Source of the DNA: Nanobdellota archaeon | GTDB lineage: Archaea > Nanobdellota > Nanobdellia > Pacearchaeales > JAHJTO01 | Direction: 5' to 3' | Length of the DNA: 64,000 bases | Assembly: GCA_042572295.1 (NCBI GenBank) | Contig: JBHPFA010000002.1 | Coordinates: 180-64,179 of the forward strand | Part shown: positions 1-64,000 of the stretch, piece by piece | Layout: each line of letters begins with the position of its first letter | Position numbering within the stretch: the stretch's first letter is position 1 | Made by a program: the position numbers and the translations under genes | Notes under the pieces: generated by a model | The model's database searches: none | What the model was told of the DNA's origin: nothing | The model's input: the letters and a program-made list of their open reading frames with translations, nothing else

Positions 1-660
1 AAGCTTGCTAGAATAGAAGCTCTTGAAAATTGGAAACCAAAAACTAAACTTGGAATGCTAGTTAGGGCTGGAAAAATAAAAGATATTGATGAAATATTTG
101 AAAAAGGATACAAAATTGTTGAACCACAAGTTGTGGATAAACTTTTACCAAATCTCAAAAATGAATTGTTGCTTTTAGGACAATCTAAAGGAAAGTTTGG
201 TGGTGGTAAGAGAAGATTCTGGAAACAAACTCAGAAAAAGACTTCTGAAGGAAATGTACCTCACTTTAGCTGTTTAGCAATAGTTGGAGATCAAAACGGA
301 CACATTGGATTTGGTGTAGGAAAGGCAAAAGAAACACTTCCTGCAAAAGAAAAAGCATTAAGGATTGCTAAGCTTAGCTTAACTCCAATTAAGAGAGGAT
401 GTGGTTCATTTGATTGTACTTGTACTGAAAAACACAGTATCCCTTTCATGATACAAGGTAAAAGGGGAAGTGCTTTGATTAAATTAATGCCTGCTCCTAA
501 AGGAACAGGATTGGTTATAGAGAAGGAATGTAAAAAGATATTGAAATTAGCTGGAATAAAAGATATTTATAGTAAAACTTTTGGACAAAGTAGAACTAAG
601 ATGAATTTAGCAGGAGCTTGTTTTAATTCACTTAAGAATGCTTTGAGGATGAGAGAATGA
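1..660 (+). CDS. rps5: 30S ribosomal protein uS5 (S5P), 5' end cut by window edge
   Basis: Frame 1 is open from base 1 (KLARIEALENWKPKTKLG precedes the ORF-track Met at 55). VGDQNGHIGFGVGKAKE and GSALIKLMPAPKGTGLV are typical uS5. The canonical S5-L30-L15-SecY order follows. Confidence 0.9.
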   Translation, partial: KLARIEALENWKPKTKLGMLVRAGKIKDIDEIFEKGYKIVEPQVVDKLLPNLKNELLLLGQSKGKFGGGKRRFWKQTQKKTSEGNVPHFSCLAIVGDQNGHIGFGVGKAKETLPAKEKALRIAKLSLTPIKRGCGSFDCTCTEKHSIPFMIQGKRGSALIKLMPAPKGTGLVIEKECKKILKLAGIKDIYSKTFGQSRTKMNLAGACFNSLKNALRMRE

Positions 661-1067
661 TAATTGCTGTTAGAATTGCTGGACAAATAAGAGTAAGAAG
701 AACTCAAAAATCTACTCTTGAGTCTCTGATGCTTAAGAGGAAATATACTGCGATAGTTGTTTCCGAGAATGAACTTCCAAGATTAAAAAGTGTTAAAGAT
801 TTGATAACTTTTGGAGAAATCGATGATGAATCTTTGAAGGAATTGGTAATCAAAAGGGGTAAGAAAGGGAAAAAATCAATATCTAATGCTGATGAAATTG
901 TCAAAGGATTAAAAAGTGGAAAGAGACTTAGAGAATTAGGAATAAATCCTTTTTTCACATTGCATCCTCCAAGAGGTGGATTCAAACAAAGTACTAAATT
1001 ACCTTATCCAAATGGAGTTTTAGGTAATAACAAAGATATTTTGAAGCTTGTCAAAAAGATGCTTTAA
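657..1067 (+). CDS. rpl30: 50S ribosomal protein uL30 (L30P)
   Basis: ATGA start/stop overlap with rps5. 136 aa. The N-terminus IAVRIAGQIRVRRTQKSTLESLMLKRKYTAIVV is uL30-like. It sits in the syntenic slot between S5 and L15. Confidence 0.85.
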   Translation: MIIAVRIAGQIRVRRTQKSTLESLMLKRKYTAIVVSENELPRLKSVKDLITFGEIDDESLKELVIKRGKKGKKSISNADEIVKGLKSGKRLRELGINPFFTLHPPRGGFKQSTKLPYPNGVLGNNKDILKLVKKML

Positions 1068-1069
1068 TT

Positions 1070-1513
1070 TTGAAAATGGTAGTAAAAAGAAATAAAAGAT
1101 CAAGGTTGCGTGGAAGCAAAAGTGCTGGACATGGTGCCAAAAAGAAAGGACGTGGCAGTGGTAGCCGTGGTGGAGTTGGTATGGCTGGAACTGGAAAGAA
1201 AGCTGGCCAAAAGTTAAGTTATGTTATGATGAAAATGCCTAAATACCTTGGGAAAAAAGGATTTATTAGGCATGGTACAAAAAAAATCTCATTAAAACCA
1301 ATTAATCTTGGAGATATAAATTTAAAATTAGCAAAATTTGAAAAAGAAGGTGTAGCTAAGAAAACTACTGGTGGATTTGAATTAAACCTATCCAAATACA
1401 AAGTCTTAGCTAAAGGAGACCTTAATCAAAAGATGATTATAACTGCTGGAAGCTTTTCTAAACAAGCAAAAAAGAAAATAGAAGCTAAAGGCGGTAAAGC
1501 ACTCCAAAAATGA
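1070..1513 (+). CDS. rpl15: 50S ribosomal protein uL15 (L15P)
   Basis: Gly/Lys-rich N-terminus RGSKSAGHGAKKKGRGSGSRGGVGMAGTGKK is typical of uL15. The start is TTG 1070 or ATG 1076. It sits in the slot before secY. Confidence 0.85.
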   Translation: MKMVVKRNKRSRLRGSKSAGHGAKKKGRGSGSRGGVGMAGTGKKAGQKLSYVMMKMPKYLGKKGFIRHGTKKISLKPINLGDINLKLAKFEKEGVAKKTTGGFELNLSKYKVLAKGDLNQKMIITAGSFSKQAKKKIEAKGGKALQK

Positions 1514-2841
1514 GTTTAAAAAGAATCTTAGAAAACTTGCCAGAGGTGAAAGGCCCTGCGGAAAAGAAACTTGGATTCAATGTCAAACTTAAGTGGACAT
1601 TGATTATCTTAGCATCTTATTTCGTTCTTGCAAATATCCCTCTTTTCGGACTTGCTTCAAATTCACTTTCAAGATTTGAGTTCTTAGCAATAATTCTTGG
1701 AACTCAGTTTGGTTCAGTTATTTCTTTAGGTATTGGTCCTATTGTTATGGCCTCTATTATATTACAATTGCTTGTAGGGTCTAAGATGCTTAATATTAAT
1801 ATGTCTTCTTCTGAAGGAAAGAAGACTTTCCAAGGATTACAGAAAATATTGATTATTTTCTTTTGTATATTTGAAGCAACAATCTATGTATTAATGAAAG
1901 GATTAGAAGCTGGACCTGGATTTACAGGGATATTAATCTTTCAGCTGTTCCTTGGTGGAATTTTAATTATGTTTATGGATGAAGTAATTAGTAAATGGGG
2001 TTTCGGCTCTGGAGTTAGTTTATTCATCGCAGCAGGAGTTGGATGGCAGTTATTCACAACTGCATTTGGTTTCCTTGGACCTCAGAATACAATAAGTGCT
2101 GTTGGAAGAGTATGGACTTTCTTTGCTTCATTATCTGCAGGAGACACTATTAATGCAACAGTTGCTGCAACTGCAATACTAGCTACAATTTTGGTTTTCT
2201 TAGTAGTTGTATGGGCTCAGGCAATTAAAGTAGAGATCCCCTTGTCTTTTGGAAGAATTAGGGGGTTTGGAATGAGATGGCCTTTAGCATTCTTTTATAC
2301 TTCAAATATTCCAGTAATCTTGACTGCTGCTTTGTTAGCAAATGTACAATTATTTGGAACTTTACTTGAAAACTGGTTAGGGATAAGTGCTGCGTCAGTT
2401 ACTGCTTTTGTCAATCCTCCAAATGTTGTTGAGAATTTGATTAGAGGAAGTTTTAGTGGAGGGATGTTCTTCCAAAGCTTGGTTTACATGGCTTTAATGG
2501 TTGCAGGTTCTATTATGTTTGCAATCTTCTGGGTAAAGACTTCAGGAATGGATGCTTCAAATGTTTCAAATCAGATACTTTCAAGCGGTTTACAGATTCC
2601 TGGATTTAGAAGGGATCCAAGAGTGTTAGAGACTGTTCTAAATAGATATATAATGCCTTTAACAATAATGGGTGGAGCTGCAGTAGGATTGCTTGCAGCA
2701 AGTGCAGATTTGGTTGGAGCATTAGTAAGAGGTACTGGTCTATTATTAGGAGTTATGATTGTTTACAAGCTTTATGAAGAGATTGCACAGCAACATGCAT
2801 ATGATATGTACCCTGCGCTAAGAAAGATAATGGTTAAATAG
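1510..2841 (+). CDS. secY: Preprotein translocase subunit SecY
   Basis: 443-aa polytopic membrane protein in the invariant slot after L15, with a 4-nt overlap. The N-terminal KLGFNVKLKWTLIILASYFVLANIPLFG and C-terminal GTGLLLGVMIVYKLYEE resemble SecY/Sec61-alpha. Confidence 0.95.
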   Translation: MSLKRILENLPEVKGPAEKKLGFNVKLKWTLIILASYFVLANIPLFGLASNSLSRFEFLAIILGTQFGSVISLGIGPIVMASIILQLLVGSKMLNINMSSSEGKKTFQGLQKILIIFFCIFEATIYVLMKGLEAGPGFTGILIFQLFLGGILIMFMDEVISKWGFGSGVSLFIAAGVGWQLFTTAFGFLGPQNTISAVGRVWTFFASLSAGDTINATVAATAILATILVFLVVVWAQAIKVEIPLSFGRIRGFGMRWPLAFFYTSNIPVILTAALLANVQLFGTLLENWLGISAASVTAFVNPPNVVENLIRGSFSGGMFFQSLVYMALMVAGSIMFAIFWVKTSGMDASNVSNQILSSGLQIPGFRRDPRVLETVLNRYIMPLTIMGGAAVGLLAASADLVGALVRGTGLLLGVMIVYKLYEEIAQQHAYDMYPALRKIMVK

Positions 2842-2868
2842 TGTATTAACTGATTATATTTAATTAAA

Positions 2869-3327
2869 ATGGTTATAGGAATTATTGAGACTTACCCCTT
2901 ATGGAGTTTATTAGTCTTATCTTTCTTAATTACATTAGGCCTTACACTTTCTTATAAAAAATTCTCTAATCAAAAAGAGATCAAAGCTTCAAAAGCAAGA
3001 ATAAAAGAGCTACAAAACCAGATAAAAGAAGAAAAAGATCAAGAAAAGGTAATGGCCTTACAAAAAGACATGTTGCAGATAAATATGGAGCATTTGAAGC
3101 ACAGTATGAAGCCAATGATGGTCACTTTCTTGCCATTAATCCTTATTTTTTGGTGGTTGAGAACCACTTTCATACCTTTTGGAGTATTGATTGATTATAA
3201 CTGGGGAATTCCTGGATTTTGTTTTATTTTCAAAGGAATATGTGATGGGGCTGGATGGTTTGTAGTTTATATATTCTCAAGCATGTTTTTTAATATCACT
3301 CTAAGAAAAGTGTTAAAAGTTCAATAA
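2869..3327 (+). CDS. DUF106/EMC3-type membrane protein (archaeal Oxa1-superfamily insertase candidate)
   Basis: 152 aa with a TM - charged coiled coil (KARIKELQNQIKEEKDQEKVMALQKDMLQINMEHLKHSMKPMM) - TM topology. This family usually follows secY/adk in archaea. Confidence 0.6.
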   Translation: MVIGIIETYPLWSLLVLSFLITLGLTLSYKKFSNQKEIKASKARIKELQNQIKEEKDQEKVMALQKDMLQINMEHLKHSMKPMMVTFLPLILIFWWLRTTFIPFGVLIDYNWGIPGFCFIFKGICDGAGWFVVYIFSSMFFNITLRKVLKVQ

Positions 3328-3328
3328 A

Positions 3329-3724
3329 ATGGAAAAAGACGATATGCAAAGCAAGATTTTTGAAATAAGTATGTTAGAGAACAAGCTCAAACAATTAGAT
3401 CAACAACTTAACATGATTGAGCAGCAAATAGCTGAGGATCAAAGATTAGAAGAGAATCTAAAGGATCTTAAGAATAATGAAAAATCTGACGCAATCTTAC
3501 CATTAGGTGGAGGAATATTTGCCCGTGGGAGTTTGAATAAGACTGATAAGCTGCTTGTTAATATAGGGGCAGGCATACTTTCAGAAAAAAGTCTTGATGA
3601 AGCCAGAGAAGGAGTTGGTAAGAGAAAAGATAGACTATTGGAGGCTAAAGAAGAACTAGGAAAGCAGATGCAAAAAATAGTCTTAACAATGTCAGATTTA
3701 GAAAAAACAATTAAAGGCAATTAA
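3329..3724 (+). CDS. pfdA: Prefoldin alpha subunit
   Basis: 131 aa. Two heptad-rich helices flank a beta-hairpin core, AILPLGGGIFARGSLNKTDKLLVNIGAGILSEKSLDEA, which is the prefoldin-alpha pattern. Confidence 0.6.
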   Translation: MEKDDMQSKIFEISMLENKLKQLDQQLNMIEQQIAEDQRLEENLKDLKNNEKSDAILPLGGGIFARGSLNKTDKLLVNIGAGILSEKSLDEAREGVGKRKDRLLEAKEELGKQMQKIVLTMSDLEKTIKGN

Positions 3725-4590
3725 ATTAATTCTTTGAATAATGAGGAAGCATCAATAGATGATTTCTTTGATTGTATTGTGTTTGTACAAAAAATCTTGT
3801 CTACTCCTGCTTTTTTGAGTTTAGATAATGCATTTTCTACAAAAATTCCGTGAACGCAAACAAGTGAAATCGAAGATGCACCTTTCTTTTTAAGAAGTTT
3901 TGCAGTTTCTGCAATTGTGTAACCAGTACTTACTACATCATCTATGATTACCACTTTTTTATCCTTAAAATTAAATTTAGGCATAGAAATCTTGACTTTT
4001 CTCGACGAGAAACGCTCTTTTCTTAAAACAAAGAAAGGAAAGCCTATTTCTTTAGATATTGCGCTAACCCACTGATGAGATTCAATATCTGGGCCTATTA
4101 ATGTGTGATTTGGAAAACTTTTTTTGATAAATCTAGCCAATAAAGATGTTGCATGTATAACTTTTGTTTTTGTTTTGAAAATTTGATTTAATTTTTTGAT
4201 CCTATGTAAATGAGGATCGATTGTTGTCAATGAATCTGCACAATCAAGTAGTTTTGCCATGATTCTGCTTGAAACTGCTTCTCCTGGATTAAAACGTTTA
4301 TCTTGTCTCATAAAAGCCAAGTAAGGAACAAAAACATGGACCTTCTTTGCTCCAAGATCTTTAGCAGTTTTTATTGCTAATAGAAGTTCTAATAAAGATT
4401 TGTTAGGGTTTGGATATAATGATTGTACAAGGAAGACTTCTTTTCCTTTAACTTCTTTAATAAATCTTAGATAGAGTTCTCCATCTGGAAAATTTTTAAT
4501 TTTTATCTGAGAATAAGTAAGATTGCTATGCTTTGCTATTGACTTGGCTAAAGAACCTGAATTAGATAATCCAAACACAATTTTTTTCAT
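3721..4590 (-). CDS. prs: Ribose-phosphate pyrophosphokinase (PRPP synthetase)
   Basis: 289 aa. Contains DGELYLRF and the PRPP-binding loop KVVIIDDVVSTGYTIAETAKLLK. Confidence 0.85.
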   Translation of the reverse strand: MKKIVFGLSNSGSLAKSIAKHSNLTYSQIKIKNFPDGELYLRFIKEVKGKEVFLVQSLYPNPNKSLLELLLAIKTAKDLGAKKVHVFVPYLAFMRQDKRFNPGEAVSSRIMAKLLDCADSLTTIDPHLHRIKKLNQIFKTKTKVIHATSLLARFIKKSFPNHTLIGPDIESHQWVSAISKEIGFPFFVLRKERFSSRKVKISMPKFNFKDKKVVIIDDVVSTGYTIAETAKLLKKKGASSISLVCVHGIFVENALSKLKKAGVDKIFCTNTIQSKKSSIDASSLFKELI

Positions 4591-4689
4591 TATAATCCTC
4601 TTTTTGATGAATTAATCAGTAAAAAGAGATATATAAAAGTTATTAGAGTTTTCAAAAACCTTTTTATAGCTCATTATCGATATAATGAA

Positions 4690-5550
4690 ATGTTAGAGAT
4701 GTTATTAGATCCTAGAAGGGCAGAGAGGAAACCTTGGGAATTATTCTTTATAGGAATGCTTTATGCAGGACTATCTTTGCTTCTTGCAAACTGGCTTTTT
4801 GCAGGGAATCCAGTGTTTGCAAAACACATTAGCATCCTTACAATAACCTTTACTGTTATGTTTAGCCTACCATTCTTTTATTTTATTATAAAATTAGAAG
4901 AAAGAAAAAGTTATAGGGGTGAAAGAAAGAGTTTCATTGGAGAGCATGGTAATGCTTTATCTGCGTTAATGTGGCTCTTCTTGGGTTTTGTTGTTGCTTA
5001 TTCTTTTGTATATATTGCCTTTCCAGAAATATCTGGAGAAACTTTTTCGGCACAAATTGAACAATACTGTAGCATTAACATGCCCTCTCAAATAGATCAG
5101 TGTGTTGACAGTTTTATAACTGGGAATTATGGATTAACAGGAGGAGCTAGTACAACTAAAGACTATGCAATGAGTATTTTTGTAAATAATATTTATGTCC
5201 TAATTTTCAGTATTCTTTTCTCTTTAATTTTTGGTGCAGGGGCGATATTTATTCTTGCATGGAATGCTAGTGTAATTGCTGCTGCAATAGGCATATTTGC
5301 CCAATCTTCACTTGCTAATTTTCCGGTAGCCTTGTCTAGATATATGATTCATGGCCTTCCAGAGATAGGCAGTTACTTTGTTGCAGCCCTGGCTGGAGGA
5401 ATAATAGGGGTTGCATTAATAAGGCATGAAGTTAATAGTAAGAAATTTTGGGATACTATGCGAGATTCCTTTAATTTGATTCTAATAGCCATAGGATTGT
5501 TGATTATTGGAGTTTTAATTGAAGCATTTGTGACTCCTAAGCTATTTTGA
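4690..5550 (+). CDS. SpoIIM/DUF95-family integral membrane protein
   Basis: 286 aa, multi-TM. LIFGAGAIFILAWNASVIAAAIG and HGLPEIGSYFVAALAGG resemble the stage II sporulation protein M family. Confidence 0.55.
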   Translation: MLEMLLDPRRAERKPWELFFIGMLYAGLSLLLANWLFAGNPVFAKHISILTITFTVMFSLPFFYFIIKLEERKSYRGERKSFIGEHGNALSALMWLFLGFVVAYSFVYIAFPEISGETFSAQIEQYCSINMPSQIDQCVDSFITGNYGLTGGASTTKDYAMSIFVNNIYVLIFSILFSLIFGAGAIFILAWNASVIAAAIGIFAQSSLANFPVALSRYMIHGLPEIGSYFVAALAGGIIGVALIRHEVNSKKFWDTMRDSFNLILIAIGLLIIGVLIEAFVTPKLF

Positions 5551-5602
5551 GCATATCTAAAATTTACATAATCTTTATAAATAAAAAGGTGTTTTATTTT
5601 AA

Positions 5603-5767
5603 ATGGCTTATGTTTGTAACCAATGCAATTATAAATTCACTTCTAGTAAACCTTTTCCTCCTAAAAAATGCCCCTATTGTTCTGTAGCAGGAAGTGTAAA
5701 AGCAGAAGTTAGTGCTTCAGACCTACTTAAAGAAGTTGAAGACCTTGTTGAGAAGGATAGAATTTAG
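5603..5767 (+). CDS. Small zinc-ribbon protein (54 aa), absent from the ORF track
   Basis: My own translation runs from ATG 5603 to TAG 5765-5767: MAYVCNQCNYKFTSSKPFPPKKCPYCSVAGSVKAEVSASDLLKEVEDLVEKDRI. It has a CxxC-x14-CxxC pattern. A TATA-like CTTTATAAATA lies about 25 nt upstream. Confidence 0.45.
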   Translation: MAYVCNQCNYKFTSSKPFPPKKCPYCSVAGSVKAEVSASDLLKEVEDLVEKDRI

Positions 5768-5857
5768 ATAGTTAACTTTTTAAATCAGTTTTCTAGTCCT
5801 CTATTATAGATAATGGCGTTGCTAAGGATTTAAAAGCTAAAATATCTAAGATTAAAG

Positions 5858-8515
5858 ATGAATGAAGAGGAGCAAATTCTTGAAGAAAGGAAGAAAAAAG
5901 TAGTTACCTTTTTACAGCAAAAAAAGGAATGGATATACTATTTAGGGCTGGCAATAGTGACTTGGTTTGGAGCCATATTCATAAGAACAGCCAATATTGA
6001 TAAATTAAAGGATGTGACTGGAGGATGGACTCTTGCCCCAGATCTTGACCCTTACTTATTCTTAAGATGGGCTGGAGATATAGTTAGTAAAGGTAGCCTG
6101 CCAGCAATAGACATGATGAGGTACTTTCCTTTAGGATATGAAACTGCTGGAGAATTACCCCTTGTTCCTTATGGGATTGCCTATATTCATAAATTCTTAA
6201 CTTTATTCTCAAGCAATATAGACATATATTATTCTGCAATTATATTTCCAGTAGTTTTCTTTGCAGGAATGACTGTTGTCTTCTTTTTACTTGTTAGGAG
6301 AATTTTTAGGAACTATAAATTTTCAGATTTAACTGCCCTAATAGCTACAGCAATTTTTGTAGTTATTCCTGGTTTCATACATAGAACTGTTGCAGGAGTT
6401 CCAGAAAAGGAGAGCATTGGTTTCTTTTTTATGTTCCTAGCACTTTATTTTATGGTTGTTGCTTGGCAGCAAAAAGAATGGAAAAGGGCCGGATTGTTTG
6501 GATTATTGGCAGGACTTTCGACTGGTTTAATGGGGCTAGCTTGGGGAGGAGTTACATTTCCAATTGTAATTATTTCATTAGCTGCTTTTGTTTACTTTTT
6601 TACTGCAGGTAGTGATAAATTAAAATTCTTAACATACTTTGGGTGGATTGTAGGATTTACTGCATTATTGCTACCCCATGCGCGTTATGGTACTGGCCTT
6701 TTCATGTCTACAACAAGTGGTTTTTCTTATTTTGTATTAGCTCTTTATTTTGTTCATTTAATTATATTTAAAACAAATATTAAATCAAAATTAAATCTTA
6801 ATGAAACAAGAATTCCCAAAAAGCTTATTTCATTATTAACAATATTAGTTTTAGGATTATTAGTAGTCTTAATCTTAATGCCCCAAGTGATTGGAGGAGT
6901 AGCCAATGATGCTTATACACAATTGGTTAAACCTTTTGAAGGCAATAGATTCACAGTTACTGTTGCTGAAAACAATCGTCCTTTTTTTAATTCTTGGAAA
7001 GGATCTTTTGGAGCCTTCTTTTGGGTATTCTTTTTTGGATCAATCTTGCTTTTTTATGAAGGCTTAAAATATTTAAAATCTAAAGATAAAAATTGGTTAA
7101 CAGTAGCTTTTTCATTAATGTTATTTGGAGTTGTTTTTACAAGGATTAAACCAGATTCTATATTGAATGGGTCTAGTCCCCTGAGTGTATTTTTATTTAT
7201 AGGGAGTATGCTGTTATTTTTGGCAGGGTTATTTTACTTTTATTTTAAAGAAAAGGAAGATGCCACTATAGATGCAGGATTAATCTTAGCATTGGCATGG
7301 GTATTCTTTGGTTTGATATCTGCTAGAGGAGCTATCCGTCTTTTGTACTTTGTCTATCCAATTGTTGCATTGGTCGGTTCTTTTGCTACAGTGATAATTA
7401 GTAAAAAATTCTTTGAAATAAAAGACGAAGCGGGTAAAGTGATTATTGGAGTTTTAGCAATAACTATGATTCTAATCTCTTGTTGGAGTGTTTACACTTA
7501 TTCTCAATCTTCTTATAATGAAGTTGCTTATGGTAGTGTCCCTTCTGTATATAACGTTCAATGGCAAAAAGCTATGGGATGGGTTAGAGAAAATACCTCT
7601 GAAGATGCTGTTTTTGCACATTGGTGGGATTATGGTTATTGGGTACAAACCATTGGAGAAAGGGCCACAGTACTGGATGGGGGAAATAGCATTGTTTATT
7701 GGGATCATTTGCTTGGAAGACATGTGCTTACTGGAGAAACTGAAAAAGAAGCTTTTGAATTCTTGAAAACTCATGACGCAACTCATTTATTAATTGATTC
7801 TACAGACATCGGAAAATACTCTGCTTATAGTAGCATTGGATCAGACGAAAATTATGATAGATATAGCTATATTGCAACTTTCAATAATGATCCAAGTGCG
7901 ACACAAGAAAGAAGAAATGAAACATTGTTTGTTTTAAATGGTGGAGCAGTACTCGACGAAGATATTATTTGGAAAGACAAAATTTTTGCAGGAGGATCTG
8001 CAGGTATAGCTGGATTTATTTTACCTATTGAAAACAAAGAAAATGATTCATTATATGACAGATTAAAACAACCACAGGCAGTTATTGTGGATAAGGGTCA
8101 ACAATTACAAGTTCCAATTAAATGTGCTTATTTGGGTGAAAAGAAAATTTTTGAAGGAGAAGGGATAGATGGATGTATCTATCTAATTCCAAGCGTGACT
8201 AATCAAGGGATGCAAAATATAGGGGCAGGATTATGGTTAAGCCCTAGATTAATGAAATCATTACTTATCAAATTATATCTATTTGATGAAGGAGAAGACA
8301 TAAAATTAGCACACACTGAGAATCATCCAGTTATAGATGAATTAAACACTAATTATAACTTAAACTTGCAAGGAATAGCTTTGGTTAATGGAGGGTTAAT
8401 TGGCCCTATAAAGATCTGGGAATTAGACTATCCAGAAGATATTGAGACGAACCCAGAATATTTAGAAAGAGACTATCCAGAAGACAAACCAGGTTTATGG
8501 CAGGTGGGAAGATGA
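5858..8515 (+). CDS. aglB: Oligosaccharyltransferase AglB (STT3 family, GT-C)
   Basis: 885 aa, with a polytopic N-terminal half and a soluble C-terminal domain. The catalytic WWDYG motif is present as HWWDYGYWVQT. Confidence 0.9.
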   Translation: MNEEEQILEERKKKVVTFLQQKKEWIYYLGLAIVTWFGAIFIRTANIDKLKDVTGGWTLAPDLDPYLFLRWAGDIVSKGSLPAIDMMRYFPLGYETAGELPLVPYGIAYIHKFLTLFSSNIDIYYSAIIFPVVFFAGMTVVFFLLVRRIFRNYKFSDLTALIATAIFVVIPGFIHRTVAGVPEKESIGFFFMFLALYFMVVAWQQKEWKRAGLFGLLAGLSTGLMGLAWGGVTFPIVIISLAAFVYFFTAGSDKLKFLTYFGWIVGFTALLLPHARYGTGLFMSTTSGFSYFVLALYFVHLIIFKTNIKSKLNLNETRIPKKLISLLTILVLGLLVVLILMPQVIGGVANDAYTQLVKPFEGNRFTVTVAENNRPFFNSWKGSFGAFFWVFFFGSILLFYEGLKYLKSKDKNWLTVAFSLMLFGVVFTRIKPDSILNGSSPLSVFLFIGSMLLFLAGLFYFYFKEKEDATIDAGLILALAWVFFGLISARGAIRLLYFVYPIVALVGSFATVIISKKFFEIKDEAGKVIIGVLAITMILISCWSVYTYSQSSYNEVAYGSVPSVYNVQWQKAMGWVRENTSEDAVFAHWWDYGYWVQTIGERATVLDGGNSIVYWDHLLGRHVLTGETEKEAFEFLKTHDATHLLIDSTDIGKYSAYSSIGSDENYDRYSYIATFNNDPSATQERRNETLFVLNGGAVLDEDIIWKDKIFAGGSAGIAGFILPIENKENDSLYDRLKQPQAVIVDKGQQLQVPIKCAYLGEKKIFEGEGIDGCIYLIPSVTNQGMQNIGAGLWLSPRLMKSLLIKLYLFDEGEDIKLAHTENHPVIDELNTNYNLNLQGIALVNGGLIGPIKIWELDYPEDIETNPEYLERDYPEDKPGLWQVGR

Positions 8516-9495
8516 TGATACCAATAACAATCTTTTTAATAAGCTTTTTAGCGACCTTTATTTCATTACCTTATCTTATAAGATACTTAAAAAGAACAGG
8601 ATTGGCAGTAAAAGACCAAAATAAAAAGAACAAACCTTTAATCCCTTTTTCTGGAGGACTTTCAGTCATGGGAGGAATATTTTTTGGCCTTGTAGCCTAT
8701 ATCTTTACTAGGACTTTTTTTTATCAAGACTCAACGACTCTTCTTGCCTTTTTTGCAGCAATAACCACCATCTTATTGATCACTTTGGTAGGATTCATAG
8801 ATGATTCAATAGTCAAGAAAAATAAAGAGTCCTCTGCTGGACTAAAGCAATGGCAAAAACCTTTACTTACATTAATTGCAGCTCTTCCTTTGATAATAAT
8901 AAACGCTGGTACTACAAAGATGGCCATTCCATTTATAGGAGTTATCGATTTCGGAGTACTTTATCCACTGTTAATTGTACCAATAATAGTCCTAATAGCG
9001 GCAAATATGGTTAATCTACTTGCAGGATTTAATGGATTGGAATCTGGAATGGGGATTGTTTATGTGGGAATGTTAGGATTGTATGCTGCTTACAATCAAA
9101 GATTTATTGCAGCAGTTATTGCTTGGGCAACCTTTGCTGCTTTACTTGCGTTTTTAAGATTTAACTGGACCCCTGCAAAAATACTCCCTGGAGATTCACT
9201 CACTTATTTGCTTGGAGGAGTTTTAGCATGTATTGCTATTTTGGGGAACATGGAAAAAGCTGTAGGAATAATAGCTATCCCTTTTGCTATAGAATTTTTC
9301 TTAAAATCGAGAAGCAAATTTAAAGCGCACTCTTTTGGAAAATATAAAAATGGAAAAATAATCTCTTTAAATGATAAAAAAGTGCACTCTTTAACACACC
9401 TATTTACCAATAGTGGAAAGTTCACAGAAAAACAAATAGTTGTTTCTTTCATACTTTTTGAATTTATCTTCTCCCTTTTAATTTGGATAATATAG
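8497..9495 (+). CDS. Polyprenyl-phosphate HexNAc-1-phosphate transferase (MraY/WecA/GPT family; AglH-like)
   Basis: 332 aa, polytopic. GFIDDS and AANMVNLLAGFNGLESG are signature motifs of this family. It overlaps the aglB 3' end; ATG 8512 is an alternative start. Confidence 0.8.
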   Translation: MAGGKMMIPITIFLISFLATFISLPYLIRYLKRTGLAVKDQNKKNKPLIPFSGGLSVMGGIFFGLVAYIFTRTFFYQDSTTLLAFFAAITTILLITLVGFIDDSIVKKNKESSAGLKQWQKPLLTLIAALPLIIINAGTTKMAIPFIGVIDFGVLYPLLIVPIIVLIAANMVNLLAGFNGLESGMGIVYVGMLGLYAAYNQRFIAAVIAWATFAALLAFLRFNWTPAKILPGDSLTYLLGGVLACIAILGNMEKAVGIIAIPFAIEFFLKSRSKFKAHSFGKYKNGKIISLNDKKVHSLTHLFTNSGKFTEKQIVVSFILFEFIFSLLIWII

Positions 9496-9496
9496 G

Positions 9497-10744
9497 ATGG
9501 CGAACTTAAAAAAAACAGAAAATAGTTTTATTAGGGGAGGATTTGGCCTTTTAGTAGCATTTGGATTTTTTAGTTTTGCCAACTTTTTATACCACTTTTT
9601 TACAGCAAGAGTCTTAGGACCAGCAGATTATTCTATTATTGCCTCACTTTTTTCTTTGATTTATTTAATTGCAATAGGGGCCCAGTCTATCCAGACCACA
9701 ATCACAAAATTTGTTTCTGAGTTTAAAGCTAAAAAGGAGTATGGAAAGATTAATTCTCTTTTCAGTAGGTCTCTAAAGAAAATATCATTGTATGCGATAA
9801 TTATTTTTGTAGTCTTTATGATTCTAAGCCCCATAACTTCTTGGTTTTTACACGTACCCTTGACTCCAGTATTAATAACTGGAATATCGGTTATTTTTGC
9901 AATACTGCTTCCAATAAATAGGGGTTTTCTTCAAGGATTGCAAAAGTTTGGGTCCTTGGGAATGAACATGGTTTATGAAGGCCTATTAAAGATCCTAGTA
10001 GTGGTGCTTTTAGTTTATTTAGGATTTAGAGTTAATGGTGCAATGTCTGCAGTTGCAATATCTATAATGGCTGCATTTGTACTGTCATTTATTCCATTAA
10101 AACCTTTAATAACCAAAAAAAGGTCTCCGGTTGATTCAAAAAGATTGTATAAGTATAGTGGGCCAGTGATATTTACTATGCTGAGCATCACCGCCCTGTA
10201 TTCTTTTGATTTACTACTTGTAAAACATTTCTTAAGCCCCTTACAAGCAGGACATTATTCTGCATTATCTTTGCTAGGTAAGATAATCTTCTTTGGAGCA
10301 ACATCTATTGCTTTGATAATGTTTCCAAAAAGCGTAGAATTATTCTCTAAGAAAAAAGAGACCAAGGGAATATTAATGAAGTCTTTAGCCTTTGTGATGA
10401 TAACAGGAACTCTTACAATAGGAATCTACCATCTTTTTTCAGAAGAAATAATAAGTATTCTGTTTGGAGCATCTTATCTCCCAGTAGCCAATTTATTAAG
10501 TCTTTTTGGATTATTCATGCTCTTGCTTTCATTAATTTATATTTTAGCACTCTACAAATTAAGCATAGAAAAGAAAAAGTTTGTAGTGTTATTGGGGGCC
10601 TTTAACATATTAGAAATAGGATTAATTTGGGTATTCCATAATTCTATACTTCAAATATTGATAATGTTGAATATACTTAGCTTCACTCTTCTACTGTTAC
10701 TTTCAATATTTTTATATAAAACGTTTAAGGGGGTCAAAAGATAA
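9497..10744 (+). CDS. MOP-superfamily polysaccharide/oligosaccharide flippase (Wzx-like)
   Basis: 415 aa with about 12 hydrophobic segments. It sits directly after the initiating transferase and before the GT2 genes. Confidence 0.65.
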   Translation: MANLKKTENSFIRGGFGLLVAFGFFSFANFLYHFFTARVLGPADYSIIASLFSLIYLIAIGAQSIQTTITKFVSEFKAKKEYGKINSLFSRSLKKISLYAIIIFVVFMILSPITSWFLHVPLTPVLITGISVIFAILLPINRGFLQGLQKFGSLGMNMVYEGLLKILVVVLLVYLGFRVNGAMSAVAISIMAAFVLSFIPLKPLITKKRSPVDSKRLYKYSGPVIFTMLSITALYSFDLLLVKHFLSPLQAGHYSALSLLGKIIFFGATSIALIMFPKSVELFSKKKETKGILMKSLAFVMITGTLTIGIYHLFSEEIISILFGASYLPVANLLSLFGLFMLLLSLIYILALYKLSIEKKKFVVLLGAFNILEIGLIWVFHNSILQILIMLNILSFTLLLLLSIFLYKTFKGVKR

Positions 10745-10745
10745 A

Positions 10746-11525
10746 ATGAGGATTTCAATAATAATTCCTGCACATAATGAAGAAAAAAGAATAAAGAGAA
10801 CCCTTTTAGAATATGGCAGGTATTTTAGGGTCCTCAAGAACAAAAGATTATTAGATTTTGAAATAATAGTTGTATTAAATGCTTGTACTGATAATACTTT
10901 AAAAGAAGTACAAGGTGTGAAGAAAAAATTTAAAGAGATTAAGATATTAAACTTCAAGCCTGGTGGAAAGGGTTTTGCTATCATTAAAGGATTTAATGAT
11001 GCATTAAAAAGAAAAAATGATCTGATAGGTTTTGTCGACGCAGATATGGCCACAAAACCAAAAGATTTTCACGATTTAATCAAAGGAATCAAAAATTCTG
11101 ATGGAGCTATTGCTAGTAGGTATGTAAAAGGATCTAAAATATGCCCCCAACAGTCTTTGAGTAGGATAATTGCATCTAGAATGTTCAATTTTTTAATAAA
11201 GATCATTTTATTTTTGAACTATAAAGATACTCAATGTGGGGCAAAAATATTTAAGAGAGCAGTTATTAAAAGCTCAATGCCTAAATTAAACATTACAAAA
11301 TGGGCTTTTGATGTCAATCTCCTTTATGTTTGCAAAAGAAATAAATTTGATATAAAGGAATTGCCAACTATCTGGAGTGATAAAGAATATAGTAAACTAA
11401 ATCTTAAAGATTGCGGAATACAGATGTTTTTTTCATTAGTAAGGCTCAGGCTAATTTACTCCCCCTTTAAGGGAATAATCCGCGTTTATGACAACTTAAC
11501 AAGATTTTTAGGAAAAAGTCATTGA
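10746..11525 (+). CDS. GT2 glycosyltransferase, dolichyl-phosphate hexose synthase (Dpm1)-like
   Basis: RISIIIPAHNEEKRIKRTL, VVLNACTDNT and FVDADMATKP (DxD) form the GT-A family 2 pattern. Confidence 0.8.
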   Translation: MRISIIIPAHNEEKRIKRTLLEYGRYFRVLKNKRLLDFEIIVVLNACTDNTLKEVQGVKKKFKEIKILNFKPGGKGFAIIKGFNDALKRKNDLIGFVDADMATKPKDFHDLIKGIKNSDGAIASRYVKGSKICPQQSLSRIIASRMFNFLIKIILFLNYKDTQCGAKIFKRAVIKSSMPKLNITKWAFDVNLLYVCKRNKFDIKELPTIWSDKEYSKLNLKDCGIQMFFSLVRLRLIYSPFKGIIRVYDNLTRFLGKSH

Positions 11526-11535
11526 ATAATAAAAA

Positions 11536-12465
11536 ATGAAAAAAATAAGCTTTTTAATTGCAGCACATAATGAAGAAAAAATTATAGCTGAAACGCTAGA
11601 GAACTTACTTAAAGTGCCTTATAAAAATTATGAAGTGATTATTGGATTGGATGGTTGCACAGATAATACAGAAGAAATTGTAAAAAAATATTCTAAGAAA
11701 TTTAAAAAAATAAAATACTTCAAATTAAACCTAAGAAGAGGAAAACCAGAAGTTATTGATAATATAATAAAAAGGGCTACAGGGGAAATAATCATAATTA
11801 ACGACGCTGATTGGAAATTCAAAGTAGGTAGTAAAAAATTAATGGATAAGTTTATTTCAGTATTTGATAATCCTCAAGTGGGAGGGATTGTAGAATCTTT
11901 CCCAGTAGAATGGGAAAGAAGCAAATTAAACAAAGGAAACATTGGTTATTTAATGGTAGCTTATAGCTCTTACTTCTGGATAAACTTTCAGAAAGAGAAT
12001 CTTACAATTAAAAAGGGGGATCATTGGGTCATCAAAGACCCTTTCATGTTTTTAACAAATATATTCAGGAAAAAATTATATCAAAAAAATTTCTCCTTGG
12101 GAGATGATTTTGAAAGAACTAAGAATATCTTAGAAAAAGGTTATGACTTGGTGATTTTTAAGGATATTAATATGCCTAGAAGAATTGCAGTCTATAATAA
12201 AATTAGAGTTTTAGATATATTCAAACAAAAGATAAGAACAGCTATTGCAAGGAAGCAATTAAATGAGATTTCTCAAACAAAATTGCCTTTTTTGAATTAT
12301 TATATAAAATTAGGAAAGTATATGCTATTTAAATCGTGGAAAGAAGGTTTCAATGTGGGCTTTTTAATTTTACTTTGGATGTTTTTGACAGGTTTAGGAG
12401 AATTAATCTCTAAATTCAAGAAAGGTGATACTAAGAAAGGATGGGAATTGAGGATGAAAAGGTAA
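11536..12465 (+). CDS. GT2 glycosyltransferase
   Basis: ISFLIAAHNEEKIIAETLENLL, GLDGCTDNT and IIINDADWKF, plus a C-terminal TM segment. Confidence 0.7.
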   Translation: MKKISFLIAAHNEEKIIAETLENLLKVPYKNYEVIIGLDGCTDNTEEIVKKYSKKFKKIKYFKLNLRRGKPEVIDNIIKRATGEIIIINDADWKFKVGSKKLMDKFISVFDNPQVGGIVESFPVEWERSKLNKGNIGYLMVAYSSYFWINFQKENLTIKKGDHWVIKDPFMFLTNIFRKKLYQKNFSLGDDFERTKNILEKGYDLVIFKDINMPRRIAVYNKIRVLDIFKQKIRTAIARKQLNEISQTKLPFLNYYIKLGKYMLFKSWKEGFNVGFLILLWMFLTGLGELISKFKKGDTKKGWELRMKR

Positions 12466-12466
12466 A

Positions 12467-13630
12467 ATGAAGAAGATAACTATAATGTATGAGTTTTTAT
12501 CAGAACCGGGGGGTCTTGAAAGAGTATTAAAGTTTCAAGGCAAGGCATTATCTAAGCATGGTTTTGAGGTAATGTATGCTTTTGCATTTGTCGACCCTAA
12601 ATTGAAGAATTATCTGAAGGGGTTTAAAATAATTGAATATTCTCCTTCAATAATCAAAAATGAACCTTTACAAATAATGAGTAGTGTTTTCAAACCTTCC
12701 TCACTAAAACATTTAGAATCAAGCGATTTAATTATAGTTCATTCTTTTCCAGGATCTACTATTGCTAATAGGCTCTTTAGGAAGAAGAATATCCCCTATA
12801 TCCAATATATCCACCACCAACCCCAATTTCTTTACAATTCTAATATTCAATGGGCCAAGAATACTTGGAAAAGAAGAATTGCTTTTTTCTTAGGAAGAAT
12901 ATTTGGAAGATATCTAAGAATGAAAGATAAAAAAGCAGTCAAAGATGCTAAAGAGATATTAGTAAACAGCAATATGGTTAGAAAAATTGTAGGGCAAATC
13001 TATGGTAGAAGAGGAGTTTTATGCTATCCACCAATAGATCCACTATTTATGAAAAAGGTGAAAAATCCTCGTGCTACTCTGAAAAAATATGGGCTTTCTG
13101 AAGATTTCATACTTGCTTCTGGAAGAATAGTGAATCAGAAAAGATTTGATTATTTAATAGATGCTTTTTCATACATACAAAAAGATTTTCCTAAATTAAG
13201 TTTGGTATTTGCAGGAAAAGTTGATAAAAAATATCAAGGATTTTTAGAAAATCTCGCTAAAGAGAAGGGCATTAAGGACATAAAATTCTTGGGTTCCATA
13301 AAATTAAAAGAACTAAAAAATCTTTATTCAAAGGCAAAGATAACTGTATTAACTTGTCCAAAAGAATATTTTGGTTTAGTCCCTCCAGAAGCCATTGCTA
13401 ATGGGTGTCCAGTAATTGCTTGGAGAGATAATTCTGGTCCTCAAGAGACTGTTAAAGAGGGAATTAATGGTTTTTTGGCTAAGCCTTACAGTGCCAAAGA
13501 CTTCGGAGATAAAATGAAAAAGGCTTTAAGGAAAAAATGGAATAAACAAAAAATAAAGAAGAGCATATTAAGATTTTCTGAAAAAAATATTGAAAAAGAT
13601 TTCATAAAAGTAGTTAAAAAAGTATTATGA
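12467..13630 (+). CDS. GT4 (GT-B) glycosyltransferase
   Basis: The C-terminal EYFGLVPPEAIANGCPVIAW is the E-x7-E region typical of GT4 retaining transferases. Confidence 0.8.
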   Translation: MKKITIMYEFLSEPGGLERVLKFQGKALSKHGFEVMYAFAFVDPKLKNYLKGFKIIEYSPSIIKNEPLQIMSSVFKPSSLKHLESSDLIIVHSFPGSTIANRLFRKKNIPYIQYIHHQPQFLYNSNIQWAKNTWKRRIAFFLGRIFGRYLRMKDKKAVKDAKEILVNSNMVRKIVGQIYGRRGVLCYPPIDPLFMKKVKNPRATLKKYGLSEDFILASGRIVNQKRFDYLIDAFSYIQKDFPKLSLVFAGKVDKKYQGFLENLAKEKGIKDIKFLGSIKLKELKNLYSKAKITVLTCPKEYFGLVPPEAIANGCPVIAWRDNSGPQETVKEGINGFLAKPYSAKDFGDKMKKALRKKWNKQKIKKSILRFSEKNIEKDFIKVVKKVL

Positions 13631-13687
13631 CTGAATGTATACTTTCTAAGAGATAGAGTATAACAACATTTTTAAACCATTTTTATT

Positions 13688-15097
13688 TTGATAGAGAGTA
13701 TGAAGATTTTGTTGATAAGTCCTAATTGCAAAAGAAAACTTGGAAAAAGTTTTAGAGTTTCTCCAGTGCTTTATCCCTTGGGTTTGGCATATCTTGCAGC
13801 AGTTTTAAGAAGAGATAAGCAAAAAGTTAAGATTTTAGATGCTGAAGCTTTGAATTTTAAAATGAAGCAAATAATGGACTATGTTGAGAGCTATAGGCCA
13901 GATGTTGTGGGATTTAGTGTAAAGACTCCTGCAGTCTATAATGTTTTTCGCATGGCCAAGAAGATTAAAGAAAAATATCCTCAAATAAAAATCGTTGTTG
14001 GTGGGCCTCATCCGTCTGCTATCCCTGAAGAATCTGCAAAGGAAGAATTTATTGATTTTGTAGTCGTCGGAGAAGGAGAATTAACGATGTTGGAGTTAGT
14101 TAATGAGTTAAATGGTAAAAAGAATTTTAAGAAAATTAATGGGCTGGTTTTTAGAAATAAAAAAAATAAAGTCATAGTTAATAAACCAAGAGAGCAAATA
14201 CATGACCTTGATGCATTGCCCTATCCTGCTTTTGATTTATTGCCCTTAGAGAAATATGTTTCTATAAATAGTAAAGACAAGAAGTTCATAAACATCTTAA
14301 CTTCTAGGGGTTGTCCTGGAAGATGTATTTTTTGTAATAAACGTGTTTTTGGTAATAATTGCCGTATGAGGAGTGCAAAGAATTTAATTCAAGAGATAGA
14401 ATTTTTGATTAAAACCTATGGTTATAAGGAATTCCATATTGTAGATGATTTATTTACAAATGACAGACAAAGAGTAATTGATTTTTGTAATCTGGTTATT
14501 AAAAAGAAGCTAAGAATAAAATGGAAATGTGGTAATGGGGTGAGGGTAGGCACTATTGATTTAGAACTTTTAAGACTCATGAAAAGATCTGGTTGTTATT
14601 CTTTAAGTTATGGCATAGAATCTGGAAATCAAAAAATATTGAATAATTTAAGAAAAGGTCAAACACTGCAACAATGTAAAAATGCTGTAACTTTAACCAA
14701 AAAGGTAGGGATTGATTGTATAGGGTTTTTCATATTTGGAGGTCTTGGAGAAGATAAAAAGACAATGAGAGAAACTCTTAACTTTGCAAAGAGTCTTGAT
14801 TTGGATTTGGCGCAATTTATGATAGTAGTGCCTTATCCTGGAACACTAATTAGAGAAGTTATAGAGCAAGAAGGAAAATTACTTGTAGATAGTTGGGAAA
14901 AATATGATCATCTTGAAGGAAAAGCTATTTTTGAGCATGGGAAACTTAAAGCTAAAGATATGGAAGAAATGCATAAAAAGGCATATAAGGAATTTTATAG
15001 AAGACCCCAATATCTCCTAAAAAAGATTTTTAAGAAAAGAACTTGGAATGAATTTAAAGGTGAATTAAGTGGCTTTTTAGCATTATTAGAGATGTAA
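13688..15097 (+). CDS. B12-binding-domain radical SAM enzyme (class B)
   Basis: An N-terminal Rossmann-like B12-type domain (VGFSVKTPA...VVGGPHPSA) is followed by TSRGCPGRCIFCN (CxxxCxxC). The likely true start is ATG 13700, which lies ~25 nt after a TATA-like CATTTTTAAACC. Confidence 0.8.
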   Translation: MIESMKILLISPNCKRKLGKSFRVSPVLYPLGLAYLAAVLRRDKQKVKILDAEALNFKMKQIMDYVESYRPDVVGFSVKTPAVYNVFRMAKKIKEKYPQIKIVVGGPHPSAIPEESAKEEFIDFVVVGEGELTMLELVNELNGKKNFKKINGLVFRNKKNKVIVNKPREQIHDLDALPYPAFDLLPLEKYVSINSKDKKFINILTSRGCPGRCIFCNKRVFGNNCRMRSAKNLIQEIEFLIKTYGYKEFHIVDDLFTNDRQRVIDFCNLVIKKKLRIKWKCGNGVRVGTIDLELLRLMKRSGCYSLSYGIESGNQKILNNLRKGQTLQQCKNAVTLTKKVGIDCIGFFIFGGLGEDKKTMRETLNFAKSLDLDLAQFMIVVPYPGTLIREVIEQEGKLLVDSWEKYDHLEGKAIFEHGKLKAKDMEEMHKKAYKEFYRRPQYLLKKIFKKRTWNEFKGELSGFLALLEM

Positions 15098-15106
15098 AGT
15101 ATTCTT

Positions 15107-16708
15107 TTAATCCCACTTAAGCTCGTAAATAATTAAAAGTGGTTGTTTTTGTTCTTGGTCTGCAAAAAATGCTTGGACAGGAATTGCTGATTCATTATGG
15201 CGTTGTGGCCAATCATAAGCCCATTGTGGTGTAAATCCTGGTTCAAATGAGGAAATAACTAGATACTTTGGTTTATTCTCATTAATTTCTTCATTAAACT
15301 TGGTTTCATTTTCATTAGAGCCATTTACATAAAAGTCATAGACTTTTCTTTCTGCGTAATATGCATGCTGAGTTATAGAAGCAGTCACTATTGTGTCTTC
15401 TGGTGAAGAATGTTCTTTCATCCATACTCCTGAATCCCTTACAGGGGCATAAGAGTCTATTTTCATTTTTGTAATTCCATCTGCATGCAGGACTTGGTTA
15501 TACATGCCAAGACCCAAGACTAAAAGTATCAAAAGAACAACTATTTTTTTATTTTTCAAAAAATATCCAATGTAATTAGAGGTCGTTATGATCCCTTTAC
15601 TTGTAAAGACAAGCATTGCAGTTAATAATGGAAAAAACCACCTATATTCAAATGATTGAGCCCTTATTAAAAATATGAAGATAATGAAAACTGAAATCAT
15701 TAAAAGGAAATTAAACAAATCTGCTTTCAACTCTAAATCTTCTTTGTCAACTTTACAGTGCATTAATTTCTTTTTGTTTATAAAAAAGTCGACTAGAACC
15801 AATATTAAGCCGATTATAATGAAATAAAACAATATTGAAGGGAGCCAAGGTATAACTGATTGATAAAAACCATGGAATACTGTTAAATTACTCCAAGCGA
15901 GTGGTCTTTGAGTGTTTACATAAAAACTAACTAAAGTCTGCAACCGCTCTGAAAATATGAATGCTAAAACGGCAGCAACACCGAGAGAGACTATAGATAT
16001 TAAATACTTTTTATTGAGAAGGTGTGATTTGTTGATCCATAAAACAAAAAGTATTATTGCTGGAATAAAAGGCATGTTTCCTGGCCTAAAGATTACTGAA
16101 ATTATAGATAATAACGCAATAATTAACAAAGAATATTTTGGTTTAATGAAGAAAGCTTCCTCTTTTTTAAGATAAACTTTGAATAGTAGATAAAATGCTA
16201 AAAACTGAAATATCAAAGCAAAATTCTCAGTATGGAATCTGTTACTATAAAAGACATGTTCCCATAAAACTGTTATTATTGCTGTTGAGATTAATGCAAC
16301 CCTTCTATCCTTATACATTTCTTTTATACATAAGTAAGTTAAAAAAATAACAATCAATGAAGGAATGAATAATGCTATAAAACGTATTACTACTTCATTA
16401 TTTATTCCTAAAATGAAGAATGCAGACATTAGTAAAGGATATCCTGGAAGTCTTATACTCTCTAATTGAAAATCCATGATTCCTGCATAAGATTTTGCTG
16501 AAGACATGTATACTCCTTCATCAAACCATAATGGTTGGTCCCTTGTAATAAAGAAATAATAGAAACGAATTATGAAAGCGAATAAAAATATACCTAGTAA
16601 TGAAAGATTATAGGGATTTTTGAGCCAGTTCTTTATCTTTTCTCCTATCCTTGGAGCTTTAACATTATGAATTTCTTTTTCTTCTATTTTTTTTTCTTCT
16701 TCAGTCAT
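15107..16708 (-). CDS. GT-C fold glycosyltransferase (ArnT/PMT, GT39/GT83-like)
   Basis: 533 aa, polytopic. A first-loop acidic motif (QPLWFDEGVYMSS) and a soluble C-terminal domain match the architecture of polyprenyl-phosphate-sugar dependent transferases. Confidence 0.6.
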   Translation of the reverse strand: MTEEEKKIEEKEIHNVKAPRIGEKIKNWLKNPYNLSLLGIFLFAFIIRFYYFFITRDQPLWFDEGVYMSSAKSYAGIMDFQLESIRLPGYPLLMSAFFILGINNEVVIRFIALFIPSLIVIFLTYLCIKEMYKDRRVALISTAIITVLWEHVFYSNRFHTENFALIFQFLAFYLLFKVYLKKEEAFFIKPKYSLLIIALLSIISVIFRPGNMPFIPAIILFVLWINKSHLLNKKYLISIVSLGVAAVLAFIFSERLQTLVSFYVNTQRPLAWSNLTVFHGFYQSVIPWLPSILFYFIIIGLILVLVDFFINKKKLMHCKVDKEDLELKADLFNFLLMISVFIIFIFLIRAQSFEYRWFFPLLTAMLVFTSKGIITTSNYIGYFLKNKKIVVLLILLVLGLGMYNQVLHADGITKMKIDSYAPVRDSGVWMKEHSSPEDTIVTASITQHAYYAERKVYDFYVNGSNENETKFNEEINENKPKYLVISSFEPGFTPQWAYDWPQRHNESAIPVQAFFADQEQKQPLLIIYELKWD

Positions 16709-18630
16709 TTTGTTGATTCAATACGCTCCCAAGCGTCTTGATAAGTTTTATTCTTTAGCTTGATGTCCCAATGAACATTAACCCACATATATAATCTTGC
16801 AAAAGCTAGTTGCATAGTCCAAAATGCTTCTTTAAGACTTTTGGGATAACTCAATAACCAAATGATTCCTTTAGCTTCATTTGTGAAGTTCTTAACTCTT
16901 GGAGTCGTCTTAGTGTCAACATATTTCTCAAGCGTTTCATGAGCCTTGCTTGTCCTTATCTTTTGAGTTATCCAATCTTTCCAATTACTTACATTTGTAA
17001 CATAAACGTGTGCTTTATCAGAATATCCAATTTTATATCCTCTCTCCCAAAAGGAATAGGGAATTACAGAATCTTCAGCTACATCCAAAGGTATCTGATC
17101 TATTTTGTTCTTTCTAAATGCAAATAAATATCCAGAGCATTCTATGAAAGAATTTGAAGCAGATGCGTTTTTTCTCAGTAGGTGGGCAGCATAAAATAAA
17201 AAGTTCGCCCAGTAACCATACTTTGTTTTCTTATCTTCAACAGGAACAGGCCTTCCAGTAGCAGCTCCAATTTCTGGATCATAAAAAAGATTAACCATCT
17301 CTTCGATAGCGTCTTTATTTATGTAAACATCACCATCTGTCAATATAAGTAAATCAGTTTTCCATTTTTTAAAGAAGAGATTTAATGCATAACTCTTCCC
17401 TTTTCCAGGATCTTTAAAAATTTTCAATCTTTTATCTTTTTTAGCATATTTTCTTGCGATATCCAAAGTTTCTTTATCTGGAGCAGATACCACAATCTCA
17501 TAATTATGGCGTGTTCTTTGATTTAATGCTGATTTTATTGCCCTTTCTATCATTGGCTCTTTGAAAGAAGTGATTAATAATGTAACTTTTTGTGAGAGGT
17601 TTCTATTTATTGCAGTCATAATTTCCTTAACAGATATTTTCTGTATGCTTTTACAATCATGATTGTAACAAGCAACACAACGGGATTTAGCAACAACCTT
17701 TTCTCCTAAACCATACATATCCAATTCTGTAGGAGATGTAGGGCCCACAAAACAAATAGTCTTTCTCTTTAATGCAAGCGCAATATGTAATCCAAGACTA
17801 TCTGAGGTAATAAATAAGCTACACACACTGATCAAAGCAGGAAATTCAATAAGATCATTCCCACATCCAGTGGTTATTATTGGAGATTTTGATAAGCTCA
17901 TGATTTCTTTATTCCTTTCAATCTCTGCAGGACCTCCAAAAAGAAGAATTTTTGCTTTGTATTTTTTATATAACATATCTATCAGCACAGCTGTCTTTTT
18001 TGCTGAAAGGGCTTTTGGCCACCTATCTGCAGCACCAGTATTCATCCCAATAATAAGCTCGGATCTAGAAAGATTATGTCTTCTTAGAAAGTCTTTAGCA
18101 AAATCTCTTTGGCCTTTTGTCAATCTCAAAAAAGGTTCATATTTTTTAGAATCAACTCCCACTATCTCTGACATTATCTGCTTATGGGTCTTCTTATTCT
18201 TCTTTTTTAGAAGATCATTTTGAGGTTTCGGACCTATAGCAGACATATTATACCACTCTTTTGCTGTAATGGTTGGTAAAACATGTTCATCTTTGATAGT
18301 AAAACCAATAAGCTCTTTAGTATTTAGAGAATTTGCAAACTTTGTGTTTTCTTTATCTTCTTCAAGGTTTATTACGAGATCAAAAGAATGTTTTTGCAGT
18401 TTCTGCCTGTTATCCTGATCAAAAACTTCTGTTACATAAGGATTATTTGTGAATAATGGCTTGACTTTTCTATCTGTAAACCAAAAGATCTTTGGATTTT
18501 GAGAGCTATATTTTTCTTTTAAAGCTTGGGCAATAAAAGTAGTCCTCAATACATCCCCCATAGCCCCTACCTTTATTATTAAGATCCTCATATATTGGAA
18601 GGGCTTATAGAGATTTATAAACTTTCTCAA
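16705..18630 (-). CDS. Fusion protein: GT9 heptosyltransferase-family domain + GT2 domain
   Basis: The N-terminal ~340 aa carry MRILIIKVGAMGDVLRTTFIAQALKEKY and FITSDSLGLHIALAL, the GT9 ADP-heptose:LPS heptosyltransferase pattern. The C-terminal ~290 aa carry VTLLITSFKEPMIERAIKSALNQ and LILTDGDVYI (GT2). Confidence 0.75.
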   Translation of the reverse strand: MRKFINLYKPFQYMRILIIKVGAMGDVLRTTFIAQALKEKYSSQNPKIFWFTDRKVKPLFTNNPYVTEVFDQDNRQKLQKHSFDLVINLEEDKENTKFANSLNTKELIGFTIKDEHVLPTITAKEWYNMSAIGPKPQNDLLKKKNKKTHKQIMSEIVGVDSKKYEPFLRLTKGQRDFAKDFLRRHNLSRSELIIGMNTGAADRWPKALSAKKTAVLIDMLYKKYKAKILLFGGPAEIERNKEIMSLSKSPIITTGCGNDLIEFPALISVCSLFITSDSLGLHIALALKRKTICFVGPTSPTELDMYGLGEKVVAKSRCVACYNHDCKSIQKISVKEIMTAINRNLSQKVTLLITSFKEPMIERAIKSALNQRTRHNYEIVVSAPDKETLDIARKYAKKDKRLKIFKDPGKGKSYALNLFFKKWKTDLLILTDGDVYINKDAIEEMVNLFYDPEIGAATGRPVPVEDKKTKYGYWANFLFYAAHLLRKNASASNSFIECSGYLFAFRKNKIDQIPLDVAEDSVIPYSFWERGYKIGYSDKAHVYVTNVSNWKDWITQKIRTSKAHETLEKYVDTKTTPRVKNFTNEAKGIIWLLSYPKSLKEAFWTMQLAFARLYMWVNVHWDIKLKNKTYQDAWERIESTK

Positions 18631-19735
18631 CCTTGCTTGCTATTTTATCCCAGGTTAAGTTAGAAGTAAATTTTTTAGCCCTTTTTCTCAAAAGGCCAAG
18701 TTTTCCATGATTATCTGAAGCATAAGTTATCTTCTTTGCAAGATCTTCAGAGTCCCCAATATCGAAAATAAACCCGTTTTTGCCATGTTTTACTAGTTCT
18801 TTTCCAGCCTTTGTAGAAGAGCTTATTACTACCTTCCCCGCAGCCATTGCCTCAATAAGAGACTGAGGCATCCCTTCCCTTTTACTCGGTAAAACGAATA
18901 TTCCTGCTTGAGACATAAGAGAAACCTTCTTCTTTAAAGAATAAACAGGCCCTAAGAACTTGACCCTTTTACCCAAATTTAATTCAGAGATCACTTCTTT
19001 TACAATTTTTCCATATTCTTCTTCTAATGGCCCTACTAATAGAAGCTTGGTTTTTTTGGGCAATAATGCCAACGCCCTAATTAGAGTAATAATGTCTTTT
19101 ATAGGAGCAATTCTTCCTAAAAAAAGAAGAGTGTTCTTATCACCCTTTTTGTTTGCTCTTAGAAACTCTTTATCAATCCCATTATAGATAGTGACTATGT
19201 TTTCTTTTTTTGCTTTTAGGCCTATAAGGAAGGGTTTTTCCCATTCAGTTATTGCAATTATCTTACTATAAGAATTCAGAATCGCTTTTCCCAATAGAAA
19301 ATCATATAGGGCAATTACTTTATTCAATAAACCACTTCTTAGGTCTTTTTCTACAAAAGGAGCATGAGTAGTCAATACTGCTTTTGCTTTGATTGATTTT
19401 GCTATAATTGGGAGGAATGTAGAATGGGGGTGCCTATAAACTTGTGAGTCGATTATGTCTGGTTTTAATTTGATTAATGAGGGAAGAAAATTCCAAAATA
19501 AGGTGCTCTCACCAAGAGATTTTCCAAGAAGCATTAATGCTGGAAATCTATGTATCTTTATTCCTTCAAACTTTTCATAATTTGAAGAAGTCTTATCAGT
19601 ATTTTTTATTAGGTTTGAAGAAAATACATGAACTTCATGACCTTTCCTTATCATTTCTTTTGCTACCTTATGTACCCTATTCCAGGTTCCACAAATACTT
19701 GGATGGCTAAATTGGCAAAAATATGCTATTTTCAT
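18605..19735 (-). CDS. GT4 (GT-B) glycosyltransferase
   Basis: 376 aa. Contains SKREGMPQSLIEAMAAGKVVISS (E-x7-E region). Confidence 0.8.
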   Translation of the reverse strand: MKIAYFCQFSHPSICGTWNRVHKVAKEMIRKGHEVHVFSSNLIKNTDKTSSNYEKFEGIKIHRFPALMLLGKSLGESTLFWNFLPSLIKLKPDIIDSQVYRHPHSTFLPIIAKSIKAKAVLTTHAPFVEKDLRSGLLNKVIALYDFLLGKAILNSYSKIIAITEWEKPFLIGLKAKKENIVTIYNGIDKEFLRANKKGDKNTLLFLGRIAPIKDIITLIRALALLPKKTKLLLVGPLEEEYGKIVKEVISELNLGKRVKFLGPVYSLKKKVSLMSQAGIFVLPSKREGMPQSLIEAMAAGKVVISSSTKAGKELVKHGKNGFIFDIGDSEDLAKKITYASDNHGKLGLLRKRAKKFTSNLTWDKIASKVEKVYKSL

Positions 19736-19841
19736 TTTTTTAATTGAGGGAATAATCTCACTAATTCTTATAAGAATAGGAAGTATTTATTCCTAACCTA
19801 TTATTAGCAATTACCTTTAAAAAGCTTCATTATTAGTTATT

Positions 19842-20885
19842 TTGATGAGATTGGGATACCTGTTAAAACAAGCAAGATACTATAAAAAATTAGAGGGAAG
19901 TATGAACAGAATGTTTATTAATTTTCTATTTGCGAGAACCCCTTTATCTAGACTCGTGAACACTCCAATGTATAATTGGATTTACAGAAAAAGAATGGAG
20001 AAGTTTACAAAAGGGCATAATCCAACTCTTCTTACTATTGAAAACACTAATGCTTGTAATGCTAAATGTATCATGTGCCCCCATAATAAAATGAAGAGGC
20101 CAGTAAAAATCATGAGCTTGAGGGACTTTAAAAAAGTGGTAGACAAAGTTATGAAGAGTTATCCAAAAATTAAGAGGCTTACTATAACTGGATTTGGAGA
20201 GACGACAGCAGATAAAGGCTTGGTGGAAAAAATAAAGTATGTTAATAAACATTATCCTAAATTAAAAATAGATTTTTTTACAAATGGATCCTTATTCACT
20301 AAAGAATTATCCGAGGCTATATTAAAAACAAGAGTGCATCGAATAAATTTTAGTATAAATGCTATGGAAAGGAATTATAAAAAAATAACTGGTCTTGATT
20401 ACAAAAAAGTTAGAAGCAATATATTATATTTTATTAAAAGAAAAAGAGAATTAAAAAAGGAATTTCCTTTAGTAAATTTCTCACTTATGATACTCAAGGA
20501 AAATGTGGACGATATTGAAGACTTCATAAAATTATGGACTCCTTACGGAGATTCTGTAATGACCTACTTGCCTCTTGATTGGGCGAGTAATAAGAAAATA
20601 GAGACTGTAGAAAATCCTATTCAAAATAAGAAAAAATGGGCTTGCATCCCTTTGTGGCAAAGTGTGAGTGTTGATGCTGAAGGAAATGTGATTATGTGTT
20701 GTCAAGATTATGAATCTAGAGTTAAATTTGGAAATGTACTCAAACAGCCAATAAAAGAAATAATGAATAGTCCAAAATTCGAAAAAATAAGAGAATTACA
20801 TAAAAAAGGTAATTATTCAATGCCAGTTTGTAATACTTGTGATAATTGGGTCAATTCTAGTTTATGGTGGTGGGCACCTAATTAA
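19842..20885 (+). CDS. Radical SAM enzyme with C-terminal Cys-rich (SPASM/twitch-like) extension
   Basis: ENTNACNAKCIMCPH provides CxxxCxxC. The C-terminal cysteines are WACIP, MCCQDY and PVCNTCDNW. ATG 19845 lies ~25 nt after CCTTTAAAAAGC. Confidence 0.7.
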   Translation: MMRLGYLLKQARYYKKLEGSMNRMFINFLFARTPLSRLVNTPMYNWIYRKRMEKFTKGHNPTLLTIENTNACNAKCIMCPHNKMKRPVKIMSLRDFKKVVDKVMKSYPKIKRLTITGFGETTADKGLVEKIKYVNKHYPKLKIDFFTNGSLFTKELSEAILKTRVHRINFSINAMERNYKKITGLDYKKVRSNILYFIKRKRELKKEFPLVNFSLMILKENVDDIEDFIKLWTPYGDSVMTYLPLDWASNKKIETVENPIQNKKKWACIPLWQSVSVDAEGNVIMCCQDYESRVKFGNVLKQPIKEIMNSPKFEKIRELHKKGNYSMPVCNTCDNWVNSSLWWWAPN

Positions 20886-21643
20886 TTCTTTCTTGCAATA
20901 AGTACAAGAGAGTAACTAAAATAAGAATCTAGAAAAGAGCCCCTTTCTTTTTTAAGTCTTTTATAATTTCTATTCTTTCTTGTCAGTAAAAGAAATGGAT
21001 TAACATATCTAAAAGATTTGAAAAAAGAGTCTCCAATGAACTTTATTTTCCTGAGATTTAATCTTAAAGCTATTTTTTTGAGTTCTAGTCTAGAAAAAGG
21101 ATATTCTTCCCCATATTTCCATTTTTTAATTAATTGTAAAAGAGTTTTATGTAACCTATAAGGGAAACACCACTTATTTGGAACAGAAATTACAATCATT
21201 CCCTTATCATTTACCAAGTCTAAATGGGATTTAATGACTAAAGTTCTCTCTTTTCCTATAAAATGTTCTGCAAGTCCAAAAGATAAAGAAAGATCATACT
21301 TCCCTTTTAATTTAGGAGATAGTTTAAGAGCATCTGCTAAAAGAAAATTGGCCTTACACTTATTTCGCTTAAAGAATTCTTTGCTTCTTTCAAGAGCTTT
21401 TTTTGAATAGTCCAGTATAGTTACTTTAGATCCTTTCTTTGCAAATAATAAGGCATTTGTCCCCCCACCAGCACCTACTTCGATGACTTTTAAATTCTTG
21501 AAGGTCCCAAAATTTTTTAGAACTTCTTTTTCGATCCTTTGCCACCTTATCCCTTTCTCTTCTCTAATCAAATTATATCTATCTTCTTCTTCAGAAGTCT
21601 CTTTCCAAAGAGAATCCCAAAGTTGTGGAGTATTTTTTTGCAT
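20882..21643 (-). CDS. Class I SAM-dependent methyltransferase
   Basis: Motif I is VIEVGAGGGTNALLFAKKGSKVTILDYS. Confidence 0.7.
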   Translation of the reverse strand: MQKNTPQLWDSLWKETSEEEDRYNLIREEKGIRWQRIEKEVLKNFGTFKNLKVIEVGAGGGTNALLFAKKGSKVTILDYSKKALERSKEFFKRNKCKANFLLADALKLSPKLKGKYDLSLSFGLAEHFIGKERTLVIKSHLDLVNDKGMIVISVPNKWCFPYRLHKTLLQLIKKWKYGEEYPFSRLELKKIALRLNLRKIKFIGDSFFKSFRYVNPFLLLTRKNRNYKRLKKERGSFLDSYFSYSLVLIARKN

Positions 21644-21667
21644 ATTTAATAATTAAAAATTAAGTAT

Positions 21668-22285
21668 TTAAATTTTTTTAGCCACTGCTAAAAAGTTATT
21701 TGATCCAAACCAATCAATATCAAAAGCTTTTATTGGAAAAAACCTCCAAAGATAAGGAACATTCTTAAAATTCCTTACTTTAATCACCTTAAATCCTGCC
21801 ATATTTAAGGCCATTACCATGCTCCTCTTAGTAAATGGAGACTTGTGTGTGGGATCATTATAAAAATCATTAAAATTCTTATTCCAATCTGGAGTCAAAA
21901 GAAATATCTTTCCTCCTTTCTTTAAGCATCTATTGGCCTCTTTTAAAAAATCTAAAGGCTCTTTTAAATGTTCTATAATGGACTTTGCAAAAAAGAAATC
22001 AATCTCTCCTTGTTTAAATGGAAATTTAGATTGATCCAAGTTTATCTTTTTACACTCAACACCCTTAGATCTCAATCTATCAAAATAAAAAGAGTCTTTA
22101 TCTAAGACAGTTACCTTGTAACCTTTTTTTTGAAATGCTAGAGAATTACTCCCATTTCCAGAGCCCACATCACAAAGTTTTCCAGGTCTCTTAAAGAATC
22201 TTTTATGAACCCATCCTGCAAAAAGAGCCTCAAAATGAGTATTAGTGGCATTTGCTTTCAAATTTTGATGATTATAACTCTCCAT
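21668..22285 (-). CDS. Class I SAM-dependent methyltransferase
   Basis: Motif I is LCDVGSGNGSNSLAFQKKGYKVTVLD, with a downstream IIEHL. Confidence 0.7.
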   Translation of the reverse strand: MESYNHQNLKANATNTHFEALFAGWVHKRFFKRPGKLCDVGSGNGSNSLAFQKKGYKVTVLDKDSFYFDRLRSKGVECKKINLDQSKFPFKQGEIDFFFAKSIIEHLKEPLDFLKEANRCLKKGGKIFLLTPDWNKNFNDFYNDPTHKSPFTKRSMVMALNMAGFKVIKVRNFKNVPYLWRFFPIKAFDIDWFGSNNFLAVAKKI

Positions 22286-22296
22286 TTTATTGAAAA

Positions 22297-23625
22297 TCAG
22301 GGTATTAATCTTTCGTCTAGCAATTTATAGGCCAAATCCTGGTAATGTAAAAGCTCAGGAATAGTTACGCTTGATAAGTTTATTTCAGTTTTATCATAAT
22401 AAGTTGTTTTTTCCATTTGTTCTAAATCGTCTGGATCAAGCAAGCCTTTTTCAACAGCCATCCTGTAAGCTTCTGTGCCTGGAACTGGAGTTAATAACAT
22501 GAATTTCATTTGTTCAGTGTTTAATTCCTTAGCAAAGTCTAAAGTTTGTTGAAGGGTTTCATGAGTGTCTCCAGGTAAGCCCAAAACATAACTAGTAGTT
22601 ATTGGAACTCCTTCATCTTTTAGAATCTTTACAGCATTTCTTATTTCATCTTTAGTTTCTTTCTTTTTTATTACTTTAAGCATCTCCTCATTTCCAGTTT
22701 CTACACCTATTGCTGCTGAAAGGCACCCTGATTCTTTCAGAGTATGTGCTAATTCTTGATTAACAGAATCTGCCCTAATCTGTACAATATATTTCATATT
22801 CAAACCTGAAGAGATCATCCTCTTGCCAAGTTCTATTGCTCTTTGAGGTTTAACTGCAAATTGATCATCATAGAAATAAAGGTTGTTTATGCCCTTCTTA
22901 GAAAGTGTCCCGAATTCTTCGATTACATTATCAATAGAGTGGAATCTTAATTTACGCTCCCAGGTAACCTTAGAAGCACAAAAAATACAGTCATAAGGGC
23001 AACCCCTTGTTGTAAAGATTCCTGCATGTGGCTCTTCTCCAAAAAATGCAGGGTCCTTATATTTCTTTAAGTCTAACAAATCCCAAGCAGGGCGTGGCAA
23101 TGCATCCAAATCTTTAATAAAAGCTGTTTTTGGATTAGTCATTACCTTGCCATTTTCTTTATATGCCAAATTGGGCGTTTTGGTGACATCTTGCTTAGAT
23201 TCTAAAGAGTTTAACAATTTTAAGAAAGCTTCTTCTCCTTCTCCAAGAATACCATAATCAATACCCTCATATTTGCAATCTTGGGGCCTTCCAGTAATAT
23301 GTGGACCCCCAACCATGGTTACTAGATCTTTATTGGCTTTTTTTAAGTCTCTACAAATCCTTGTAATAGTTGGAAAACGTGGAGTTAATGTAGAAAATCC
23401 TACATATTTTGCATTTTTAGATAATATCTTTTCAGCTACTTGAGGAATACTCTTGAAATCATATAATTCTAGATCTAAAACTTCTGGTTCATAAGCTCCC
23501 TTTTCTCTAATATAAGAACTTAACAGGGCTAGATTTGTTGGAGTTCTTAAAACTCCTTGTTTTTTCCATTGTTCTGATTTGTATAAGTTTGGAGCCCTTA
23601 CAAGCAATACTTTCTCCCTATCCAT
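22297..23625 (-). CDS. B12-binding-domain radical SAM enzyme (class B)
   Basis: An N-terminal B12-type domain (VGFSTLTPRF...MVGGPHITG) is followed by TTRGCPYDCIFCAS. Confidence 0.8.
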   Translation of the reverse strand: MDREKVLLVRAPNLYKSEQWKKQGVLRTPTNLALLSSYIREKGAYEPEVLDLELYDFKSIPQVAEKILSKNAKYVGFSTLTPRFPTITRICRDLKKANKDLVTMVGGPHITGRPQDCKYEGIDYGILGEGEEAFLKLLNSLESKQDVTKTPNLAYKENGKVMTNPKTAFIKDLDALPRPAWDLLDLKKYKDPAFFGEEPHAGIFTTRGCPYDCIFCASKVTWERKLRFHSIDNVIEEFGTLSKKGINNLYFYDDQFAVKPQRAIELGKRMISSGLNMKYIVQIRADSVNQELAHTLKESGCLSAAIGVETGNEEMLKVIKKKETKDEIRNAVKILKDEGVPITTSYVLGLPGDTHETLQQTLDFAKELNTEQMKFMLLTPVPGTEAYRMAVEKGLLDPDDLEQMEKTTYYDKTEINLSSVTIPELLHYQDLAYKLLDERLIP

Positions 23626-23700
23626 AAATTAAAATCTGAAAAGAGGTTATTTAAGCATTTCTATAGTAAAGACTAAATACCTTCTTTTTCTAAAATCGAT

Positions 23701-24564
23701 ATGAAAATTGAAGGATTAGGTAGGATTTACATAATCCATTATGTGAAACTAAAAGAAAGACGTGATTATTTGGAAAAAAGGCTCAATGAATTGGGTTTAG
23801 GAAAATATGCCCATTGGATTCTTATGACTAAAAATGGGAGATTTACAAAAAAAGAGTTGGCCATACATGATCCAAGTAAAAAGGCCTTGAAAGAAAGGGA
23901 GAAGATATTAGAAATGGTGCTTCCAAAAATTGGTGAGATAGATAAGATTATGATGTTGCAACATATCCAGATTATGAAAATGATTGCTCAAAGGAAAAAT
24001 GATAAGATTTCCATGGTTCTTGAAGATGATGCTCTTCTCTCAGATGATTTTCCATTAAAATTAAGCCATGCGATTAAAAAGCTTAGAGAAATAAAATGGG
24101 ATATTTGTTATTCTGATCAAGGATCTGCTTTAGTGGAGCCCAAAGTTCAAAGAAAGAAAGGGGAAAGAGTTTCTTTATATAACCCTCCAAATAAAATGGC
24201 AAATACAACTGGATCTTATCTGATAACTCCAAAATCTGCTAAGAAATTCTTGAAACTTATGAAAAAAATAACAATAGGTCCAGATCTTGAATTGAGTTAT
24301 ACTCAGAAAAAATATGGATTGAAGGTTTATTGGACTGTTCCTTTCCTTACCCACCAAGGTTCAATTGAAATGATCTATGATTCTAATGTAAGAAAGAGCT
24401 CTTTGTTTAGTGTGGGCTTAAAATTCATTAAAAAAATAGAAAGAATAAGCCCTTTTTGTGCTAACGGAATGAGACATTTACTCAAAAGAATTATGGATTT
24501 ATTATATAAGTCTAGATTTCTTCTCTGGGTGAAGGACAAACTAAAAAAGGTTTTGAGATACTAA
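23701..24564 (+). CDS. GT25-family glycosyltransferase (LOS/LPS-type)
   Basis: IYIIHYVKLKERRDYLEKRLNELGL and MVLEDDALLSDDF fit the GT25 pattern. Confidence 0.55.
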   Translation: MKIEGLGRIYIIHYVKLKERRDYLEKRLNELGLGKYAHWILMTKNGRFTKKELAIHDPSKKALKEREKILEMVLPKIGEIDKIMMLQHIQIMKMIAQRKNDKISMVLEDDALLSDDFPLKLSHAIKKLREIKWDICYSDQGSALVEPKVQRKKGERVSLYNPPNKMANTTGSYLITPKSAKKFLKLMKKITIGPDLELSYTQKKYGLKVYWTVPFLTHQGSIEMIYDSNVRKSSLFSVGLKFIKKIERISPFCANGMRHLLKRIMDLLYKSRFLLWVKDKLKKVLRY

Positions 24565-24612
24565 TTTTACATTACAGCTAAATTTAAATAGTGTTGTTAA
24601 GAGTAGTTTTTT

Positions 24613-25551
24613 ATGAAAGTATTAGTAACTGGATCATCTGGATTCTTAGGAAGACACTTAACAAAAAAGCTTGAATCTGAAGGACAGGAAGTTGTTGCAT
24701 TAAACAGTAAAGAATGTGACTTAACTCAACAAGGTTCTTTGGAAAGAAAGCTAGAAGGATCCAAATTTGAACATATATACCACTTAGCAACCTATACACG
24801 TGCAGGGCCTTTTTGTGCGAAACATCCTGGAGAAATGTGGGTAAGGAATCAAAAGATAGACACAAATGCTTTAGATTTTTGGAGAGAAAAACAGCCTCAA
24901 GCAAAAATGACTGCAATAGGAAGTAGTTGTGCATATGACCCTTCCTTACCTTTTGTAGAAGAGAATTACCTTAAAGGAACTCCTCTGGGTAATTTTTTTA
25001 GTTATGGTAATTCTAAAAGAATGCTTCTAGTAGGTTTACAATCATTGAATAAAGAATTTGGTTTGAAATATAATTGTCCAATACCTACAACCCTATATGG
25101 TCCAGACTATCATTTAGATGGAAGACCACTTCATTTTGTTTATGATTTAATGAGAAAAATAATAAGAGCAAAAAAGAATCCAGATAAACCAGTGGTTTTA
25201 TGGGGAGATGGTAGCCAAGAAAGAGAAATAATTCATGTTAATGATTTTATTAATATTATGGAAGGTGTAGACTCTAAAGAAGAGAATCAATTGTACAATT
25301 TAGGATCTGGTAAGGGATACACTATAAAAGATTTTGCTCAAATGATTTGTGGAGAAGTAGGATATGATTTTTCTGAGGTCCAGTTTGATACAACAAAAAA
25401 TGTGGGTGCAAAATCTAAAGTCTTCCCACTTGATAAGATGAAAAAACTTTATGGCAAGGAATATCAAGAAAAAGATATGTCAGAAGGGATAAAAGAGTCT
25501 GTTTCTTGGATGCTTGAACATAAAGATCATTTTCTAAGCAATTATGATTAA
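24613..25551 (+). CDS. SDR-family NDP-sugar epimerase/reductase (GDP-L-fucose synthase-like)
   Basis: MKVLVTGSSGFLGRHL is the Rossmann motif. YGNSKRM is the YxxxK motif. TTLYGPDYH resembles Fcl/WcaG-type 3,5-epimerase-4-reductases. Confidence 0.7.
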   Translation: MKVLVTGSSGFLGRHLTKKLESEGQEVVALNSKECDLTQQGSLERKLEGSKFEHIYHLATYTRAGPFCAKHPGEMWVRNQKIDTNALDFWREKQPQAKMTAIGSSCAYDPSLPFVEENYLKGTPLGNFFSYGNSKRMLLVGLQSLNKEFGLKYNCPIPTTLYGPDYHLDGRPLHFVYDLMRKIIRAKKNPDKPVVLWGDGSQEREIIHVNDFINIMEGVDSKEENQLYNLGSGKGYTIKDFAQMICGEVGYDFSEVQFDTTKNVGAKSKVFPLDKMKKLYGKEYQEKDMSEGIKESVSWMLEHKDHFLSNYD

Positions 25552-25553
25552 AT

Positions 25554-26282
25554 TCATAATTTAGATATAACCTTTCTAATAAGTTCTAGGTCTTTGTCAG
25601 TTTTTTCTATAGACTTGGTTACTTCAAGAGTGATATCTGCATCTTTTGGTAAGATTGAAAAGACTTTTTCCAAATCAACATCAGAATCTGAAAAATCCTG
25701 ATGTTCTTTATATGGTGAAAATTTTTGCCCACCTAAATGAAAATGTGCAGGCTTTAGTGCTATTAATTCTTTTAATACCGAAATATAATCAAGATCTTGA
25801 CTTAAGGCATAATTGATTGCATGGTTGATATCTAAACAAAAATCCTTTCCAGTATTTTGAAGAAAAGGCACTATTTGTTTTGGAGAGGAAAAAAAGGATG
25901 TCCTCCCCTTCAAATTCATGGCGTTATTATTCTCAATTAAAATTCGCTTATCTGTTAGAACGTTTAATAGCTTAGAAGACTGTTCCATTGAACAATTAGG
26001 ATTTTGGATTAAGCCTGGATGAAGGATTATCTTATCTGATTTACAAGAATCTGCTAATTTTATCGCAAAATTGAAAGCTTCTAAATTAAAGGCTTCTTTT
26101 TCTTTATCTGAAGCATTTACTTCAAAGCTCTCATGCATAGAATGTATGATTATTGGTATTTTAACCCCTTTGAGAAAGTCAAAATTATCTGAAGAAGAGG
26201 CCATAATCTCAATAAAGTCTGCTTTTGTCTTAAAATACTCTATAAATGGAGGGTCATAATAGGATTTAACACCGATTCTCAT
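25554..26282 (-). CDS. Xylose-isomerase-like TIM-barrel protein (sugar/sugar-phosphate isomerase or epimerase candidate)
   Basis: 242 aa with an alternating beta/alpha pattern. IILHPG, ILIEN and HFHLGG are strand-end His/Glu motifs reminiscent of the AP-endonuclease-2/xylose-isomerase TIM family. The call is weak. Confidence 0.4.
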   Translation of the reverse strand: MRIGVKSYYDPPFIEYFKTKADFIEIMASSSDNFDFLKGVKIPIIIHSMHESFEVNASDKEKEAFNLEAFNFAIKLADSCKSDKIILHPGLIQNPNCSMEQSSKLLNVLTDKRILIENNNAMNLKGRTSFFSSPKQIVPFLQNTGKDFCLDINHAINYALSQDLDYISVLKELIALKPAHFHLGGQKFSPYKEHQDFSDSDVDLEKVFSILPKDADITLEVTKSIEKTDKDLELIRKVISKL

Positions 26283-26392
26283 AACTCCATTTATTAGACC
26301 ATCTTTTTAAATATAGAGTATAGAGTTTATAGTTTAAGACATATAATAAGGGACAATAATGTTTAAAAGTAAAAATTCGGCTTTATTCCTTA

Positions 26393-26962
26393 ATGGCTGA
26401 GTCAATTGAATCAAAATTGAAGGGTTTTGAAACCGGGCTAAAGGGAGTATACTTATTTAAGCCCTATTTATTTAGAGACTTTAGAGGGGCTTATTCTGAA
26501 ACTTTTAATGAGAGGGATTACTCAAGAGAAATAAAGAAAGTTACAGGTAAGGAAGTAAAATTTGTCCAAGATAGCCTTTCTCGTAGCTTTAAGAACGTTC
26601 TAAGAGGGATACATGGGGATGACAAGACTTGGAAGCTTATAAGCTGCCCAATGGGTAGAATGTACACTGTAATTGTAAATTGTGATAAAAAGGATAAAGA
26701 TTACGGGAAGTGGCAATCTTTTGATTTGTCTCAGGAAACCATGTCCCAAGTTTTAGTGCCTCCAAAATTTGGTACATCACACATTGTTTTAAGTGATTGG
26801 GCAGTTTTTCAATATAAACAATCTACATACTATGATCCTAAGAATTTGAAGCAATTCACTTATAGGTATGATCATCCAGAATTCAATATTTGGTGGCCAA
26901 TTAAAAAACCAATATTATCCAAAAGAGATGAGCAGGCTAATACAGATCTTGCTGGAAAATAA
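26393..26962 (+). CDS. RmlC-like cupin NDP-4-keto-6-deoxy-sugar 3,5-epimerase
   Basis: FRDFRGAYSETFNERDY, VQDSLSRSFKNVLRGIHGD and KLISCPMGRMYTVIV follow the dTDP-4-dehydrorhamnose 3,5-epimerase pattern. Confidence 0.8.
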   Translation: MAESIESKLKGFETGLKGVYLFKPYLFRDFRGAYSETFNERDYSREIKKVTGKEVKFVQDSLSRSFKNVLRGIHGDDKTWKLISCPMGRMYTVIVNCDKKDKDYGKWQSFDLSQETMSQVLVPPKFGTSHIVLSDWAVFQYKQSTYYDPKNLKQFTYRYDHPEFNIWWPIKKPILSKRDEQANTDLAGK

Positions 26963-26973
26963 AGGAAAAGATT

Positions 26974-27912
26974 ATGGCAGAAAAGGTTCTAATAACTGGA
27001 GGAGCAGGTTATCTAGGTAGTGTTCTAAGCGAGCACCTCTTAAAAAAAGACTATGAAGTGACTTGTCTCGACAATTTAATGTACAGACAAAATTCTGTTC
27101 TAAATCTTACTAGTAATTCTAAATTTAATTTTATTTATGGAGATTCTAGGGATAAGGAGTTATTGAAGGAATTAATTCCAAAAAATGATGTTTTAATCCC
27201 CTTAGCAGCCATAGTTGGGGCAGGGGCTTGTAAAATAAGACATTTTGAAGCTGAAACAACTAATCTTGAAGCAGTTGTTAAAATGAATGATCTTAGGAGT
27301 AAAAATCAAAAATTAATTTATCCTACTACCAATAGTGGATATGGAATTACTACTGGAGAAAAATTTTGTACTGAAGAAACCCCCTTAAGCCCAATCTCCC
27401 ATTATGGTAGGACAAAAGTTGGGGCCGAAAAAGCAATACTAGATTCAGATAAAAAAGGAGTTACCTTTAGATTAGCTACAGTTTTTGGAGTTTCTCCAAA
27501 GATGAGAACTGATTTATTAGTTAACGATTTTGTATTGAGGGCAATAAGAGATAGGTTCTTAGGATTATTCGAACCACATTTTATGAGAAATTATATCCAC
27601 GTTAGAGATGTTGCAAGAGCATTTGAACATGCTATCGAAAAATATGACACTATGGACGGAGCATATAATGTCGGAGATGACAAAATTAACATGTCAAAAC
27701 TTCAACTTGCTAAAAGAATAAAAGAACATCTACCTAACTTAGAGATTTCTGAAATGGGGGGTAGTGATCCTGATAAAAGAAATTATATAGTCTCTAATGA
27801 AAAAATAAAAAAGACTGGATTTGATTGTAAGATTAGTTTAGACGATGGTATAAAAGAATTAATTAAAGCTTATGAGATACTTCTCAAATTAGATCCTACA
27901 AAAAATAATTAA
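26974..27912 (+). CDS. SDR-family NDP-sugar epimerase/dehydratase/reductase
   Basis: KVLITGGAGYLGSVLSEHLL (GxxGxxG) and HYGRTKVGAE (YxxxK). Confidence 0.75.
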   Translation: MAEKVLITGGAGYLGSVLSEHLLKKDYEVTCLDNLMYRQNSVLNLTSNSKFNFIYGDSRDKELLKELIPKNDVLIPLAAIVGAGACKIRHFEAETTNLEAVVKMNDLRSKNQKLIYPTTNSGYGITTGEKFCTEETPLSPISHYGRTKVGAEKAILDSDKKGVTFRLATVFGVSPKMRTDLLVNDFVLRAIRDRFLGLFEPHFMRNYIHVRDVARAFEHAIEKYDTMDGAYNVGDDKINMSKLQLAKRIKEHLPNLEISEMGGSDPDKRNYIVSNEKIKKTGFDCKISLDDGIKELIKAYEILLKLDPTKNN

Positions 27913-27913
27913 T

Positions 27914-28456
27914 ATGGCTCGTGCAATTTTTTTAGATAGAGATGGAGTAGTATGTGAAGACACTAATATGTTTTACCAAGGAACCCCCCTCTTAAAACCA
28001 GAAGATTTCAAATGGATTCCTGGATCAAAAGAAGCATTAAAATTGCTTTCTAACTTAGAATTTAAAGTTGCTTTAGTTACAAATCAATCCATAATAAATA
28101 AAGGCCTTCTTAGCGAAGAAGAATTCTTGAAAACTAATAATTCCCTTTATGGGGAAATGTCAAAAAATAATATAAATATAGAAAGAATTTATTATTGTAA
28201 GCATACTCCTAAAGAAAATTGTGAATGTAGGAAACCAAAAATAGGACTATTAATCCAGGCAGAAAAAGAATTGGGAGTTTCTCTTAAAGATTGTTATGTT
28301 ATTGGAGACAAAACTTCTGATATAAAAATGGGGGAAGATGCTGGTTGTAAAACGATTCTCGTTAAAACAGGATATGGAGGTAGAGATGACTCTTTCGAGG
28401 TAAATCCAGATTTTATAATGGATAACCTTTATGAAGCCATTAAGATATTAAAATGA
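27914..28456 (+). CDS. gmhB: D-glycero-D-manno-heptose 1,7-bisphosphate phosphatase (GmhB, HAD family)
   Basis: AIFLDRDGVV is HAD motif I. VTNQS, the Zn-site-like CKHTPKENCECRKPKIGLL and GDKTSDIKMGEDAGC complete the match. 180 aa is the typical GmhB size. Confidence 0.8.
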   Translation: MARAIFLDRDGVVCEDTNMFYQGTPLLKPEDFKWIPGSKEALKLLSNLEFKVALVTNQSIINKGLLSEEEFLKTNNSLYGEMSKNNINIERIYYCKHTPKENCECRKPKIGLLIQAEKELGVSLKDCYVIGDKTSDIKMGEDAGCKTILVKTGYGGRDDSFEVNPDFIMDNLYEAIKILK

Positions 28457-30516
28457 AAGCACTAATACTTGCTGGAGGTTTTGGAACAAGATTAAAAGAA
28501 ATTACTAAAGGTGTTCCTAAACCAATGGCACCTATTGCAGGCAAACCCTTTTTACACCACCAAATAAGACTACTTAGAGAACAAGGAATTACAGATATAG
28601 TCCTTGCAGTGCATTATATGAGTGATAAGATAAAAGCATATTTTGGAAATGGAAAGAGACATGGCGTAGATATTTCTTATGCTGAAGAAGAAATGCCTTT
28701 GGGAACAGGTGGAGCAATAAGAAATGCAAAAAGATATCTCGGAAATAATAAATTTGCCGTATTTAATGGAGATACTTATACTGGGATGAGTATTAAGAAC
28801 TTTAATAAATTTCATGAAGAAGTTGGTGAAGACTTTAGCATGGCAGTAACTTCTCATAATGAACCAGAACATCATGAGATTATTGAAATAAAGGACAATA
28901 TGGTAAAAACTCTTCATGAAAGAGGAAAATGTCCAAAAAATCTTGAATGCTTAATAAATAGTGGGGCCTATTTATTGGAACCAAACATATTTGATTATAT
29001 CGAAGAAGGAAGAAATATTTCTCTTGAAAAGGAAGTTTTTCCGAGAATTGTTGGTGAAGGTAAATTAGCTGCTTATAAACATACAGAGTATTTTATAGAT
29101 ATTGGTAGACCTGAAACTTATAAACAATTCAAAAAAGAAATGGTTAATGCCATGTTAATGAAAAAAACAGATTCTATAAGGAGTGCTATGAAAAGAATGG
29201 ACCGAAATGAAGAAGGTCTTGTATTTATTGTAGATGAAAACGAAAAACTAACAGGGATTGTAACCCCACATTTTATCAATAGTGCATTTATTAATGGGAA
29301 AACAAACCTCGAAGATAAACTTGAAAAAGTAATGCTTACTGAAGGCTTGGCTTTTGGAAATGAAAGTGATTCTCCTGAAAAAATAGCAGAAATAATGCTT
29401 CCCCGTACAAATAGGCTTCCGATACTTAATTCTCAAGGAAAAATTACAGACATAGTTTACAGACAAGAGGTATTGGGACCAAAAGAGTCTCCGACCTATA
29501 GGGCAATTTCTCCTTTAAGAATAAGTTTTTCAGGAGGGGGGACAGATAAAGAAGATTATTTCACAAGATTTGGTACAGGGGTTGTGATAAATGCGACAAT
29601 TGACAAATATTGTCATGCGACCACCAAACTAAGGCATGATAAATTGATAAGCATAAATCCTGGTGGCGAAGATGAAGAATTGCTAGACTTGAAAAAGGAA
29701 AAATTTGAATATAACGGCAGGTGGGATCTTGCAAAAGCAGTCGTTAAAGTGATGAATCCTGATTTTGGATTCGATCTTCATGCTTATAACGATGTTCCTC
29801 CAGGAAGAGGACTTGGTTCTTCTGGAAGTTTTGCAGTAATGCTTACTGAATTGATTGGACAAATGCGTGGAGAATACTTAACAAATGATCAAATAGCTAA
29901 ATTAGCAAGAAAAGCTGAAATAGAAGAATTAAAAATAAAAGGCGGATGGCAAGACCAATATGCTGCAAAAGTGGGGGGCTTTAATTTAATGGAATTTTCA
30001 CAAAATAAAATAACTCCTTCTTCACTTGCACTTTCTCCAGAAGTTGTAAGAGAGTTAGAAGAGAGCCTATTGCTCTGTTATATTGGAAAAACACATAATT
30101 CTGGAGAAATACATGCTGAACAAGAAAAGAATTTTCAAAAAGATGAAAAAAGAATACGTGGGGGTCTTGAAAAGTTAACTTCTATCGCAACGATTATAAG
30201 AGATTCTCTAGTTTCTAAAAATCCTTCAAAAGTTGGAGAGATTGGGAATTATTTACATGAAGCTTGGTTAATTAAAAAGGGGTTAAGTGGATCTATTTCT
30301 AATAATGAAATAGATGATTTGTATAACCTTGGATTAAAAAATGGGGCTACTGGGGGGAAACTTCTTGGAGCAGGAAACGGGGGATATCTTCTCTTCTTTT
30401 CACCTCCTGAGAGAAAAAGTTTGTTGGAAAAAGAACTATATAAAAATAAAAGAGAAATAATGAAGTTCCATTTTGAGCGACAACCTGCAGGAACACAGGT
30501 TTGGCCAGTCTATTAA
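28453..30516 (+). CDS. Tri-domain fusion: sugar-1-P nucleotidyltransferase (HddC-like) + CBS pair + GHMP sugar kinase (HddA-like)
   Basis: The N-terminal [34 protein letters not shown] is the NTP-transferase domain. The middle [31 protein letters not shown]...[15 protein letters not shown] is a CBS pair. The C-terminal [12 protein letters not shown] and [15 protein letters not shown] are the GHMP kinase domain. It overlaps gmhB by 4 nt. Confidence 0.8.
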   Translation: [687 protein letters not shown]

Positions 30517-30553
30517 TATGATAACCTTCAGTAAAACTTAAATAAGTTAGATA

Positions 30554-31435
30554 TTGGAGATATGTATGAAGACTCCAATAAGGGTTTCTATAATCATCCC
30601 CACATATAATGAAGAAAAAGATATCTCAGAAGCAATAGCCTCCTTATTAAAACAGTCATTTAAAGATTTTGAAATAATAATAGTGGATGATGGTTCAATT
30701 GATAACACTCTCCAAATAATCAAAAATTTCTCTAAAAAAGATAAAAGAGTGAAAATAATTCCTGGAAAGCATAAAGGTCCTGGATTTTCTAGAAACCTTG
30801 GAGCTAAAAAGGCTAAAGGAAAAATTTTAGTATTTGTCGACGCAGATATGACCTTTGACAAAGATTATATTAAGAATTTAATTGCTCCTTTAACAAAAAA
30901 TAAACAGATAATTGGATCAACTCACGAATTGGAGATGGTTAAAAATACTAAAAACATTTGGAGCAGGTGTTGGGGGAAAATAAGATTTGATAAAGAAAGT
31001 GCTAAAGACGCTAGAATTTTTAGGGCAATAAACAAAAATAAATTTTTTGATATGGGTGGTTTTGATTCAAAATATGGGTATGCAGATGATCAAACCTTCT
31101 GGTTTAAGTATGGTAAAAGGCCATTTGCTGCAAAAAAAACAAGCTGTTACCATAAAAATCCCGAAACTTTAAAATCAGTTTACAAGCAAAGTAAATGGAT
31201 TGGCGCTTCTATAGAAAATTTTTGGTTAAAAGTCCCAATAGTCAAATATTTAGTTCCCCTAGTTATGCTTATTTTTTTCCCTTTAGCAGTCCCAATACTT
31301 GGATTGAAAAAAAGTATCAAAAATAAGGATTTTAAATTATTTTTCCCTTGGATGTTGATATTCATGACAGTTAGATACTTTGGTACAATCTCAGGAATCT
31401 TTAGAGAAATATATCTTGGGAGGAATATTAGATAA
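30554..31435 (+). CDS. GT2 glycosyltransferase with C-terminal TM segments
   Basis: VSIIIPTYNEEKDISEAIASLLKQ, IIVDDGSIDNT and FVDADMTFD. ATG 30565 is an alternative start. Confidence 0.8.
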   Translation: MEICMKTPIRVSIIIPTYNEEKDISEAIASLLKQSFKDFEIIIVDDGSIDNTLQIIKNFSKKDKRVKIIPGKHKGPGFSRNLGAKKAKGKILVFVDADMTFDKDYIKNLIAPLTKNKQIIGSTHELEMVKNTKNIWSRCWGKIRFDKESAKDARIFRAINKNKFFDMGGFDSKYGYADDQTFWFKYGKRPFAAKKTSCYHKNPETLKSVYKQSKWIGASIENFWLKVPIVKYLVPLVMLIFFPLAVPILGLKKSIKNKDFKLFFPWMLIFMTVRYFGTISGIFREIYLGRNIR

Positions 31436-31436
31436 G

Positions 31437-32003
31437 ATGGATGCTCGATTAAAAAGTGACAAATTAAGATTTAAACTCATAAATAGATTCTTAATCGGGA
31501 AAGATATTTTGGATATTGGATCTTGCGAAGGATTCTTACACAGATTACTTGTTGAGAATAATCCTAATAAAAAGATTTTTACATTAGATTCTAATCAGAA
31601 GGCAGATTATTCATTTAGTTTAGATAAACCCAAAAAAATAAAAAAGAAATTTGACACAATTGTTGCCGGGGAAGTTATAGAACACCTCGAATCACCCATT
31701 AAATTTGTTAGATATTGTAAAAGCCTACTTAAGAATAAGGGGAGACTTATAATAACTACTCCTAACGCCATAGGCCTGCAATATTTAAGGAATCCTGGTT
31801 GGTGTGTCCATTACAAAGGTTATCGGGGCCACACCCAAGCATTTACAAAAGATATGATAAAAAGGATTTGTGAAGATGAAAAGTTAAAGGTTATCCAGGA
31901 AAAATATATTAATGCTTTTTGGATGGGCAATCCCTTGAAATACTTGTCTTGGATAATAAAAAGATTAAGACCAGATATAATGGTTGTGGCCGAAAAAATT
32001 TAA
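31437..32003 (+). CDS. Class I SAM-dependent methyltransferase
   Basis: Contains ILDIGSCEGFLHRLL and VAGEVIEHLESP. I prefer ATG 31437, 1 nt after the upstream stop, over the ORF-track TTG 31380, which would overlap the GT2 gene by 56 nt. Confidence 0.7.
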   Translation: MDARLKSDKLRFKLINRFLIGKDILDIGSCEGFLHRLLVENNPNKKIFTLDSNQKADYSFSLDKPKKIKKKFDTIVAGEVIEHLESPIKFVRYCKSLLKNKGRLIITTPNAIGLQYLRNPGWCVHYKGYRGHTQAFTKDMIKRICEDEKLKVIQEKYINAFWMGNPLKYLSWIIKRLRPDIMVVAEKI

Positions 32004-32022
32004 TACTTTTAATTTATCGAGA

Positions 32023-32802
32023 TTATAGTTTTTTCTTCGTACTTATGTTCCCTATTTTTCTATATATTAAGACCAAGTTTTTAAGAAATACTATAGGAGT
32101 TATTATTGACATCAATATGAGATACGTCCCAGGGATGTTGAAGACTATTGTTATAAATAAGAATGAAAAGGGGTTATTGGGCCTTAATAACTCCATAGTA
32201 TAATCCTTTACTGTTTTTATTAATCCTTTTTTCTGACCATAGGCTGTGGCAACCATATAGCTCTCTCTCATCTTGTATATTAAATCAAGTCTTTTTTCAT
32301 TTGCAAAAGTTTCGTATACTTTAAGTTTGTTGAGATTATCTAATAACAAAAAGATTGAGGTAGAGATACCTAAATACAAATAAGCAATATTTCCATTAGT
32401 GTTATAAATCCCCCACCCTAATGCCAGTACTAATAACCCTCTGTGGATATAGTGGAAAAGCCTATCAAGATATGTTCCACCAATAGTAGTTATTTTTTTT
32501 GCTTTTGCGATTTCTCCATCAACATAATCTAGTAATACTGCAAAATGATACAAAATGGCTCCAAAAACCATATAAGAATATCCTCCGAGACCTATAAAAA
32601 AACATGCAACAACTCCTAAAAATCCCCAAGTAAAACTTATTTGATTTGGTGTTAAAGGAGTAAATCTTGCAAAAATGTATGCGACATAACTTGAAAAAGG
32701 TCCTAGAATTCGAATGTTTATGGGGTGTTTACCCCAATCATCTGATGCATCTTTTATTTGCTGTAAAGTAATTTTCTTATCCATTCTTAAACAAGCCCTC
32801 AC
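32023..32802 (-). CDS. CDP-alcohol phosphotransferase-family membrane protein
   Basis: Polytopic. LDYVDGEIAKAKKITTIGGTYLDRLFH matches D-x2-DG-x2-A(R/K)-x8-G-x3-D-x3-(D), with His in place of the last Asp. It overlaps the upstream rSAM gene by 4 nt. Confidence 0.7.
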   Translation of the reverse strand: MRACLRMDKKITLQQIKDASDDWGKHPINIRILGPFSSYVAYIFARFTPLTPNQISFTWGFLGVVACFFIGLGGYSYMVFGAILYHFAVLLDYVDGEIAKAKKITTIGGTYLDRLFHYIHRGLLVLALGWGIYNTNGNIAYLYLGISTSIFLLLDNLNKLKVYETFANEKRLDLIYKMRESYMVATAYGQKKGLIKTVKDYTMELLRPNNPFSFLFITIVFNIPGTYLILMSIITPIVFLKNLVLIYRKIGNISTKKKL

Positions 32803-34274
32803 ATATATTTTTTCTTATAAATTTTACTTAACTCCAAAAATGCTTCATTTCCTTTTTGATCAAACTTTTCTGCGAGTTCAATCTTTGGCCACATTTCTTT
32901 CTGGAATCTTACGTAAAGAGGGAATGTTCTTTGAAGTCCTTTAACTTGCTCCCTGTTTAACTGGGGCATGTCCAATCCTGCATCAGAACGATAATCTCCA
33001 GCATAACCTTCTCTTGGAATGTATCCCTTTTTGACCGAATGATCCCATAAAGGGGTTCCCCTATATGCACAAAAAATATTTGTTATAAGATTATCTGCCT
33101 GACAATCCCTATTAAGTTGAATTGTATCAAAAACAAGGTCTCTTGTTTCTTCTGGGAAGCCAATTATGTTATTTGCACAAATTCTTATTCCAGATTGTCT
33201 TGCTATTTCAAATGCATTGATTATCTTTTTGTTATCCACATAACGATTAAGCATTTTCCTCCTAAACTCATCATTTCCATGTTCTAAACCAATACTAATT
33301 CCTTCACAACCTATTTCTTTTAGTTTACTTACTCTATCAAGCTTAACTGTTTCTGGCCTTGTTTCAATCCAAAAAGGCAATCCAATTTCCTTGTATCCTT
33401 TAATAAAATCATCAAATCTTTTAGGACCCATTTGTAGAAAATTTTCTGCAACAAGGTAAAGATATTCTAAACCAAACTCTTCTTTCTTAGTTTTTAATTC
33501 ACTCATGAAATTCTCTATAGATCTTTGTCTAGGGTATCTTCCTATTCCTTTGTAATGTGCTTGTAATTTATCGTTACAACAGAATGCACAATGGTAAGTA
33601 CAACCCCTATTCAATTCTACAGGGCCACTTATGTTAATCTTTCCACCCATTGGCTTAAAGAACCTTTTCTTTTCATAAATACTCCAATCTTGGTCTGGTA
33701 ATGAATCAAGATCTGCAAGTGGAGCAAGAGGATTTTTTATTATGCCTCCATCTTTCTTTAACCAAATATTATCTGTACGAGAATAATCTTCTTTTGATCT
33801 TATTTTATTTGCAAGATCGACTATTGCCTTTTCACCTTCTCCAACACAAATCATATCGATAGAATCTTCTTTTAGAATATCTTCGAGACCCATTGTTGCA
33901 TGTATTCCCCCGACAATTTTGGGAGTTTTTAAGTCTTTGATGCTATTTAATAAATTTAAAGCAATATGGTAGGTAGGCTCTACGACTGAAACTCCTATTA
34001 AATCTGGTTTAAATGAATCTATAGATTTGTGAAAATCTTTTACAAGGTTTTCTTTCTTTTCAGTTATTCCAAGCTCCTCAAGATTGGTTTCTTTTACTTG
34101 AAGAGATTCGACTCTTGCTTCATCCCCTGTTTTTTCCCTTGTTCTATAAAAAGTTGTGTCAAACAAAGCTGTTTCATGTCCCGCTTTTTTTAAACAAGAA
34201 GACAAAAGAGAAGGTCCGATAGGTATTAAATTGTCCATAAAACTATTTGCATAAACTAGAAGTACTTTTGACAT
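32799..34274 (-). CDS. B12-binding-domain radical SAM enzyme (class B)
   Basis: An N-terminal B12-type domain (IGVSVVEPTY...IVGGIHATM) is followed by LNRGCTYHCAFCCN. Confidence 0.8.
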   Translation of the reverse strand: MSKVLLVYANSFMDNLIPIGPSLLSSCLKKAGHETALFDTTFYRTREKTGDEARVESLQVKETNLEELGITEKKENLVKDFHKSIDSFKPDLIGVSVVEPTYHIALNLLNSIKDLKTPKIVGGIHATMGLEDILKEDSIDMICVGEGEKAIVDLANKIRSKEDYSRTDNIWLKKDGGIIKNPLAPLADLDSLPDQDWSIYEKKRFFKPMGGKINISGPVELNRGCTYHCAFCCNDKLQAHYKGIGRYPRQRSIENFMSELKTKKEEFGLEYLYLVAENFLQMGPKRFDDFIKGYKEIGLPFWIETRPETVKLDRVSKLKEIGCEGISIGLEHGNDEFRRKMLNRYVDNKKIINAFEIARQSGIRICANNIIGFPEETRDLVFDTIQLNRDCQADNLITNIFCAYRGTPLWDHSVKKGYIPREGYAGDYRSDAGLDMPQLNREQVKGLQRTFPLYVRFQKEMWPKIELAEKFDQKGNEAFLELSKIYKKKYM

Positions 34275-34275
34275 T

Positions 34276-35766
34276 TTAAGTTACTCTTCCCAAAATTAAA
34301 TCTGCCTTATCTCCATGTCTTTTCAGAAATTGTTTGAACTTTGATTCCCATGCTCCAGGATTTTTCTTTTTTATATATTCATTGAAAGCTGTTGTTTTTT
34401 CTATAACTAATTTCTCAAGTTCTCCTGGAGAGATTATATAATCAGCAGAAGTTGGAGGAATTTTTATTGCAACATGTTTTAGGTCCCCTTTTACTCCAGA
34501 ATCAAGATATCCTTTTTCTTTACAGATTTTATGTAATCTGGAACCAATCATTGGATGAGCAAGGAAAAGAGAGGCGCTATCAAATCCTACTTCATAAGGA
34601 TAATTGAAAGTATCTTCCATCTCTTCTCTTTTTTCTCCAGGAAATCCAACGATGAACAACCCATGAACTTGTACACCCTTATCATGACATATATCAATCA
34701 AACTTTTTACTTTTTCTTTTGATGGGACCCTTTTGTTAATTATTTCTTTTCTAACTCTTTCATTTCCAGACTCCACAGCAAAAGTAAGTTGATAGGCTCC
34801 AGATTGGGCCATTAAATCTATCATCTCTTCATCCAATGTTTGAATCATAAGCCCATTTGGAGTACACCAAGAAAGATTATAGGGTTTTAATCTTTTAAAT
34901 AATTCTTTTGCCCTAGGTTTGTGTGCTGTTAAGTTATCATCTGCAAACTGTATTTCTTTAACTCCATAATTTTTTGTTAAGTCATCAATTTCTTCAATTA
35001 TGTTATCAACAGATCTTGTCCTAAAATGATGCCCCCAATAATTTACAGTAGAACAAAAAACACAATCAAATGGACAGCCCCTAGAAGTCATAACTTGTTC
35101 AACACGGTCTTCTTTTGAGAATGGGCCAAAGGGAACTCCTATTTGGATATAACGTTCCATATTTATCATATCTCTTGCAGGTTGGGGTAAGGCATTTAAG
35201 TCTTTTATCCTATTAATTAGTGGATTTACTATGGCTTCTCCATTTTTTTTATAGGCTACTCCATCAAAAGATAAGGAAGTCTCTCCTTTATTGAGAGCCT
35301 CAAGAAGGTTTAGTGCCCTATATTCTCCTTCCCCTATCACAACATAATCTACTGATTTGTTCATTATTGATTCTTTTGGAGCAAGTGAAGGGTGTATTCC
35401 TCCCAAAACAACTGAAATATCTGGATTTATTTTTTTAACTAAATTACAATGGTCTATAGCATTTTCTTGATGAGCTGAAAACATCGAAGTTATTCCCACT
35501 ATATCTGGATTATAATCCTTTATTCTGTTGGAAATTTCCTCTTTTGATAATCCATAGGTAAGATAATCTCCATTTATACTTGTTTTATGGTATCCCTCAC
35601 AAGGGGAGTCTAAAATTTTAACATCATAGCCCTTATCTCTTAATAATGCACCCATATATAAGAAACCTAGGGGGGTTGTAAGCCTTCTTGCACTATCTTT
35701 GGGCATAGTATTCGAAGGATTCAAAAATAAGACTTTTCTATATTTACCCTTTGCCATCTTAAACAC
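34276..35766 (-). CDS. B12-binding-domain radical SAM enzyme (class B)
   Basis: An N-terminal B12-type domain (VGITSMFSAH...VLGGIHPSL) is followed by TSRGCPFDCVFCS. Only 1 nt separates it from the downstream rSAM gene. Confidence 0.8.
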   Translation of the reverse strand: MFKMAKGKYRKVLFLNPSNTMPKDSARRLTTPLGFLYMGALLRDKGYDVKILDSPCEGYHKTSINGDYLTYGLSKEEISNRIKDYNPDIVGITSMFSAHQENAIDHCNLVKKINPDISVVLGGIHPSLAPKESIMNKSVDYVVIGEGEYRALNLLEALNKGETSLSFDGVAYKKNGEAIVNPLINRIKDLNALPQPARDMINMERYIQIGVPFGPFSKEDRVEQVMTSRGCPFDCVFCSTVNYWGHHFRTRSVDNIIEEIDDLTKNYGVKEIQFADDNLTAHKPRAKELFKRLKPYNLSWCTPNGLMIQTLDEEMIDLMAQSGAYQLTFAVESGNERVRKEIINKRVPSKEKVKSLIDICHDKGVQVHGLFIVGFPGEKREEMEDTFNYPYEVGFDSASLFLAHPMIGSRLHKICKEKGYLDSGVKGDLKHVAIKIPPTSADYIISPGELEKLVIEKTTAFNEYIKKKNPGAWESKFKQFLKRHGDKADLILGRVT

Positions 35767-35807
35767 TATAGAGGGTGCTTTTTAAACTTTACTTTAGAAT
35801 GACGACA

Positions 35808-36518
35808 CTATTGATTTTCTATCGATTTTAATGCTCTTGGGATGTCTTCTTTTTTGTCAATTTCAGACCATGCCAAGTTTAAATCTACAAAACCATACCA
35901 GGGAGAAATTTTGCTTGCATTATATGCACAATCCTCATAATATTCATCAAGATTTCCCTGTTCGAGGTTTTCTTTATGAAGATTAAACATAATATCCATA
36001 AATTCTTTTGAGAACTTTGAAATTCCTGTAAACTCAAAGGGGTTTTTTCCAGGATTCTTTTTTCCTAAATAAGTTATTTTATTTGATGAATCTAAAAGCA
36101 CATAAACTTCATCATTACTCCCACAACATTTTGTAAGAACTACTTTTGATTTATCATCTGAATTGATTAGCTTATTTATTATTTCCCCATCATAAACTAT
36201 GTCTCCATCAAGAACAAGACATTCCTTAGAATTTCTCAAAGCAGTATAAAGAGAATGCATACTCCCTGTTGTTTCATAAGATTTATTAAAGACATATGAA
36301 AGTTCTATGTCTCCCTTCCATTTTTCAAGATATTCTTTTATTATCTCTCCTTTGAATCCTAAAGCAATTGTTGCTTTTTTAACACCTGCTGCAGCAAGAG
36401 CTTCTAATGAATATTGAATAAGAGGTTTTCCTTTTATCTCTAAAAGGGGCTTCGGCTTTCCATTTAATATTTCTTTAAGCCTTGTCCCCATGCCTGCTGC
36501 TAAAATTATTGCTTCCAT
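35808..36518 (-). CDS. LicC/PntC-like nucleotidyl(cytidylyl)transferase
   Basis: MEAIILAAGMGTRLKEILNGKPKPLLEIKGKPLIQYSLE is the NTP-transferase G-loop. 236 aa. It starts 1 nt after the stop of the ppd-like gene. Confidence 0.75.
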   Translation of the reverse strand: MEAIILAAGMGTRLKEILNGKPKPLLEIKGKPLIQYSLEALAAAGVKKATIALGFKGEIIKEYLEKWKGDIELSYVFNKSYETTGSMHSLYTALRNSKECLVLDGDIVYDGEIINKLINSDDKSKVVLTKCCGSNDEVYVLLDSSNKITYLGKKNPGKNPFEFTGISKFSKEFMDIMFNLHKENLEQGNLDEYYEDCAYNASKISPWYGFVDLNLAWSEIDKKEDIPRALKSIENQ

Positions 36519-36519
36519 T

Positions 36520-37638
36520 TTAATCTCTTAAAGAACCCAAAAAAGATTCTTTGTTTTCTAAGGGTGTTTTTGTTGGCCTTCCAAGATCTTTTCTTGATTC
36601 AGAATTTACTTTTATTATTAGAAGAACTGGACCTTTCAAGTCATTGATTTTTTTCATTGATTCTTCTAATTCTTTTTTGGTTTCTATTTGTAATGCAAAA
36701 GCATAACCACTTGCTAAAGCTATACTTTTAAAATCAACATTATCTGAAATTGTTGGTTGTCCCCCTGTAGAACCGTGTGCCCCATTATCAAATATGAAAT
36801 GATAAAGATTATTTGGTTTTTGATAGCCTATTGTTGCCATTGATCCAAGCTGCATTAAGATTGCTCCATCGCCATCAAATGCAAAAATCTTCTTTTGTGG
36901 TTTTTGAAGAGCAACTGAATTGGCAAGAGAAGCTACACACCCCATGCTTCCGACCATGTAGAAGTCCTTTGGATCTTGATTTTTAGAAATACGGTATTCA
37001 AATAGCTCTCTTGAAGTTTTTCCAGTTGTAGATATTATTGCTTCCGAACCAGATGAAAAATCAATAATTGTTTTTATGGCTTCTTCCCTAGACATTTCAA
37101 AACTTCTTATTTTCTTAGTTTTAGTAGGATAATCATCAATAACTCCTTTTTTGATGATTAATGCCACTGGAGCTTGCTTTTTGAAGGCCTCTTCTTTCAT
37201 CTTAGCTATAACTTTTTCTGCTTCTTTAGGATTGTCTGGAAGAATTTCGTAAGGGACCTCTAAGCAGTCAAGAAGATTGAAAGTTATTCTTCCCATTTTT
37301 TTATGCTGTGGTTCATCTTTTTTCCCGGGCTCTCCCCTTAATCCTATCATTAAAAGCATTGGAATACTATAGACCTCTTTGTCACATAAAGAAGTAAGTG
37401 GATTTACACATTTTCCAAGGCCTGAATTCTGCATATATACTACACCTAATTTTCCTGTTGAGAGATTATATCCTGCACATATGGCTGTAGCCTCACATTC
37501 ATTTACTGCTACGATATTTGTTAAGTCTTTAGCTTCTGCTAAATAACTCATCCATCCCTTGAAAGTACTATCTGGAACTCCTGAAAAAAATGAAATTTCA
37601 TGTTTCTTAAATATCTCTGAAAGAGATGTAAAATCCAT
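36520..37638 (-). CDS. ppd: Phosphonopyruvate decarboxylase (ThDP-dependent)
   Basis: 372 aa, the short ThDP-enzyme size typical of Ppd. The ThDP motif is FDGDGAILMQLGSMATIG...IFDNGAHGSTGGQ. It sits next to PEP mutase and the AEP transaminase. Confidence 0.85.
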   Translation of the reverse strand: MDFTSLSEIFKKHEISFFSGVPDSTFKGWMSYLAEAKDLTNIVAVNECEATAICAGYNLSTGKLGVVYMQNSGLGKCVNPLTSLCDKEVYSIPMLLMIGLRGEPGKKDEPQHKKMGRITFNLLDCLEVPYEILPDNPKEAEKVIAKMKEEAFKKQAPVALIIKKGVIDDYPTKTKKIRSFEMSREEAIKTIIDFSSGSEAIISTTGKTSRELFEYRISKNQDPKDFYMVGSMGCVASLANSVALQKPQKKIFAFDGDGAILMQLGSMATIGYQKPNNLYHFIFDNGAHGSTGGQPTISDNVDFKSIALASGYAFALQIETKKELEESMKKINDLKGPVLLIIKVNSESRKDLGRPTKTPLENKESFLGSLRD

Positions 37639-37659
37639 ATAATCTCCATAAGCGATATG

Positions 37660-37667
37660 TTTATAAG
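37660..37667. promoter_or_regulatory. Single central TATA-like element (TTTATAAG) in the 50-nt ppd / AEP-transaminase divergent gap
   Basis: The box centre (37663.5) is 25.5 nt from the ppd start codon (CAT at 37636-37638) and 25.5 nt from ATG 37689. No other A/T box fits between the two genes. Confidence 0.4.
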
Positions 37668-37676
37668 TTTTTTTAT

Positions 37677-38789
37677 GTGTCTCGATTTATGGAAAGAAAG
37701 GTATTAATGACTCCTGGACCTGCTACGACTTCTCGAGGAGTGAAAGAAGCACAAGTAGTTCCAGATATTTGCCCTAGAGAGGAAGAATTTGGAAGAGTTA
37801 TGGAAGATATTAGGGAAAAATTGATTAGAATAGCTGGAGGAGATGAGAATTATGAGTGTGTTTTGATGGGGGGCCCTGGTACTGCTGGAATGGAAGCTAC
37901 GCTTAGTTCAGTTGTAAATGGCAAGGTTCTAATTATCAACAACGGAGCCTATGGTGAAAGGTTTGTCAAAATAGCTAAATGCTATAATATGGATTTTAAA
38001 GAAGTAGTCTTTGGTTGGGATGAAGAAATTAATCCTGAAAAAGTTGAGGCAGAGATTGATGAAGGAGTCAAATACATTGTTATGATCCATCATGAAACAA
38101 CTACTGGAATTCTTAATCCTGTTGAAAAGATTTCAGAATTAGCCAAAAAACATAATTGTGTTTTTATTCTTGATGCAATCTCTAGTTTTGCAGGTCTTCC
38201 TATAGATGTAAAAAAACTCAATGTTGATTTTCTTATATCTTCAAGTAATAAATGTATTCAAGGCATGCCAGGAATATGTTTTATTATATGCAAAAAAGAA
38301 GAACTTGTAAAATTAAAAGAGGTTCCAAAAAGAGGTTTTTACTTAAACATGTATTTGGAACATGAATATGTTAAATTAAAGAAACAAACAAGATTTACCC
38401 CTCCCGTTCAAACTGCCTATGCTTTAAAAAAGGCAATTGAAGAATTTTTTGAAGAGGGAGCTGAAAAAAGATATGGGAGATATCAAGAAAATAATAAGAT
38501 CCTTTTAGAAGGTATGGCAAAATTGGGTTTCAAAAAAATATTCCCTGACCATTTTGAGGAAAGTGGTTTGTTAACTACCTTTTTTGACCCAGATAATAAA
38601 AATTATTCATTTGATAAAATGCATGATGGTTTATACAAGAGAGGATTTACTATTTATCCTGGAAAAATAAAAGAAAAAACATTCAGACTTTCTAATTTAG
38701 GTGATTTGAATATAGAAGATATTAAAAAGTTTATTGAAGAACTTAAAAAAGTAATGAAAGAAATGGATTTAGAATTAATTAGCGCTTAA
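37677..38789 (+). CDS. phnW: 2-aminoethylphosphonate:pyruvate aminotransferase-like class V aminotransferase
   Basis: LMTPGPATTS, and SSSNKCIQGMPG carrying the PLP lysine. About 365 aa. The ORF track starts at GTG 37677; ATG 37689 (MERKVLMTPGP) is more likely. Confidence 0.8.
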   Translation: MSRFMERKVLMTPGPATTSRGVKEAQVVPDICPREEEFGRVMEDIREKLIRIAGGDENYECVLMGGPGTAGMEATLSSVVNGKVLIINNGAYGERFVKIAKCYNMDFKEVVFGWDEEINPEKVEAEIDEGVKYIVMIHHETTTGILNPVEKISELAKKHNCVFILDAISSFAGLPIDVKKLNVDFLISSSNKCIQGMPGICFIICKKEELVKLKEVPKRGFYLNMYLEHEYVKLKKQTRFTPPVQTAYALKKAIEEFFEEGAEKRYGRYQENNKILLEGMAKLGFKKIFPDHFEESGLLTTFFDPDNKNYSFDKMHDGLYKRGFTIYPGKIKEKTFRLSNLGDLNIEDIKKFIEELKKVMKEMDLELISA

Positions 38790-40496
38790 TATGTCTTTAA
38801 CAGAATAAAGATCTTTTTCATTGTGTATTTCTAACCATCCACCATGTGTTTCATGTATTGCGATTTTAAATCCCCGATTTATCATTTCTTGAATCATATC
38901 TGTATCAACAGCCTCTTTAAAATTAATTGAATCATGGAACCTTCCTTGAGAATTTTTTTTACAGTCTTCATAGACTTTGATAAGATTTTCTGCCCCCACT
39001 TTTGAAAACTTTGCAAGACCCAAATATTCGTGAGTCATTTCTTCAGTTGAAATATTTCTCCCAATCTTAAGGGCTTCATCATTGTGTGTCCTAAACCTTT
39101 GATATGCTAATTTATTGTTGTTCTTTGTAATAACACAATCTAATTTTTTATCGACTTCGTGCTCGTGGTAAAGATAAGAGTTATCTACAACAATAACAAT
39201 ATCTTCTTTTCTCCCAAGAATTTCTTTTACAAGTATTTCATCAAGAAGGATATCTGAATTAACATAAATAAACCCATTTTTCATCTTATCTTTCGCTTCC
39301 ATTATACTATGGAGCATTCCTTCTGAACTATAATTTTCTTTTTGAAAATAATTAATTCCTTTGAGGTTGAATTTTTCTTTTTGATAACCAATTATTACAT
39401 TAATATCATCCAACCCCTGTGCTTTAAACGCTGAGATTTGATGTTCCAATAAAGTTTTACCATTAATTTGAATTAGTGCTTTAGGAATATCTCCAGTAGA
39501 CTCAAAAGGTTGATGGGCCCCTGCTGCAGGAATTATCACTGTTGGTTTTGGAGATATTGATTTATCTTTTTCCTTAATATCAAGAAACCCTACTTTTTCA
39601 AAAACTTCTTTGGTTGTAACAATATAAGGATCTGCTTCAAGAGATCTTTTATTTTCCAAGATGATCCTTCCAACATTCTGCATTGCCTTATAAGAAGATC
39701 TCAACATATGGTTCGCATATATGACTACATTAAATCCTTTTTCTTTAAATTCCTCTTCATAAATAGAATTATAAGTTGTAGGAACACAAACAAGAGGTTT
39801 TTTAAGATTTAGTTCATGGCATAACTTTTTGTAGCCTTCTGCAAACTCAAAAATACCTTTAGGAGATATTGATTTTGAATGGATCATAATCCCATCCACT
39901 CCTGCTAGAAGGTATTTTCTTGCCCTGTATAAAGCATCTTCTACAGATTTCCCTGCAATAAGGCTTTCTATCCTTGCTATAATCATAAAATCTTTAGATC
40001 TTTGTATTTTTTTCCCAGTCATTATTTTGTTAGCAAATTTGTCTGGATCTTCTTGATCTTGGTTTGTTCCACCTTCAAGACTATTCCTTTTTGGAAATAT
40101 TTTATCTTCGATTATAATTGCGGAGACTCCTGTTTTTTCTAATTTAGGAATTAAATACTCAAAATGATGGATATCTCCCCCCGTATCCCCATCTACAATC
40201 ATAGGTTTATTAGTTACTTCAAGTATTTCTGAGATAGTTCTTAATCTTGAATCAAAACTGATTATTTCTATATCTGGATGCCCTTTAGAAGCGGAATCTG
40301 TTAGGCTGCTTTCCCAGAAAAAGTCAAATTCTTCAGATTTATCACATTTATCTTGAGTACAACATTTTAAATCGTTTACAATAAGGCCACTTAGAGCGTT
40401 ATGGACTTCCATACCCTTTATAAGTTTGTTAGATTTTAACAATTCTGATAATTTTCGTCTTCTCTCTTCAGGCGTTATTAGATGTCTTAAAGTCAT
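38775..40496 (-). CDS. pepM: Fusion protein: phosphoenolpyruvate mutase (N-terminal) + nucleotidyltransferase domain (C-terminal)
   Basis: The N-terminal ICL/PEP-mutase barrel carries the discriminating EDKxxxxxNS motif as AIIIEDKIFPKRNSLEG, plus MIVDGDTGGD. The C-terminal ~260 aa (TVIIPAAGAHQPFESTGDIPKALIQINGKTLLEHQI) form an NTP-transferase fold. Confidence 0.9.
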   Translation of the reverse strand: MTLRHLITPEERRRKLSELLKSNKLIKGMEVHNALSGLIVNDLKCCTQDKCDKSEEFDFFWESSLTDSASKGHPDIEIISFDSRLRTISEILEVTNKPMIVDGDTGGDIHHFEYLIPKLEKTGVSAIIIEDKIFPKRNSLEGGTNQDQEDPDKFANKIMTGKKIQRSKDFMIIARIESLIAGKSVEDALYRARKYLLAGVDGIMIHSKSISPKGIFEFAEGYKKLCHELNLKKPLVCVPTTYNSIYEEEFKEKGFNVVIYANHMLRSSYKAMQNVGRIILENKRSLEADPYIVTTKEVFEKVGFLDIKEKDKSISPKPTVIIPAAGAHQPFESTGDIPKALIQINGKTLLEHQISAFKAQGLDDINVIIGYQKEKFNLKGINYFQKENYSSEGMLHSIMEAKDKMKNGFIYVNSDILLDEILVKEILGRKEDIVIVVDNSYLYHEHEVDKKLDCVITKNNNKLAYQRFRTHNDEALKIGRNISTEEMTHEYLGLAKFSKVGAENLIKVYEDCKKNSQGRFHDSINFKEAVDTDMIQEMINRGFKIAIHETHGGWLEIHNEKDLYSVKDILSAN

Positions 40497-40530
40497 AGAT
40501 TTTGGAACATTAGTTCTCTTTTAAGCTTTT

Positions 40531-42111
40531 CTATACCTTGGCCATACTTTGTCTTTTTTTTGCCAATTTACTATTTATTGCATCAAGAATCATAAAGTCA
40601 TTCTTATCCAATCCCTTAAACAAAATGACTAATAATCCATAAGAAATTAAAAATAAAATGAAAAGTAAAATTAAAGAAAATAGATTAATTGTGAATAGAG
40701 ATCTTAGATAAACTAAAAATGCTGAGGCAATTATGCCTGCTAGAAAAATATTGATCATCTTTCTTCTGACAAAAATGTGTTTTAAATAATACTTTGATTG
40801 GGCGAGGAAAAGAAGGTTTAGGAATATTATGGAGATTAATGTTGCTAAAGCTGCACCATTTATTCCTAAAGAATTTTCTATGAACAGAACATAGGGCATA
40901 GGGACCAATATCGCATTAAGGATAACATTCATTATGAAGGCAAGAGTAATGTTAAACAATACCAGTTTGGATTTTCCAATTATATAGATTAGCTGGGTGG
41001 GGACTATAAAAACAGCCGAGATAAAAGCCCCTATTGCAAGAATTCTCAAGGCATTTGCTGCAGCAAGATACGCTGGACCAAATATTATATTGATTATTGC
41101 TCCAGGAAATAATATAATCAGTGAAAATGCAGTTATATTAATTAAAAATATCCACTTTGTAACTTGTTTACTTGTCTCAATTATCACCTTTGTTCTTTTC
41201 TTGGAATATTCCCTGCTTATTAAGGGGAAGAAAAGTTGCATGAACAATTCAGGAGCTATGGCTAATAATAAAGCTATTGGAACTGCTGCCTGATATATTC
41301 CTACTTCAACTACTGATTTATAGAAGCCTATAGCAAAGGTATCTACCCAATAGAGTAATATGAGTATCACTCCTGAAAACAAAAGTGGAAAAGAATAACT
41401 GAAAAAGAGTTTTCTTGTTTTTACTTTTTCTTTTTTATTCAAATCACTTTTAATAAAGAGCTCAGGTATTTTACGTTTAGAGACGAAATAAGACACCATT
41501 AAAACAACAATCATTCCAAATAAATAAGAAAGAATTGTAGAGCCCCCCTTAACACCCATAAAAATAAGTAATACAATAATAATGAATTTTGAAAGAGGAT
41601 TTATAATATTTGCTATAAATGAATGGATGGATATTTTTTCATAAGCCCTTAGTGCCCCTATAAATGGAGAGGTAAGCATTGTTGCAGGTATTATGAAACT
41701 TGCGACTTTAAAATAAAATATAAGTTGAGAGTTGTTGAAAACATTCAACGCAAGGGGTTCTGATAGAAAAAATAGTAATATCCCTGAAAGTATGCTTGAA
41801 AAGGTTAGAATTATCAAAGAAAGATTGAAGATATATGTAACCTTGTTAGACTTCCCTTTTGCACGATAAATCGGAATAAATCTTGCGAGACCCTCCGAAA
41901 GACCCAATGCTGCAACTGCTATGAACCATCCACTAATCATTAAAGCTATGGAAAATAAACCATAAACCTCTGGACCAAAATACCTTGCAATTATAACTCT
42001 GTATAAGTAACCTATGATTTTTGACAATACAAGACTTAGGAATACAATTCCAGAGGTTTTAACTAAAAGTTTTAAATTAAGATGTAGTCCCTCTTTTTGT
42101 TTACTGGCCAT
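40531..42111 (-). CDS. MOP-superfamily polysaccharide flippase (Wzx/RfbX-like)
   Basis: 526 aa with about 14 hydrophobic segments. The N-terminal RVIIARYFGPEVYGLFSIALMI is typical of polysaccharide biosynthesis (Polysacc_synt) proteins. Confidence 0.7.
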   Translation of the reverse strand: MASKQKEGLHLNLKLLVKTSGIVFLSLVLSKIIGYLYRVIIARYFGPEVYGLFSIALMISGWFIAVAALGLSEGLARFIPIYRAKGKSNKVTYIFNLSLIILTFSSILSGILLFFLSEPLALNVFNNSQLIFYFKVASFIIPATMLTSPFIGALRAYEKISIHSFIANIINPLSKFIIIVLLIFMGVKGGSTILSYLFGMIVVLMVSYFVSKRKIPELFIKSDLNKKEKVKTRKLFFSYSFPLLFSGVILILLYWVDTFAIGFYKSVVEVGIYQAAVPIALLLAIAPELFMQLFFPLISREYSKKRTKVIIETSKQVTKWIFLINITAFSLIILFPGAIINIIFGPAYLAAANALRILAIGAFISAVFIVPTQLIYIIGKSKLVLFNITLAFIMNVILNAILVPMPYVLFIENSLGINGAALATLISIIFLNLLFLAQSKYYLKHIFVRRKMINIFLAGIIASAFLVYLRSLFTINLFSLILLFILFLISYGLLVILFKGLDKNDFMILDAINSKLAKKRQSMAKV

Positions 42112-42160
42112 TATTAATTAAGAAAAGATAAGTAGTTGATAAATGTTTTTATGACTCTTT

Positions 42161-42982
42161 TTATGGCTTGAGATTAAAATATTCCTTTAAGGCTTCTTTC
42201 CAAGACCTAAGACTTACTTTTTTAGAAGTTAATGCCTCACTATGTGAACGGAGGATGCCTTCTTGTTGGGAAAGTTTATTTTTTATTATCTTGGATTTAG
42301 AATTTATTCCTTTAATAGAGATTATTTCATTAAGTATGTCTTCTGGAGTCGCAATCCCTCTATTTACTACATGAAAGATGCCCTTAAATCCATTTTGTAT
42401 AAGTTCTTTCATTTTATCAATAAAATCTGGCAAGTAGGTTGGAGATCCTGTTTGATCTGTCACTACTTTTACTTCTTCCCCTTTTTCTAAAGAATTAATC
42501 ATTCTTTTAATGAAATCGATCTTCTTGCTATTATTTGTTCCGAAAATCCACCCAGTCCGGATTATTAAGTAATTAGGAGTTATAATTGGAAGAGACTTTT
42601 CTGCAAGATACTTCGTTTGGCCATAAATATTTTGGGGTTGAGGAGTATCTTCTTCATTAAAAGATTTATTTACAGGCCCATTAAAGATCGCTCCAGTAGA
42701 TAATAGGATTATAGGGATATTTCTTTTTGCGGCCTCTTTTGCAAGATTAATGACTCCATTAACATTTACTTCATGTGCTTGAGAGGGATTTTTTTCACAT
42801 GAACGGATATCTTTAGAAGATAAACAAAGAATCCCGGAGGGATTTATCTCATCACAGACTTTTTTAATATTCTTGGAATTTGTCACGTCTAATTCTCTAT
42901 GTGATTTTTTTACACCAAAATCTAATTGGCTCCCTATAACTCCTTCACTGCCAGTTATTAGAATACGTGAAAGATCAACCAT
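42161..42982 (-). CDS. RmlD-like NDP-4-keto-sugar reductase (SDR)
   Basis: ILITGSEGVIGSQL, YGQTKYLAE (YxxxK) and a size of 273 aa resemble dTDP-4-dehydrorhamnose reductase. Confidence 0.65.
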   Translation of the reverse strand: MVDLSRILITGSEGVIGSQLDFGVKKSHRELDVTNSKNIKKVCDEINPSGILCLSSKDIRSCEKNPSQAHEVNVNGVINLAKEAAKRNIPIILLSTGAIFNGPVNKSFNEEDTPQPQNIYGQTKYLAEKSLPIITPNYLIIRTGWIFGTNNSKKIDFIKRMINSLEKGEEVKVVTDQTGSPTYLPDFIDKMKELIQNGFKGIFHVVNRGIATPEDILNEIISIKGINSKSKIIKNKLSQQEGILRSHSEALTSKKVSLRSWKEALKEYFNLKP

Positions 42983-44210
42983 TTTTTACCAATTCTAATT
43001 TGGGAAATGGAACTATCATTGTAAACTCTGGAAAAATTTCCTTTAGTTTCGTTATAAAATGATCTTTGTAATTCCAAGAAAGAAGAAAGAAGATAGGATT
43101 TTGTTCTGTTTTAAGAGAATCAAATGACTTTACGGGAACATGAACTCCAGGAGTCAACTTTCCTTGTTTTAGAGGTGTGTCGTCAACTAAATAGGCTATA
43201 TCTTCGATACCTATACCACAATAATTCAATATAACTACTCCTCTTGCTGGACCTCCAAGCCCAATTAACTTACTGCCTTTTTGTTTTTCTTGATCTATAA
43301 GTTTTCTTAATTCTTTTTTAAATTCCTTCACTTTTGGATCCACAGAATCATATATTTGAGGATTCGTTAAACCCTGTTCAGATTCTTCTTTTAAGAGATT
43401 AGTAACTGCTTCAGACACGCTTGAAGATCCTTCCATTTTTTGTGCATAAATACGAAGAGATCCTCCTTGTGTGGGAATCTTTTCGACACCTACAACCTTT
43501 AGATTTGCTTGTTTAAATGTGGATATCAAAGAATGAAGCGAAAACGAATATACGTGTTCATGATATATAGTATCGAACTCTCCTTTGAGAATCGTTTCTA
43601 AAGCATATGCTCCTTCCATTACCAAAGTGCCATTGGGGCTTAGAATTCTTTCTACACCTTGGAGTAAGTCGACTACGTCTGGGGTGTGAGGTATAACATT
43701 TAATGCAACAATTAAATCATAGTGTCCTTTATCTTCTAAAATCTTTGCTGCAGTAGATGTATTGAAAAATTCTGGAATATAATCCACTCCCTTTTCTTTA
43801 TTCATATCAACTAAATTCTTTGCAGGATCTACCCCTAGGACTTGATCTGTTTTTTCCTTAAGAAAAGAGAGAAGAGTTCCATCATTAGAACCTATCTCTA
43901 AAATTTTCGTGTCTTGAGTTATACTGAAATGAGAATTTAGATTATCTGCTACTTCCCTTAAATGTTTTATATTTGATGCAGATCCTGAGGAAAGGTGTAA
44001 ATAATTTGAAAATAATTTTTCTGGAGGGACTATATCTTCTATTTGAACTAACAAACAAGATTCACAATATGCAAGATTTAAAGGATATGCTTTTTCATTT
44101 GGCAACTCTTCTTCACTTATGAAAGCATTTACCGGAGGGATATCTCCTAGCTCTAGAAATCTTTTTAGTTTTCCAGTTTTACAAACTTTACAATTTGGGA
44201 AGTTATCCAT
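42975..44210 (-). CDS. NDP-hexose C-methyltransferase (TylCIII-like; Zn-ribbon + SAM MTase + C-methyltransferase C-terminal domain)
   Basis: An N-terminal Zn ribbon (CKVCKTGKLKRFLELGDIPPVNAF...CESC) is followed by ILEIGSNDGTLLSF and a C-terminal Rossmann-like domain (LIGLGGPARGVVILNY). Confidence 0.75.
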   Translation of the reverse strand: MDNFPNCKVCKTGKLKRFLELGDIPPVNAFISEEELPNEKAYPLNLAYCESCLLVQIEDIVPPEKLFSNYLHLSSGSASNIKHLREVADNLNSHFSITQDTKILEIGSNDGTLLSFLKEKTDQVLGVDPAKNLVDMNKEKGVDYIPEFFNTSTAAKILEDKGHYDLIVALNVIPHTPDVVDLLQGVERILSPNGTLVMEGAYALETILKGEFDTIYHEHVYSFSLHSLISTFKQANLKVVGVEKIPTQGGSLRIYAQKMEGSSSVSEAVTNLLKEESEQGLTNPQIYDSVDPKVKEFKKELRKLIDQEKQKGSKLIGLGGPARGVVILNYCGIGIEDIAYLVDDTPLKQGKLTPGVHVPVKSFDSLKTEQNPIFFLLSWNYKDHFITKLKEIFPEFTMIVPFPKLELVKNG

Positions 44211-44211
44211 T

Positions 44212-45018
44212 TTATTTTTTTAATTTTGGAAATAAGTGATTATGAGAGATATTCATTTTTGCTAAAATAAACTTTCCTAACACCAAAAAGGTTTGTAATG
44301 CATAAAGTGCTGCATTACTCAATACATGGGAAGTATGGGCACTCTTGTAGTCTGCTTCTACTGGAACCTCTCTAACCTTCACCCCATAATATGCTGCTTG
44401 AGCAATTATCTCAAAACTAAAAAGATAATTGTTGGTATTTGCCATATAGGGGACCTTCTTTAAAAACTCTTTTCCATAAACACGAAAACCTGTGTGGAAC
44501 TCTGTTAAGGGAAGTCCTAAAATGACTCTGTCAAAAAAACTTAAGAACTTATTACCCAAAAACCTAACAAGAGGCATTCCGTTTTCCAAAGCTTTCTTTG
44601 GTTGCTGAAATCTTGAGCCCAAAATAAGTTGAGCGCCTTTATTCATAGGTTCAATAGCGTGAAATATTGATTTGGGGTCAAATTGTGCACCGTCTCCGTG
44701 TATCTCAAAAACGTAGTCTGCTCCCATAGACAATGCCTTTTTAAGGCCTTCTTTTAAATTCCCCCCATAGCCCCTATTTGGAGTGTGTCTAAAAACCTTT
44801 AATCCCAATTTTTTGGCAACTTGAGAAGTGTTATCTTTTGAACCGTCATCCATCACAATTATATCACTTAAAACTCCTTTTGGAATCCTTTCATACGCAC
44901 GGGGCAACATCTTTGCACAATTATATGCTAAAATCACTCCGATAATCTTTGGTTTCTTTGAACGATTTAAAGTCTTACCTCTCATTTTGATATTTTTTAA
45001 AAGAATTTCAGGCCTCAT
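44212..45018 (-). CDS. GT2 glycosyltransferase, polyprenyl-phosphate hexose synthase-like
   Basis: IIGVILAYNCAKMLPRAYERI, IVMDDGSKDNT and EIHGDGAQFDP. Confidence 0.8.
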   Translation of the reverse strand: MRPEILLKNIKMRGKTLNRSKKPKIIGVILAYNCAKMLPRAYERIPKGVLSDIIVMDDGSKDNTSQVAKKLGLKVFRHTPNRGYGGNLKEGLKKALSMGADYVFEIHGDGAQFDPKSIFHAIEPMNKGAQLILGSRFQQPKKALENGMPLVRFLGNKFLSFFDRVILGLPLTEFHTGFRVYGKEFLKKVPYMANTNNYLFSFEIIAQAAYYGVKVREVPVEADYKSAHTSHVLSNAALYALQTFLVLGKFILAKMNISHNHLFPKLKK

Positions 45019-46069
45019 TAACCCATCTAGGGCCTGAAGCCAAGCTATAAGTTATCAATTTTTCTTTTATTAATTTTTTCATAACTTCAACATTATAGTA
45101 TTTTTCATTATCCATGTCTTTCAATAAACCTGCTTTAAAGGCTTCTTCTATTTCTTTTAAGCCATCTTCTATTGAGTATTTTGCTTCAAAATTGAATATC
45201 TTTTCAAATTTTTTGAAACTTGCCCTATAAGATCTAACATCTTTACCTACATCCACTCTTTCTACTTTACTATTGGGGAAATAAGCTTGAATTACTTTTA
45301 CAAGGTCTTTTATTCTAAAATTTAGATTTTTATTACCTACATTAAATATTTGTTTATTAGTTATGGCCTTGTCTTCATCCATTATGGTGATAATGGATCT
45401 TGAAGCGTCTTTTACATGAAGGAATGGCCTGTACTGCATGCCTTCTCCGTGTAAGAAAAGAGGTTTTCCTTGTAGGATTCTTTTAGCCATAACATTAACT
45501 GCTAAATCAAACCTCATACGTGGAGAATATCCAAAAAGTGTAGCGAATCTAAGCATTGTTGTTGAAAAACTAGGGTCTGCCAAACCTAACAAAACATTTT
45601 CACATTGTAATTTTGATAAAGCATATAGAGTTACTGGGCCTACTGGAGATTGCTCATCAAGCATGTTATCTCCGCTTGCACCATAAACACTACAAGATGA
45701 AATAAATATGAATTGTTTTACACCTTCCACTTTTGCCCTTCTTGCAAGAGAGACTGTTGCTAAGAAATTAGACTGAATTGTAAGATTTGGATCTAAGTCT
45801 CCAGAAGGATCATTTGACATTCCAGATAAATGGATTACCGTATCTACTCCTTTAAGTAAATCTGGTAGATTTTCATGGTGTGAGACATCTATGTCTGTTA
45901 GCTTTAGGTTTGGATGGTCTATAAATCCCTTTAGGGGCTCTTTTCCAAAGTAGAATTGGTCTACTATATGTACTTTGTGTCCTCTTTCAAGAAGCATAGG
46001 CACTAAAACTGAACCGAGATAGCCTGCGCCACCTGTAACTAACACCTTTTTTGCTTTCTGCTCTCCCAT
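45008..46069 (-). CDS. SDR-family NDP-sugar epimerase/dehydratase
   Basis: KVLVTGGAGYLGSVLVPMLLERGHKV, SSCSVYG and LYALSKLQCE (S...YxxxK triad). Confidence 0.8.
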   Translation of the reverse strand: MGEQKAKKVLVTGGAGYLGSVLVPMLLERGHKVHIVDQFYFGKEPLKGFIDHPNLKLTDIDVSHHENLPDLLKGVDTVIHLSGMSNDPSGDLDPNLTIQSNFLATVSLARRAKVEGVKQFIFISSCSVYGASGDNMLDEQSPVGPVTLYALSKLQCENVLLGLADPSFSTTMLRFATLFGYSPRMRFDLAVNVMAKRILQGKPLFLHGEGMQYRPFLHVKDASRSIITIMDEDKAITNKQIFNVGNKNLNFRIKDLVKVIQAYFPNSKVERVDVGKDVRSYRASFKKFEKIFNFEAKYSIEDGLKEIEEAFKAGLLKDMDNEKYYNVEVMKKLIKEKLITYSLASGPRWVNEA

Positions 46070-46145
46070 CTTAGTTAAAGTTTTGTTCTATCATTTATAA
46101 ACTTTTGTGCACTATTTTATTGATATTTGGTAAGTATCTAAAAGT

Positions 46146-47969
46146 TTATTCTTCTTGCTTATAAATCAAATAAAAAGGGAATATTGTAGAGATTATTGCT
46201 AAAAAGATCATAGAAAACAAGACAACGTATGCAAAAAAATTCAATGTTTTGTCCAAAATCCCTTTGACCTCATAATAGTCATATGCTTGGGTAGGATTAC
46301 GGTCCCTAGGTAGATCATAAAAGAAAAAACTATGTGTATTTTCCACTTGTGCTAAAATTTCTGGATTCATAAGGATTTGGGTTTCATAAATTCTAAAATA
46401 TGGTGTGCTTTTAGATTCATACCTTCTATTTTTTGGAGAACCACCTCCAAAGATATCTGTTCTTTGATTTACATCACTAAATAAGTTTACAAAATTTTCA
46501 GCAGATTCATTAAGTTCTGGTTGATTTTTGATAGTCCCCCAACCACAATCATCTGGTACACATTCTATAAAGAATGTATGAACATTAACTTTCTGAGAAT
46601 CACTGCTTTGATCAGAGTTCATAACTTGAGAAAAGGTATTTGCATTAATGTACTTTTTACCACTTAACATCCAGGAAGTGTATCCTGTATAAATCCTAGA
46701 GTCTACAATAACAAGATTATTATCACCAATTTTTTCTGAAAAAGAAGTTATTTTTTCGACAGCACTTTTTGAGGACAAGCTTTCTCCAAGTTGATTAATT
46801 GAAAAAATCATCATTAAAAGTAAAAGAATAATCAACACATATTTGCCTTTGGAGAATTTTCTTAAAAATTTATTTAAATTAAATAATGAAATTCCCCCAA
46901 AAATTGCAAATAAGGGAATAAAAGAAGTATAATGTGTTTGTAAAAGAACAGATAAAATAATTATGGGTAATGGAAATAGTATCAATCCCAAAATGAATAA
47001 TTTTCTCAAATCCTTTCTATTGATTTTAGAGAAATAAACTAACCCTATCCCAAAAATTCCAAGTATTAAATTAAAAGGATCTTCTTCGAAAAAATAATGG
47101 CCAAAAACTGTTTTTACTCCTGAAAAGATTAAGGGTAGTTGAAACCCTTTCTCGTGTGCTAAACCTGGACCTTGATAAAATTCCTTATTAATATCAAGAT
47201 ACATTGAAAAGGGAAGATCCACTAATTGTTTTTCTTTAAAAAGAAAATAATTATGTGCTAAAACTGGCATGAAACAAACTAATAAAATAAGGCCAAAGAT
47301 AAAAAATCTTTTTAGATTCTCTTTAAAGAGATTCTTATCTAATTTATAATTTTTATAAAGTATTATTAACATGAAAAAGGCGAAGACTAAATCAAATAGG
47401 GGTGTAATAATCTTGGCTAAAGAAGCGATTCCCAAAAAAAGTGCGGCCAAAAGAGAAATCTTGCCACTTGATTTATACTCCTTTAAAAATAAGTAAGTCC
47501 CTATTAAAATAAAGAACATCATTGTTTGATCCATATAAACTGCAGTCCAATGTATGTGGAAAGGAGATATGGCCATTAAAAATGAGGCAAATAATCCTAC
47601 TTTTCTATTAAAAAGTTCTGATCCAAGTAGGTATACTAAAATAATTGATAATGAGCCAAAAATAATTGATAAAAATCTCGCACTAAATAAATGGACTCCA
47701 AAGATCTTGTAAGAAATGTCTGTTAAGTAAAACCATACTGGACCTTGAGTCATAACACTAAGTGGTTTTAGCTCAGAAATACCTAAAGCATGTGAACCAT
47801 GGACTACTTCATCAGGAACTGGTGGAACATGAGAAGCCACCAGAAATCTTAAGAGGATACCCAATATCAAAATAAGAATAACCCATTTTCTTTTATCACT
47901 TGAAAAAAGAAAATCTATTGCTTTATTGATAAAACCTTCATTTGTCTTACTAGAGATTTCTCCAGCCAT
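46146..47969 (-). CDS. GT-C fold glycosyltransferase (ArnT/PMT-like)
   Basis: 607 aa, polytopic. A first-loop acidic motif (VPPVPDEVVHGSH), a soluble domain and a C-terminal TM. Confidence 0.6.
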   Translation of the reverse strand: MAGEISSKTNEGFINKAIDFLFSSDKRKWVILILILGILLRFLVASHVPPVPDEVVHGSHALGISELKPLSVMTQGPVWFYLTDISYKIFGVHLFSARFLSIIFGSLSIILVYLLGSELFNRKVGLFASFLMAISPFHIHWTAVYMDQTMMFFILIGTYLFLKEYKSSGKISLLAALFLGIASLAKIITPLFDLVFAFFMLIILYKNYKLDKNLFKENLKRFFIFGLILLVCFMPVLAHNYFLFKEKQLVDLPFSMYLDINKEFYQGPGLAHEKGFQLPLIFSGVKTVFGHYFFEEDPFNLILGIFGIGLVYFSKINRKDLRKLFILGLILFPLPIIILSVLLQTHYTSFIPLFAIFGGISLFNLNKFLRKFSKGKYVLIILLLLMMIFSINQLGESLSSKSAVEKITSFSEKIGDNNLVIVDSRIYTGYTSWMLSGKKYINANTFSQVMNSDQSSDSQKVNVHTFFIECVPDDCGWGTIKNQPELNESAENFVNLFSDVNQRTDIFGGGSPKNRRYESKSTPYFRIYETQILMNPEILAQVENTHSFFFYDLPRDRNPTQAYDYYEVKGILDKTLNFFAYVVLFSMIFLAIISTIFPFYLIYKQEE

Positions 47970-48432
47970 TTTTCCCCCCCTTTATTAAAAAATAAATTAA
48001 TGAAATTTTCTTGAGGTAAAAGCCCCTGTATATTGAATGAATTGTGTCTAAAAATAAATGAAATAATGCCCCTATTAAAACATAAATGAAAAAAGGATTG
48101 AGGAAGGACAATAAAATAATTACAATGAAGGATTCAATTGTGTGGAAAACATATAACCTTTTTCTTTTATTGATTATGCCTTCTCTACATTGTTTTAAAT
48201 AGGCTTTATAGAACCAATTGAAAGCTCTTCTAACATTCAGATCTTTTTTATTAATGACATAAATGAACCAATGGTCTACATCTATGAAAAATCCTGCTGC
48301 TATAATTATCAATGCTTGAAATGGGTTTATTAATTCAAAAAATATTAAAATTGCACTAAATATCAATGTTAGAACTAAGTGAGTTTTGGGTAACATCTTA
48401 TTCCTTTGTGATCTGTTGTATAATGTTTGCAA
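47950..48432 (-). CDS. DUF457/YdjM-like membrane-bound putative metal-dependent hydrolase
   Basis: 160 aa, 4 TM. The His/Asp positions KTHLVLT, FIDVDHW, VFHT and FHLFLDT resemble DUF457. It overlaps both neighbours. Confidence 0.4.
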   Translation of the reverse strand: MQTLYNRSQRNKMLPKTHLVLTLIFSAILIFFELINPFQALIIIAAGFFIDVDHWFIYVINKKDLNVRRAFNWFYKAYLKQCREGIINKRKRLYVFHTIESFIVIILLSFLNPFFIYVLIGALFHLFLDTIHSIYRGFYLKKISLIYFLIKGGKNGWRNL

Positions 48433-50152
48433 ATGCTGGTCTTGTGATTAATACTCCGATGCTGATTCCTATCAGAGTAGTTAATGCGAATCCCCGGATT
48501 ATTCCTGCTCCTGCCCACCACAGAGGTATCATTGCTACAAAGGTTGTTGCAAATGCTCCCATGATTATGAAAAAAGCTCTTTTGATCCTTTCTTTTAGAC
48601 TGAATCTAACTGCTTGTTTTCTAGCTTCATCAATAATTATTACTTGGTCATCCACTCCAGTACCTATTGCGGCAATTATTCCTGCAATACTTGCAAGATC
48701 TAGATTCCACCTAATTAATGCTGCAGCCCCAAGAATAATTACTACCTCACTAAGTAAAGTAAGTATTACTGGTAGGACTAATTTAATATCTCTATATCTA
48801 ACAAAAATAATTATTGCTACTGCAACAATTGCAGCCAAGCCTGCTAAGATTACATTTTTGATGAATTCTTTTCCCAATAAAGAAGATATAGAATCTAATT
48901 TCTCTATACTTAATTTAACTGGAAGGCTTCCTGTAACAAGAACTGTTTGAAGGTGTATCATGTTGGCCATGGCATCATCAAAGGCTTCCTGTTGTGTTGC
49001 TCCTGATCCTGGACCAGTGATTGCTATATTTGTTGTTGCTTTCCCTTTAAGGTTAGCACTTATTTGAAGGGTGTCTACAAGAGAATCATCCAAGTATAAA
49101 TCTAAAGGTTCACTTAAAATCCTACTCCCTGAGGCAGTTATATTTTCTGAAAGTTCTCCTGTTAGTTCTGCTTGTTTTTTTGCAGCTTTTTGGCTTAAGT
49201 AAATAACAAATTCAAAAGTACAGACTTGTCCTTGTCCAGAAGGTTGACATTCCCTTATACCTGCACATTTAGCATCATTTCTACAAACACTTGTTATGTC
49301 TTCTTTTCCGCCAATGAATACTGTATCATTCCCAATCTTTGCTTCAAACTTTCCTTGTTGTCCTATTAATTCTTCCAACTCTGCAGGTGTTGTTCCTGCG
49401 ACTTCAATAAGCATGAACGTATTTCCACTTAAATCTGTTGCAGATCTAACAATAACATCTGAAAGACCAAAAACATTAAGCCTTTCTTTAGTGATTGTAA
49501 TTAAGTCATCCATATCCCCTGTAGAGAAGTTCCCTACAGGTTTTACCAAAGCCTTTGATCCCCCTGACAAATCTAATCCTGCTTTAATATTAGACTTGGG
49601 AATAGGTCCTGCAGTCATATCTAAGGAAGTTGTAAAGAAAACATATTTTCCTTTATTTGTTTGTAAGTCCAACTTTACTTTAGGTTCTAATTTATTTTTC
49701 AAAGAATAAAATCCTGTTTGATCTTCAATTTCTTCTCCGTTTACTTCTAAAACAACAATCCCTTTAGCAAGACCTTCTGCACTTGCTTCTTTTAATACAG
49801 AAGTAATTGTGAGATTTTCATCAATTTCAAAACCTACTTTAAAACTTTCATATTCGAAGGTTTCATTTTCAGTTTCTATAGTCCACCCAATAGGTTCTAT
49901 TTCTTTAAAGATCTCATTTGTAACTTCACTGAATTCAATTAAAGAGGTTATTTTTTGCCCATTAACACTACTAATTATTTCTCCCCTTTCTATCCCCTCT
50001 AATGAAGCTTGAGAGTTGGGAGCAATAGTTTTTATTTGAACTCCTTCTTTAAAATAACCTGTTGGATTTATTGCAATAACTGATGCTATTAAAATGAATA
50101 CTACTAACCATAATCTAAATGTCATTCTCATTTTCTTTTCTCCATATACCAC
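48398..50152 (-). CDS. secD: Protein-export membrane protein SecD
   Basis: 584 aa: an N-terminal TM, a large extracytoplasmic domain and a 5-TM C-terminal block with AAIGTGVDDQVIIIDE. Confidence 0.8.
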   Translation of the reverse strand: MVYGEKKMRMTFRLWLVVFILIASVIAINPTGYFKEGVQIKTIAPNSQASLEGIERGEIISSVNGQKITSLIEFSEVTNEIFKEIEPIGWTIETENETFEYESFKVGFEIDENLTITSVLKEASAEGLAKGIVVLEVNGEEIEDQTGFYSLKNKLEPKVKLDLQTNKGKYVFFTTSLDMTAGPIPKSNIKAGLDLSGGSKALVKPVGNFSTGDMDDLITITKERLNVFGLSDVIVRSATDLSGNTFMLIEVAGTTPAELEELIGQQGKFEAKIGNDTVFIGGKEDITSVCRNDAKCAGIRECQPSGQGQVCTFEFVIYLSQKAAKKQAELTGELSENITASGSRILSEPLDLYLDDSLVDTLQISANLKGKATTNIAITGPGSGATQQEAFDDAMANMIHLQTVLVTGSLPVKLSIEKLDSISSLLGKEFIKNVILAGLAAIVAVAIIIFVRYRDIKLVLPVILTLLSEVVIILGAAALIRWNLDLASIAGIIAAIGTGVDDQVIIIDEARKQAVRFSLKERIKRAFFIIMGAFATTFVAMIPLWWAGAGIIRGFALTTLIGISIGVLITRPAFANIIQQITKE

Positions 50153-51042
50153 TTAAGCAATGAAGCATTCATCAACCAAGTAGCAATCAAATCTACTGAA
50201 AGCCCTATAGATAATACAAGGAATACTTGTTTCAAAACGGGTGAAACAACTAAAAAGTATGCAACTAAAACTGCAACTAATGAAGTGATAGTCATTGTTA
50301 AACCAGTTTTTAATGCTCCCAAAAATCTTTGATTTAAGGGTTCTTCTTTTCTTTTCAAAACTCTTGTTGTAAGCAAAATATCTGTATCTACACTGTAACC
50401 GATTAACATTAAGAATGCTGCAAGCCCTGCCGTAGATATCCTTATACCTGCAAAATTGATTATTGCTAGTGGAACGACTAAATCCATGAATGCTGATAAT
50501 ACTACATAAGTACTTGGTAATGCTGATCTAAAGATTATGAAGACTACAATAACCATGAAGATAAAAGCCAGAACTACTGAGAAAATTAATTCCCTATAGA
50601 AAGAATTACTTAAGGAAGATCCTGTAAACTCTAAACTTGAGTTTTCAGTATCTAATTCATAATCTAATAATTTTTCAACAGCAGATTTTAGTTCATTATG
50701 ATCTCCTTGAGTTTCTAGAGTTATTGCAATTTGCTTGCCACTTGTAAAATCAGTTAGTTTCCTTAAGATAATGTCTTCAAATTCAGGCTTTAGTTCTTTT
50801 TCTAAATCCTCTAGTGAAAGGCCTTCACCAAAAATAGTTAAGGTTGTTCCCCCTGTAAGAGTCACATCTTTATTTACAATATCTCCAGTGTTTGCATAAA
50901 AAACAAATAGGTAAATTAGAGCTACAGAAATCAATAAAGCTGGAACTATTAAGAATAATTTGTAATACTTATCGTAATTAAATCTGAAGGGTTCTTTCTT
51001 TACCTCTTCTTTAGTTTCATTATGACTTTCTTCTTGATCCAT
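50128..51042 (-). CDS. secF: Protein-export membrane protein SecF
   Basis: 304 aa. The RND-like TM block carries LIGYSVDTDILLTTRVLKRKE. It overlaps secD by 25 nt. Confidence 0.8.
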   Translation of the reverse strand: MDQEESHNETKEEVKKEPFRFNYDKYYKLFLIVPALLISVALIYLFVFYANTGDIVNKDVTLTGGTTLTIFGEGLSLEDLEKELKPEFEDIILRKLTDFTSGKQIAITLETQGDHNELKSAVEKLLDYELDTENSSLEFTGSSLSNSFYRELIFSVVLAFIFMVIVVFIIFRSALPSTYVVLSAFMDLVVPLAIINFAGIRISTAGLAAFLMLIGYSVDTDILLTTRVLKRKEEPLNQRFLGALKTGLTMTITSLVAVLVAYFLVVSPVLKQVFLVLSIGLSVDLIATWLMNASLLKWYMEKRK

Positions 51043-51063
51043 AAAAATTGAATTATATGAATA

Positions 51064-51071
51064 TTTAAAAA
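51064..51071 (+). promoter_or_regulatory. TATA-box candidate (TTTAAAAA) for tRNA-Gly
   Basis: The box ends 23 nt before the first tRNA base (51095). The same TTTAAAA-type box sits at the same spacing before the other stand-alone RNA genes in this window. Confidence 0.5.
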
Positions 51072-51094
51072 GCTTTAGTTAGTTAGGGGATTGA

Positions 51095-51166
51095 GCGCCG
51101 ATCATCTAATGGCTAGGATAGTTGCCTTCCAAGCAACTTGTCTGGGTTCGAATCCCAGTCGGCGCA
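51095..51166 (+). tRNA. tRNA-Gly (anticodon TCC at 51128-51130)
   Basis: Hand-folded cloverleaf. Acceptor GCGCCGA/TCGGCGC, D-stem ATCT/GGAT, anticodon stem GTTGC/GCAAC with loop CTTCCAA, T-arm CTGGG-TTCGAAT-CCCAG, discriminator A. No encoded CCA. Confidence 0.9.
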
Positions 51167-51198
51167 TGTTTTTCTCCAAATATGCCATTAAGAATAAA

Positions 51199-51273
51199 CG
51201 AGACTGGAAGGATTCGAACCTTCGACCTACGCCTTAGGAGAGCGCCGCTCTATCCAGACTGAGCTACAGTCCC
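51199..51273 (-). tRNA. tRNA-Arg (anticodon CCT; plus-strand AGG at 51236-51238)
   Basis: The reverse complement folds as acceptor GGGACTG/CAGTCTC (one G-U), D-arm GCTC-AGTCTGGATA-GAGC, anticodon loop CTCCTAA and T-arm GAAGG-TTCGAAT-CCTTC. Confidence 0.9.
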
Positions 51274-51295
51274 ATGAATTAACTTAAGAAGTTGG

Positions 51296-51305
51296 TTTTA
51301 AAATT
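51296..51305 (-). promoter_or_regulatory. TATA-box candidate for tRNA-Arg
   Basis: The minus strand reads AATTTTAAAA, 23-32 nt upstream of the tRNA 5' end at 51273. Confidence 0.45.
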
Positions 51306-51389
51306 GTATCGGATTGCTGAGGAGCAATTTATTTTTAAAAAGTATACAAAGGTTTAAAAGTGCCACCCTCTTTTTGTGTTTGAAAATAG

Positions 51390-52265
51390 ATGTGGGCTCG
51401 TCAGGCATGTGATAAAACAAAAATGTTTGTAAGATTAAAAAAACTTTGGGGACAGAAGAGATATCTTAAAAGATTTAGCCAGATAACAAAATATTTTACT
51501 TGTAGAGTTAAATCTATGGAGCTTGCAGTGCTTTATGCTTGTAACCAAAATTGTCCAGGGTGTTATGCTGGTGACTTGAAAAGTCCGGCCTACCTAACTA
51601 GGGATCAAATTAGAGAGATTATGAGGAAGTATAGGCCCTTCCATGTAAACATTACGGGTGGAGAGCCCCTTTTAAGAAAAGATATTTTTGAGATTATAGA
51701 AGGGATGCCGAAAGGAGTTGTAATCAGCCTTGTTACGAATGGGAAACTACTTACTAAAGAAAAATTAAGAAAATTGAAAAAGGCAGGACTTAATACACTT
51801 CAATTAAGCTATGGGGCAAATTATGATAACAATCTTGAAGTCATTAAGTCCAAAGCTGCAAGAGGAGTAAATATTTGTTTAAGTGTCACAAATACAAAGA
51901 AAAATAAAAAATATATTGAACAGGCCATTAAAGAGGCTAAATTAAATAAATGGCATGTTCTGTACAATCTTCCCTCTGGAAGTATAGCTAAGAATTTTGA
52001 TAGAGAGACTTACTTCAAATACAGAAATAATCCACTTATTAGGGAAGATAATATGTTCTGGGCTGGATGGAATAAGTGTCCTGCCGGAAACGAAAAAATA
52101 TATGTAACTGCAAAAAATGAATTAATGCCTTGTGATAGGTTACATGATGTATATCCTAATCTAAAAACCATGAGAAAAGAATTTAAACGTAAACCTTGGT
52201 GTAGTAGATTAGGAGATGTAAGAAATGAAGAATCCACTTGTGTCGGTTGTGCTTCCTGCACATAA
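51390..52265 (+). CDS. Radical SAM enzyme (small, non-B12 type)
   Basis: AVLYACNQNCPGCYAGD provides CxxxCxxC. ITGGEPLLRKD is the SAM-binding GGE motif. There are C-terminal Cys residues (CPAGN, MPCD, CVGCASC). The TATA-like GGTTTAAAAGTG lies ~30 nt upstream of ATG 51390. Confidence 0.7.
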   Translation: MWARQACDKTKMFVRLKKLWGQKRYLKRFSQITKYFTCRVKSMELAVLYACNQNCPGCYAGDLKSPAYLTRDQIREIMRKYRPFHVNITGGEPLLRKDIFEIIEGMPKGVVISLVTNGKLLTKEKLRKLKKAGLNTLQLSYGANYDNNLEVIKSKAARGVNICLSVTNTKKNKKYIEQAIKEAKLNKWHVLYNLPSGSIAKNFDRETYFKYRNNPLIREDNMFWAGWNKCPAGNEKIYVTAKNELMPCDRLHDVYPNLKTMRKEFKRKPWCSRLGDVRNEESTCVGCASCT

Positions 52266-53043
52266 TGAAGAAAAATATATTGGAGTATGTATTGAATCAC
52301 TTCTTAAACAGTCATATAATCCTATTGAGATATTTATAGTAAATGATGGTAGTACAGATAACACTGCTGAGGTTGTTAAAAAATATCCAGTAACACTTTT
52401 AAGCCAAAAAAAGAGTGGACCTGGCGCGGCATGGAACCTTGGAATGAAGCATGCTAAGGGTAAGGTCTTAATGTTCTGGGCATCAGACCATATCTATGGT
52501 GAGAATTACATTAAAGATTTAATAAAGCCAATTCTTGAAGGAGATTGTGTAAGGACGCTGCACTTAAAAGAAAAGATAGCCAATAAAAACAAACTTTGGG
52601 GTAGAGCCTGGGGAGAAAGAGATTATACAAGTATGAAAGACAAAGGGGTAAATACTGCTTCCCTCACATTAAGAGAAGTTTATGAAAAATCTGGAGGATT
52701 TGATCCTACAAAAGGCTATGCAGATGACCAATCAATTTATCATAAAATGGGCATTAAAGCAAAATTGATAGATACTGATGTGCAGCATTTTAATCCTGAA
52801 TCTTTAAAAGAGACATTTGCCCAAACAGTTTGGATTGCCACCTCCCACAAACATCCTTTGTTGATTGTCTTGGGATTGCCCTTATTTCCAGCTTATGCAG
52901 TCTACAAATCAATAAAGCACCTAAGAAAAGATCCTTATATTCATTTCTTCTGGTTTTTGCCATTCTTTTATTCAGTAAAATATTTAGGGTTCTTTACTGG
53001 GGCATTAAGAAAAATGATCTTTGGAAAGGTTACTAGGATATAA
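52225..53043 (+). CDS. GT2 glycosyltransferase
   Basis: VSVVLPAHNEEKYIGVCIESLLKQ and IVNDGSTDNT. It starts 41 nt inside the rSAM gene. Confidence 0.8.
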   Translation: MKNPLVSVVLPAHNEEKYIGVCIESLLKQSYNPIEIFIVNDGSTDNTAEVVKKYPVTLLSQKKSGPGAAWNLGMKHAKGKVLMFWASDHIYGENYIKDLIKPILEGDCVRTLHLKEKIANKNKLWGRAWGERDYTSMKDKGVNTASLTLREVYEKSGGFDPTKGYADDQSIYHKMGIKAKLIDTDVQHFNPESLKETFAQTVWIATSHKHPLLIVLGLPLFPAYAVYKSIKHLRKDPYIHFFWFLPFFYSVKYLGFFTGALRKMIFGKVTRI

Positions 53044-53053
53044 AATTAATATT

Positions 53054-53638
53054 TTATTTTTTTCTTATCTCAACTAACATTGTTGGACCAAATGGCAGTT
53101 TTAGATGAGATAATAAGTATAACATCTGATTAATTAATCCAGGCAAATTAGGTGTTTTACCTGATGTGAATGTTCTAATCAAATATAATGGAATCAAGGC
53201 TCCAAAAAGAAATTTAATCTTATATTTGATATGTAAATTTCTATTTTTCTTAAAAAATTTTCTTATATCTCTGCTGTGGTATCTTCGATAATGTCCAAGA
53301 GATTTGTCATAATCTGACCAAAGCCATTTGTAGGCTGGCACTGTAATAATAACCTTTCTTTTTGAAACTCTTATAGACTCAAGTAATGCTTTTTCCCAAT
53401 CTTCAATATGCTCTATAACATCAGATAAAATTACTGTATCAAAAGAATTGTTTTCATAAGGTAAGTCTGTTGCTCCTTCATCAATGTTTACTGCATTTGG
53501 AATCATATGGGTGCCGCAACCAACATTTAGGCAACTTCCTTTAATTAACTTCTCTATTATCTCCCTTTTATATCTAAAATAAAAATTTGATTTTCCCTCT
53601 AACCAATTTATATTAACTTTGTCCATTTCAATTTCCAC
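53054..53638 (-). CDS. Class I SAM-dependent methyltransferase
   Basis: CLNVGCGTHMIPNAVNID and FDTVILSDVIEHIEDW. Confidence 0.7.
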   Translation of the reverse strand: MEIEMDKVNINWLEGKSNFYFRYKREIIEKLIKGSCLNVGCGTHMIPNAVNIDEGATDLPYENNSFDTVILSDVIEHIEDWEKALLESIRVSKRKVIITVPAYKWLWSDYDKSLGHYRRYHSRDIRKFFKKNRNLHIKYKIKFLFGALIPLYLIRTFTSGKTPNLPGLINQMLYLLSHLKLPFGPTMLVEIRKK

Positions 53639-54363
53639 CAGAGTTTAAACATATATAACAAAATATTGGATTCTCTTTTTATACTTAACTTCGTCCATTG
53701 CATCTCCTTCCATTTAATAGGGATTATTCTTATCCTATAACCCAACCTGGATGCATAAATTAACATTTCTGCATCCCAAAACATACTTCTTTGTTTATTT
53801 CCAATTCCAGTATTCCTCAAAATGTGCTTGATTGTATTTTTATGAAAGGCTTTGAAACCACAAAAATGATCTCTACTGCCTCTTGAAATTTCAAAAAACA
53901 TAAACTTTGTAAGATAATTTAAAAATTTGCTTGCCCACCACCTTTTTCTAGTTCTTTTTGTTTTACTCAACCGATTGTATCTGTCACCGATGACTACTGT
54001 CTTTTCATCAACCAAGGAAAATAACTTTGGTAAGTCAGTTATATCTGTAGAAAGATCTGTATCTGTAAAGGCAAGTACATTGCCCTTGGCATGTTTAAAG
54101 CTTCTGATTAAATTTTCTCTTCTTGTTGGTTTTTTGCCTTCGTAGTTAATAACTCTTACCTCCTTGAAGGATTTAGCTAGATTTTCTGCTATTTTTCTTG
54201 TGTTATCCTCGGAGCAGTCATTTACTATGATTAGTTCAAATGAGAATTTTGGATCTTTTTTCCTATGGTCCCTTAGAGAATATAGAATCTTCTGCATGTT
54301 CTCCTTTAAACATCGTTCTTCATTATAACAGGGAACAAACAGGCTAAACATTTTATTTATCAT
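53608..54363 (-). CDS. GT2 glycosyltransferase
   Basis: FSLFVPCYNEERCLKENMQKI, IIVNDCSEDNT and AFTDTDLSTD. Confidence 0.8.
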   Translation of the reverse strand: MINKMFSLFVPCYNEERCLKENMQKILYSLRDHRKKDPKFSFELIIVNDCSEDNTRKIAENLAKSFKEVRVINYEGKKPTRRENLIRSFKHAKGNVLAFTDTDLSTDITDLPKLFSLVDEKTVVIGDRYNRLSKTKRTRKRWWASKFLNYLTKFMFFEISRGSRDHFCGFKAFHKNTIKHILRNTGIGNKQRSMFWDAEMLIYASRLGYRIRIIPIKWKEMQWTKLSIKRESNILLYMFKLWWKLKWTKLI

Positions 54364-54479
54364 TCAATAATTAATATCTTACTTATCATAAAAGGCGTTT
54401 ATAAATTTACTTACTTTCCAATATATACCCCATTATAAGAAGCATTTATTGGGTAAATTTTGAAGTTCAGAGTTAATAA

Positions 54480-55016
54480 TTATCTCTTGCCAAAGAATGA
54501 AAAGCTTTTTTTCTGAACTCTTGGTTTCGCCCTAACAAACCAAACTTTAATACCATAAGCAGCTGCCGATTTTGCTTGTACAAAATCAGAAGTAATTAAG
54601 GTTGCTTCCTTTCCGAATGCAAGACTTCTTATCAAAGCATCAATTTCTCCAGATTTAGCATATTTTATTTCATGTGCAGTTGGACGAGGAGGTGCAAATT
54701 CAATTTTTAGAGAGTACTTATTCTTGAATTTATGAAGTTTAGCTAATTCATCCAATCCATCAAATCCTATTTCTTTCCCAATATTTGCTTGATGTTCTAA
54801 TTCTGCAATAGAAGCGTCGGGAATGATTACTTTTCCACGTAAGCCTTTTTTCTCTATCAAAAAGGATAATTTCTTTGCAGCAATTATGCTTGTGTCGATA
54901 ACATACTTACCTAAGAAACCACCTGTTTTCTTTTTGGGAATCTGTTTCTTAACGGGTTTTTTCGCTACCTTTTTTATTGGCTTCTTAACCTTCTTTTTAT
55001 TCACCTTATTTTTCAT
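54480..55016 (-). CDS. PIN-domain protein with Lys-rich N-terminal tail
   Basis: YVIDTSIIA, IIPDASIAELEHQANIGKEIGFDGLDEL and GEIDALIRSLAFGKEATLITSDFVQAKSAAAYGI resemble the N-terminal PIN module of archaeal PIN-ATPase-KH proteins. Here only the PIN part is present, after a KKKVKKPIKKVAKKPVKK tail. Confidence 0.55.
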   Translation of the reverse strand: MKNKVNKKKVKKPIKKVAKKPVKKQIPKKKTGGFLGKYVIDTSIIAAKKLSFLIEKKGLRGKVIIPDASIAELEHQANIGKEIGFDGLDELAKLHKFKNKYSLKIEFAPPRPTAHEIKYAKSGEIDALIRSLAFGKEATLITSDFVQAKSAAAYGIKVWFVRAKPRVQKKSFSFFGKR

Positions 55017-55070
55017 ATTAATGTTAAGACTTTGTTATTTAAAAATGTCCCCTTAGCTATTTTGTTTCAA

Positions 55071-55154
55071 TGCGGAGAGGAGGGTTCGAACCTCCGTAGG
55101 CACTAAGCCATCGCGTCTTGAGCGCGACCCGTTTGACCGCTCCGGCATCCCCGC
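55071..55154 (-). tRNA. tRNA-Leu (anticodon CAA; plus-strand TTG at 55118-55120), class II with long variable arm
   Basis: Reverse complement: GCGGGGATGCCGGAGCGGTCAAACGGGTCGCGCTCAAGACGCGATGGCTTAGTGCCTACGGAGGTTCGAACCCTCCTCTCCGCA. Acceptor GCGGGGA/TCTCCGC (G4-U69 and G5-U68 wobbles), anticodon stem TCGCG/CGCGA with loop CTCAAGA, T-arm GGAGG-TTCGAAC-CCTCC. Confidence 0.9.
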
Positions 55155-55178
55155 ATTCAATTTTAAGAACTGCTCTAC

Positions 55179-55184
55179 TTAAAA
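55179..55184 (-). promoter_or_regulatory. TATA-box candidate for tRNA-Leu(CAA)
   Basis: The minus strand reads CTCTTTTAAGTAG, with the TTTTAA core 25-30 nt upstream of the tRNA 5' end (55154). Confidence 0.45.
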
Positions 55185-55375
55185 GAGTTTTGTTTAAAGG
55201 AAAAGATTGGCAGGCTTGCTCATAATGAAACAACTAGCAAACAGTAAGCAAGACACCGAAGTGTCAAAAAGTCTACCAGACCTGTCAATCCCTTCCAGAA
55301 CCTCCAAATAAAAAGCATATTTAAAGTTAATTGAGAGATTAAGCGAATTATTGGAGGTTTTTTCAAAGAGAAAGC

Positions 55376-55386
55376 TTTTTAAAATA
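55376..55386 (+). promoter_or_regulatory. TATA-box candidate for the 55411 ORF / L21e-RpoF-S13 operon
   Basis: TTTTTAAAATA ends 25 nt before ATG 55411, implying a leaderless or near-leaderless transcript. Confidence 0.45.
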
Positions 55387-55410
55387 GATTTAGCAGATTA
55401 ACATAAGAAA

Positions 55411-55779
55411 ATGGTTGAAGAAAAGGCTGGAAAAGAGACAAAATTGGGCGGAAATATAGCCCTTGTAGGCTTTGAAATATTGGAACCAGTGGAATTAATA
55501 GTCATAAAGAAGATGGTAGGCAATTACGTGCGTAAACTTGGGAATAATGGTAAATATAAGGAAATGAGATTAACGCTTCAACAACACCCCCATGGCAAGT
55601 CCTTTAAGCATGAAATACAGGGCCTTGCATTATTTGAAGAAGGAAGATTCCATAGTGAAGCTATGGAATGGAATATTTACAATGCACTTGCTCAAGTTTG
55701 TGATAAACTCCTAGAACAGTCTCGTAAAAAGGAAGATATCACTAGACTAAAGAAGCAAGAAGGAGTAAAAGAGCAATAA
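55411..55779 (+). CDS. Hypothetical protein with HPF/RaiA (ribosome hibernation factor, S30AE)-like pattern
   Basis: 122 aa. The order of predicted elements, NIALVGF (b1), EPVELIVIKKMVGNYVRKL (a1), KEMRLTLQQ (b2), FKHEIQGLALF (b3), GRFHSEAME (b4) and WNIYNALAQVCDKLLEQSRKKED (a2), parallels E. coli YfiA/HPF (..[32 protein letters not shown]). The match is by eye only. Confidence 0.4.
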   Translation: MVEEKAGKETKLGGNIALVGFEILEPVELIVIKKMVGNYVRKLGNNGKYKEMRLTLQQHPHGKSFKHEIQGLALFEEGRFHSEAMEWNIYNALAQVCDKLLEQSRKKEDITRLKKQEGVKEQ

Positions 55780-55780
55780 A

Positions 55781-56035
55781 ATGTTAAAGAGAAAAAGTAT
55801 CAGAGAAAAAGGAAAGCTAGGGCTTAGTAAGCTCTTTGTTAAAATGCAACCAGGAGATAAAGTGTCTTTGATAAGAAATCTTACATTTACACAAGATTTC
55901 CCTAAGAGATTTCAAGGAAAGACAGGAACTGTCCTTGAGAGTAGAGGGATTAGTTGTGTGGTCAAGATTTATGATGGTAAAAGGCCAAAAACCCTGATTG
56001 TAAAAAGGATAAATTTAAAAAAGCTTTCAAACTGA
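55781..56035 (+). CDS. rpl21e: 50S ribosomal protein L21e
   Basis: 84 aa. SH3-like GDKVSLIRN...FPKRFQGKTGTVLESRG...YDGKRPKTLIVKRINLKKL. The conserved L21e-RpoF-DUF655 order follows. Confidence 0.85.
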   Translation: MLKRKSIREKGKLGLSKLFVKMQPGDKVSLIRNLTFTQDFPKRFQGKTGTVLESRGISCVVKIYDGKRPKTLIVKRINLKKLSN

Positions 56036-56049
56036 TTTTTTTAGCTAAA

Positions 56050-56376
56050 ATGATAAAAGATAAGACTGCCGTGTCCCTAACAGAGGTAAAGGAAATTCTT
56101 AGTGAGCACCCTCCAATTGAAGATAATAAGAGGGCTGAAGCAGTTCTTAAGTACATCAAAAAGTTCTCAAAAAGCAAGCCTGAGAAAGGAAAAGCTTTGT
56201 TAAAAGTATTAGAAGATTTGGATTTGATTAAATTAAAGAAAGAACACTTGGCAAAGATCGTTGATTTAATGCCTGAAGATGCAGAAGATTTGAAAAAGAT
56301 ATTTGTTGGATCAGAAGTCACTTTGGATCAAGATGAAATCAATACAATACTCGAAAGGGTTAAACAACACAAATAA
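56050..56376 (+). CDS. rpoF: DNA-directed RNA polymerase subunit Rpo4 (RpoF)
   Basis: 108 aa, helical, Rpb4-like (SLTEVKEILSEH...LKKEHLAKIVDLMPEDAEDLKKIF). It sits in the syntenic slot after L21e. Confidence 0.7.
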   Translation: MIKDKTAVSLTEVKEILSEHPPIEDNKRAEAVLKYIKKFSKSKPEKGKALLKVLEDLDLIKLKKEHLAKIVDLMPEDAEDLKKIFVGSEVTLDQDEINTILERVKQHK

Positions 56377-56378
56377 AA

Positions 56379-56918
56379 ATGGAAAACAGAGAAGAACGAG
56401 CAATTATTTTAGACTTTTTACCAAATGGGTATCCTTTGGAAGGGAAAATGCTTCCAATAGCCCAAGCAATTGGTCTAAAGAGTTTCACACTATTACAATT
56501 GGTACCTCGAAGAGGAATCACCCTTGAATTGAAGGAAGAAGTTTATATTGGATCAGGAAAACGAGATAAAATTTCTTATATCTTTGGCAGGTTGCCAAAA
56601 GATAAAATTACTGAAACGGCTAAGATAGAGCTTAAAGAGTTCATATCTCAAATCGTTACAGAAGGAGAAGAAAAATTTGTTGGATTTTTCAATAATGCAA
56701 ATCCAATTAATACAAGACTTCATCAGTTGGAATTACTTCCGGGATTCGGAAGAAAACACACTGATGCAATAATCAAAGAAAGACAAGAAAATGCTTTCAA
56801 GTCTTTTGAAGATATCAAAACAAGAGTAAAATCCTTGCCAGATCCGAGAAAATCAATCGAGAAAAGATTGTTTGAAGAGCTTACTGAACTTGTAAAAGTA
56901 AAGCTTTTTGTTGCATAA
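56379..56918 (+). CDS. DUF655-family conserved archaeal protein (OB + helix-hairpin-helix, nucleic-acid binding)
   Basis: RAIILDFLPNGYP...QLELLPGFGRKHTDAIIKERQ are typical DUF655 motifs. It holds the conserved position after rpoF. Confidence 0.7.
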   Translation: MENREERAIILDFLPNGYPLEGKMLPIAQAIGLKSFTLLQLVPRRGITLELKEEVYIGSGKRDKISYIFGRLPKDKITETAKIELKEFISQIVTEGEEKFVGFFNNANPINTRLHQLELLPGFGRKHTDAIIKERQENAFKSFEDIKTRVKSLPDPRKSIEKRLFEELTELVKVKLFVA

Positions 56919-56919
56919 A

Positions 56920-57405
56920 ATGGGAAAACAAAAACCACAACACATTGAAGATGAAAATGAAAGTAATGTAATCTTAGTTAGAATTCACTCCACAGATATT
57001 CCTGGAAACTTTAGTCTTTATTCTGGATTAGTTAGAATAAAAGGAGTTTCTTGGGCTTTTGCGAATGCTCTTTGTCATATTCTTAAATTAGATAGAACTA
57101 GAAAAATTTCTTCATTAAAAGAAGCTGAGATAGAACAGATAGTTAAATTTTTGAAAAATCCAAAAGTTCCTGAATGGTTAATGAACAGAAAAAGAGATAG
57201 AGAAACAGGAGAATCAAAACATCTTACACTTACTGACCTTGACTTAACAAAAGAATGGGATATCAGAAGAATGAAAAAAATAAAATCTTACAAAGGTTGG
57301 AGACATGCTCTTGGACAACCAGTAAGAGGACAGAGAACAAAGGCACACTTCCGTGAAAAAGGAAAAGCTGTTGGTGTTAAGAAAGCTAAGGGGGGCAAGA
57401 AGTAA
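56920..57405 (+). CDS. rps13: 30S ribosomal protein uS13
   Basis: ILVRIHSTDIPGN, GVSWAFANALCHILKLD and YKGWRHALGQPVRGQRTKAHFR. I prefer ATG 56920, just after the upstream stop, over the ORF-track TTG 56908. Confidence 0.9.
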   Translation: MGKQKPQHIEDENESNVILVRIHSTDIPGNFSLYSGLVRIKGVSWAFANALCHILKLDRTRKISSLKEAEIEQIVKFLKNPKVPEWLMNRKRDRETGESKHLTLTDLDLTKEWDIRRMKKIKSYKGWRHALGQPVRGQRTKAHFREKGKAVGVKKAKGGKK

Positions 57406-57436
57406 ACTTTTTAAAAGGGTTTGATTAAAAAATAAA

Positions 57437-57955
57437 ATGACTGGAATAAGAAGACAAAAGAAAAAATATTCAAGACCAAGAAAGGCGTTTGAAACTGAAA
57501 GAATCTCAGAGGAGAATGCAGTTATTAAGAAATATGGCCTTAAGAATAAAAGAGAGATTTGGAAGGCAGAAGCCCAAGTCGCAAGATTAAGAAATATTGC
57601 TAAAAGTTTAATTACTGCTTCAGACGAAGAACAAGAATCATTTATTTCAAAATTGGTTGAAAGAGGATTCTTATCTAGTGGAAGCAAAATTGACAATGTT
57701 TTAGATATGAAGAGAGAAGATTATTTAAGTAGGAGATTACAAACAGTTGTCCACAAGAAAGGTTTCGGAAGAAGCCCTAAACATGCAAGACAAATGGTTA
57801 CACATAGGTTCATAAGAATCAAAGACAGAATCGTAACAGTGCCTTCTTATATTGTTGATTTGAAGGAAGAAAAATTAGTTACAGTAAAGGCTATGAAAGC
57901 AAAAGCTGCACCAAAGCCAATGATGGAGGAAAAACAAAATGAATCCAAGAAATAA
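57437..57955 (+). CDS. rps4: 30S ribosomal protein uS4
   Basis: RRQKKKYSRPRKAFETERI, YGLKNKREIWKAE and an S4 RNA-binding domain (LQTVVHKKGFGRSPKHARQMVTHRFIRI). Confidence 0.9.
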   Translation: MTGIRRQKKKYSRPRKAFETERISEENAVIKKYGLKNKREIWKAEAQVARLRNIAKSLITASDEEQESFISKLVERGFLSSGSKIDNVLDMKREDYLSRRLQTVVHKKGFGRSPKHARQMVTHRFIRIKDRIVTVPSYIVDLKEEKLVTVKAMKAKAAPKPMMEEKQNESKK

Positions 57956-58340
57956 AGATGATAGACAAAGTGTTATTGGAATTGCATACATTTATGCTAC
58001 CTATAACAATACAATAATCCACATTACAGATTTAGCAAATAACACAATAGCACAAATTTCTGGTGGGAAAGCTACTAAACACAGTAGACTAAAAGCAACA
58101 CCAACTGTTGCTATGTTCGCTGCAAAAAGAGCTGCAGAGATTGCTAAAGAAGCTGGAATCACTGATCTGTATGTAAAGATAAGTTCTAAGGCTGGAGCTT
58201 CAAATCCAGGGCCTGGAGCCAATTCAGCAGTTAAAAGACTAGGAAAAGAAGGTTTAAGAATCATAAACATCTTAGATAAAATACCTATGCCACGTGGTGG
58301 TCCAAAAGCCAAGGGTGGAAAAAGAGGTAGGAGAGTATAA
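57939..58340 (+). CDS. rps11: 30S ribosomal protein uS11
   Basis: GIAYIYATYNNTIIHITD, and PGPGANSAVKRLGKEGLRIINILDKIPMPRGGPKAKGGKRGRR. Confidence 0.9.
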   Translation: MNPRNKDDRQSVIGIAYIYATYNNTIIHITDLANNTIAQISGGKATKHSRLKATPTVAMFAAKRAAEIAKEAGITDLYVKISSKAGASNPGPGANSAVKRLGKEGLRIINILDKIPMPRGGPKAKGGKRGRRV

Positions 58341-59123
58341 ATGATAGAAATATTAAAAAATGAAGATTTGAAATTAAGTTTTATTTTAAGAGATGCAGGG
58401 AATAGTTATGCTAACGCCTTGAGAAAAAGTTCTAATGAAATTCCAATATTGGCAGTAGATACCGTTGAGATTTCAAAAAATGATTCTGCATTATTTGATG
58501 AAATGCTTGCCCATAGAATAGGGTTAATCCCCTTAAAATCTGAGAAAAAGACATTCACAGAAACAGAAAAATGTACTTGTAAGGGAAAAGGATGTATGAA
58601 ATGTACAGTTGCATTAACTATGCAAGTTAGTGGAGAAACTGCTACTAGTGCTGATCTTAAAAGTAAAACAGTATCAGCAATTCATCCAGATACCCCTCTT
58701 ACTTTATTACAAAAAGGGCAAGAGATTGAATTGGTTGCTGAAGCAAGACTTGGAAGAGGAGTAGATCATGCAAAGTACTCTCCAGGATTAGTTTGGATCC
58801 GTGTAGTGCCACATATAGAACTGTCCAAAGATAAATCTTCCCTTAAACCATGTGCAGAAAAATGTCCTAAAAATGTTTATCAATTAGACCCAAAGGTTGA
58901 AGTGAAGAATTTAATGAACTGTGATCTTTGTATGGCTTGTGTTGAAGAATGTGAAAAACACAATGGCAAAGAAAAAATCAAAGTTTGGGGCGATGAAAAA
59001 GATTTCATTGTAGAAATTGAAAGTTGGGGACAACTTAAACCTAAGGAGATTTTGACTGAATCTTGTACTGCGCTAAAGAAAAATATCGATGAGTTTTTGA
59101 AAGAAGCTTCTAAGATTAAATAA
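58341..59123 (+). CDS. rpoD: DNA-directed RNA polymerase subunit Rpo3 (RpoD)
   Basis: 260 aa. ANALRKSSNEIPILAVDTVEISKNDSALFDEMLAHRIGLIPL is the Rpb3/RpoD dimerisation domain. A Cys-cluster domain is present (CAEKCPKNVY...CDLCMACVEEC). It holds the slot after S11. Confidence 0.85.
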   Translation: MIEILKNEDLKLSFILRDAGNSYANALRKSSNEIPILAVDTVEISKNDSALFDEMLAHRIGLIPLKSEKKTFTETEKCTCKGKGCMKCTVALTMQVSGETATSADLKSKTVSAIHPDTPLTLLQKGQEIELVAEARLGRGVDHAKYSPGLVWIRVVPHIELSKDKSSLKPCAEKCPKNVYQLDPKVEVKNLMNCDLCMACVEECEKHNGKEKIKVWGDEKDFIVEIESWGQLKPKEILTESCTALKKNIDEFLKEASKIK

Positions 59124-59127
59124 TAAC

Positions 59128-59211
59128 GCGGGGATGCCGGAGCGGTCAAACGGGTCAGGTTAAGGTCCTGATAGCTTAGTGCTTACGGAGGTTCGAGTCC
59201 TCCTCTCCGCA
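59128..59211 (+). tRNA. tRNA-Leu, class II, apparent anticodon AAG (59162-59164)
   Basis: GCGGGGATGCCGGAGCGGTCAAACGGGTCAGGTTAAGGTCCTGATAGCTTAGTGCTTACGGAGGTTCGAGTCCTCCTCTCCGCA. It has the same length and fold as the 55071-55154 gene. Anticodon stem TCAGG/CCTGA with 7-nt loop TTAAGGT puts A-A-G at positions 34-36. It starts 4 nt after the rpoD stop. Confidence 0.8.
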
Positions 59212-59232
59212 TTGAAGAAAATATAAATCAAA

Positions 59233-59598
59233 ATGGTAAGTCAAACAAAAATTAAGGATAGAGTAAGGAAAAAAGAAAATCCTGAAATGAAAGAAGTAGT
59301 TTCTGCTCTAAGAAAGAAAAGTGCTTTCTGGCAAGAAGTTGCTACTTTATTAGTTAAACCTAAGAAAAGAAGTATTAAGGTTAATTTAGGGAAGTTGGAT
59401 AAGGAAACAAAAGCAGGGGAAGTTGTTATAGTTCCTGGAAAAATACTTTCATCTGGAGAATTAAGTCACAAATTAACACTTGGAGCATTTTCATTTTCAG
59501 AGAAGGCCTTAGAAAAAATGAAGGCTGTTAAAGTTATGAGTTTAGATAAAATGGCTGATAGCTATAAAGATGGAAAAGGAGTAAAATTAATTGTTTAA
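59233..59598 (+). CDS. rpl18e: 50S ribosomal protein L18e
   Basis: 121 aa. FWQEVATLLVKPKKRSIKVNLGKL and VVIVPGKILSSGELSHKLTLGAFSFSEKA. It holds the slot before L13. Confidence 0.85.
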   Translation: MVSQTKIKDRVRKKENPEMKEVVSALRKKSAFWQEVATLLVKPKKRSIKVNLGKLDKETKAGEVVIVPGKILSSGELSHKLTLGAFSFSEKALEKMKAVKVMSLDKMADSYKDGKGVKLIV

Positions 59599-59599
59599 A

Positions 59600-59998
59600 A
59601 TGGAAGTTGTTATTGATGCTGAAGGTGCAATTATTGGGAGATTAGGTACTTTTGTAGCTAAGCAAGCATTAATTGGGAATGAAGTAAGAATATTAAATTG
59701 TGAAAAAGGAATTATCACTGGAAGTAAAGAAGCATTACAAGCTGTTTACTTAAGTAGGAAATGGAGAGGAGGGTATGCACAAAAAGGGCCTTACTTTTCA
59801 AAAAGTCCTGAAAAAATTGTTAAAAGATCTTTTAGAGGAATGCTTCCTTGGAAAACAACAAGGGGAAAAGATGCATTCAAGAGAATAAAATGTTATTCAG
59901 GAGTTCCTGAAGAATTTGAGAAAAAGGAAAAGAAAGAATTTAAGAGGACTTTAAAGAAACCATATTTAACAGTTAAAGAAGTTTCAAAATTAATGTAA
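59600..59998 (+). CDS. rpl13: 50S ribosomal protein uL13
   Basis: VIDAEGAIIGRLGTFVAKQAL and RSFRGMLPWKTTRGKDAFKRIKCYSGVP. I prefer ATG 59600 over the ORF-track TTG 59591. Confidence 0.9.
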   Translation: MEVVIDAEGAIIGRLGTFVAKQALIGNEVRILNCEKGIITGSKEALQAVYLSRKWRGGYAQKGPYFSKSPEKIVKRSFRGMLPWKTTRGKDAFKRIKCYSGVPEEFEKKEKKEFKRTLKKPYLTVKEVSKLM

Positions 59999-59999
59999 A

Positions 60000-60455
60000 A
60001 TGGCAGAAGCTAAAAAAACTAAAAAGAAGAAAGTAAAGGTAGTCAAGGCTCCGGTTTTAACTATCGCTGGGAAAAGAAAGACTTCTATTGCAAAGGCTAC
60101 TATTAAGGCCGGAAATGGAAAAATAATGATTAACAACAAACATTTGGCAAATTTTCCTTACTTAAGAAAACTTTACATCTCTGAGCCTTTAAGGATTGCA
60201 GAAGACGTTCTTAAAGAAGAAGCAAGTAAATTTGACATCAGTGTTAATGTAAAGGGTGGAGGAATGGAATCTCAAACAGAAGCTGCCCGTTTAGCAATTG
60301 GAAGAGCTTTAGTTGGATTCACAAAGAATAATACTCTTAAGGAAGCATTTGTCAATTATGACAGAGCAATCTTAGTAGCAGATGTAAGAAGAAAAGAAAT
60401 GAGGAAGCCTGGAGACAGTAAAGCAAGAAAGAGAAGGCAAACCTCTTACCGTTAA
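60000..60455 (+). CDS. rps9: 30S ribosomal protein uS9
   Basis: GKRKTSIAKATIKAGNGKIMIN, GGGMESQTEAARLAIGRAL and a C-terminal RKPGDSKARKRRQTSYR. Confidence 0.9.
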   Translation: MAEAKKTKKKKVKVVKAPVLTIAGKRKTSIAKATIKAGNGKIMINNKHLANFPYLRKLYISEPLRIAEDVLKEEASKFDISVNVKGGGMESQTEAARLAIGRALVGFTKNNTLKEAFVNYDRAILVADVRRKEMRKPGDSKARKRRQTSYR

Positions 60456-60488
60456 ACATAAAAACTATGATTTGGAGATAAATATAAG

Positions 60489-60686
60489 ATGATAATACCA
60501 ATTAGATGTTTCACATGCGGAAAACCTATTGCACATTTGTGGGATAAGTTTAAACAGCGTGTTGAAGCAGGCGAAGAAGCAAAGAAGGTTCTTGAAGAAC
60601 TTGGTCTAGAAAGATATTGCTGTAGATCAATGTTCATGGGACATGTTGACTTACTTGAGATTGTAAGCAAGTTCAAGAAAGCTTAA
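60489..60686 (+). CDS. rpoN: DNA-directed RNA polymerase subunit Rpo10 (RpoN)
   Basis: 65 aa. MIIPIRCFTCGKPIAHLW...GLERYCCRSM is the Rpb10/RpoN zinc motif. Confidence 0.9.
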   Translation: MIIPIRCFTCGKPIAHLWDKFKQRVEAGEEAKKVLEELGLERYCCRSMFMGHVDLLEIVSKFKKA

Positions 60687-60751
60687 GCACTGTTACTTTA
60701 AAGTAGTTACTTATAACAAGATTTAAATAGTTCTATTGAATATGCTCTTTA

Positions 60752-61936
60752 ATGAAAGATCAAGTAAAAACAATTCTCGAAGGCATTGAATCAACATTTC
60801 TTTCTGATGAAAAATATAATGGGAAAAACCCAAAAGAAGATCTAAAATTAGTCAATTATCTGAAGTCTCAATATTACATGGGAACTGGCGATGCTTGGGA
60901 GATCATTAAGCTAGTACGTAATCCTTTAACTTATTCAAATGAGATAAATAAAAAATTGGGAGATGTCAAATACAAAGCAACACCTGAAAGAGTTGTTGGA
61001 GTGTGTAAGTCAGCCCATAAATTAGAAAGAATAGTTAATGAGTATCTAGATATTAGAGGATTCGTAGATGGCCTAAATGACAATTTCTGGACAGATAAAA
61101 TAGGCTTGACTATGTCGACTTTCTTTTGGAGTACTGAAAACCCTGGATTTGAAAAAGAAATAAATGAACTAGAAGTTCCATTTAAGAACCCTGAAGACCC
61201 TCTTAATTTTTCATATAAAGAGACTAAAGAGGCTATAACAAATATTTTTTTGGAAGCAAATAAGAAAGGAATTGATAATGACCAAGATTTTGGAAAATTC
61301 GTTGGAGATTATATCTCTAAAAAAAATGAGGAAGAAGATATAAGCCATTTAGGTAATAGAAGCGCCATGATATGGGAAATTTATAAAAGATTTTTGAATA
61401 CTGCAATCAAGGAATTTGATTGGGAAGGAGGATTATCAAAAGCGGAATATTCTAGTGAGGTAAAACACATCAGTAAAGCATTCTTACCTTCAGAGAAGAT
61501 TATAAAGAATGTTCTTAGAGATCAAGTAAGTGATAGAATTATGTATAGGAGACAAGCATTAGAGGGTTATTTAACAAATCCTGCTTTTGTGGAAGGTCCA
61601 GTTGAAAGCTATGATAATTTAATGGATTATTTTAAGGAAATGATTGCAGTTCATGGGAAAAATATTGAAGATACTAAGATAAAACTTGGCTCTAAAAACA
61701 TTGGAGATAAGGAGATTAGAGAATATGAAGAAGAATTTGAAAGAAAGGGGATAAAATGGCTTGATTTGTCCTATAACCAAACTTTCCTTAATGAAGATAT
61801 TCCTTACTATGTCACAAAAATAGCTTACGTTAAAGAAGAAAAAGAAAAATTACAAGTCTACAAATTCTTATATAAGAACTGTAATTCTGAGAAAAAGTTT
61901 GTCAAGAGATTATTGAATATTGAAGAAGAAAAATAG
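60752..61936 (+). CDS. Hypothetical protein (394 aa, acidic, no family recognised)
   Basis: A long ORF with the local codon bias and no TM segments. I recognise no motif. Confidence 0.5.
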   Translation: MKDQVKTILEGIESTFLSDEKYNGKNPKEDLKLVNYLKSQYYMGTGDAWEIIKLVRNPLTYSNEINKKLGDVKYKATPERVVGVCKSAHKLERIVNEYLDIRGFVDGLNDNFWTDKIGLTMSTFFWSTENPGFEKEINELEVPFKNPEDPLNFSYKETKEAITNIFLEANKKGIDNDQDFGKFVGDYISKKNEEEDISHLGNRSAMIWEIYKRFLNTAIKEFDWEGGLSKAEYSSEVKHISKAFLPSEKIIKNVLRDQVSDRIMYRRQALEGYLTNPAFVEGPVESYDNLMDYFKEMIAVHGKNIEDTKIKLGSKNIGDKEIREYEEEFERKGIKWLDLSYNQTFLNEDIPYYVTKIAYVKEEKEKLQVYKFLYKNCNSEKKFVKRLLNIEEEK

Positions 61937-61949
61937 GTAAATCGCAACC

Positions 61950-61957
61950 TTTAAAAA
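61950..61957 (+). promoter_or_regulatory. TATA-box candidate (TTTAAAAA) for 5S rRNA
   Basis: The box ends 20 nt before the predicted 5S 5' end (61978). It has the same sequence as the tRNA-Gly box. Confidence 0.5.
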
Positions 61958-61977
61958 GTGTTAATTCTCGGTAAAAT

Positions 61978-62090
61978 TGAGGAAGATCCTAATAAGCTGG
62001 AAACACCCGTTCCCATCTGAACACGGAAGTTAAGCAGCTTGTGTTATGGAGTGTACTGGCTTCGGTCGGGAAATCTATAAGTCATCCTCA
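61978..62090 (+). rRNA. 5S ribosomal RNA (ends approximate)
   Basis: The conserved core AAACACCCGTTCCCATCTGAACACGGAAGTTAAGC and GTACTGGCTTCGGTCGGGAA is present. The terminal helix pairs TGAGGA (61978-61983) with TCCTCA (62085-62090). The stretch is GC-richer than its surroundings. Confidence 0.85.
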
Positions 62091-62147
62091 CTTATACTCC
62101 TTTTACGTTAGATTTATTAAGACTTTTTTACTATTTTATTCATTAAA

Positions 62148-62948
62148 ATGGGTGTGTTAAGTAGTTTTGGATTATGGATAAGTAGGTCTGCATTGATCTT
62201 CTTTCTAATTGCTGCAATCTTTACTGCGGGGCTTGTAGACTTAACAAAGAGTGATACAGTTAATTCTGCATTTGAATCGTTGGTTGAAAGTGCTAGTGGT
62301 GGACAATTAAATTTAGAGGAATTAGCTAAAGATATACATCCAGAAGTTGTTAATTTATGTGAAGAAGGAAATAAAGAGACAGTTTCAATACCTGCAGAGG
62401 AAGGGATAAATCTAGAATTTAATTGTGATGATGTTAAATCTAAAGGAGTGGCTGAAGTTAAGAGTGTTCTTGTAAATGAAGTAATCTCTTCAAATATTCC
62501 AGAATCCTCAGAAGATCTTTGTCAAGAAGATAACTGTCTTGGTAATTTTGTAAAGACAATAATTAGCAGTCCTCTTCAAGGAATGTCTATGATTTTGGAT
62601 GAGGATTTTAATAAAGCTGTATCCAAACTTCCTTTAATTCTTTTTATTATTGCGATCCTTGGTGCAATTGGATTAGTTGTATTCTCTTCTGGAATTAGTG
62701 GTAGAATAATGGGTCTCGGATATCCACTTGCAGTAGCTGGTTTGCCTTATTTCGGATTAAGATTGCTAGGTCCTAAAGTTGGAGAAAATTTATCTGGCAA
62801 TGCAGCTTTAATAATTCAGGAGATTCTAGCGAGTGTATCTCTTAGATTCATGATAGTATTGATATTGGGAATTGCCCTATTAGTCATAGGGCTTATCTTG
62901 AAATTCTCATTAGAAGCTGGAAAGAAGAAAGTCGGTGCAAAGAAATAA
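62148..62948 (+). CDS. Hypothetical membrane protein (N-terminal TM, Cys-containing extracytoplasmic domain, 3 C-terminal TM)
   Basis: Hydrophobic segments FGLWISRSALIFFLIAAIFTAGLV, LPLILFIIAILGAIGLVVF, YPLAVAGLPYFGL and FMIVLILGIALLVIGLIL. No family recognised. Confidence 0.5.
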   Translation: MGVLSSFGLWISRSALIFFLIAAIFTAGLVDLTKSDTVNSAFESLVESASGGQLNLEELAKDIHPEVVNLCEEGNKETVSIPAEEGINLEFNCDDVKSKGVAEVKSVLVNEVISSNIPESSEDLCQEDNCLGNFVKTIISSPLQGMSMILDEDFNKAVSKLPLILFIIAILGAIGLVVFSSGISGRIMGLGYPLAVAGLPYFGLRLLGPKVGENLSGNAALIIQEILASVSLRFMIVLILGIALLVIGLILKFSLEAGKKKVGAKK

Positions 62949-63809
62949 TTATTTATTCTTGATGATATAATAAATTTCATTAGAGGTATCTAATTTTGTA
63001 AATTTTAGATTGAGTCTTTTTAACATTAATTCAAACCAAGTTCTTTGTTTGAATTTCATTTCTTTTTGAGATATTGTTTTTGTGGCAAAGCTTGTTATAA
63101 TCCATTTACTTTTTATTGAGGTTAGGAGGGCTTCTACGAGCCTATATTTTCTTTTCTTCGAAAATTCTATAGACTCTATTAACTTAAACATAAAACAAAC
63201 ATCTGTATCCGATAATTTCTTCAATTTATCAAGAGAATCTTCTTCACTTAAATCTAGGATGCTTGCTTTTCCATTTAACCCTTTACTTTTCATTAAATTA
63301 AAATAATCATTTAAGAAGTCTACATCTTCTTTGTTAATCTCAGTTGCAGTATATTGTATTTTCTTAAGGTTCATCCAAGGAAAGGATAAGGGATTTAGTC
63401 CAGAACTTAAATCAAGTATACTTTTAGGATTGGAAGTTATTAAAAATATATCTTTGTATAAACTTTCATAATGTGAGAGTCTTTCTCTAGTCGATATATT
63501 TGTTTTTAAGATTTTTTTGTATACTTCTAAATCTTCAGATTCTTTAAGCTCTTGTAAAAACTTTTCTCTCAAGACTTTCTTTCCTTTTTGAAAAACCCCA
63601 TGAGATTTATGCAGGCCTTTTCTCACTTCTTTGACTGCTTGTTTAAAGAGAGTAGATCTAATCCCTTTTTCTTCTAGTTGTTTTTGGACTTTGGGATTTC
63701 TTTTAAAGAAAAGATTCATTTCCCTCTTAGCAATACTATCTGCAAGTCCTGCAAACTCTTTCTTCTTTTTTATAGATTCTAAAAAGAGTTTTCTCTTATG
63801 TTCTTCCAT
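62949..63809 (-). CDS. FmrO-family (ArmA/RmtB-like) 16S rRNA methyltransferase homologue
   Basis: The protein is colinear with ArmA/RmtB. NISTRERLSHYESLYKDIF matches HASTKERLAELDTLYDFIF. ILDLSSGLNPLSF matches VLDIACGLNPLAL. DVCFMFKLIESIE matches DLALIFKLLPLLE. WIITSFATKTISQKEMKFKQRTWFE matches MAVSFPTRSLGGRGKGMEANYAAWFE. The C-terminal NEIYYIIKNK matches TELIYLIKKNG. Confidence 0.7.
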   Translation of the reverse strand: MEEHKRKLFLESIKKKKEFAGLADSIAKREMNLFFKRNPKVQKQLEEKGIRSTLFKQAVKEVRKGLHKSHGVFQKGKKVLREKFLQELKESEDLEVYKKILKTNISTRERLSHYESLYKDIFLITSNPKSILDLSSGLNPLSFPWMNLKKIQYTATEINKEDVDFLNDYFNLMKSKGLNGKASILDLSEEDSLDKLKKLSDTDVCFMFKLIESIEFSKKRKYRLVEALLTSIKSKWIITSFATKTISQKEMKFKQRTWFELMLKRLNLKFTKLDTSNEIYYIIKNK

Positions 63810-63833
63810 CTAAAAATAAAGAATTTGAAGTTT

Positions 63834-64000
63834 TTAAGCTGATGGCCTCATAGGGCCTGTTGCAATATCAAGAGGAGATTTGATTTTCTTTAATTCCTCT
63901 GTTGAAACATGAGTATATATCTGAGTTGTTGAAAGACTACTGTGTCCAAGCAATTCTTGGATAAAACGAATGTCTGTTCCAGCTTCTAAAAGATGTGTAG
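63834..64000 (-). CDS. Tyrosine recombinase/integrase (XerA/XerC/D-like), C-terminal 55 codons only; rest lies beyond the window
   Basis: My reverse-strand translation: [54 protein letters not shown]-stop. It contains the LLGH...Y catalytic box. Not in the ORF track. Confidence 0.8.

Follow-up and report, generated by a model that had tools for sequence, protein, structure and literature searches.

Organization of the locus

The window, the whole stretch of 64,000 nucleotides that was analyzed, contains a minus-strand open reading frame of 259 codons at 32023..32802 in its ORF list. We assign to it a membrane enzyme with the CDP-alcohol-phosphotransferase fold, a putative CMP-phosphonate phosphonotransferase (hereafter the transferase), encoded on the minus strand at 32023..32784 and comprising 253 amino acids from the ATG at 32784; the maximal ORF reaches the GTG at 32802. 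The NCBI copy of the protein (P0001) also has 253 residues, and because its N-terminus and those of all homologues coincide with Met7 ('MDKKIT...'), the ATG at 32784, not the GTG at 32802, is likely the true start. This start leaves a gap of 14 nt after the stop codon of the preceding radical-SAM (rSAM) gene, and a GAGG precedes the ATG by about 12 nt. The 4-nt overlap with the rSAM gene given in the preliminary description is an artefact of the GTG-extended ORF, as the homologue N-termini match Met7; the tight linkage of the two genes still stands with the revised start. As had been described, the transferase is the final gene of its minus-strand run, Ppd-NTPT-rSAM-rSAM-PT, and the convergent gene that comes after it ends at 32003. 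The source organism is a tiny symbiotic DPANN archaeon (Nanoarchaeota).

The genes upstream of the transferase form a phosphonate operon. Directly upstream is a B12-binding radical-SAM enzyme (rSAM2; 32799..34274, minus strand; PF02310 and PF04055), preceded by a second enzyme of this kind (rSAM1; 34276..35766, minus strand). rSAM1 matches NF038361 with 373.8 bits against a cut-off of 575 and is, judged by sequence, a relative rather than an equivalog of the NCBIfam 'Sden_1168 family P-methyltransferase'; a literature search for 'Sden_1168' returned nothing. Next is a stand-alone PntC-like nucleotidyltransferase, a predicted CMP-AEP synthase (35808..36518, minus strand; PF12804/PF00483), whose best PDB match is 6pd1, the Tde1415 PntC (E 3e-24 over residues 2-233); it is a full-length homologue of this CMP-AEP synthase (PMC6697681). 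The run begins with phosphonopyruvate decarboxylase (Ppd; 36520..37638, minus strand; TIGR03297, 442 bits against a cut-off of 312.5). A 2-aminoethylphosphonate (AEP) aminotransferase (AEPT) lies on the opposite strand (37677..38789, plus; TIGR03301, 395.8 bits against 360.8). Beyond it is a PEP mutase (Ppm) with a C-terminal MobA-like NTP transferase domain, a fusion of the Ppm-PntC type (38775..40496, minus strand; TIGR02320, 338.6 bits against 319.55), with PF12804 on residues 321-439, the motif EDKIFPKRNS in its translation and PEP mutases as its PDB matches. Within a few genes, the cluster thus combines equivalog-level matches for Ppd, AEPT and a true PEP mutase (EDKxxxxxNS) with a cytidylyltransferase of the PntC type.

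Glycan genes surround this cluster. A Wzx-type (Polysacc_synt) flippase gene lies directly upstream of Ppm (40531..42111, minus strand; PF01943, 86 bits), and a PMT_2 (GT-C) membrane glycosyltransferase is encoded at 46146..47969 (minus strand; PF13231, 61 bits). Further on, at 51390..53043 on the plus strand, Pfam identifies a small radical-SAM gene (51390..52265) and a GT2 glycosyltransferase gene (52225..53043). The GT2, PMT_2 and AglB/STT3 genes belong to an island with many glycan genes, and a Glycos_transf_4 gene is located at 8497..9495. Compared with the PDB, the GT2 neighbours are generic GT2s, and DPMS, GtrB and ArnC are weak matches. No lipid-synthesis gene was detected in the window or in related loci.

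Fold and family assignment

The transferase matches Pfam PF01066 with 30.1 bits (cut-off 22) over residues 51-154, and the same domain is precomputed for nearly all of its homologues. The AF2 model (pLDDT 87.4, pTM 0.84) is all-helical and polytopic, in agreement with hydropathy. From the AF2 model and the Foldseek comparison, the fold has six TM helices, of which TM2 and TM3 carry the signature. The best Foldseek match is AF2299 (E 2e-6, TM 0.58), followed by PIPS and DIPPS, and the top 24 matches are all CDP-alcohol phosphotransferases. AF2299 (E 2e-3) and DIPPS are also the only significant PDB sequence matches. The protein scores below the NCBIfam equivalog cut-offs for DIPP synthase (NF041135, 35.2 versus 580), archaetidylinositol-phosphate synthase (NF040950, 31.7 versus 180) and PIP synthase (NF045883, 22.9 versus 170). 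Nor does it resemble the eukaryotic choline/ethanolamine phosphotransferases, which have about ten TM helices in the CHPT1/CEPT1 fold: it has 253 residues, and these structures match at Foldseek E 0.33-5.2. The family placement of the preliminary description is upheld by PF01066 and by AF2299 as the best match in both sequence and fold. Though atypical, the transferase is a genuine membrane enzyme of the CDP-alcohol-phosphotransferase type.

A signature without the fourth aspartate

The ORF contains DYVDGEIAKAKKITTIGGTYLDRLFH (residues 92-117 of the long ORF), which reads D-x2-DG-x2-AK-x8-G-x3-D-x3-H. In the 253-residue numbering the signature is D86-x2-D89-G90-x2-A93-K94-x8-G103-x3-D107-x3-H111 (32452..32529, minus strand), from the sequence and from alignment to AF2299 and DIPPS. 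The pattern D..DG..A[RK]x8G...D has a single match in the six-frame translation of the window; six-frame translation, the AF2 model and hydropathy confirm the polytopic ORF and motif as first described. Eight residues of the signature, D1xxD2G1xxAR...G2xxxD3xxxD4, have been called 'absolutely conserved' (PMC4634129). The transferase keeps six of the eight; the exceptions are K94 in place of the canonical Arg and H111 in place of the fourth Asp (D4). In a comparison of the kind proposed earlier, HMMER alignments place the Lys on the Arg, and the His on the fourth Asp, of AF2299 and IPCT-DIPPS, and the fold match to CEPT1/CHPT1 is weak (Foldseek E 0.3-5).

Across the 33-member DPANN family, D4 is never Asp: the position is Ser in 16 members, His in 12, Thr in two, Ala in two and Ile in one. 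Profile searches gave about 1,800 hits with E < 1e-10; among about 200 bacterial and archaeal relatives outside the family, His occupies D4 in 66% and Asp in 18%. Both substitutions in the variant signature are real, but His at D4 is, on these alignments, the majority state of a large clade and not peculiar to the window gene. Lys for Arg is the rarer change, present in three of the 33 family members and in two other proteins. We also considered His at D4 as an adaptation to phosphonate donors and rejected it, as H-type relatives occur in glycan clusters without Ppm. Relatives of this kind that lack a neighbouring Ppm come from, among others, Actinocorallia, WOR-3 and Pacearchaeota. Asp is retained at D4 in a transferase that is encoded on a Sulfitobacter plasmid in linkage with a class-V aminotransferase and a cytidylyltransferase; a tblastn search of plasmids returned distant relatives only, with the canonical D4. 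Within the Ppm-linked family, the D4 residue varies independently of whether the cluster is of the AEP or the HEP type.

D1, D2, G, D3, R115 and PNxxS are conserved across the family. The last of these is a P(D/N)xx(T/S) motif, P46-N-Q-I-S50 at the start of TM1 (32635..32649, minus strand; alignment A2 and regular expression), whose role in the superfamily is cytosine binding (PMC4634129). P46 and N47 are invariant in alignment A2 and S50 is at least 90% conserved; by regular expression, 26 of the 33 members carry the motif. A family-specific motif, D149-N-L-N-K-L-K-V-Y-E158 (32311..32340, minus strand; alignment A2), lies at the predicted cytoplasmic end of TM4, on a helix spanning residues 133-162 of the AF2 model. 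Here K153, K155 and E158 are invariant and D149 and N150 at least 90% conserved in A2, and 25 of the 33 members have a motif of this type. We infer that it is a candidate acceptor pocket or source of an alternative base. Against orthologues, dN/dS of the transferase is approximately 0.1-0.4, rough values because dS is near saturation, and the gene is under strong purifying selection.

Gene neighbourhoods of orthologues

Orthologues (43-71% identity) occur only in Woese-, Nano- and Pacearchaeota. On independent DPANN contigs with flanks of sufficient length they almost always adjoin Ppm, Ppd, cytidylyltransferases and two B12 rSAMs. Ppm, Ppd, NTPT and B12-rSAM genes stand beside the orthologous transferase in loci L005, L006, L008 and L015-L018, and in part in L001, L002, L004 and L012: only AEPT-NTPT and rSAM genes are seen near the transferase in L001, and L002 has no Ppm within 10 kb. 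A profile search with alignment A2 recovered three loci in 185,579 species genomes and eight in metagenome contigs; most of the contexts described here come from contigs found to encode homologous proteins, not from these profile loci. The clusters are of two designs, an AEP type and a fosfomycin-like HEP type with Fom1/FomC/Fom3-like genes. rSAM2 orthologues with 54-74% identity lie directly upstream of the transferase in L001, L002, L004, L012 and L015-L017; the counterparts in HEP-type loci have about 39% identity. rSAM1 orthologues in related loci are 40-65% identical. Because the AEP-type and HEP-type clusters share a cytidylyl-phosphonate, the gene neighbourhood supports the earlier proposal that the transferase consumes the CMP-phosphonate made upstream, and the PntC homologue in the operon points the same way.

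The glycan genes are conserved as well. The Wzx-type flippase is present in all seven long loci, with orthologues of 43-59% identity in L002, L008, L015 and L016, and a Polysacc_synt gene adjoins the transferase in L001, L002 and L016-L018. PMT_2 homologues (33-37% identity) are found in L002, L006, L016 and L017. The rSAM/GT2 pair has orthologues of 57-62% identity beside phosphonate or transferase genes in L002, L004, L005, L006, L011 and L016. The wider H-type clade, which is related to the family with an hhalign probability of 100%, is found in glycan clusters, where an NTP transferase gene adjoins it and Wzy, PMT_2 and flippases are encoded; distant H-type relatives without Ppm adjoin NTP transferases and Fe-ADH/G1PDH-like genes. 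The six-TM class is the class for hydrophilic acceptors (PMC4634129). The flippase/GT2/PMT_2/AglB context and the short six-TM architecture point to a lipid-linked glycan as the acceptor rather than to an archaeol head group. The preliminary description had emphasized archaeol head groups and host-lipid remodelling, which find no support in partners such as the Wzx-type flippase, GT2, PMT_2 and AglB/STT3 or in a six-TM protein of the AF2299/DIPPS/PIPS rather than the CEPT/CHPT1 type; the glycan hydroxyl that it listed as an alternative is the better-supported option.

A proposed pathway and its alternatives

From gene neighbourhood, for the donor as for the acceptor, we propose that this small enzyme of about six TM helices, with the CDP-alcohol-phosphotransferase fold, performs the last step of a phosphonate tailoring operon, from CMP-phosphonate to a surface glycan, and give this reading an even chance of being correct. 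PEP mutase, phosphonopyruvate decarboxylase and the AEP transaminase, all matched at equivalog level, produce 2-aminoethylphosphonate, which the PntC-type cytidylyltransferases would convert to CMP-AEP. Methylation of the CMP-bound phosphonate is the probable task of the two B12 radical-SAM enzymes; Fom3, which methylates CMP-HEP, provides the precedent (PMC8158854). The cytidine nucleotide would be bound through PNQIS and D86/D89/G90/A93/K94/G103/D107 with Mg2+. An acceptor hydroxyl, most likely on a sugar of a glycan or monosaccharide linked to polyprenyl (di)phosphate at the cytoplasmic face of the membrane, would then attack the phosphonate phosphorus and release CMP. In relatives that use inositol phosphate, the canonical fourth Asp is both the base and a ligand of metal 2 (PMC4634129, PMC6506517). 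Since D4 is H, S, T, A or I in this family, the base would have to be His where present or another conserved residue, the candidates being E158 or D149 along with R115, which is invariant. Export of the product would fall to the co-conserved Wzx-type flippase and its delivery to the cell surface to enzymes of the GT-C/AglB type, giving a phosphonoglycan or phosphono-glycoprotein and not a bulk phosphonolipid.

Several observations count against this pathway. Loss of D4 could mean a different reaction, since D93N abolishes the activity of MtPIPS (PMC4634129). The phosphonate genes around the transferase are incomplete in L001 and L002, the generic GT2 neighbours cannot be identified as Dol-P-sugar synthases, and bacterial clusters of Ppm with a CDP-alcohol phosphotransferase have been read in print as phosphonolipid clusters (PMC8942020, PMC5987646).

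If the transferase were instead a phosphonolipid synthase, it would move CMP-AEP or a derivative to the hydroxyl of archaeol, host-scavenged diacylglycerol or a polyprenol and create a head group resistant to phosphatases and phospholipases. The donor logic is identical to that of the glycan reading, and eukaryotic AEP lipids are built from CMP-AEP by members of the CDP-alcohol phosphotransferase superfamily. Bacterial clusters of Ppm/PntC/AEPT with a CDP-alcohol phosphotransferase ('Burkholderiales_CDP-OH', Nostoc) are predicted phosphonolipid makers (PMC8942020, PMC5987646), although no phosphonolipid has yet been characterized even from these (PMC8942020). However, the conserved neighbours in the window and related loci are a flippase, a GT and a GT-C enzyme, with no lipid-synthesis gene, and the wider H-type clade lies in polysaccharide clusters. 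The 253-residue, six-TM protein matches the lipid-alcohol-using CEPT1 and CHPT1 at Foldseek E 0.3-5 only, and the accommodation of lipid acceptors has been attributed to additional TM helices (PMC4634129). We consider a lipid product unlikely. Less likely again, the acceptor would be dolichyl or polyprenyl phosphate, whose phosphate oxygen can react without a general base, and the product a lipid-linked pyrophosphonate (Dol-P-AEP); after a Wzx-type flip this would serve as an extracytoplasmic phosphonyl donor for a GT-C-like (PMT_2) enzyme. Such a reaction would explain the free variation at D4 (H, S, T, A, I), the invariant basic residues R115, K153 and K155, and the constant pairing with a flippase and frequent PMT_2. 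It is a purely inferential scheme, and a sugar-hydroxyl acceptor with an alternative base fits the same data. Moreover, we know of no lipid-linked phosphonyl donor of this kind, and PMT_2 and GT-C enzymes are known to transfer sugars, not phosph(on)yl groups.

The remaining alternatives give the protein no role in phosphonate chemistry or in catalysis. An ordinary transferase for CDP-glycerol, CDP-inositol or CDP-ethanolamine, for example, with no link to the phosphonate beyond a shared glycan island, could account for the distant H-type relatives without Ppm, beside NTP transferases and Fe-ADH/G1PDH-like genes, and for the weak NCBIfam similarity to DIPPS, AIPS and PIPS. But those scores fall far under the equivalog cut-offs (35 vs 580, 32 vs 180, 23 vs 170), and the family stays beside Ppm, Ppd and rSAM genes through rearrangements and in two cluster designs. 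In the window itself, 14 nt separate the transferase from the rSAM gene that precedes it in the Ppd operon, and this operon has no gene for making another CDP-alcohol. An ordinary transferase of this kind seems very improbable. That the protein is catalytically dead, a scaffold or regulator in the membrane, is suggested by the missing D4 base and the change of Arg to Lys: D4 is described as absolutely conserved, the D93N substitution nearly abolishes MtPIPS activity (PMC4634129, PMC6506517), and the family never has Asp there. Against this, the three metal-binding Asp, both Gly, Ala, R/K and PNxxS are kept, invariant or nearly so; purifying selection is strong; and the H-type state occurs in about two thirds of some 200 bacterial and archaeal relatives. 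This conservation points to an active lineage whose mechanism has been modified rather than to decay, and a dead protein is the least credible of the readings.

A broader proposal is that a large lineage of CDP-alcohol phosphotransferases works without the fourth Asp and, in DPANN archaea, decorates surface glycans or glycoproteins with a new aminoalkyl- or hydroxyalkyl-phosphonate methylated by radical-SAM enzymes. We advance it tentatively and regard it as rather doubtful. If true, catalysis in this lineage would have to rely on another base, on a single metal, or on a nucleophile such as polyprenyl phosphate that can react without a base, the product then being a lipid-linked pyrophosphonate donor. 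Neither a phosphonyl transferase nor a phosphonoglycan pathway would have been defined in archaea before. The textbook eight-residue signature is not universal, which bears on D4 as the proposed catalytic base. Should DPANN surface glycans carry phosphatase-resistant C-P compounds, this would have a bearing on their host-attached lifestyle and on environmental sources of phosphonates.

Comparison with known systems

Little is known of the phosphonate transfer step, as both Rice et al. (2019; PMC6697681) and Li and Horsman (2022; PMC8942020) state. We found no biochemical characterization, in the searchable literature, of the transfer of an activated phosphonate to a cell-surface molecule, and no paper linking DPANN archaea with phosphonate biosynthesis except the Borg preprint discussed below. 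With its small size (253 aa) and clear genetic boundaries, the family is a candidate for this step, and its occurrence in two natural donor contexts (AEP and HEP/Fom-like) makes substrate tests straightforward. CDP-alcohol phosphotransferases in bacterial phosphonate clusters are a published prediction, so the window gene is an archaeal, D4-less form of a known type.

Among characterized proteins, AF2299 of Archaeoglobus fulgidus (PDB 4o6m/4o6n/4q7c) is like the transferase in its aligned TM2-TM3 signature, its six TM helices and its class, which uses soluble CDP-alcohol donors. It differs in having the full D1-D4 set with Arg and an N-terminal cytosolic domain, whereas the transferase has K and H, lacks that domain and has about 45 extra residues inserted between TM4 and TM5. 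IPCT-DIPPS (PDB 4mnd), archaeal AIP synthase and bacterial PIP synthases are of the same superfamily, have a TM module of similar size and use a hydrophilic acceptor; their similarity is lower, with Foldseek E 1e-3 to 1e-2 and NCBIfam scores of 35, 32 and 23 bits. They use inositol phosphate and a canonical D4 (PMC4634129, PMC6506517), whereas the transferase cluster has no inositol genes. CHPT1, CEPT1 and the classical CMP-AEP:diacylglycerol AEP transferase have in common with our protein the superfamily and the chemistry first suggested for it, CMP-AEP plus a lipid alcohol. Unlike the transferase, CHPT1 and CEPT1 have about ten TM helices, a lipid acceptor and all four Asp, and match with Foldseek E 0.33 (8ero), 4.6 (8gyw) and 5.2 (9uet).

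In gene content, the closest bacterial counterparts are the 'Group 1 phosphonolipid' clusters (Burkholderiales_CDP-OH and the Nostoc II clade; classified by Yu et al., 2013, and Li and Horsman, 2022), which combine a Ppm-PntC fusion, a second cytidylyltransferase, Ppd, AEPT and a CDP-alcohol phosphatidyltransferase (PMC8942020, PMC5987646). The Ppm-PntC fusion, a second PntC, AEPT and a CDP-alcohol phosphotransferase are all encoded within 32023..40496. Group 1 clusters also have a 2-oxoglutarate/Fe(II) oxygenase, for 1-hydroxy-AEP, and phospholipid genes; neither this oxygenase nor a second phospholipid-synthesis gene (Group 1 features; PMC8942020) is among the ORFs scanned at 5.8-53 kb. The window has instead two B12 radical-SAMs, a Wzx flippase, a glycosylation island, an archaeal host and the loss of D4. 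In the Borg 'Cobalt', genes 319-320 encode a PntC-AEPT fusion followed by a CDP-alcohol phosphotransferase without a cytosolic domain, near flippases (bioRxiv 10.1101/2024.11.05.622173). Like the window, it is archaeal-associated and pairs phosphonate activation with a short CDP-alcohol phosphotransferase in a glycoconjugate context; unlike the window protein, the Borg protein is reported to have an 'exactly conserved active site'.

LicD-type phosphotransferases of phosphonoglycan and phosphocholine pathways probably do the same job, moving a CMP-activated head group to a glycan, with an unrelated fold. Such transfer was inferred for LicD-like phosphotransferases near PntC genes by Rice et al. 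(2019; PMC6697681); no LicD homologue was detected in the operon. The early fosfomycin pathway (Fom1 CyTase-Ppm, Fom2, FomC, Fom3) resembles L018, L005 and L006, which have a CTP_transf_like-Ppm fusion, Ppd, Fe-ADH and B12-rSAMs. The fosfomycin pathway ends in an epoxidase and a hydrolase, whereas the DPANN clusters end in a membrane transferase, and the version in the window is of the AEP, not the HEP, type.

The transferase and its gene cluster

The maximal open reading frame (32023..32802, minus strand) has 259 codons counted from GTG. Its product carries DYVDGEIAKAKKITTIGGTYLDRLFH, which reads D-x2-DG-x2-AK-x8-G-x3-D-x3-H exactly as in the preliminary description; in a six-frame translation of the 64-kb window it is the sole match to the pattern D..DG..A[RK]x8G...D. 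The NCBI copy of the protein (P0001, annotated 'CDP-alcohol phosphatidyltransferase family protein [Nanoarchaeota archaeon]') is 253 aa long, and every homologue starts at the position matching Met7 (MDKKIT). We therefore place the start at ATG 32784, with GAGG about 12 nt upstream and a gap of 14 nt from the stop codon of the upstream radical-SAM gene. The 4-nt overlap with that gene reported earlier belongs to the GTG-extended frame; once start and overlap are corrected, the observation is real.

By HMM, fold and cytosine motif, the transferase belongs to the PF01066 superfamily. It matches PF01066 (CDP-OH_P_transf) with 30.1 bits (Pfam cut-off 22), and its only significant PDB sequence matches are AF2299 (4o6m) and IPCT-DIPPS (4mnd); both alignments place its Lys at their signature Arg and its His at their fourth Asp. 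The AlphaFold2 model, computed from 22 family sequences, is all-helical and confident (pLDDT 87.4, pTM 0.84). The top 24 Foldseek matches in the PDB are all CDP-alcohol phosphotransferases, led by AF2299 (E 2e-6, TM 0.58) and followed by PIPS, DIPPS and PgsA. The protein departs from the strict eight-residue signature and scores below the cut-off of every characterised equivalog in NCBIfam.

Directly upstream lie two genes for B12-binding radical-SAM enzymes (32799..34274 and 34276..35766, both minus), the second a relative of the NCBIfam 'Sden_1168 family P-methyltransferase' (374 bits, under the cut-off of 575). They are preceded by a stand-alone NTP transferase (35808..36518, minus), whose top PDB match, spanning the full length (E 3e-24), is 6pd1, the phosphonate-specific cytidylyltransferase PntC (Tde1415) crystallised with CMP-2-aminoethylphosphonate (CMP-AEP) (PMC6697681), and by phosphonopyruvate decarboxylase (36520..37638, minus; TIGR03297, 442 bits against 312.5). 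Beyond these are an AEP aminotransferase (37677..38789, plus; TIGR03301, 396 against 361), a fusion of PEP mutase with a MobA-like NTP transferase (38775..40496, minus; TIGR02320, 339 against 320; EDKIFPKRNS motif) and, next to it, a Polysacc_synt/Wzx-type flippase (40531..42111, minus). At their 3' ends the aminotransferase and PEP mutase genes overlap by 15 nt. Because the aminotransferase gene lies on the opposite strand and splits the cluster, the transferase is most likely part of a unit of five genes, namely decarboxylase, NTP transferase, two radical-SAM enzymes and transferase, with intergenic gaps of 1, 41, 1 and 14 nt.

Loss of the fourth signature aspartate

The eight signature residues of CDP-alcohol phosphotransferases have been called absolutely conserved, the fourth aspartate (D4) being assigned as catalytic base and second-metal ligand; in MtPIPS, D93N nearly abolishes activity (PMC4634129; PMC6506517). 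Any other residue at D4 is thus a genuine departure. Searching 1.84 billion representatives with a profile gave 1,838 proteins at E < 1e-10. Among 203 relatives fetched from outside the immediate family, D4 is His in 133, Asp in 36 and Ser in 7. Within the 33 sequences of the window's own family it is Ser in 16, His in 12, Thr and Ala in 2 each, Ile in 1 and Asp in none. Thus the signature earlier called variant is genuinely so at D4, but this is not peculiar to the window gene. The Lys-for-Arg exchange is rarer, occurring in the window protein and the two relatives closest to it, and in two unrelated members besides.

The relatives with His at D4 form a clade found in bacteria (WOR-3, Cloacimonetes, Parcubacteria, Chloroflexota, Actinocorallia) and DPANN archaea, and the window's family is homologous to it over its full length (hhalign probability 100%, E 4e-54, 239 columns). 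His at D4 is a trait of this clade, not an adaptation to phosphonate; across the related loci, the residue at D4 (H, S or T) does not track the type of phosphonate cluster.

The invariant residues of the window's family are D1, D2, G1, G2 and D3, plus an Arg that follows D4 by four positions. Its cytosine-binding motif, P(D/N)xx(T/S), reads PNQIS, and DNLNKLKVYE is a family-specific motif at the end of TM4. Pairwise dN/dS is about 0.1-0.4, a rough figure as dS is near saturation, indicating purifying selection. From these comparisons of sequence, we conclude that the family is probably active and would not use D4 as base. Where present, His may take this role; elsewhere another residue, or a base-independent nucleophile, would have to act.

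Two bacterial loci carry transferases with a canonical D4. An actinobacterial cell-wall cluster (Actinocorallia populi PVZV01000013.1, locus positions 5200-10903) encodes IspD, a 526-aa CDP-OH_P_transf protein with canonical D4, DUF5941, an NTP transferase, Fe-ADH_2, a His-type CDP-OH_P_transf protein, GT2 and LytR-CpsA-Psr; the adjacency of the two transferase types suggests that their roles differ. In a three-gene module on a Sulfitobacter sp. SK012 plasmid (NZ_CP025806, locus positions 7817-10632), a CDP-alcohol phosphatidyltransferase that keeps Asp at D4 accompanies a class-V aminotransferase and a phosphocholine cytidylyltransferase-family protein. The annotation shows no PEP mutase within 9 kb, and the module may be a salvage route loading imported AEP on lipid or glycan.

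Related loci and the donor

The window's family is rare and DPANN-restricted, with about 34 clusters among 5.8 billion proteins, three loci among 185,579 species genomes (Woesearchaeota, Nanoarchaeota, Nanoarchaeia) and eight metagenome loci. Where flanks are long enough, Pfam tables and tblastn place the transferase with phosphonate genes. L015, L016, L017, L012 and partly L001 resemble the window in an AEP-type set: PEP mutase-NTP transferase fusion, AEP aminotransferase, decarboxylase, NTP transferase, both radical-SAM enzymes and transferase. L018 (1055-9896), L005 (1772-9267) and L006 (2796-9339) are of a hydroxyethylphosphonate (HEP) or fosfomycin-like type, with a Fom1-like CTP_transf_like-PEP mutase fusion (TIGR02320, 403 bits), the decarboxylase, an Fe-ADH related to phosphonate PsrA, B12-radical-SAM enzymes and a second small cytidylyltransferase. 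L002 departs from this pattern: both radical-SAM orthologues are there, but no PEP mutase lies within 10 kb.

L001 also encodes a 636-aa NTP-transferase/class-V aminotransferase fusion (808-2718), the domain pair of the Treponema Tde1415 PntC-AEP aminotransferase fusion and of the Borg Cobalt 319 protein. Between it and the transferase lie PGK, a 2-hydroxyacid dehydrogenase, a semialdehyde dehydrogenase and two alcohol dehydrogenases.

Common to both designs is a cytidylyl-phosphonate. This is our strongest argument that the donor is a CMP-activated phosphonate, as proposed earlier, and synteny supports that proposal well. Since Fom3 provides a precedent for a B12-radical-SAM enzyme methylating a CMP-bound phosphonate (PMC8158854), the true donor may be methylated CMP-AEP or CMP-HEP. 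The adjacency of a fosfomycin-like early pathway to this family implies archaeal CMP-hydroxyethyl/propyl-phosphonate chemistry whose last step is a membrane transferase, not an epoxidase.

The acceptor

The window from about 5.8 to 53 kb (5858-53043, nearly 50 kb) forms a single island for protein glycosylation or surface glycans. It includes STT3/AglB (5858..8515), the initiating enzyme Glycos_transf_4 (8497..9495), a HAD phosphatase followed by a 687-aa NTP_transferase-CBS-GHMP-kinase fusion (28453..30516), PMT_2 (46146..47969), two Wzx-type flippases, GT1/GT2/GT9/GT25 enzymes, RmlC/RmlD-like and sugar-nucleotide enzymes, methyltransferases including a C-methyltransferase, and several extra radical-SAM enzymes.

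Radical-SAM genes are unusually dense in such DPANN islands: the window has four B12-binding, one SPASM-type and one small enzyme (13688-15097, 19842-20885, 22297-23625, 32799-35766, 51390-52265), and L002 (1-17514) has seven B12-binding genes in 20 kb. They may, for example, C-methylate sugars or phosphonates.

Every long locus contains a Wzx-type flippase, its orthologues sharing 43-59% identity. It is convergent and directly downstream of the transferase in L001, L002, L016 and L018, separated from it by one radical-SAM gene in L017, and upstream of PEP mutase in the window and L015. A pair of GT2 and small radical-SAM genes (window 51390..53043) and PMT_2 recur in related loci, and in L001 STT3 is two genes from the transferase. 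Distant His-type relatives occur in glycan clusters, which lack PEP mutase, next to NTP transferase, Wzy_C, PMT_2, LPG_synthase_TM, GT1 and flippases. With six TM helices, the transferase is of the short type that the PIPS authors tied to hydrophilic acceptors, the eukaryotic enzymes using lipid alcohols having extra helices (PMC4634129). Based on these observations, we favour from gene context, as acceptor, the hydroxyl of a sugar in a polyprenyl-linked intermediate; transfer would occur at the cytoplasmic face, and the product would then be flipped.

A lipid alcohol, the main idea of the preliminary description, is a possible acceptor that we do not favour: besides the flippase and glycan context and the six-TM type, no lipid-biosynthesis gene was seen between about 5.8 and 53 kb, and CHPT1/CEPT1 match the model only at E 0.3-5 (Foldseek). 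Polyprenyl phosphate is a further possible acceptor.

Comparison with known systems

For the missing phosphonyl-transfer step the transferase offers a tractable candidate, and its family would be, as judged from its alignment, a natural counter-example to the D4 dogma. CDP-alcohol phosphatidyltransferase genes within clusters of PEP mutase, PntC and AEP aminotransferase are already known, from the 'Burkholderiales_CDP-OH' Group 1 phosphonolipid clusters (PMC8942020) and Nostoc cyanobionts (PMC5987646), and one accompanies phosphonate genes in a Borg element (bioRxiv 2024.11.05.622173); none of the three has a characterised product. In bacterial phosphonoglycan clusters the partners are LicD-like phosphotransferases (PMC6697681). 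Four points are new relative to the published clusters: the hosts are DPANN archaea, D4 has been lost, two B12 radical-SAM enzymes and a flippase are fixed partners, and both AEP and Fom-like versions exist.

Follow-up and report, generated by a model that had tools for sequence, protein, structure and literature searches.

Methyltransferases of the Arm/Rmt/FmrO family are, to our knowledge, functionally known only for resistance, in which they defeat nearly all clinical 4,6-deoxystreptamine (4,6-DOS) aminoglycosides. A whole archaeal class keeps such an enzyme as a core gene. One of these archaeal genes lies at positions 62949..63809 (minus strand) of the window—the whole 64,000-nucleotide stretch of DNA analyzed here—and raises the question of what the enzyme does on an archaeal ribosome. 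The initial annotation, made from the sequence alone, had offered three readings: protection of the ribosome against aminoglycoside-like compounds, installation of a native modification in helix 44 (h44) of the 16S rRNA, and carriage as cargo of an integrative element. We report that the gene most probably encodes a housekeeping methyltransferase of small-subunit rRNA, passed on by vertical descent, rather than a resistance determinant or the cargo of a mobile element, and that the canonical base G1405 is missing from the organism's own 16S rRNA.

Family assignment and functional residues

The gene encodes 286 amino acids from an ATG start and is predicted to specify a SAM-dependent rRNA methyltransferase of the FmrO/Arm/Rmt family, in its archaeal Nanoarchaeia branch. 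The open reading frame matches at 100% the genome of the organism, an assembly of 14 contigs that totals 856 kb (33% GC, 77% complete), and carries the segments on which the assignment had originally been based (STRERLSHYESLYKDIF, ILDLSSGLNPLSF, FMFKLIESIE, ITSFATKTISQKEMKFKQRTWFE, and NEIYYIIKNK). Membership in the ArmA/RmtB-type (FmrO) family, as proposed in the initial annotation, is borne out by Pfam, NCBIfam, and PDB matches in both sequence and fold. The PF07091 model scores 63.5 bits against a gathering cutoff of 27 (E 2.6e-17), and the generic NCBIfam Rmt model NF000466 aligns over positions 21–254 of 254 (E 5.8e-38); its 130.7 bits do not reach the equivalog cutoff of 250 for this model of 16S rRNA (guanine1405-N7)-methyltransferase, EC 2.1.1.179.

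Sequence searches of the PDB retrieve Sgm (E 1e-18) and RmtC (E 2e-14), colinear with residues 54–284. The AlphaFold model, for which 60 homologues were used (pLDDT 93.4, pTM 0.89), shows the two-domain fold of the family, with helical N1/N2 subdomains joined to a class I Rossmann methyltransferase domain. When this model is compared with the PDB in Foldseek, the best 16 matches are all m7G1405 methyltransferases (Sgm, RmtC, RmtB, RmtF, and ArmA), led by Sgm at E 2e-15 and TM 0.76/0.83; unrelated methyltransferases appear only from E 3e-7, leaving a clear gap. As judged from sequence and predicted fold, the gene is confirmed as a true FmrO-family member of the known archaeal branch.

Sgm of Micromonospora zionensis (PDB 3LCU/3LCV), the best match in sequence, where it is colinear with residues 57–284, and in structure, belongs with the producer enzymes GrmA, KgmB, and FmrO to the 16S rRNA (guanine1405-N7)-methyltransferases. 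It shares with the archaeal protein the two-domain architecture, the STxER element, the motif I pattern D-L-x-x-G-L-N-P, (L/F)xK, and SF-x-T-K, at ~22–28% identity. Whereas Sgm serves self-resistance and is encoded within a gene cluster for antibiotic production, the gene described here is an archaeal chromosomal core gene. RmtC, RmtB, RmtF, and ArmA (PDB 6PQB, 8GHU, 3FRH, 6PI9, and 3FZG), the acquired plasmid-borne m7G1405 methyltransferases of Gram-negative bacteria, have the same fold and 24–27% identity to the archaeal protein in tblastn; unlike these, the archaeal gene lies off mobile elements and has no G1405 substrate. The loop equivalent to RmtC 237–246 appears to be ~2 residues shorter in the archaeal protein (SxK-x-M).

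Functional residues were mapped through a HMMER alignment to RmtC together with the cryo-EM study of RmtC on the 30S subunit (PMC10288597). The N-terminal domain (~aa 1–125; 63435..63809, minus strand) is all-helical in the model, corresponds in the RmtC alignment to the N1/N2 30S-docking subdomains, and carries K56, K60, R63, H67, F73, and S106-T-R-E-R. Its K56, K60, R63, and H67 are the equivalents of the RmtC docking residues K43, K47, R50, and H54. The C-terminal Rossmann-fold catalytic domain (~aa 126–286; 62952..63434, minus strand), of alternating beta/alpha structure in the model, aligns with the catalytic domains of Sgm, RmtC, and ArmA. Two RmtC residues position the target base: Y60, an aromatic residue stacking between SAM and the flipped base, and K204, a universally conserved lysine that contacts N7 of the flipped G1405 (PMC10288597). 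Their equivalents here are F73 and K209, the latter (codon 63183..63185, minus strand) being invariant in all archaeal alignments, including the 11 proteins from genomes with A1405 described below. The SAM contacts S107, D134, and D160 of RmtC correspond to S106, D133, and E157, and its K236, S239, and R241 to K244, S247, and K249.

Conservation of these positions is deep. Four archaeal alignments, ranging from 16 to 60 sequences, show no exchange at D133, G137, N139, K209, S240, F241, or E278; at S106, E109, and R110, three of the alignments show none either, and in the fourth each of these positions varies in a single sequence. The SAM-binding residues D133, G137, E157, and S106 are invariant or almost so. 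Purifying selection on the enzyme is obvious, and the protein would by its sequence resemble an active enzyme with RmtC-like docking and base flipping.

Motif I, the SAM loop (D133-L-S-S-G137-L-N139-P140; 63390..63413, minus strand), is equally constant at D133, G137, and N139, both in 60 and in 28 archaeal homologues; at the G137 column, RmtC has A138 and Sgm a glycine. The initial annotation had singled out the DLSSG form of this loop. The form is really present but is not unusual, given DLACG in Sgm and DLSAG, DISAG, DLASG, DLACG, and DLSCG in archaeal relatives, and the S135 variant also occurs in relatives with G1405 rRNA.

Distribution across the class and position 1405 of the 16S rRNA

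With Pfam PF07091 alone, the gene is detected in 22 of the 61 genomes searched within the order. A profile built from the clade itself, which is more sensitive than the Pfam model and was used for the order and class counts, detects it in 323 of the order's 401 genomes (76/86 when restricted to high-quality genomes). In a phylum-wide sample of 251 high-quality genomes, all in one class, Nanoarchaeia (Pacearchaeota/Woesearchaeota), the profile detects it in 154, spread over dozens of families. Among GTDB species representatives, relatives are encoded at 294 loci. The labels of relatives read Pacearchaeota, Woesearchaeota, Nanoarchaeota, or Nanoarchaeia, and the best 80 of the 294 are mostly labeled Woese-, Pace-, or Nanoarchaeota. 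A search of 1.84 billion cluster representatives returned 1275 matches at E <= 1e-3, 166 of them at E <= 1e-30. Because of this order- and class-wide distribution, the gene is regarded as an old, vertically inherited near-core gene and not as an accessory resistance gene. Of the three functions proposed in the initial annotation, native h44 modification is the best fit to a gene that is near-core in its order and widespread in its class.

NEQ545 of Nanoarchaeum equitans is strongly diverged from the clade profile, which matches at only 4e-25 in a class-sample genome that may be that of N. equitans. NEQ545 was named the "first archaeal ortholog" of the Arm family by Husain et al. in 2010 (PMC2896518) and was listed among the Nanoarchaeota signature genes by Podar et al. 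in 2013 (PMC3655853). NEQ545 and its Nst1 orthologue come from the same archaeal class as the present gene, and the 2010 paper noted that the catalytic motifs are conserved in NEQ545 (PMC2896518). Literature searches on FmrO in archaea and on aminoglycoside methyltransferases in DPANN found no description of the Pace-/Woesearchaeota clade. An archaeal orthologue has been known since 2010; what is new is that the canonical base G1405 is missing while the enzyme is kept, here and repeatedly in the class. Outside archaea, the grm-like genes of CPR/Patescibacteria are likewise Arm/FmrO-like and likewise found in ultra-small, reduced, probably fermentative symbionts; those genes are bacterial, sporadic, and interpreted in the light of restriction–modification, in a study that did not analyze the target base (preprint 10.64898/2026.07.13.738296).

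The genome has a single 16S rRNA gene, on contig C4, in which the 5' strand of h44 reads GCACACAC-U-GCCC-A-UCAAGCC and the 3' strand AAGU-U-GUCACAAGG; positions 1405 and 1496 lie within GCACACACUGCCC-A-UCAAG and AAGU-U-GUCAC, respectively. Numbering was checked on annotated E. coli 16S rRNA, where G1405 falls within CCCGUCAC and C1496 within AAGUCGUAAC. The check on G1405 context suggested in the initial annotation therefore came out negative: in place of the guanine paired with C1496 that defines the substrate of an m7G1405 enzyme, the organism has A1405 paired with U1496. Since the 16S rRNA has A1405–U1496, m7G1405 cannot be the product of the enzyme on its own rRNA, and the Sgm reaction is impossible there. 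The 16S rRNA differs further from that of E. coli at 1400 (U), 1409/1491 (A–U), and 1499 (C). Overall, these DPANN ribosomes have an unusual decoding center, with U1400, A1405–U1496, C1499, and no KsgA/Dim1.

When the 3' ends of the 16S rRNA are aligned for 30 genomes of the order, including this one, positions 1405 and 1496 covary perfectly, as G/C or as A/U, and the same holds in 8 more genomes with A1405 (A-type, as opposed to G-type with G1405). A G1405A sequencing error is ruled out by this covariation. The genome is a metagenome-assembled one in which the 16S gene and the methyltransferase gene are on separate contigs; the four genomes of the family (G000–G003, representing three genera) agree in combining A1405–U1496 with an intact enzyme, and one of them consists of 9 contigs and is 94% complete.

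Typing of further genomes at 1405 by exact pattern, which brought the order to 156 typed genomes, extends this combination. In a different family of the order, two genomes (G250 and G367) are A-type with the enzyme, and congeners of G367 are G-type. In other orders of the class, all five A-type genomes (G425, G443, G540, G455, and G466) have an intact enzyme together with U1496. The total comes to 11 A1405 genomes with the enzyme, in ~7 independent lineages and with all catalytic residues intact. These natural G1405A/C1496U variants amount to a ready-made genetic test, in which a function is selected without the canonical substrate base, and they bear on how target specificity evolves in a clinically important enzyme family. 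The loss of G1405 together with retention of the enzyme is an indication, and a specific one, that the archaeal branch has a different target.

Over all 276 typed genomes, having the enzyme shows no association with a G at 1405 (A-type, 11 with and 9 without; G-type, 179 with and 77 without; Fisher p = 0.21, kinship ignored). Within the order, the enzyme occurs in 6/15 A-type against 113/141 G-type genomes (p = 0.0017, a naive count that ignores kinship). A negative association between enzyme and A1405 was considered on this ground and rejected, as the enzyme is present in all five A-type genomes of the other orders and p rises to 0.21 when the counts are combined.

Two candidate adaptations of the protein to A1405 were likewise rejected. 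Coevolution of the RmtC-K236-equivalent position with base 1405 gave no signal, a nonbasic residue occurring in 3/6 A-type and 5/22 G-type proteins. A Gly-to-Ser/Ala change in motif I initially appeared in 6/11 A-type against 0/22 G-type proteins, with the G-type set drawn from one family; the signal vanished once same-family G-type proteins were added, among them those of G432 (DISAG), G569 (DLSAG), G600 (DIASG), and G639 (DLASG). The pattern is, on these alignments, a phylogenetic effect.

Candidate targets and competing functions

Either the enzyme accepts A1405 or its target lies elsewhere, and published data favor the latter: in N. equitans, G1405 is cut by RNase T1 and G1401 looks modified. 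The modification m7G1405 prevents cleavage by RNase T1 (PMC2760815). In MALDI-MS of N. equitans rRNA, the fragment UC(Am)(Am)Gp, which spans 1406–1410, was observed after T1 digestion (PMC5389701), so G1405 was cleaved. Fragments with C1402 in them were absent from those data, "displaced ... by nucleobase modification," and RiboMeth-seq by the same authors hinted at a modified G1401 (PMC5389701). N. equitans has G1405, whereas the organism studied here has A1405.

We therefore consider it fairly probable that the enzyme is a native decoding-center methyltransferase whose function is independent of G1405 and for which G1401 is a candidate target. Like RmtC, it would dock on the h44/h45/h24/h27 surface of the late or mature 30S subunit and would flip a decoding-center purine into its active site. 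In the archaeal branch, the selected function would not need a guanine at 1405, and the target would most likely be another invariant decoding-center nucleotide, close to the upper end of h44. Foremost among the candidates is G1401, by analogy with the indirect data from N. equitans, one distant relative with an orthologue. G1401 is invariant in all 16S sequences aligned here, though it is universally conserved anyway. A statement about the archaeal branch at large, that it performs either native decoding-center methylation away from G1405 (with G1401 as candidate) or a new m7A modification at 1405, is made more tentatively, and we would put its chances somewhat short of even. If the archaeal target is indeed different, this would explain how many lineages could swap G1405–C1496 for A–U yet keep the enzyme, and the clinical m7G1405 enzymes would have branched off from an old housekeeping family and been retargeted.

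The strongest competitor, which we nevertheless hold to be unlikely, is a purine-N7 methyltransferase acting at position 1405 itself, producing constitutive m7G1405 in G-type ribosomes and either m7A1405 or little activity in the A1405 lineages. The residues that contact and position G1405 in RmtC are conserved (F73, K209, and K244), as are the docking residues; adenine has an N7 as well; and within the order a larger share of G-type than of A-type genomes has the enzyme. Against it stand the lack of a class-wide association with the base at 1405 and the A-type proteins, which show no active-site adaptation, either in the K236-equivalent column or in motif I, whose variants also occur in G-type genomes. 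The N7 of adenine is, moreover, a much weaker nucleophile as a matter of general chemistry, and we know of no occurrence of N7-methyladenosine in rRNA. The N. equitans data weigh against it too: since RNase T1 cleaves at G1405, that base is not stoichiometrically N7-methylated.

Two observations run counter to native methylation away from 1405, the reading preferred here. The RmtC residues positioning G1405 are all conserved, as expected if 1405 is still the target, and the depletion of the enzyme in A-type genomes of the order fits G1405 as the target in most lineages.

We rate as improbable a role in ribosome assembly, in which binding to h44/h45 would serve as a late 30S checkpoint like that of KsgA/Dim1, with methyl transfer secondary or dispensable. 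Full-length KsgA/Dim1 is missing from the organism's own genome and from 58 of the 61 genomes searched in the order (and is present in 14/14 controls), N. equitans also lacks it (PMC5389701), and the site of KsgA overlaps the surface used in RmtC-type docking (PMC10288597). Across very deep divergence, however, the residues for SAM binding and catalysis are invariant, which argues for selection on catalysis, and three families (f3, f4, and f8) have neither KsgA nor the enzyme, so there is no simple replacement of one by the other. A complementary distribution of the two proteins was also considered and rejected; KsgA is missing nearly everywhere in the order, whether the enzyme is present or not.

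Resistance, the sole known role of the homologous Sgm, Rmt, and ArmA enzymes, would here be directed against 4,6-deoxystreptamine aminoglycosides made by neighboring organisms. We judge this very improbable, and the ribosome protection suggested in the initial annotation is poorly supported: the rRNA to be protected has A1405 paired with U1496 and so offers no G1405, the gene is near-core and anciently inherited and not accessory, and the protein falls short of the NCBIfam cutoff for the resistance family. Expression of a grm-like gene from CPR bacteria in E. coli caused no change in MIC, and aminoglycoside uptake has been argued to need respiration, which is absent in such reduced fermenters (preprint 10.64898/2026.07.13.738296).

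The adjacent recombinase gene

As the initial annotation had noted, a tyrosine recombinase gene adjoins the methyltransferase gene on the same strand across a 24-nt gap. The window holds its 3' end (63834..64000, minus strand), and the gene runs past the window to encode 276 aa in full. The open frame 63834..63998 matches the C terminus of Phage_integrase PF00589 (E 2e-11), and the recombinase scores 261 bits against the NCBIfam equivalog recomb_XerA_Arch, whose cutoff is 220. Because its score exceeds this cutoff, the recombinase is classed by sequence as the housekeeping XerA, the predicted chromosome-dimer resolvase.

The adjacency is not shared by relatives. In tblastn searches, no XerA homologue lies within 3 kb on either side at any of 80 related loci, and the two genes are not adjacent in family members G002 and G003. 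In G003, the methyltransferase gene sits between diphthine-synthase-like and aminoacyl-tRNA synthetase genes (named by eye from translations), and in G002 it is surrounded by unrelated genes; in the congener G001, it lies near rpS9, in the same relative place as here. GC content is flat across the region. XerA is a chance neighbor that forms no conserved unit with the methyltransferase gene. Delivery of the gene as integrative-element cargo by the adjacent tyrosine recombinase, for which the shared strand and the 24-nt gap speak, can accordingly be given hardly any credence in view of the XerA equivalog match, the missing adjacency at 80/80 related loci and in G002 and G003, the constant place relative to rpS9 in G001, the near-core distribution, and the absence of a GC anomaly.

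Clustering of the neighbors at the 80 related loci found no integrase among them; the recurrent neighbors, named by eye, are a signal-peptidase-like gene (29/80), EF-1alpha (15/80), and a TFS-like zinc ribbon (14/80). In the window, the 24-nt spacer between the XerA stop and the methyltransferase start (63810..63833, minus strand) reads as T-rich. A TTTATTTTTA run within it lies only 3–12 nt ahead of the methyltransferase ATG, and the XerA and methyltransferase genes may therefore be cotranscribed.

Decoding-centre sequence and KsgA/Dim1 scarcity

The near-universal sequence of the decoding centre is not kept in these DPANN 16S rRNAs (E. coli numbering throughout), as judged from the organism's own 16S gene, which lies outside the window on contig C4 (1574-3022; locus L003, 2820-2930), and from those of its relatives (alignments A1, A4 and A6). 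U1400 occurs in many genomes across these three alignments, the A1405-U1496 pair is present in about 20 typed genomes, and C1499 is found throughout the aligned DPANN sequences; the A1409-U1491 pair is a further departure. Position 1498 is otherwise universally U. Five genomes (G005, G012, G039, G025 and G250) read GACAC in place of the GUCAC seen in others, which puts an A at this position.

A full-length KsgA/Dim1 dimethyltransferase (PF00398) was found in only three of 61 genomes searched in the order (the organism's own plus 60 relatives), one of the three copies being riddled with stop codons, and in all 14 control genomes. The GGAA loop of h45 is kept, with A1518 and A1519. KsgA/Dim1 was already known to be absent from Nanoarchaeum (PMC5389701), and this absence is now extended to Pacearchaeota-type genomes.

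Methyltransferase orthologues in related genomes

Methyltransferase genes of the Nanoarchaeia type, with 34-44% identity to the query, also turn up in many metagenome bins from third-party (TPA) records whose title reads "uncultured Methanosarcinales archaeon" (loci L049, L055, L061 and L063, among others); judging by these titles, the bins look like DPANN genomes under a wrong label. In two orthologues from other Nanoarchaeia genomes (G492:C27:35090-35935 and G523:C6:38020-38523) the match spans the full length but is interrupted by one in-frame TGA. Gene decay, an error in the sequence or recoding could each account for this codon.

Genes flanking the methyltransferase

The methyltransferase gene (62949-63809, minus strand) converges on a gene for a 266-aa membrane protein (62148-62948, plus strand), and the two stop codons abut with a gap of 0. 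Farther along, a solitary 5S rRNA gene (61979-62090, plus strand), unlinked to the 16S gene on its separate contig, lies between the membrane-protein gene and an ORF for a 394-aa acidic soluble protein (60752-61936, plus strand). Neither protein has a match in Pfam or NCBIfam, and the 394-aa ORF is unassignable.

Just past the window end, on contig C2 of the same genome, short unassignable ORFs and winged-helix-like genes form a run (L002, 4966-11300). The methyltransferase gene lies outside this run, on the opposite side of the intervening housekeeping tyrosine recombinase gene xerA (3′ end at 63834-64000, minus strand).
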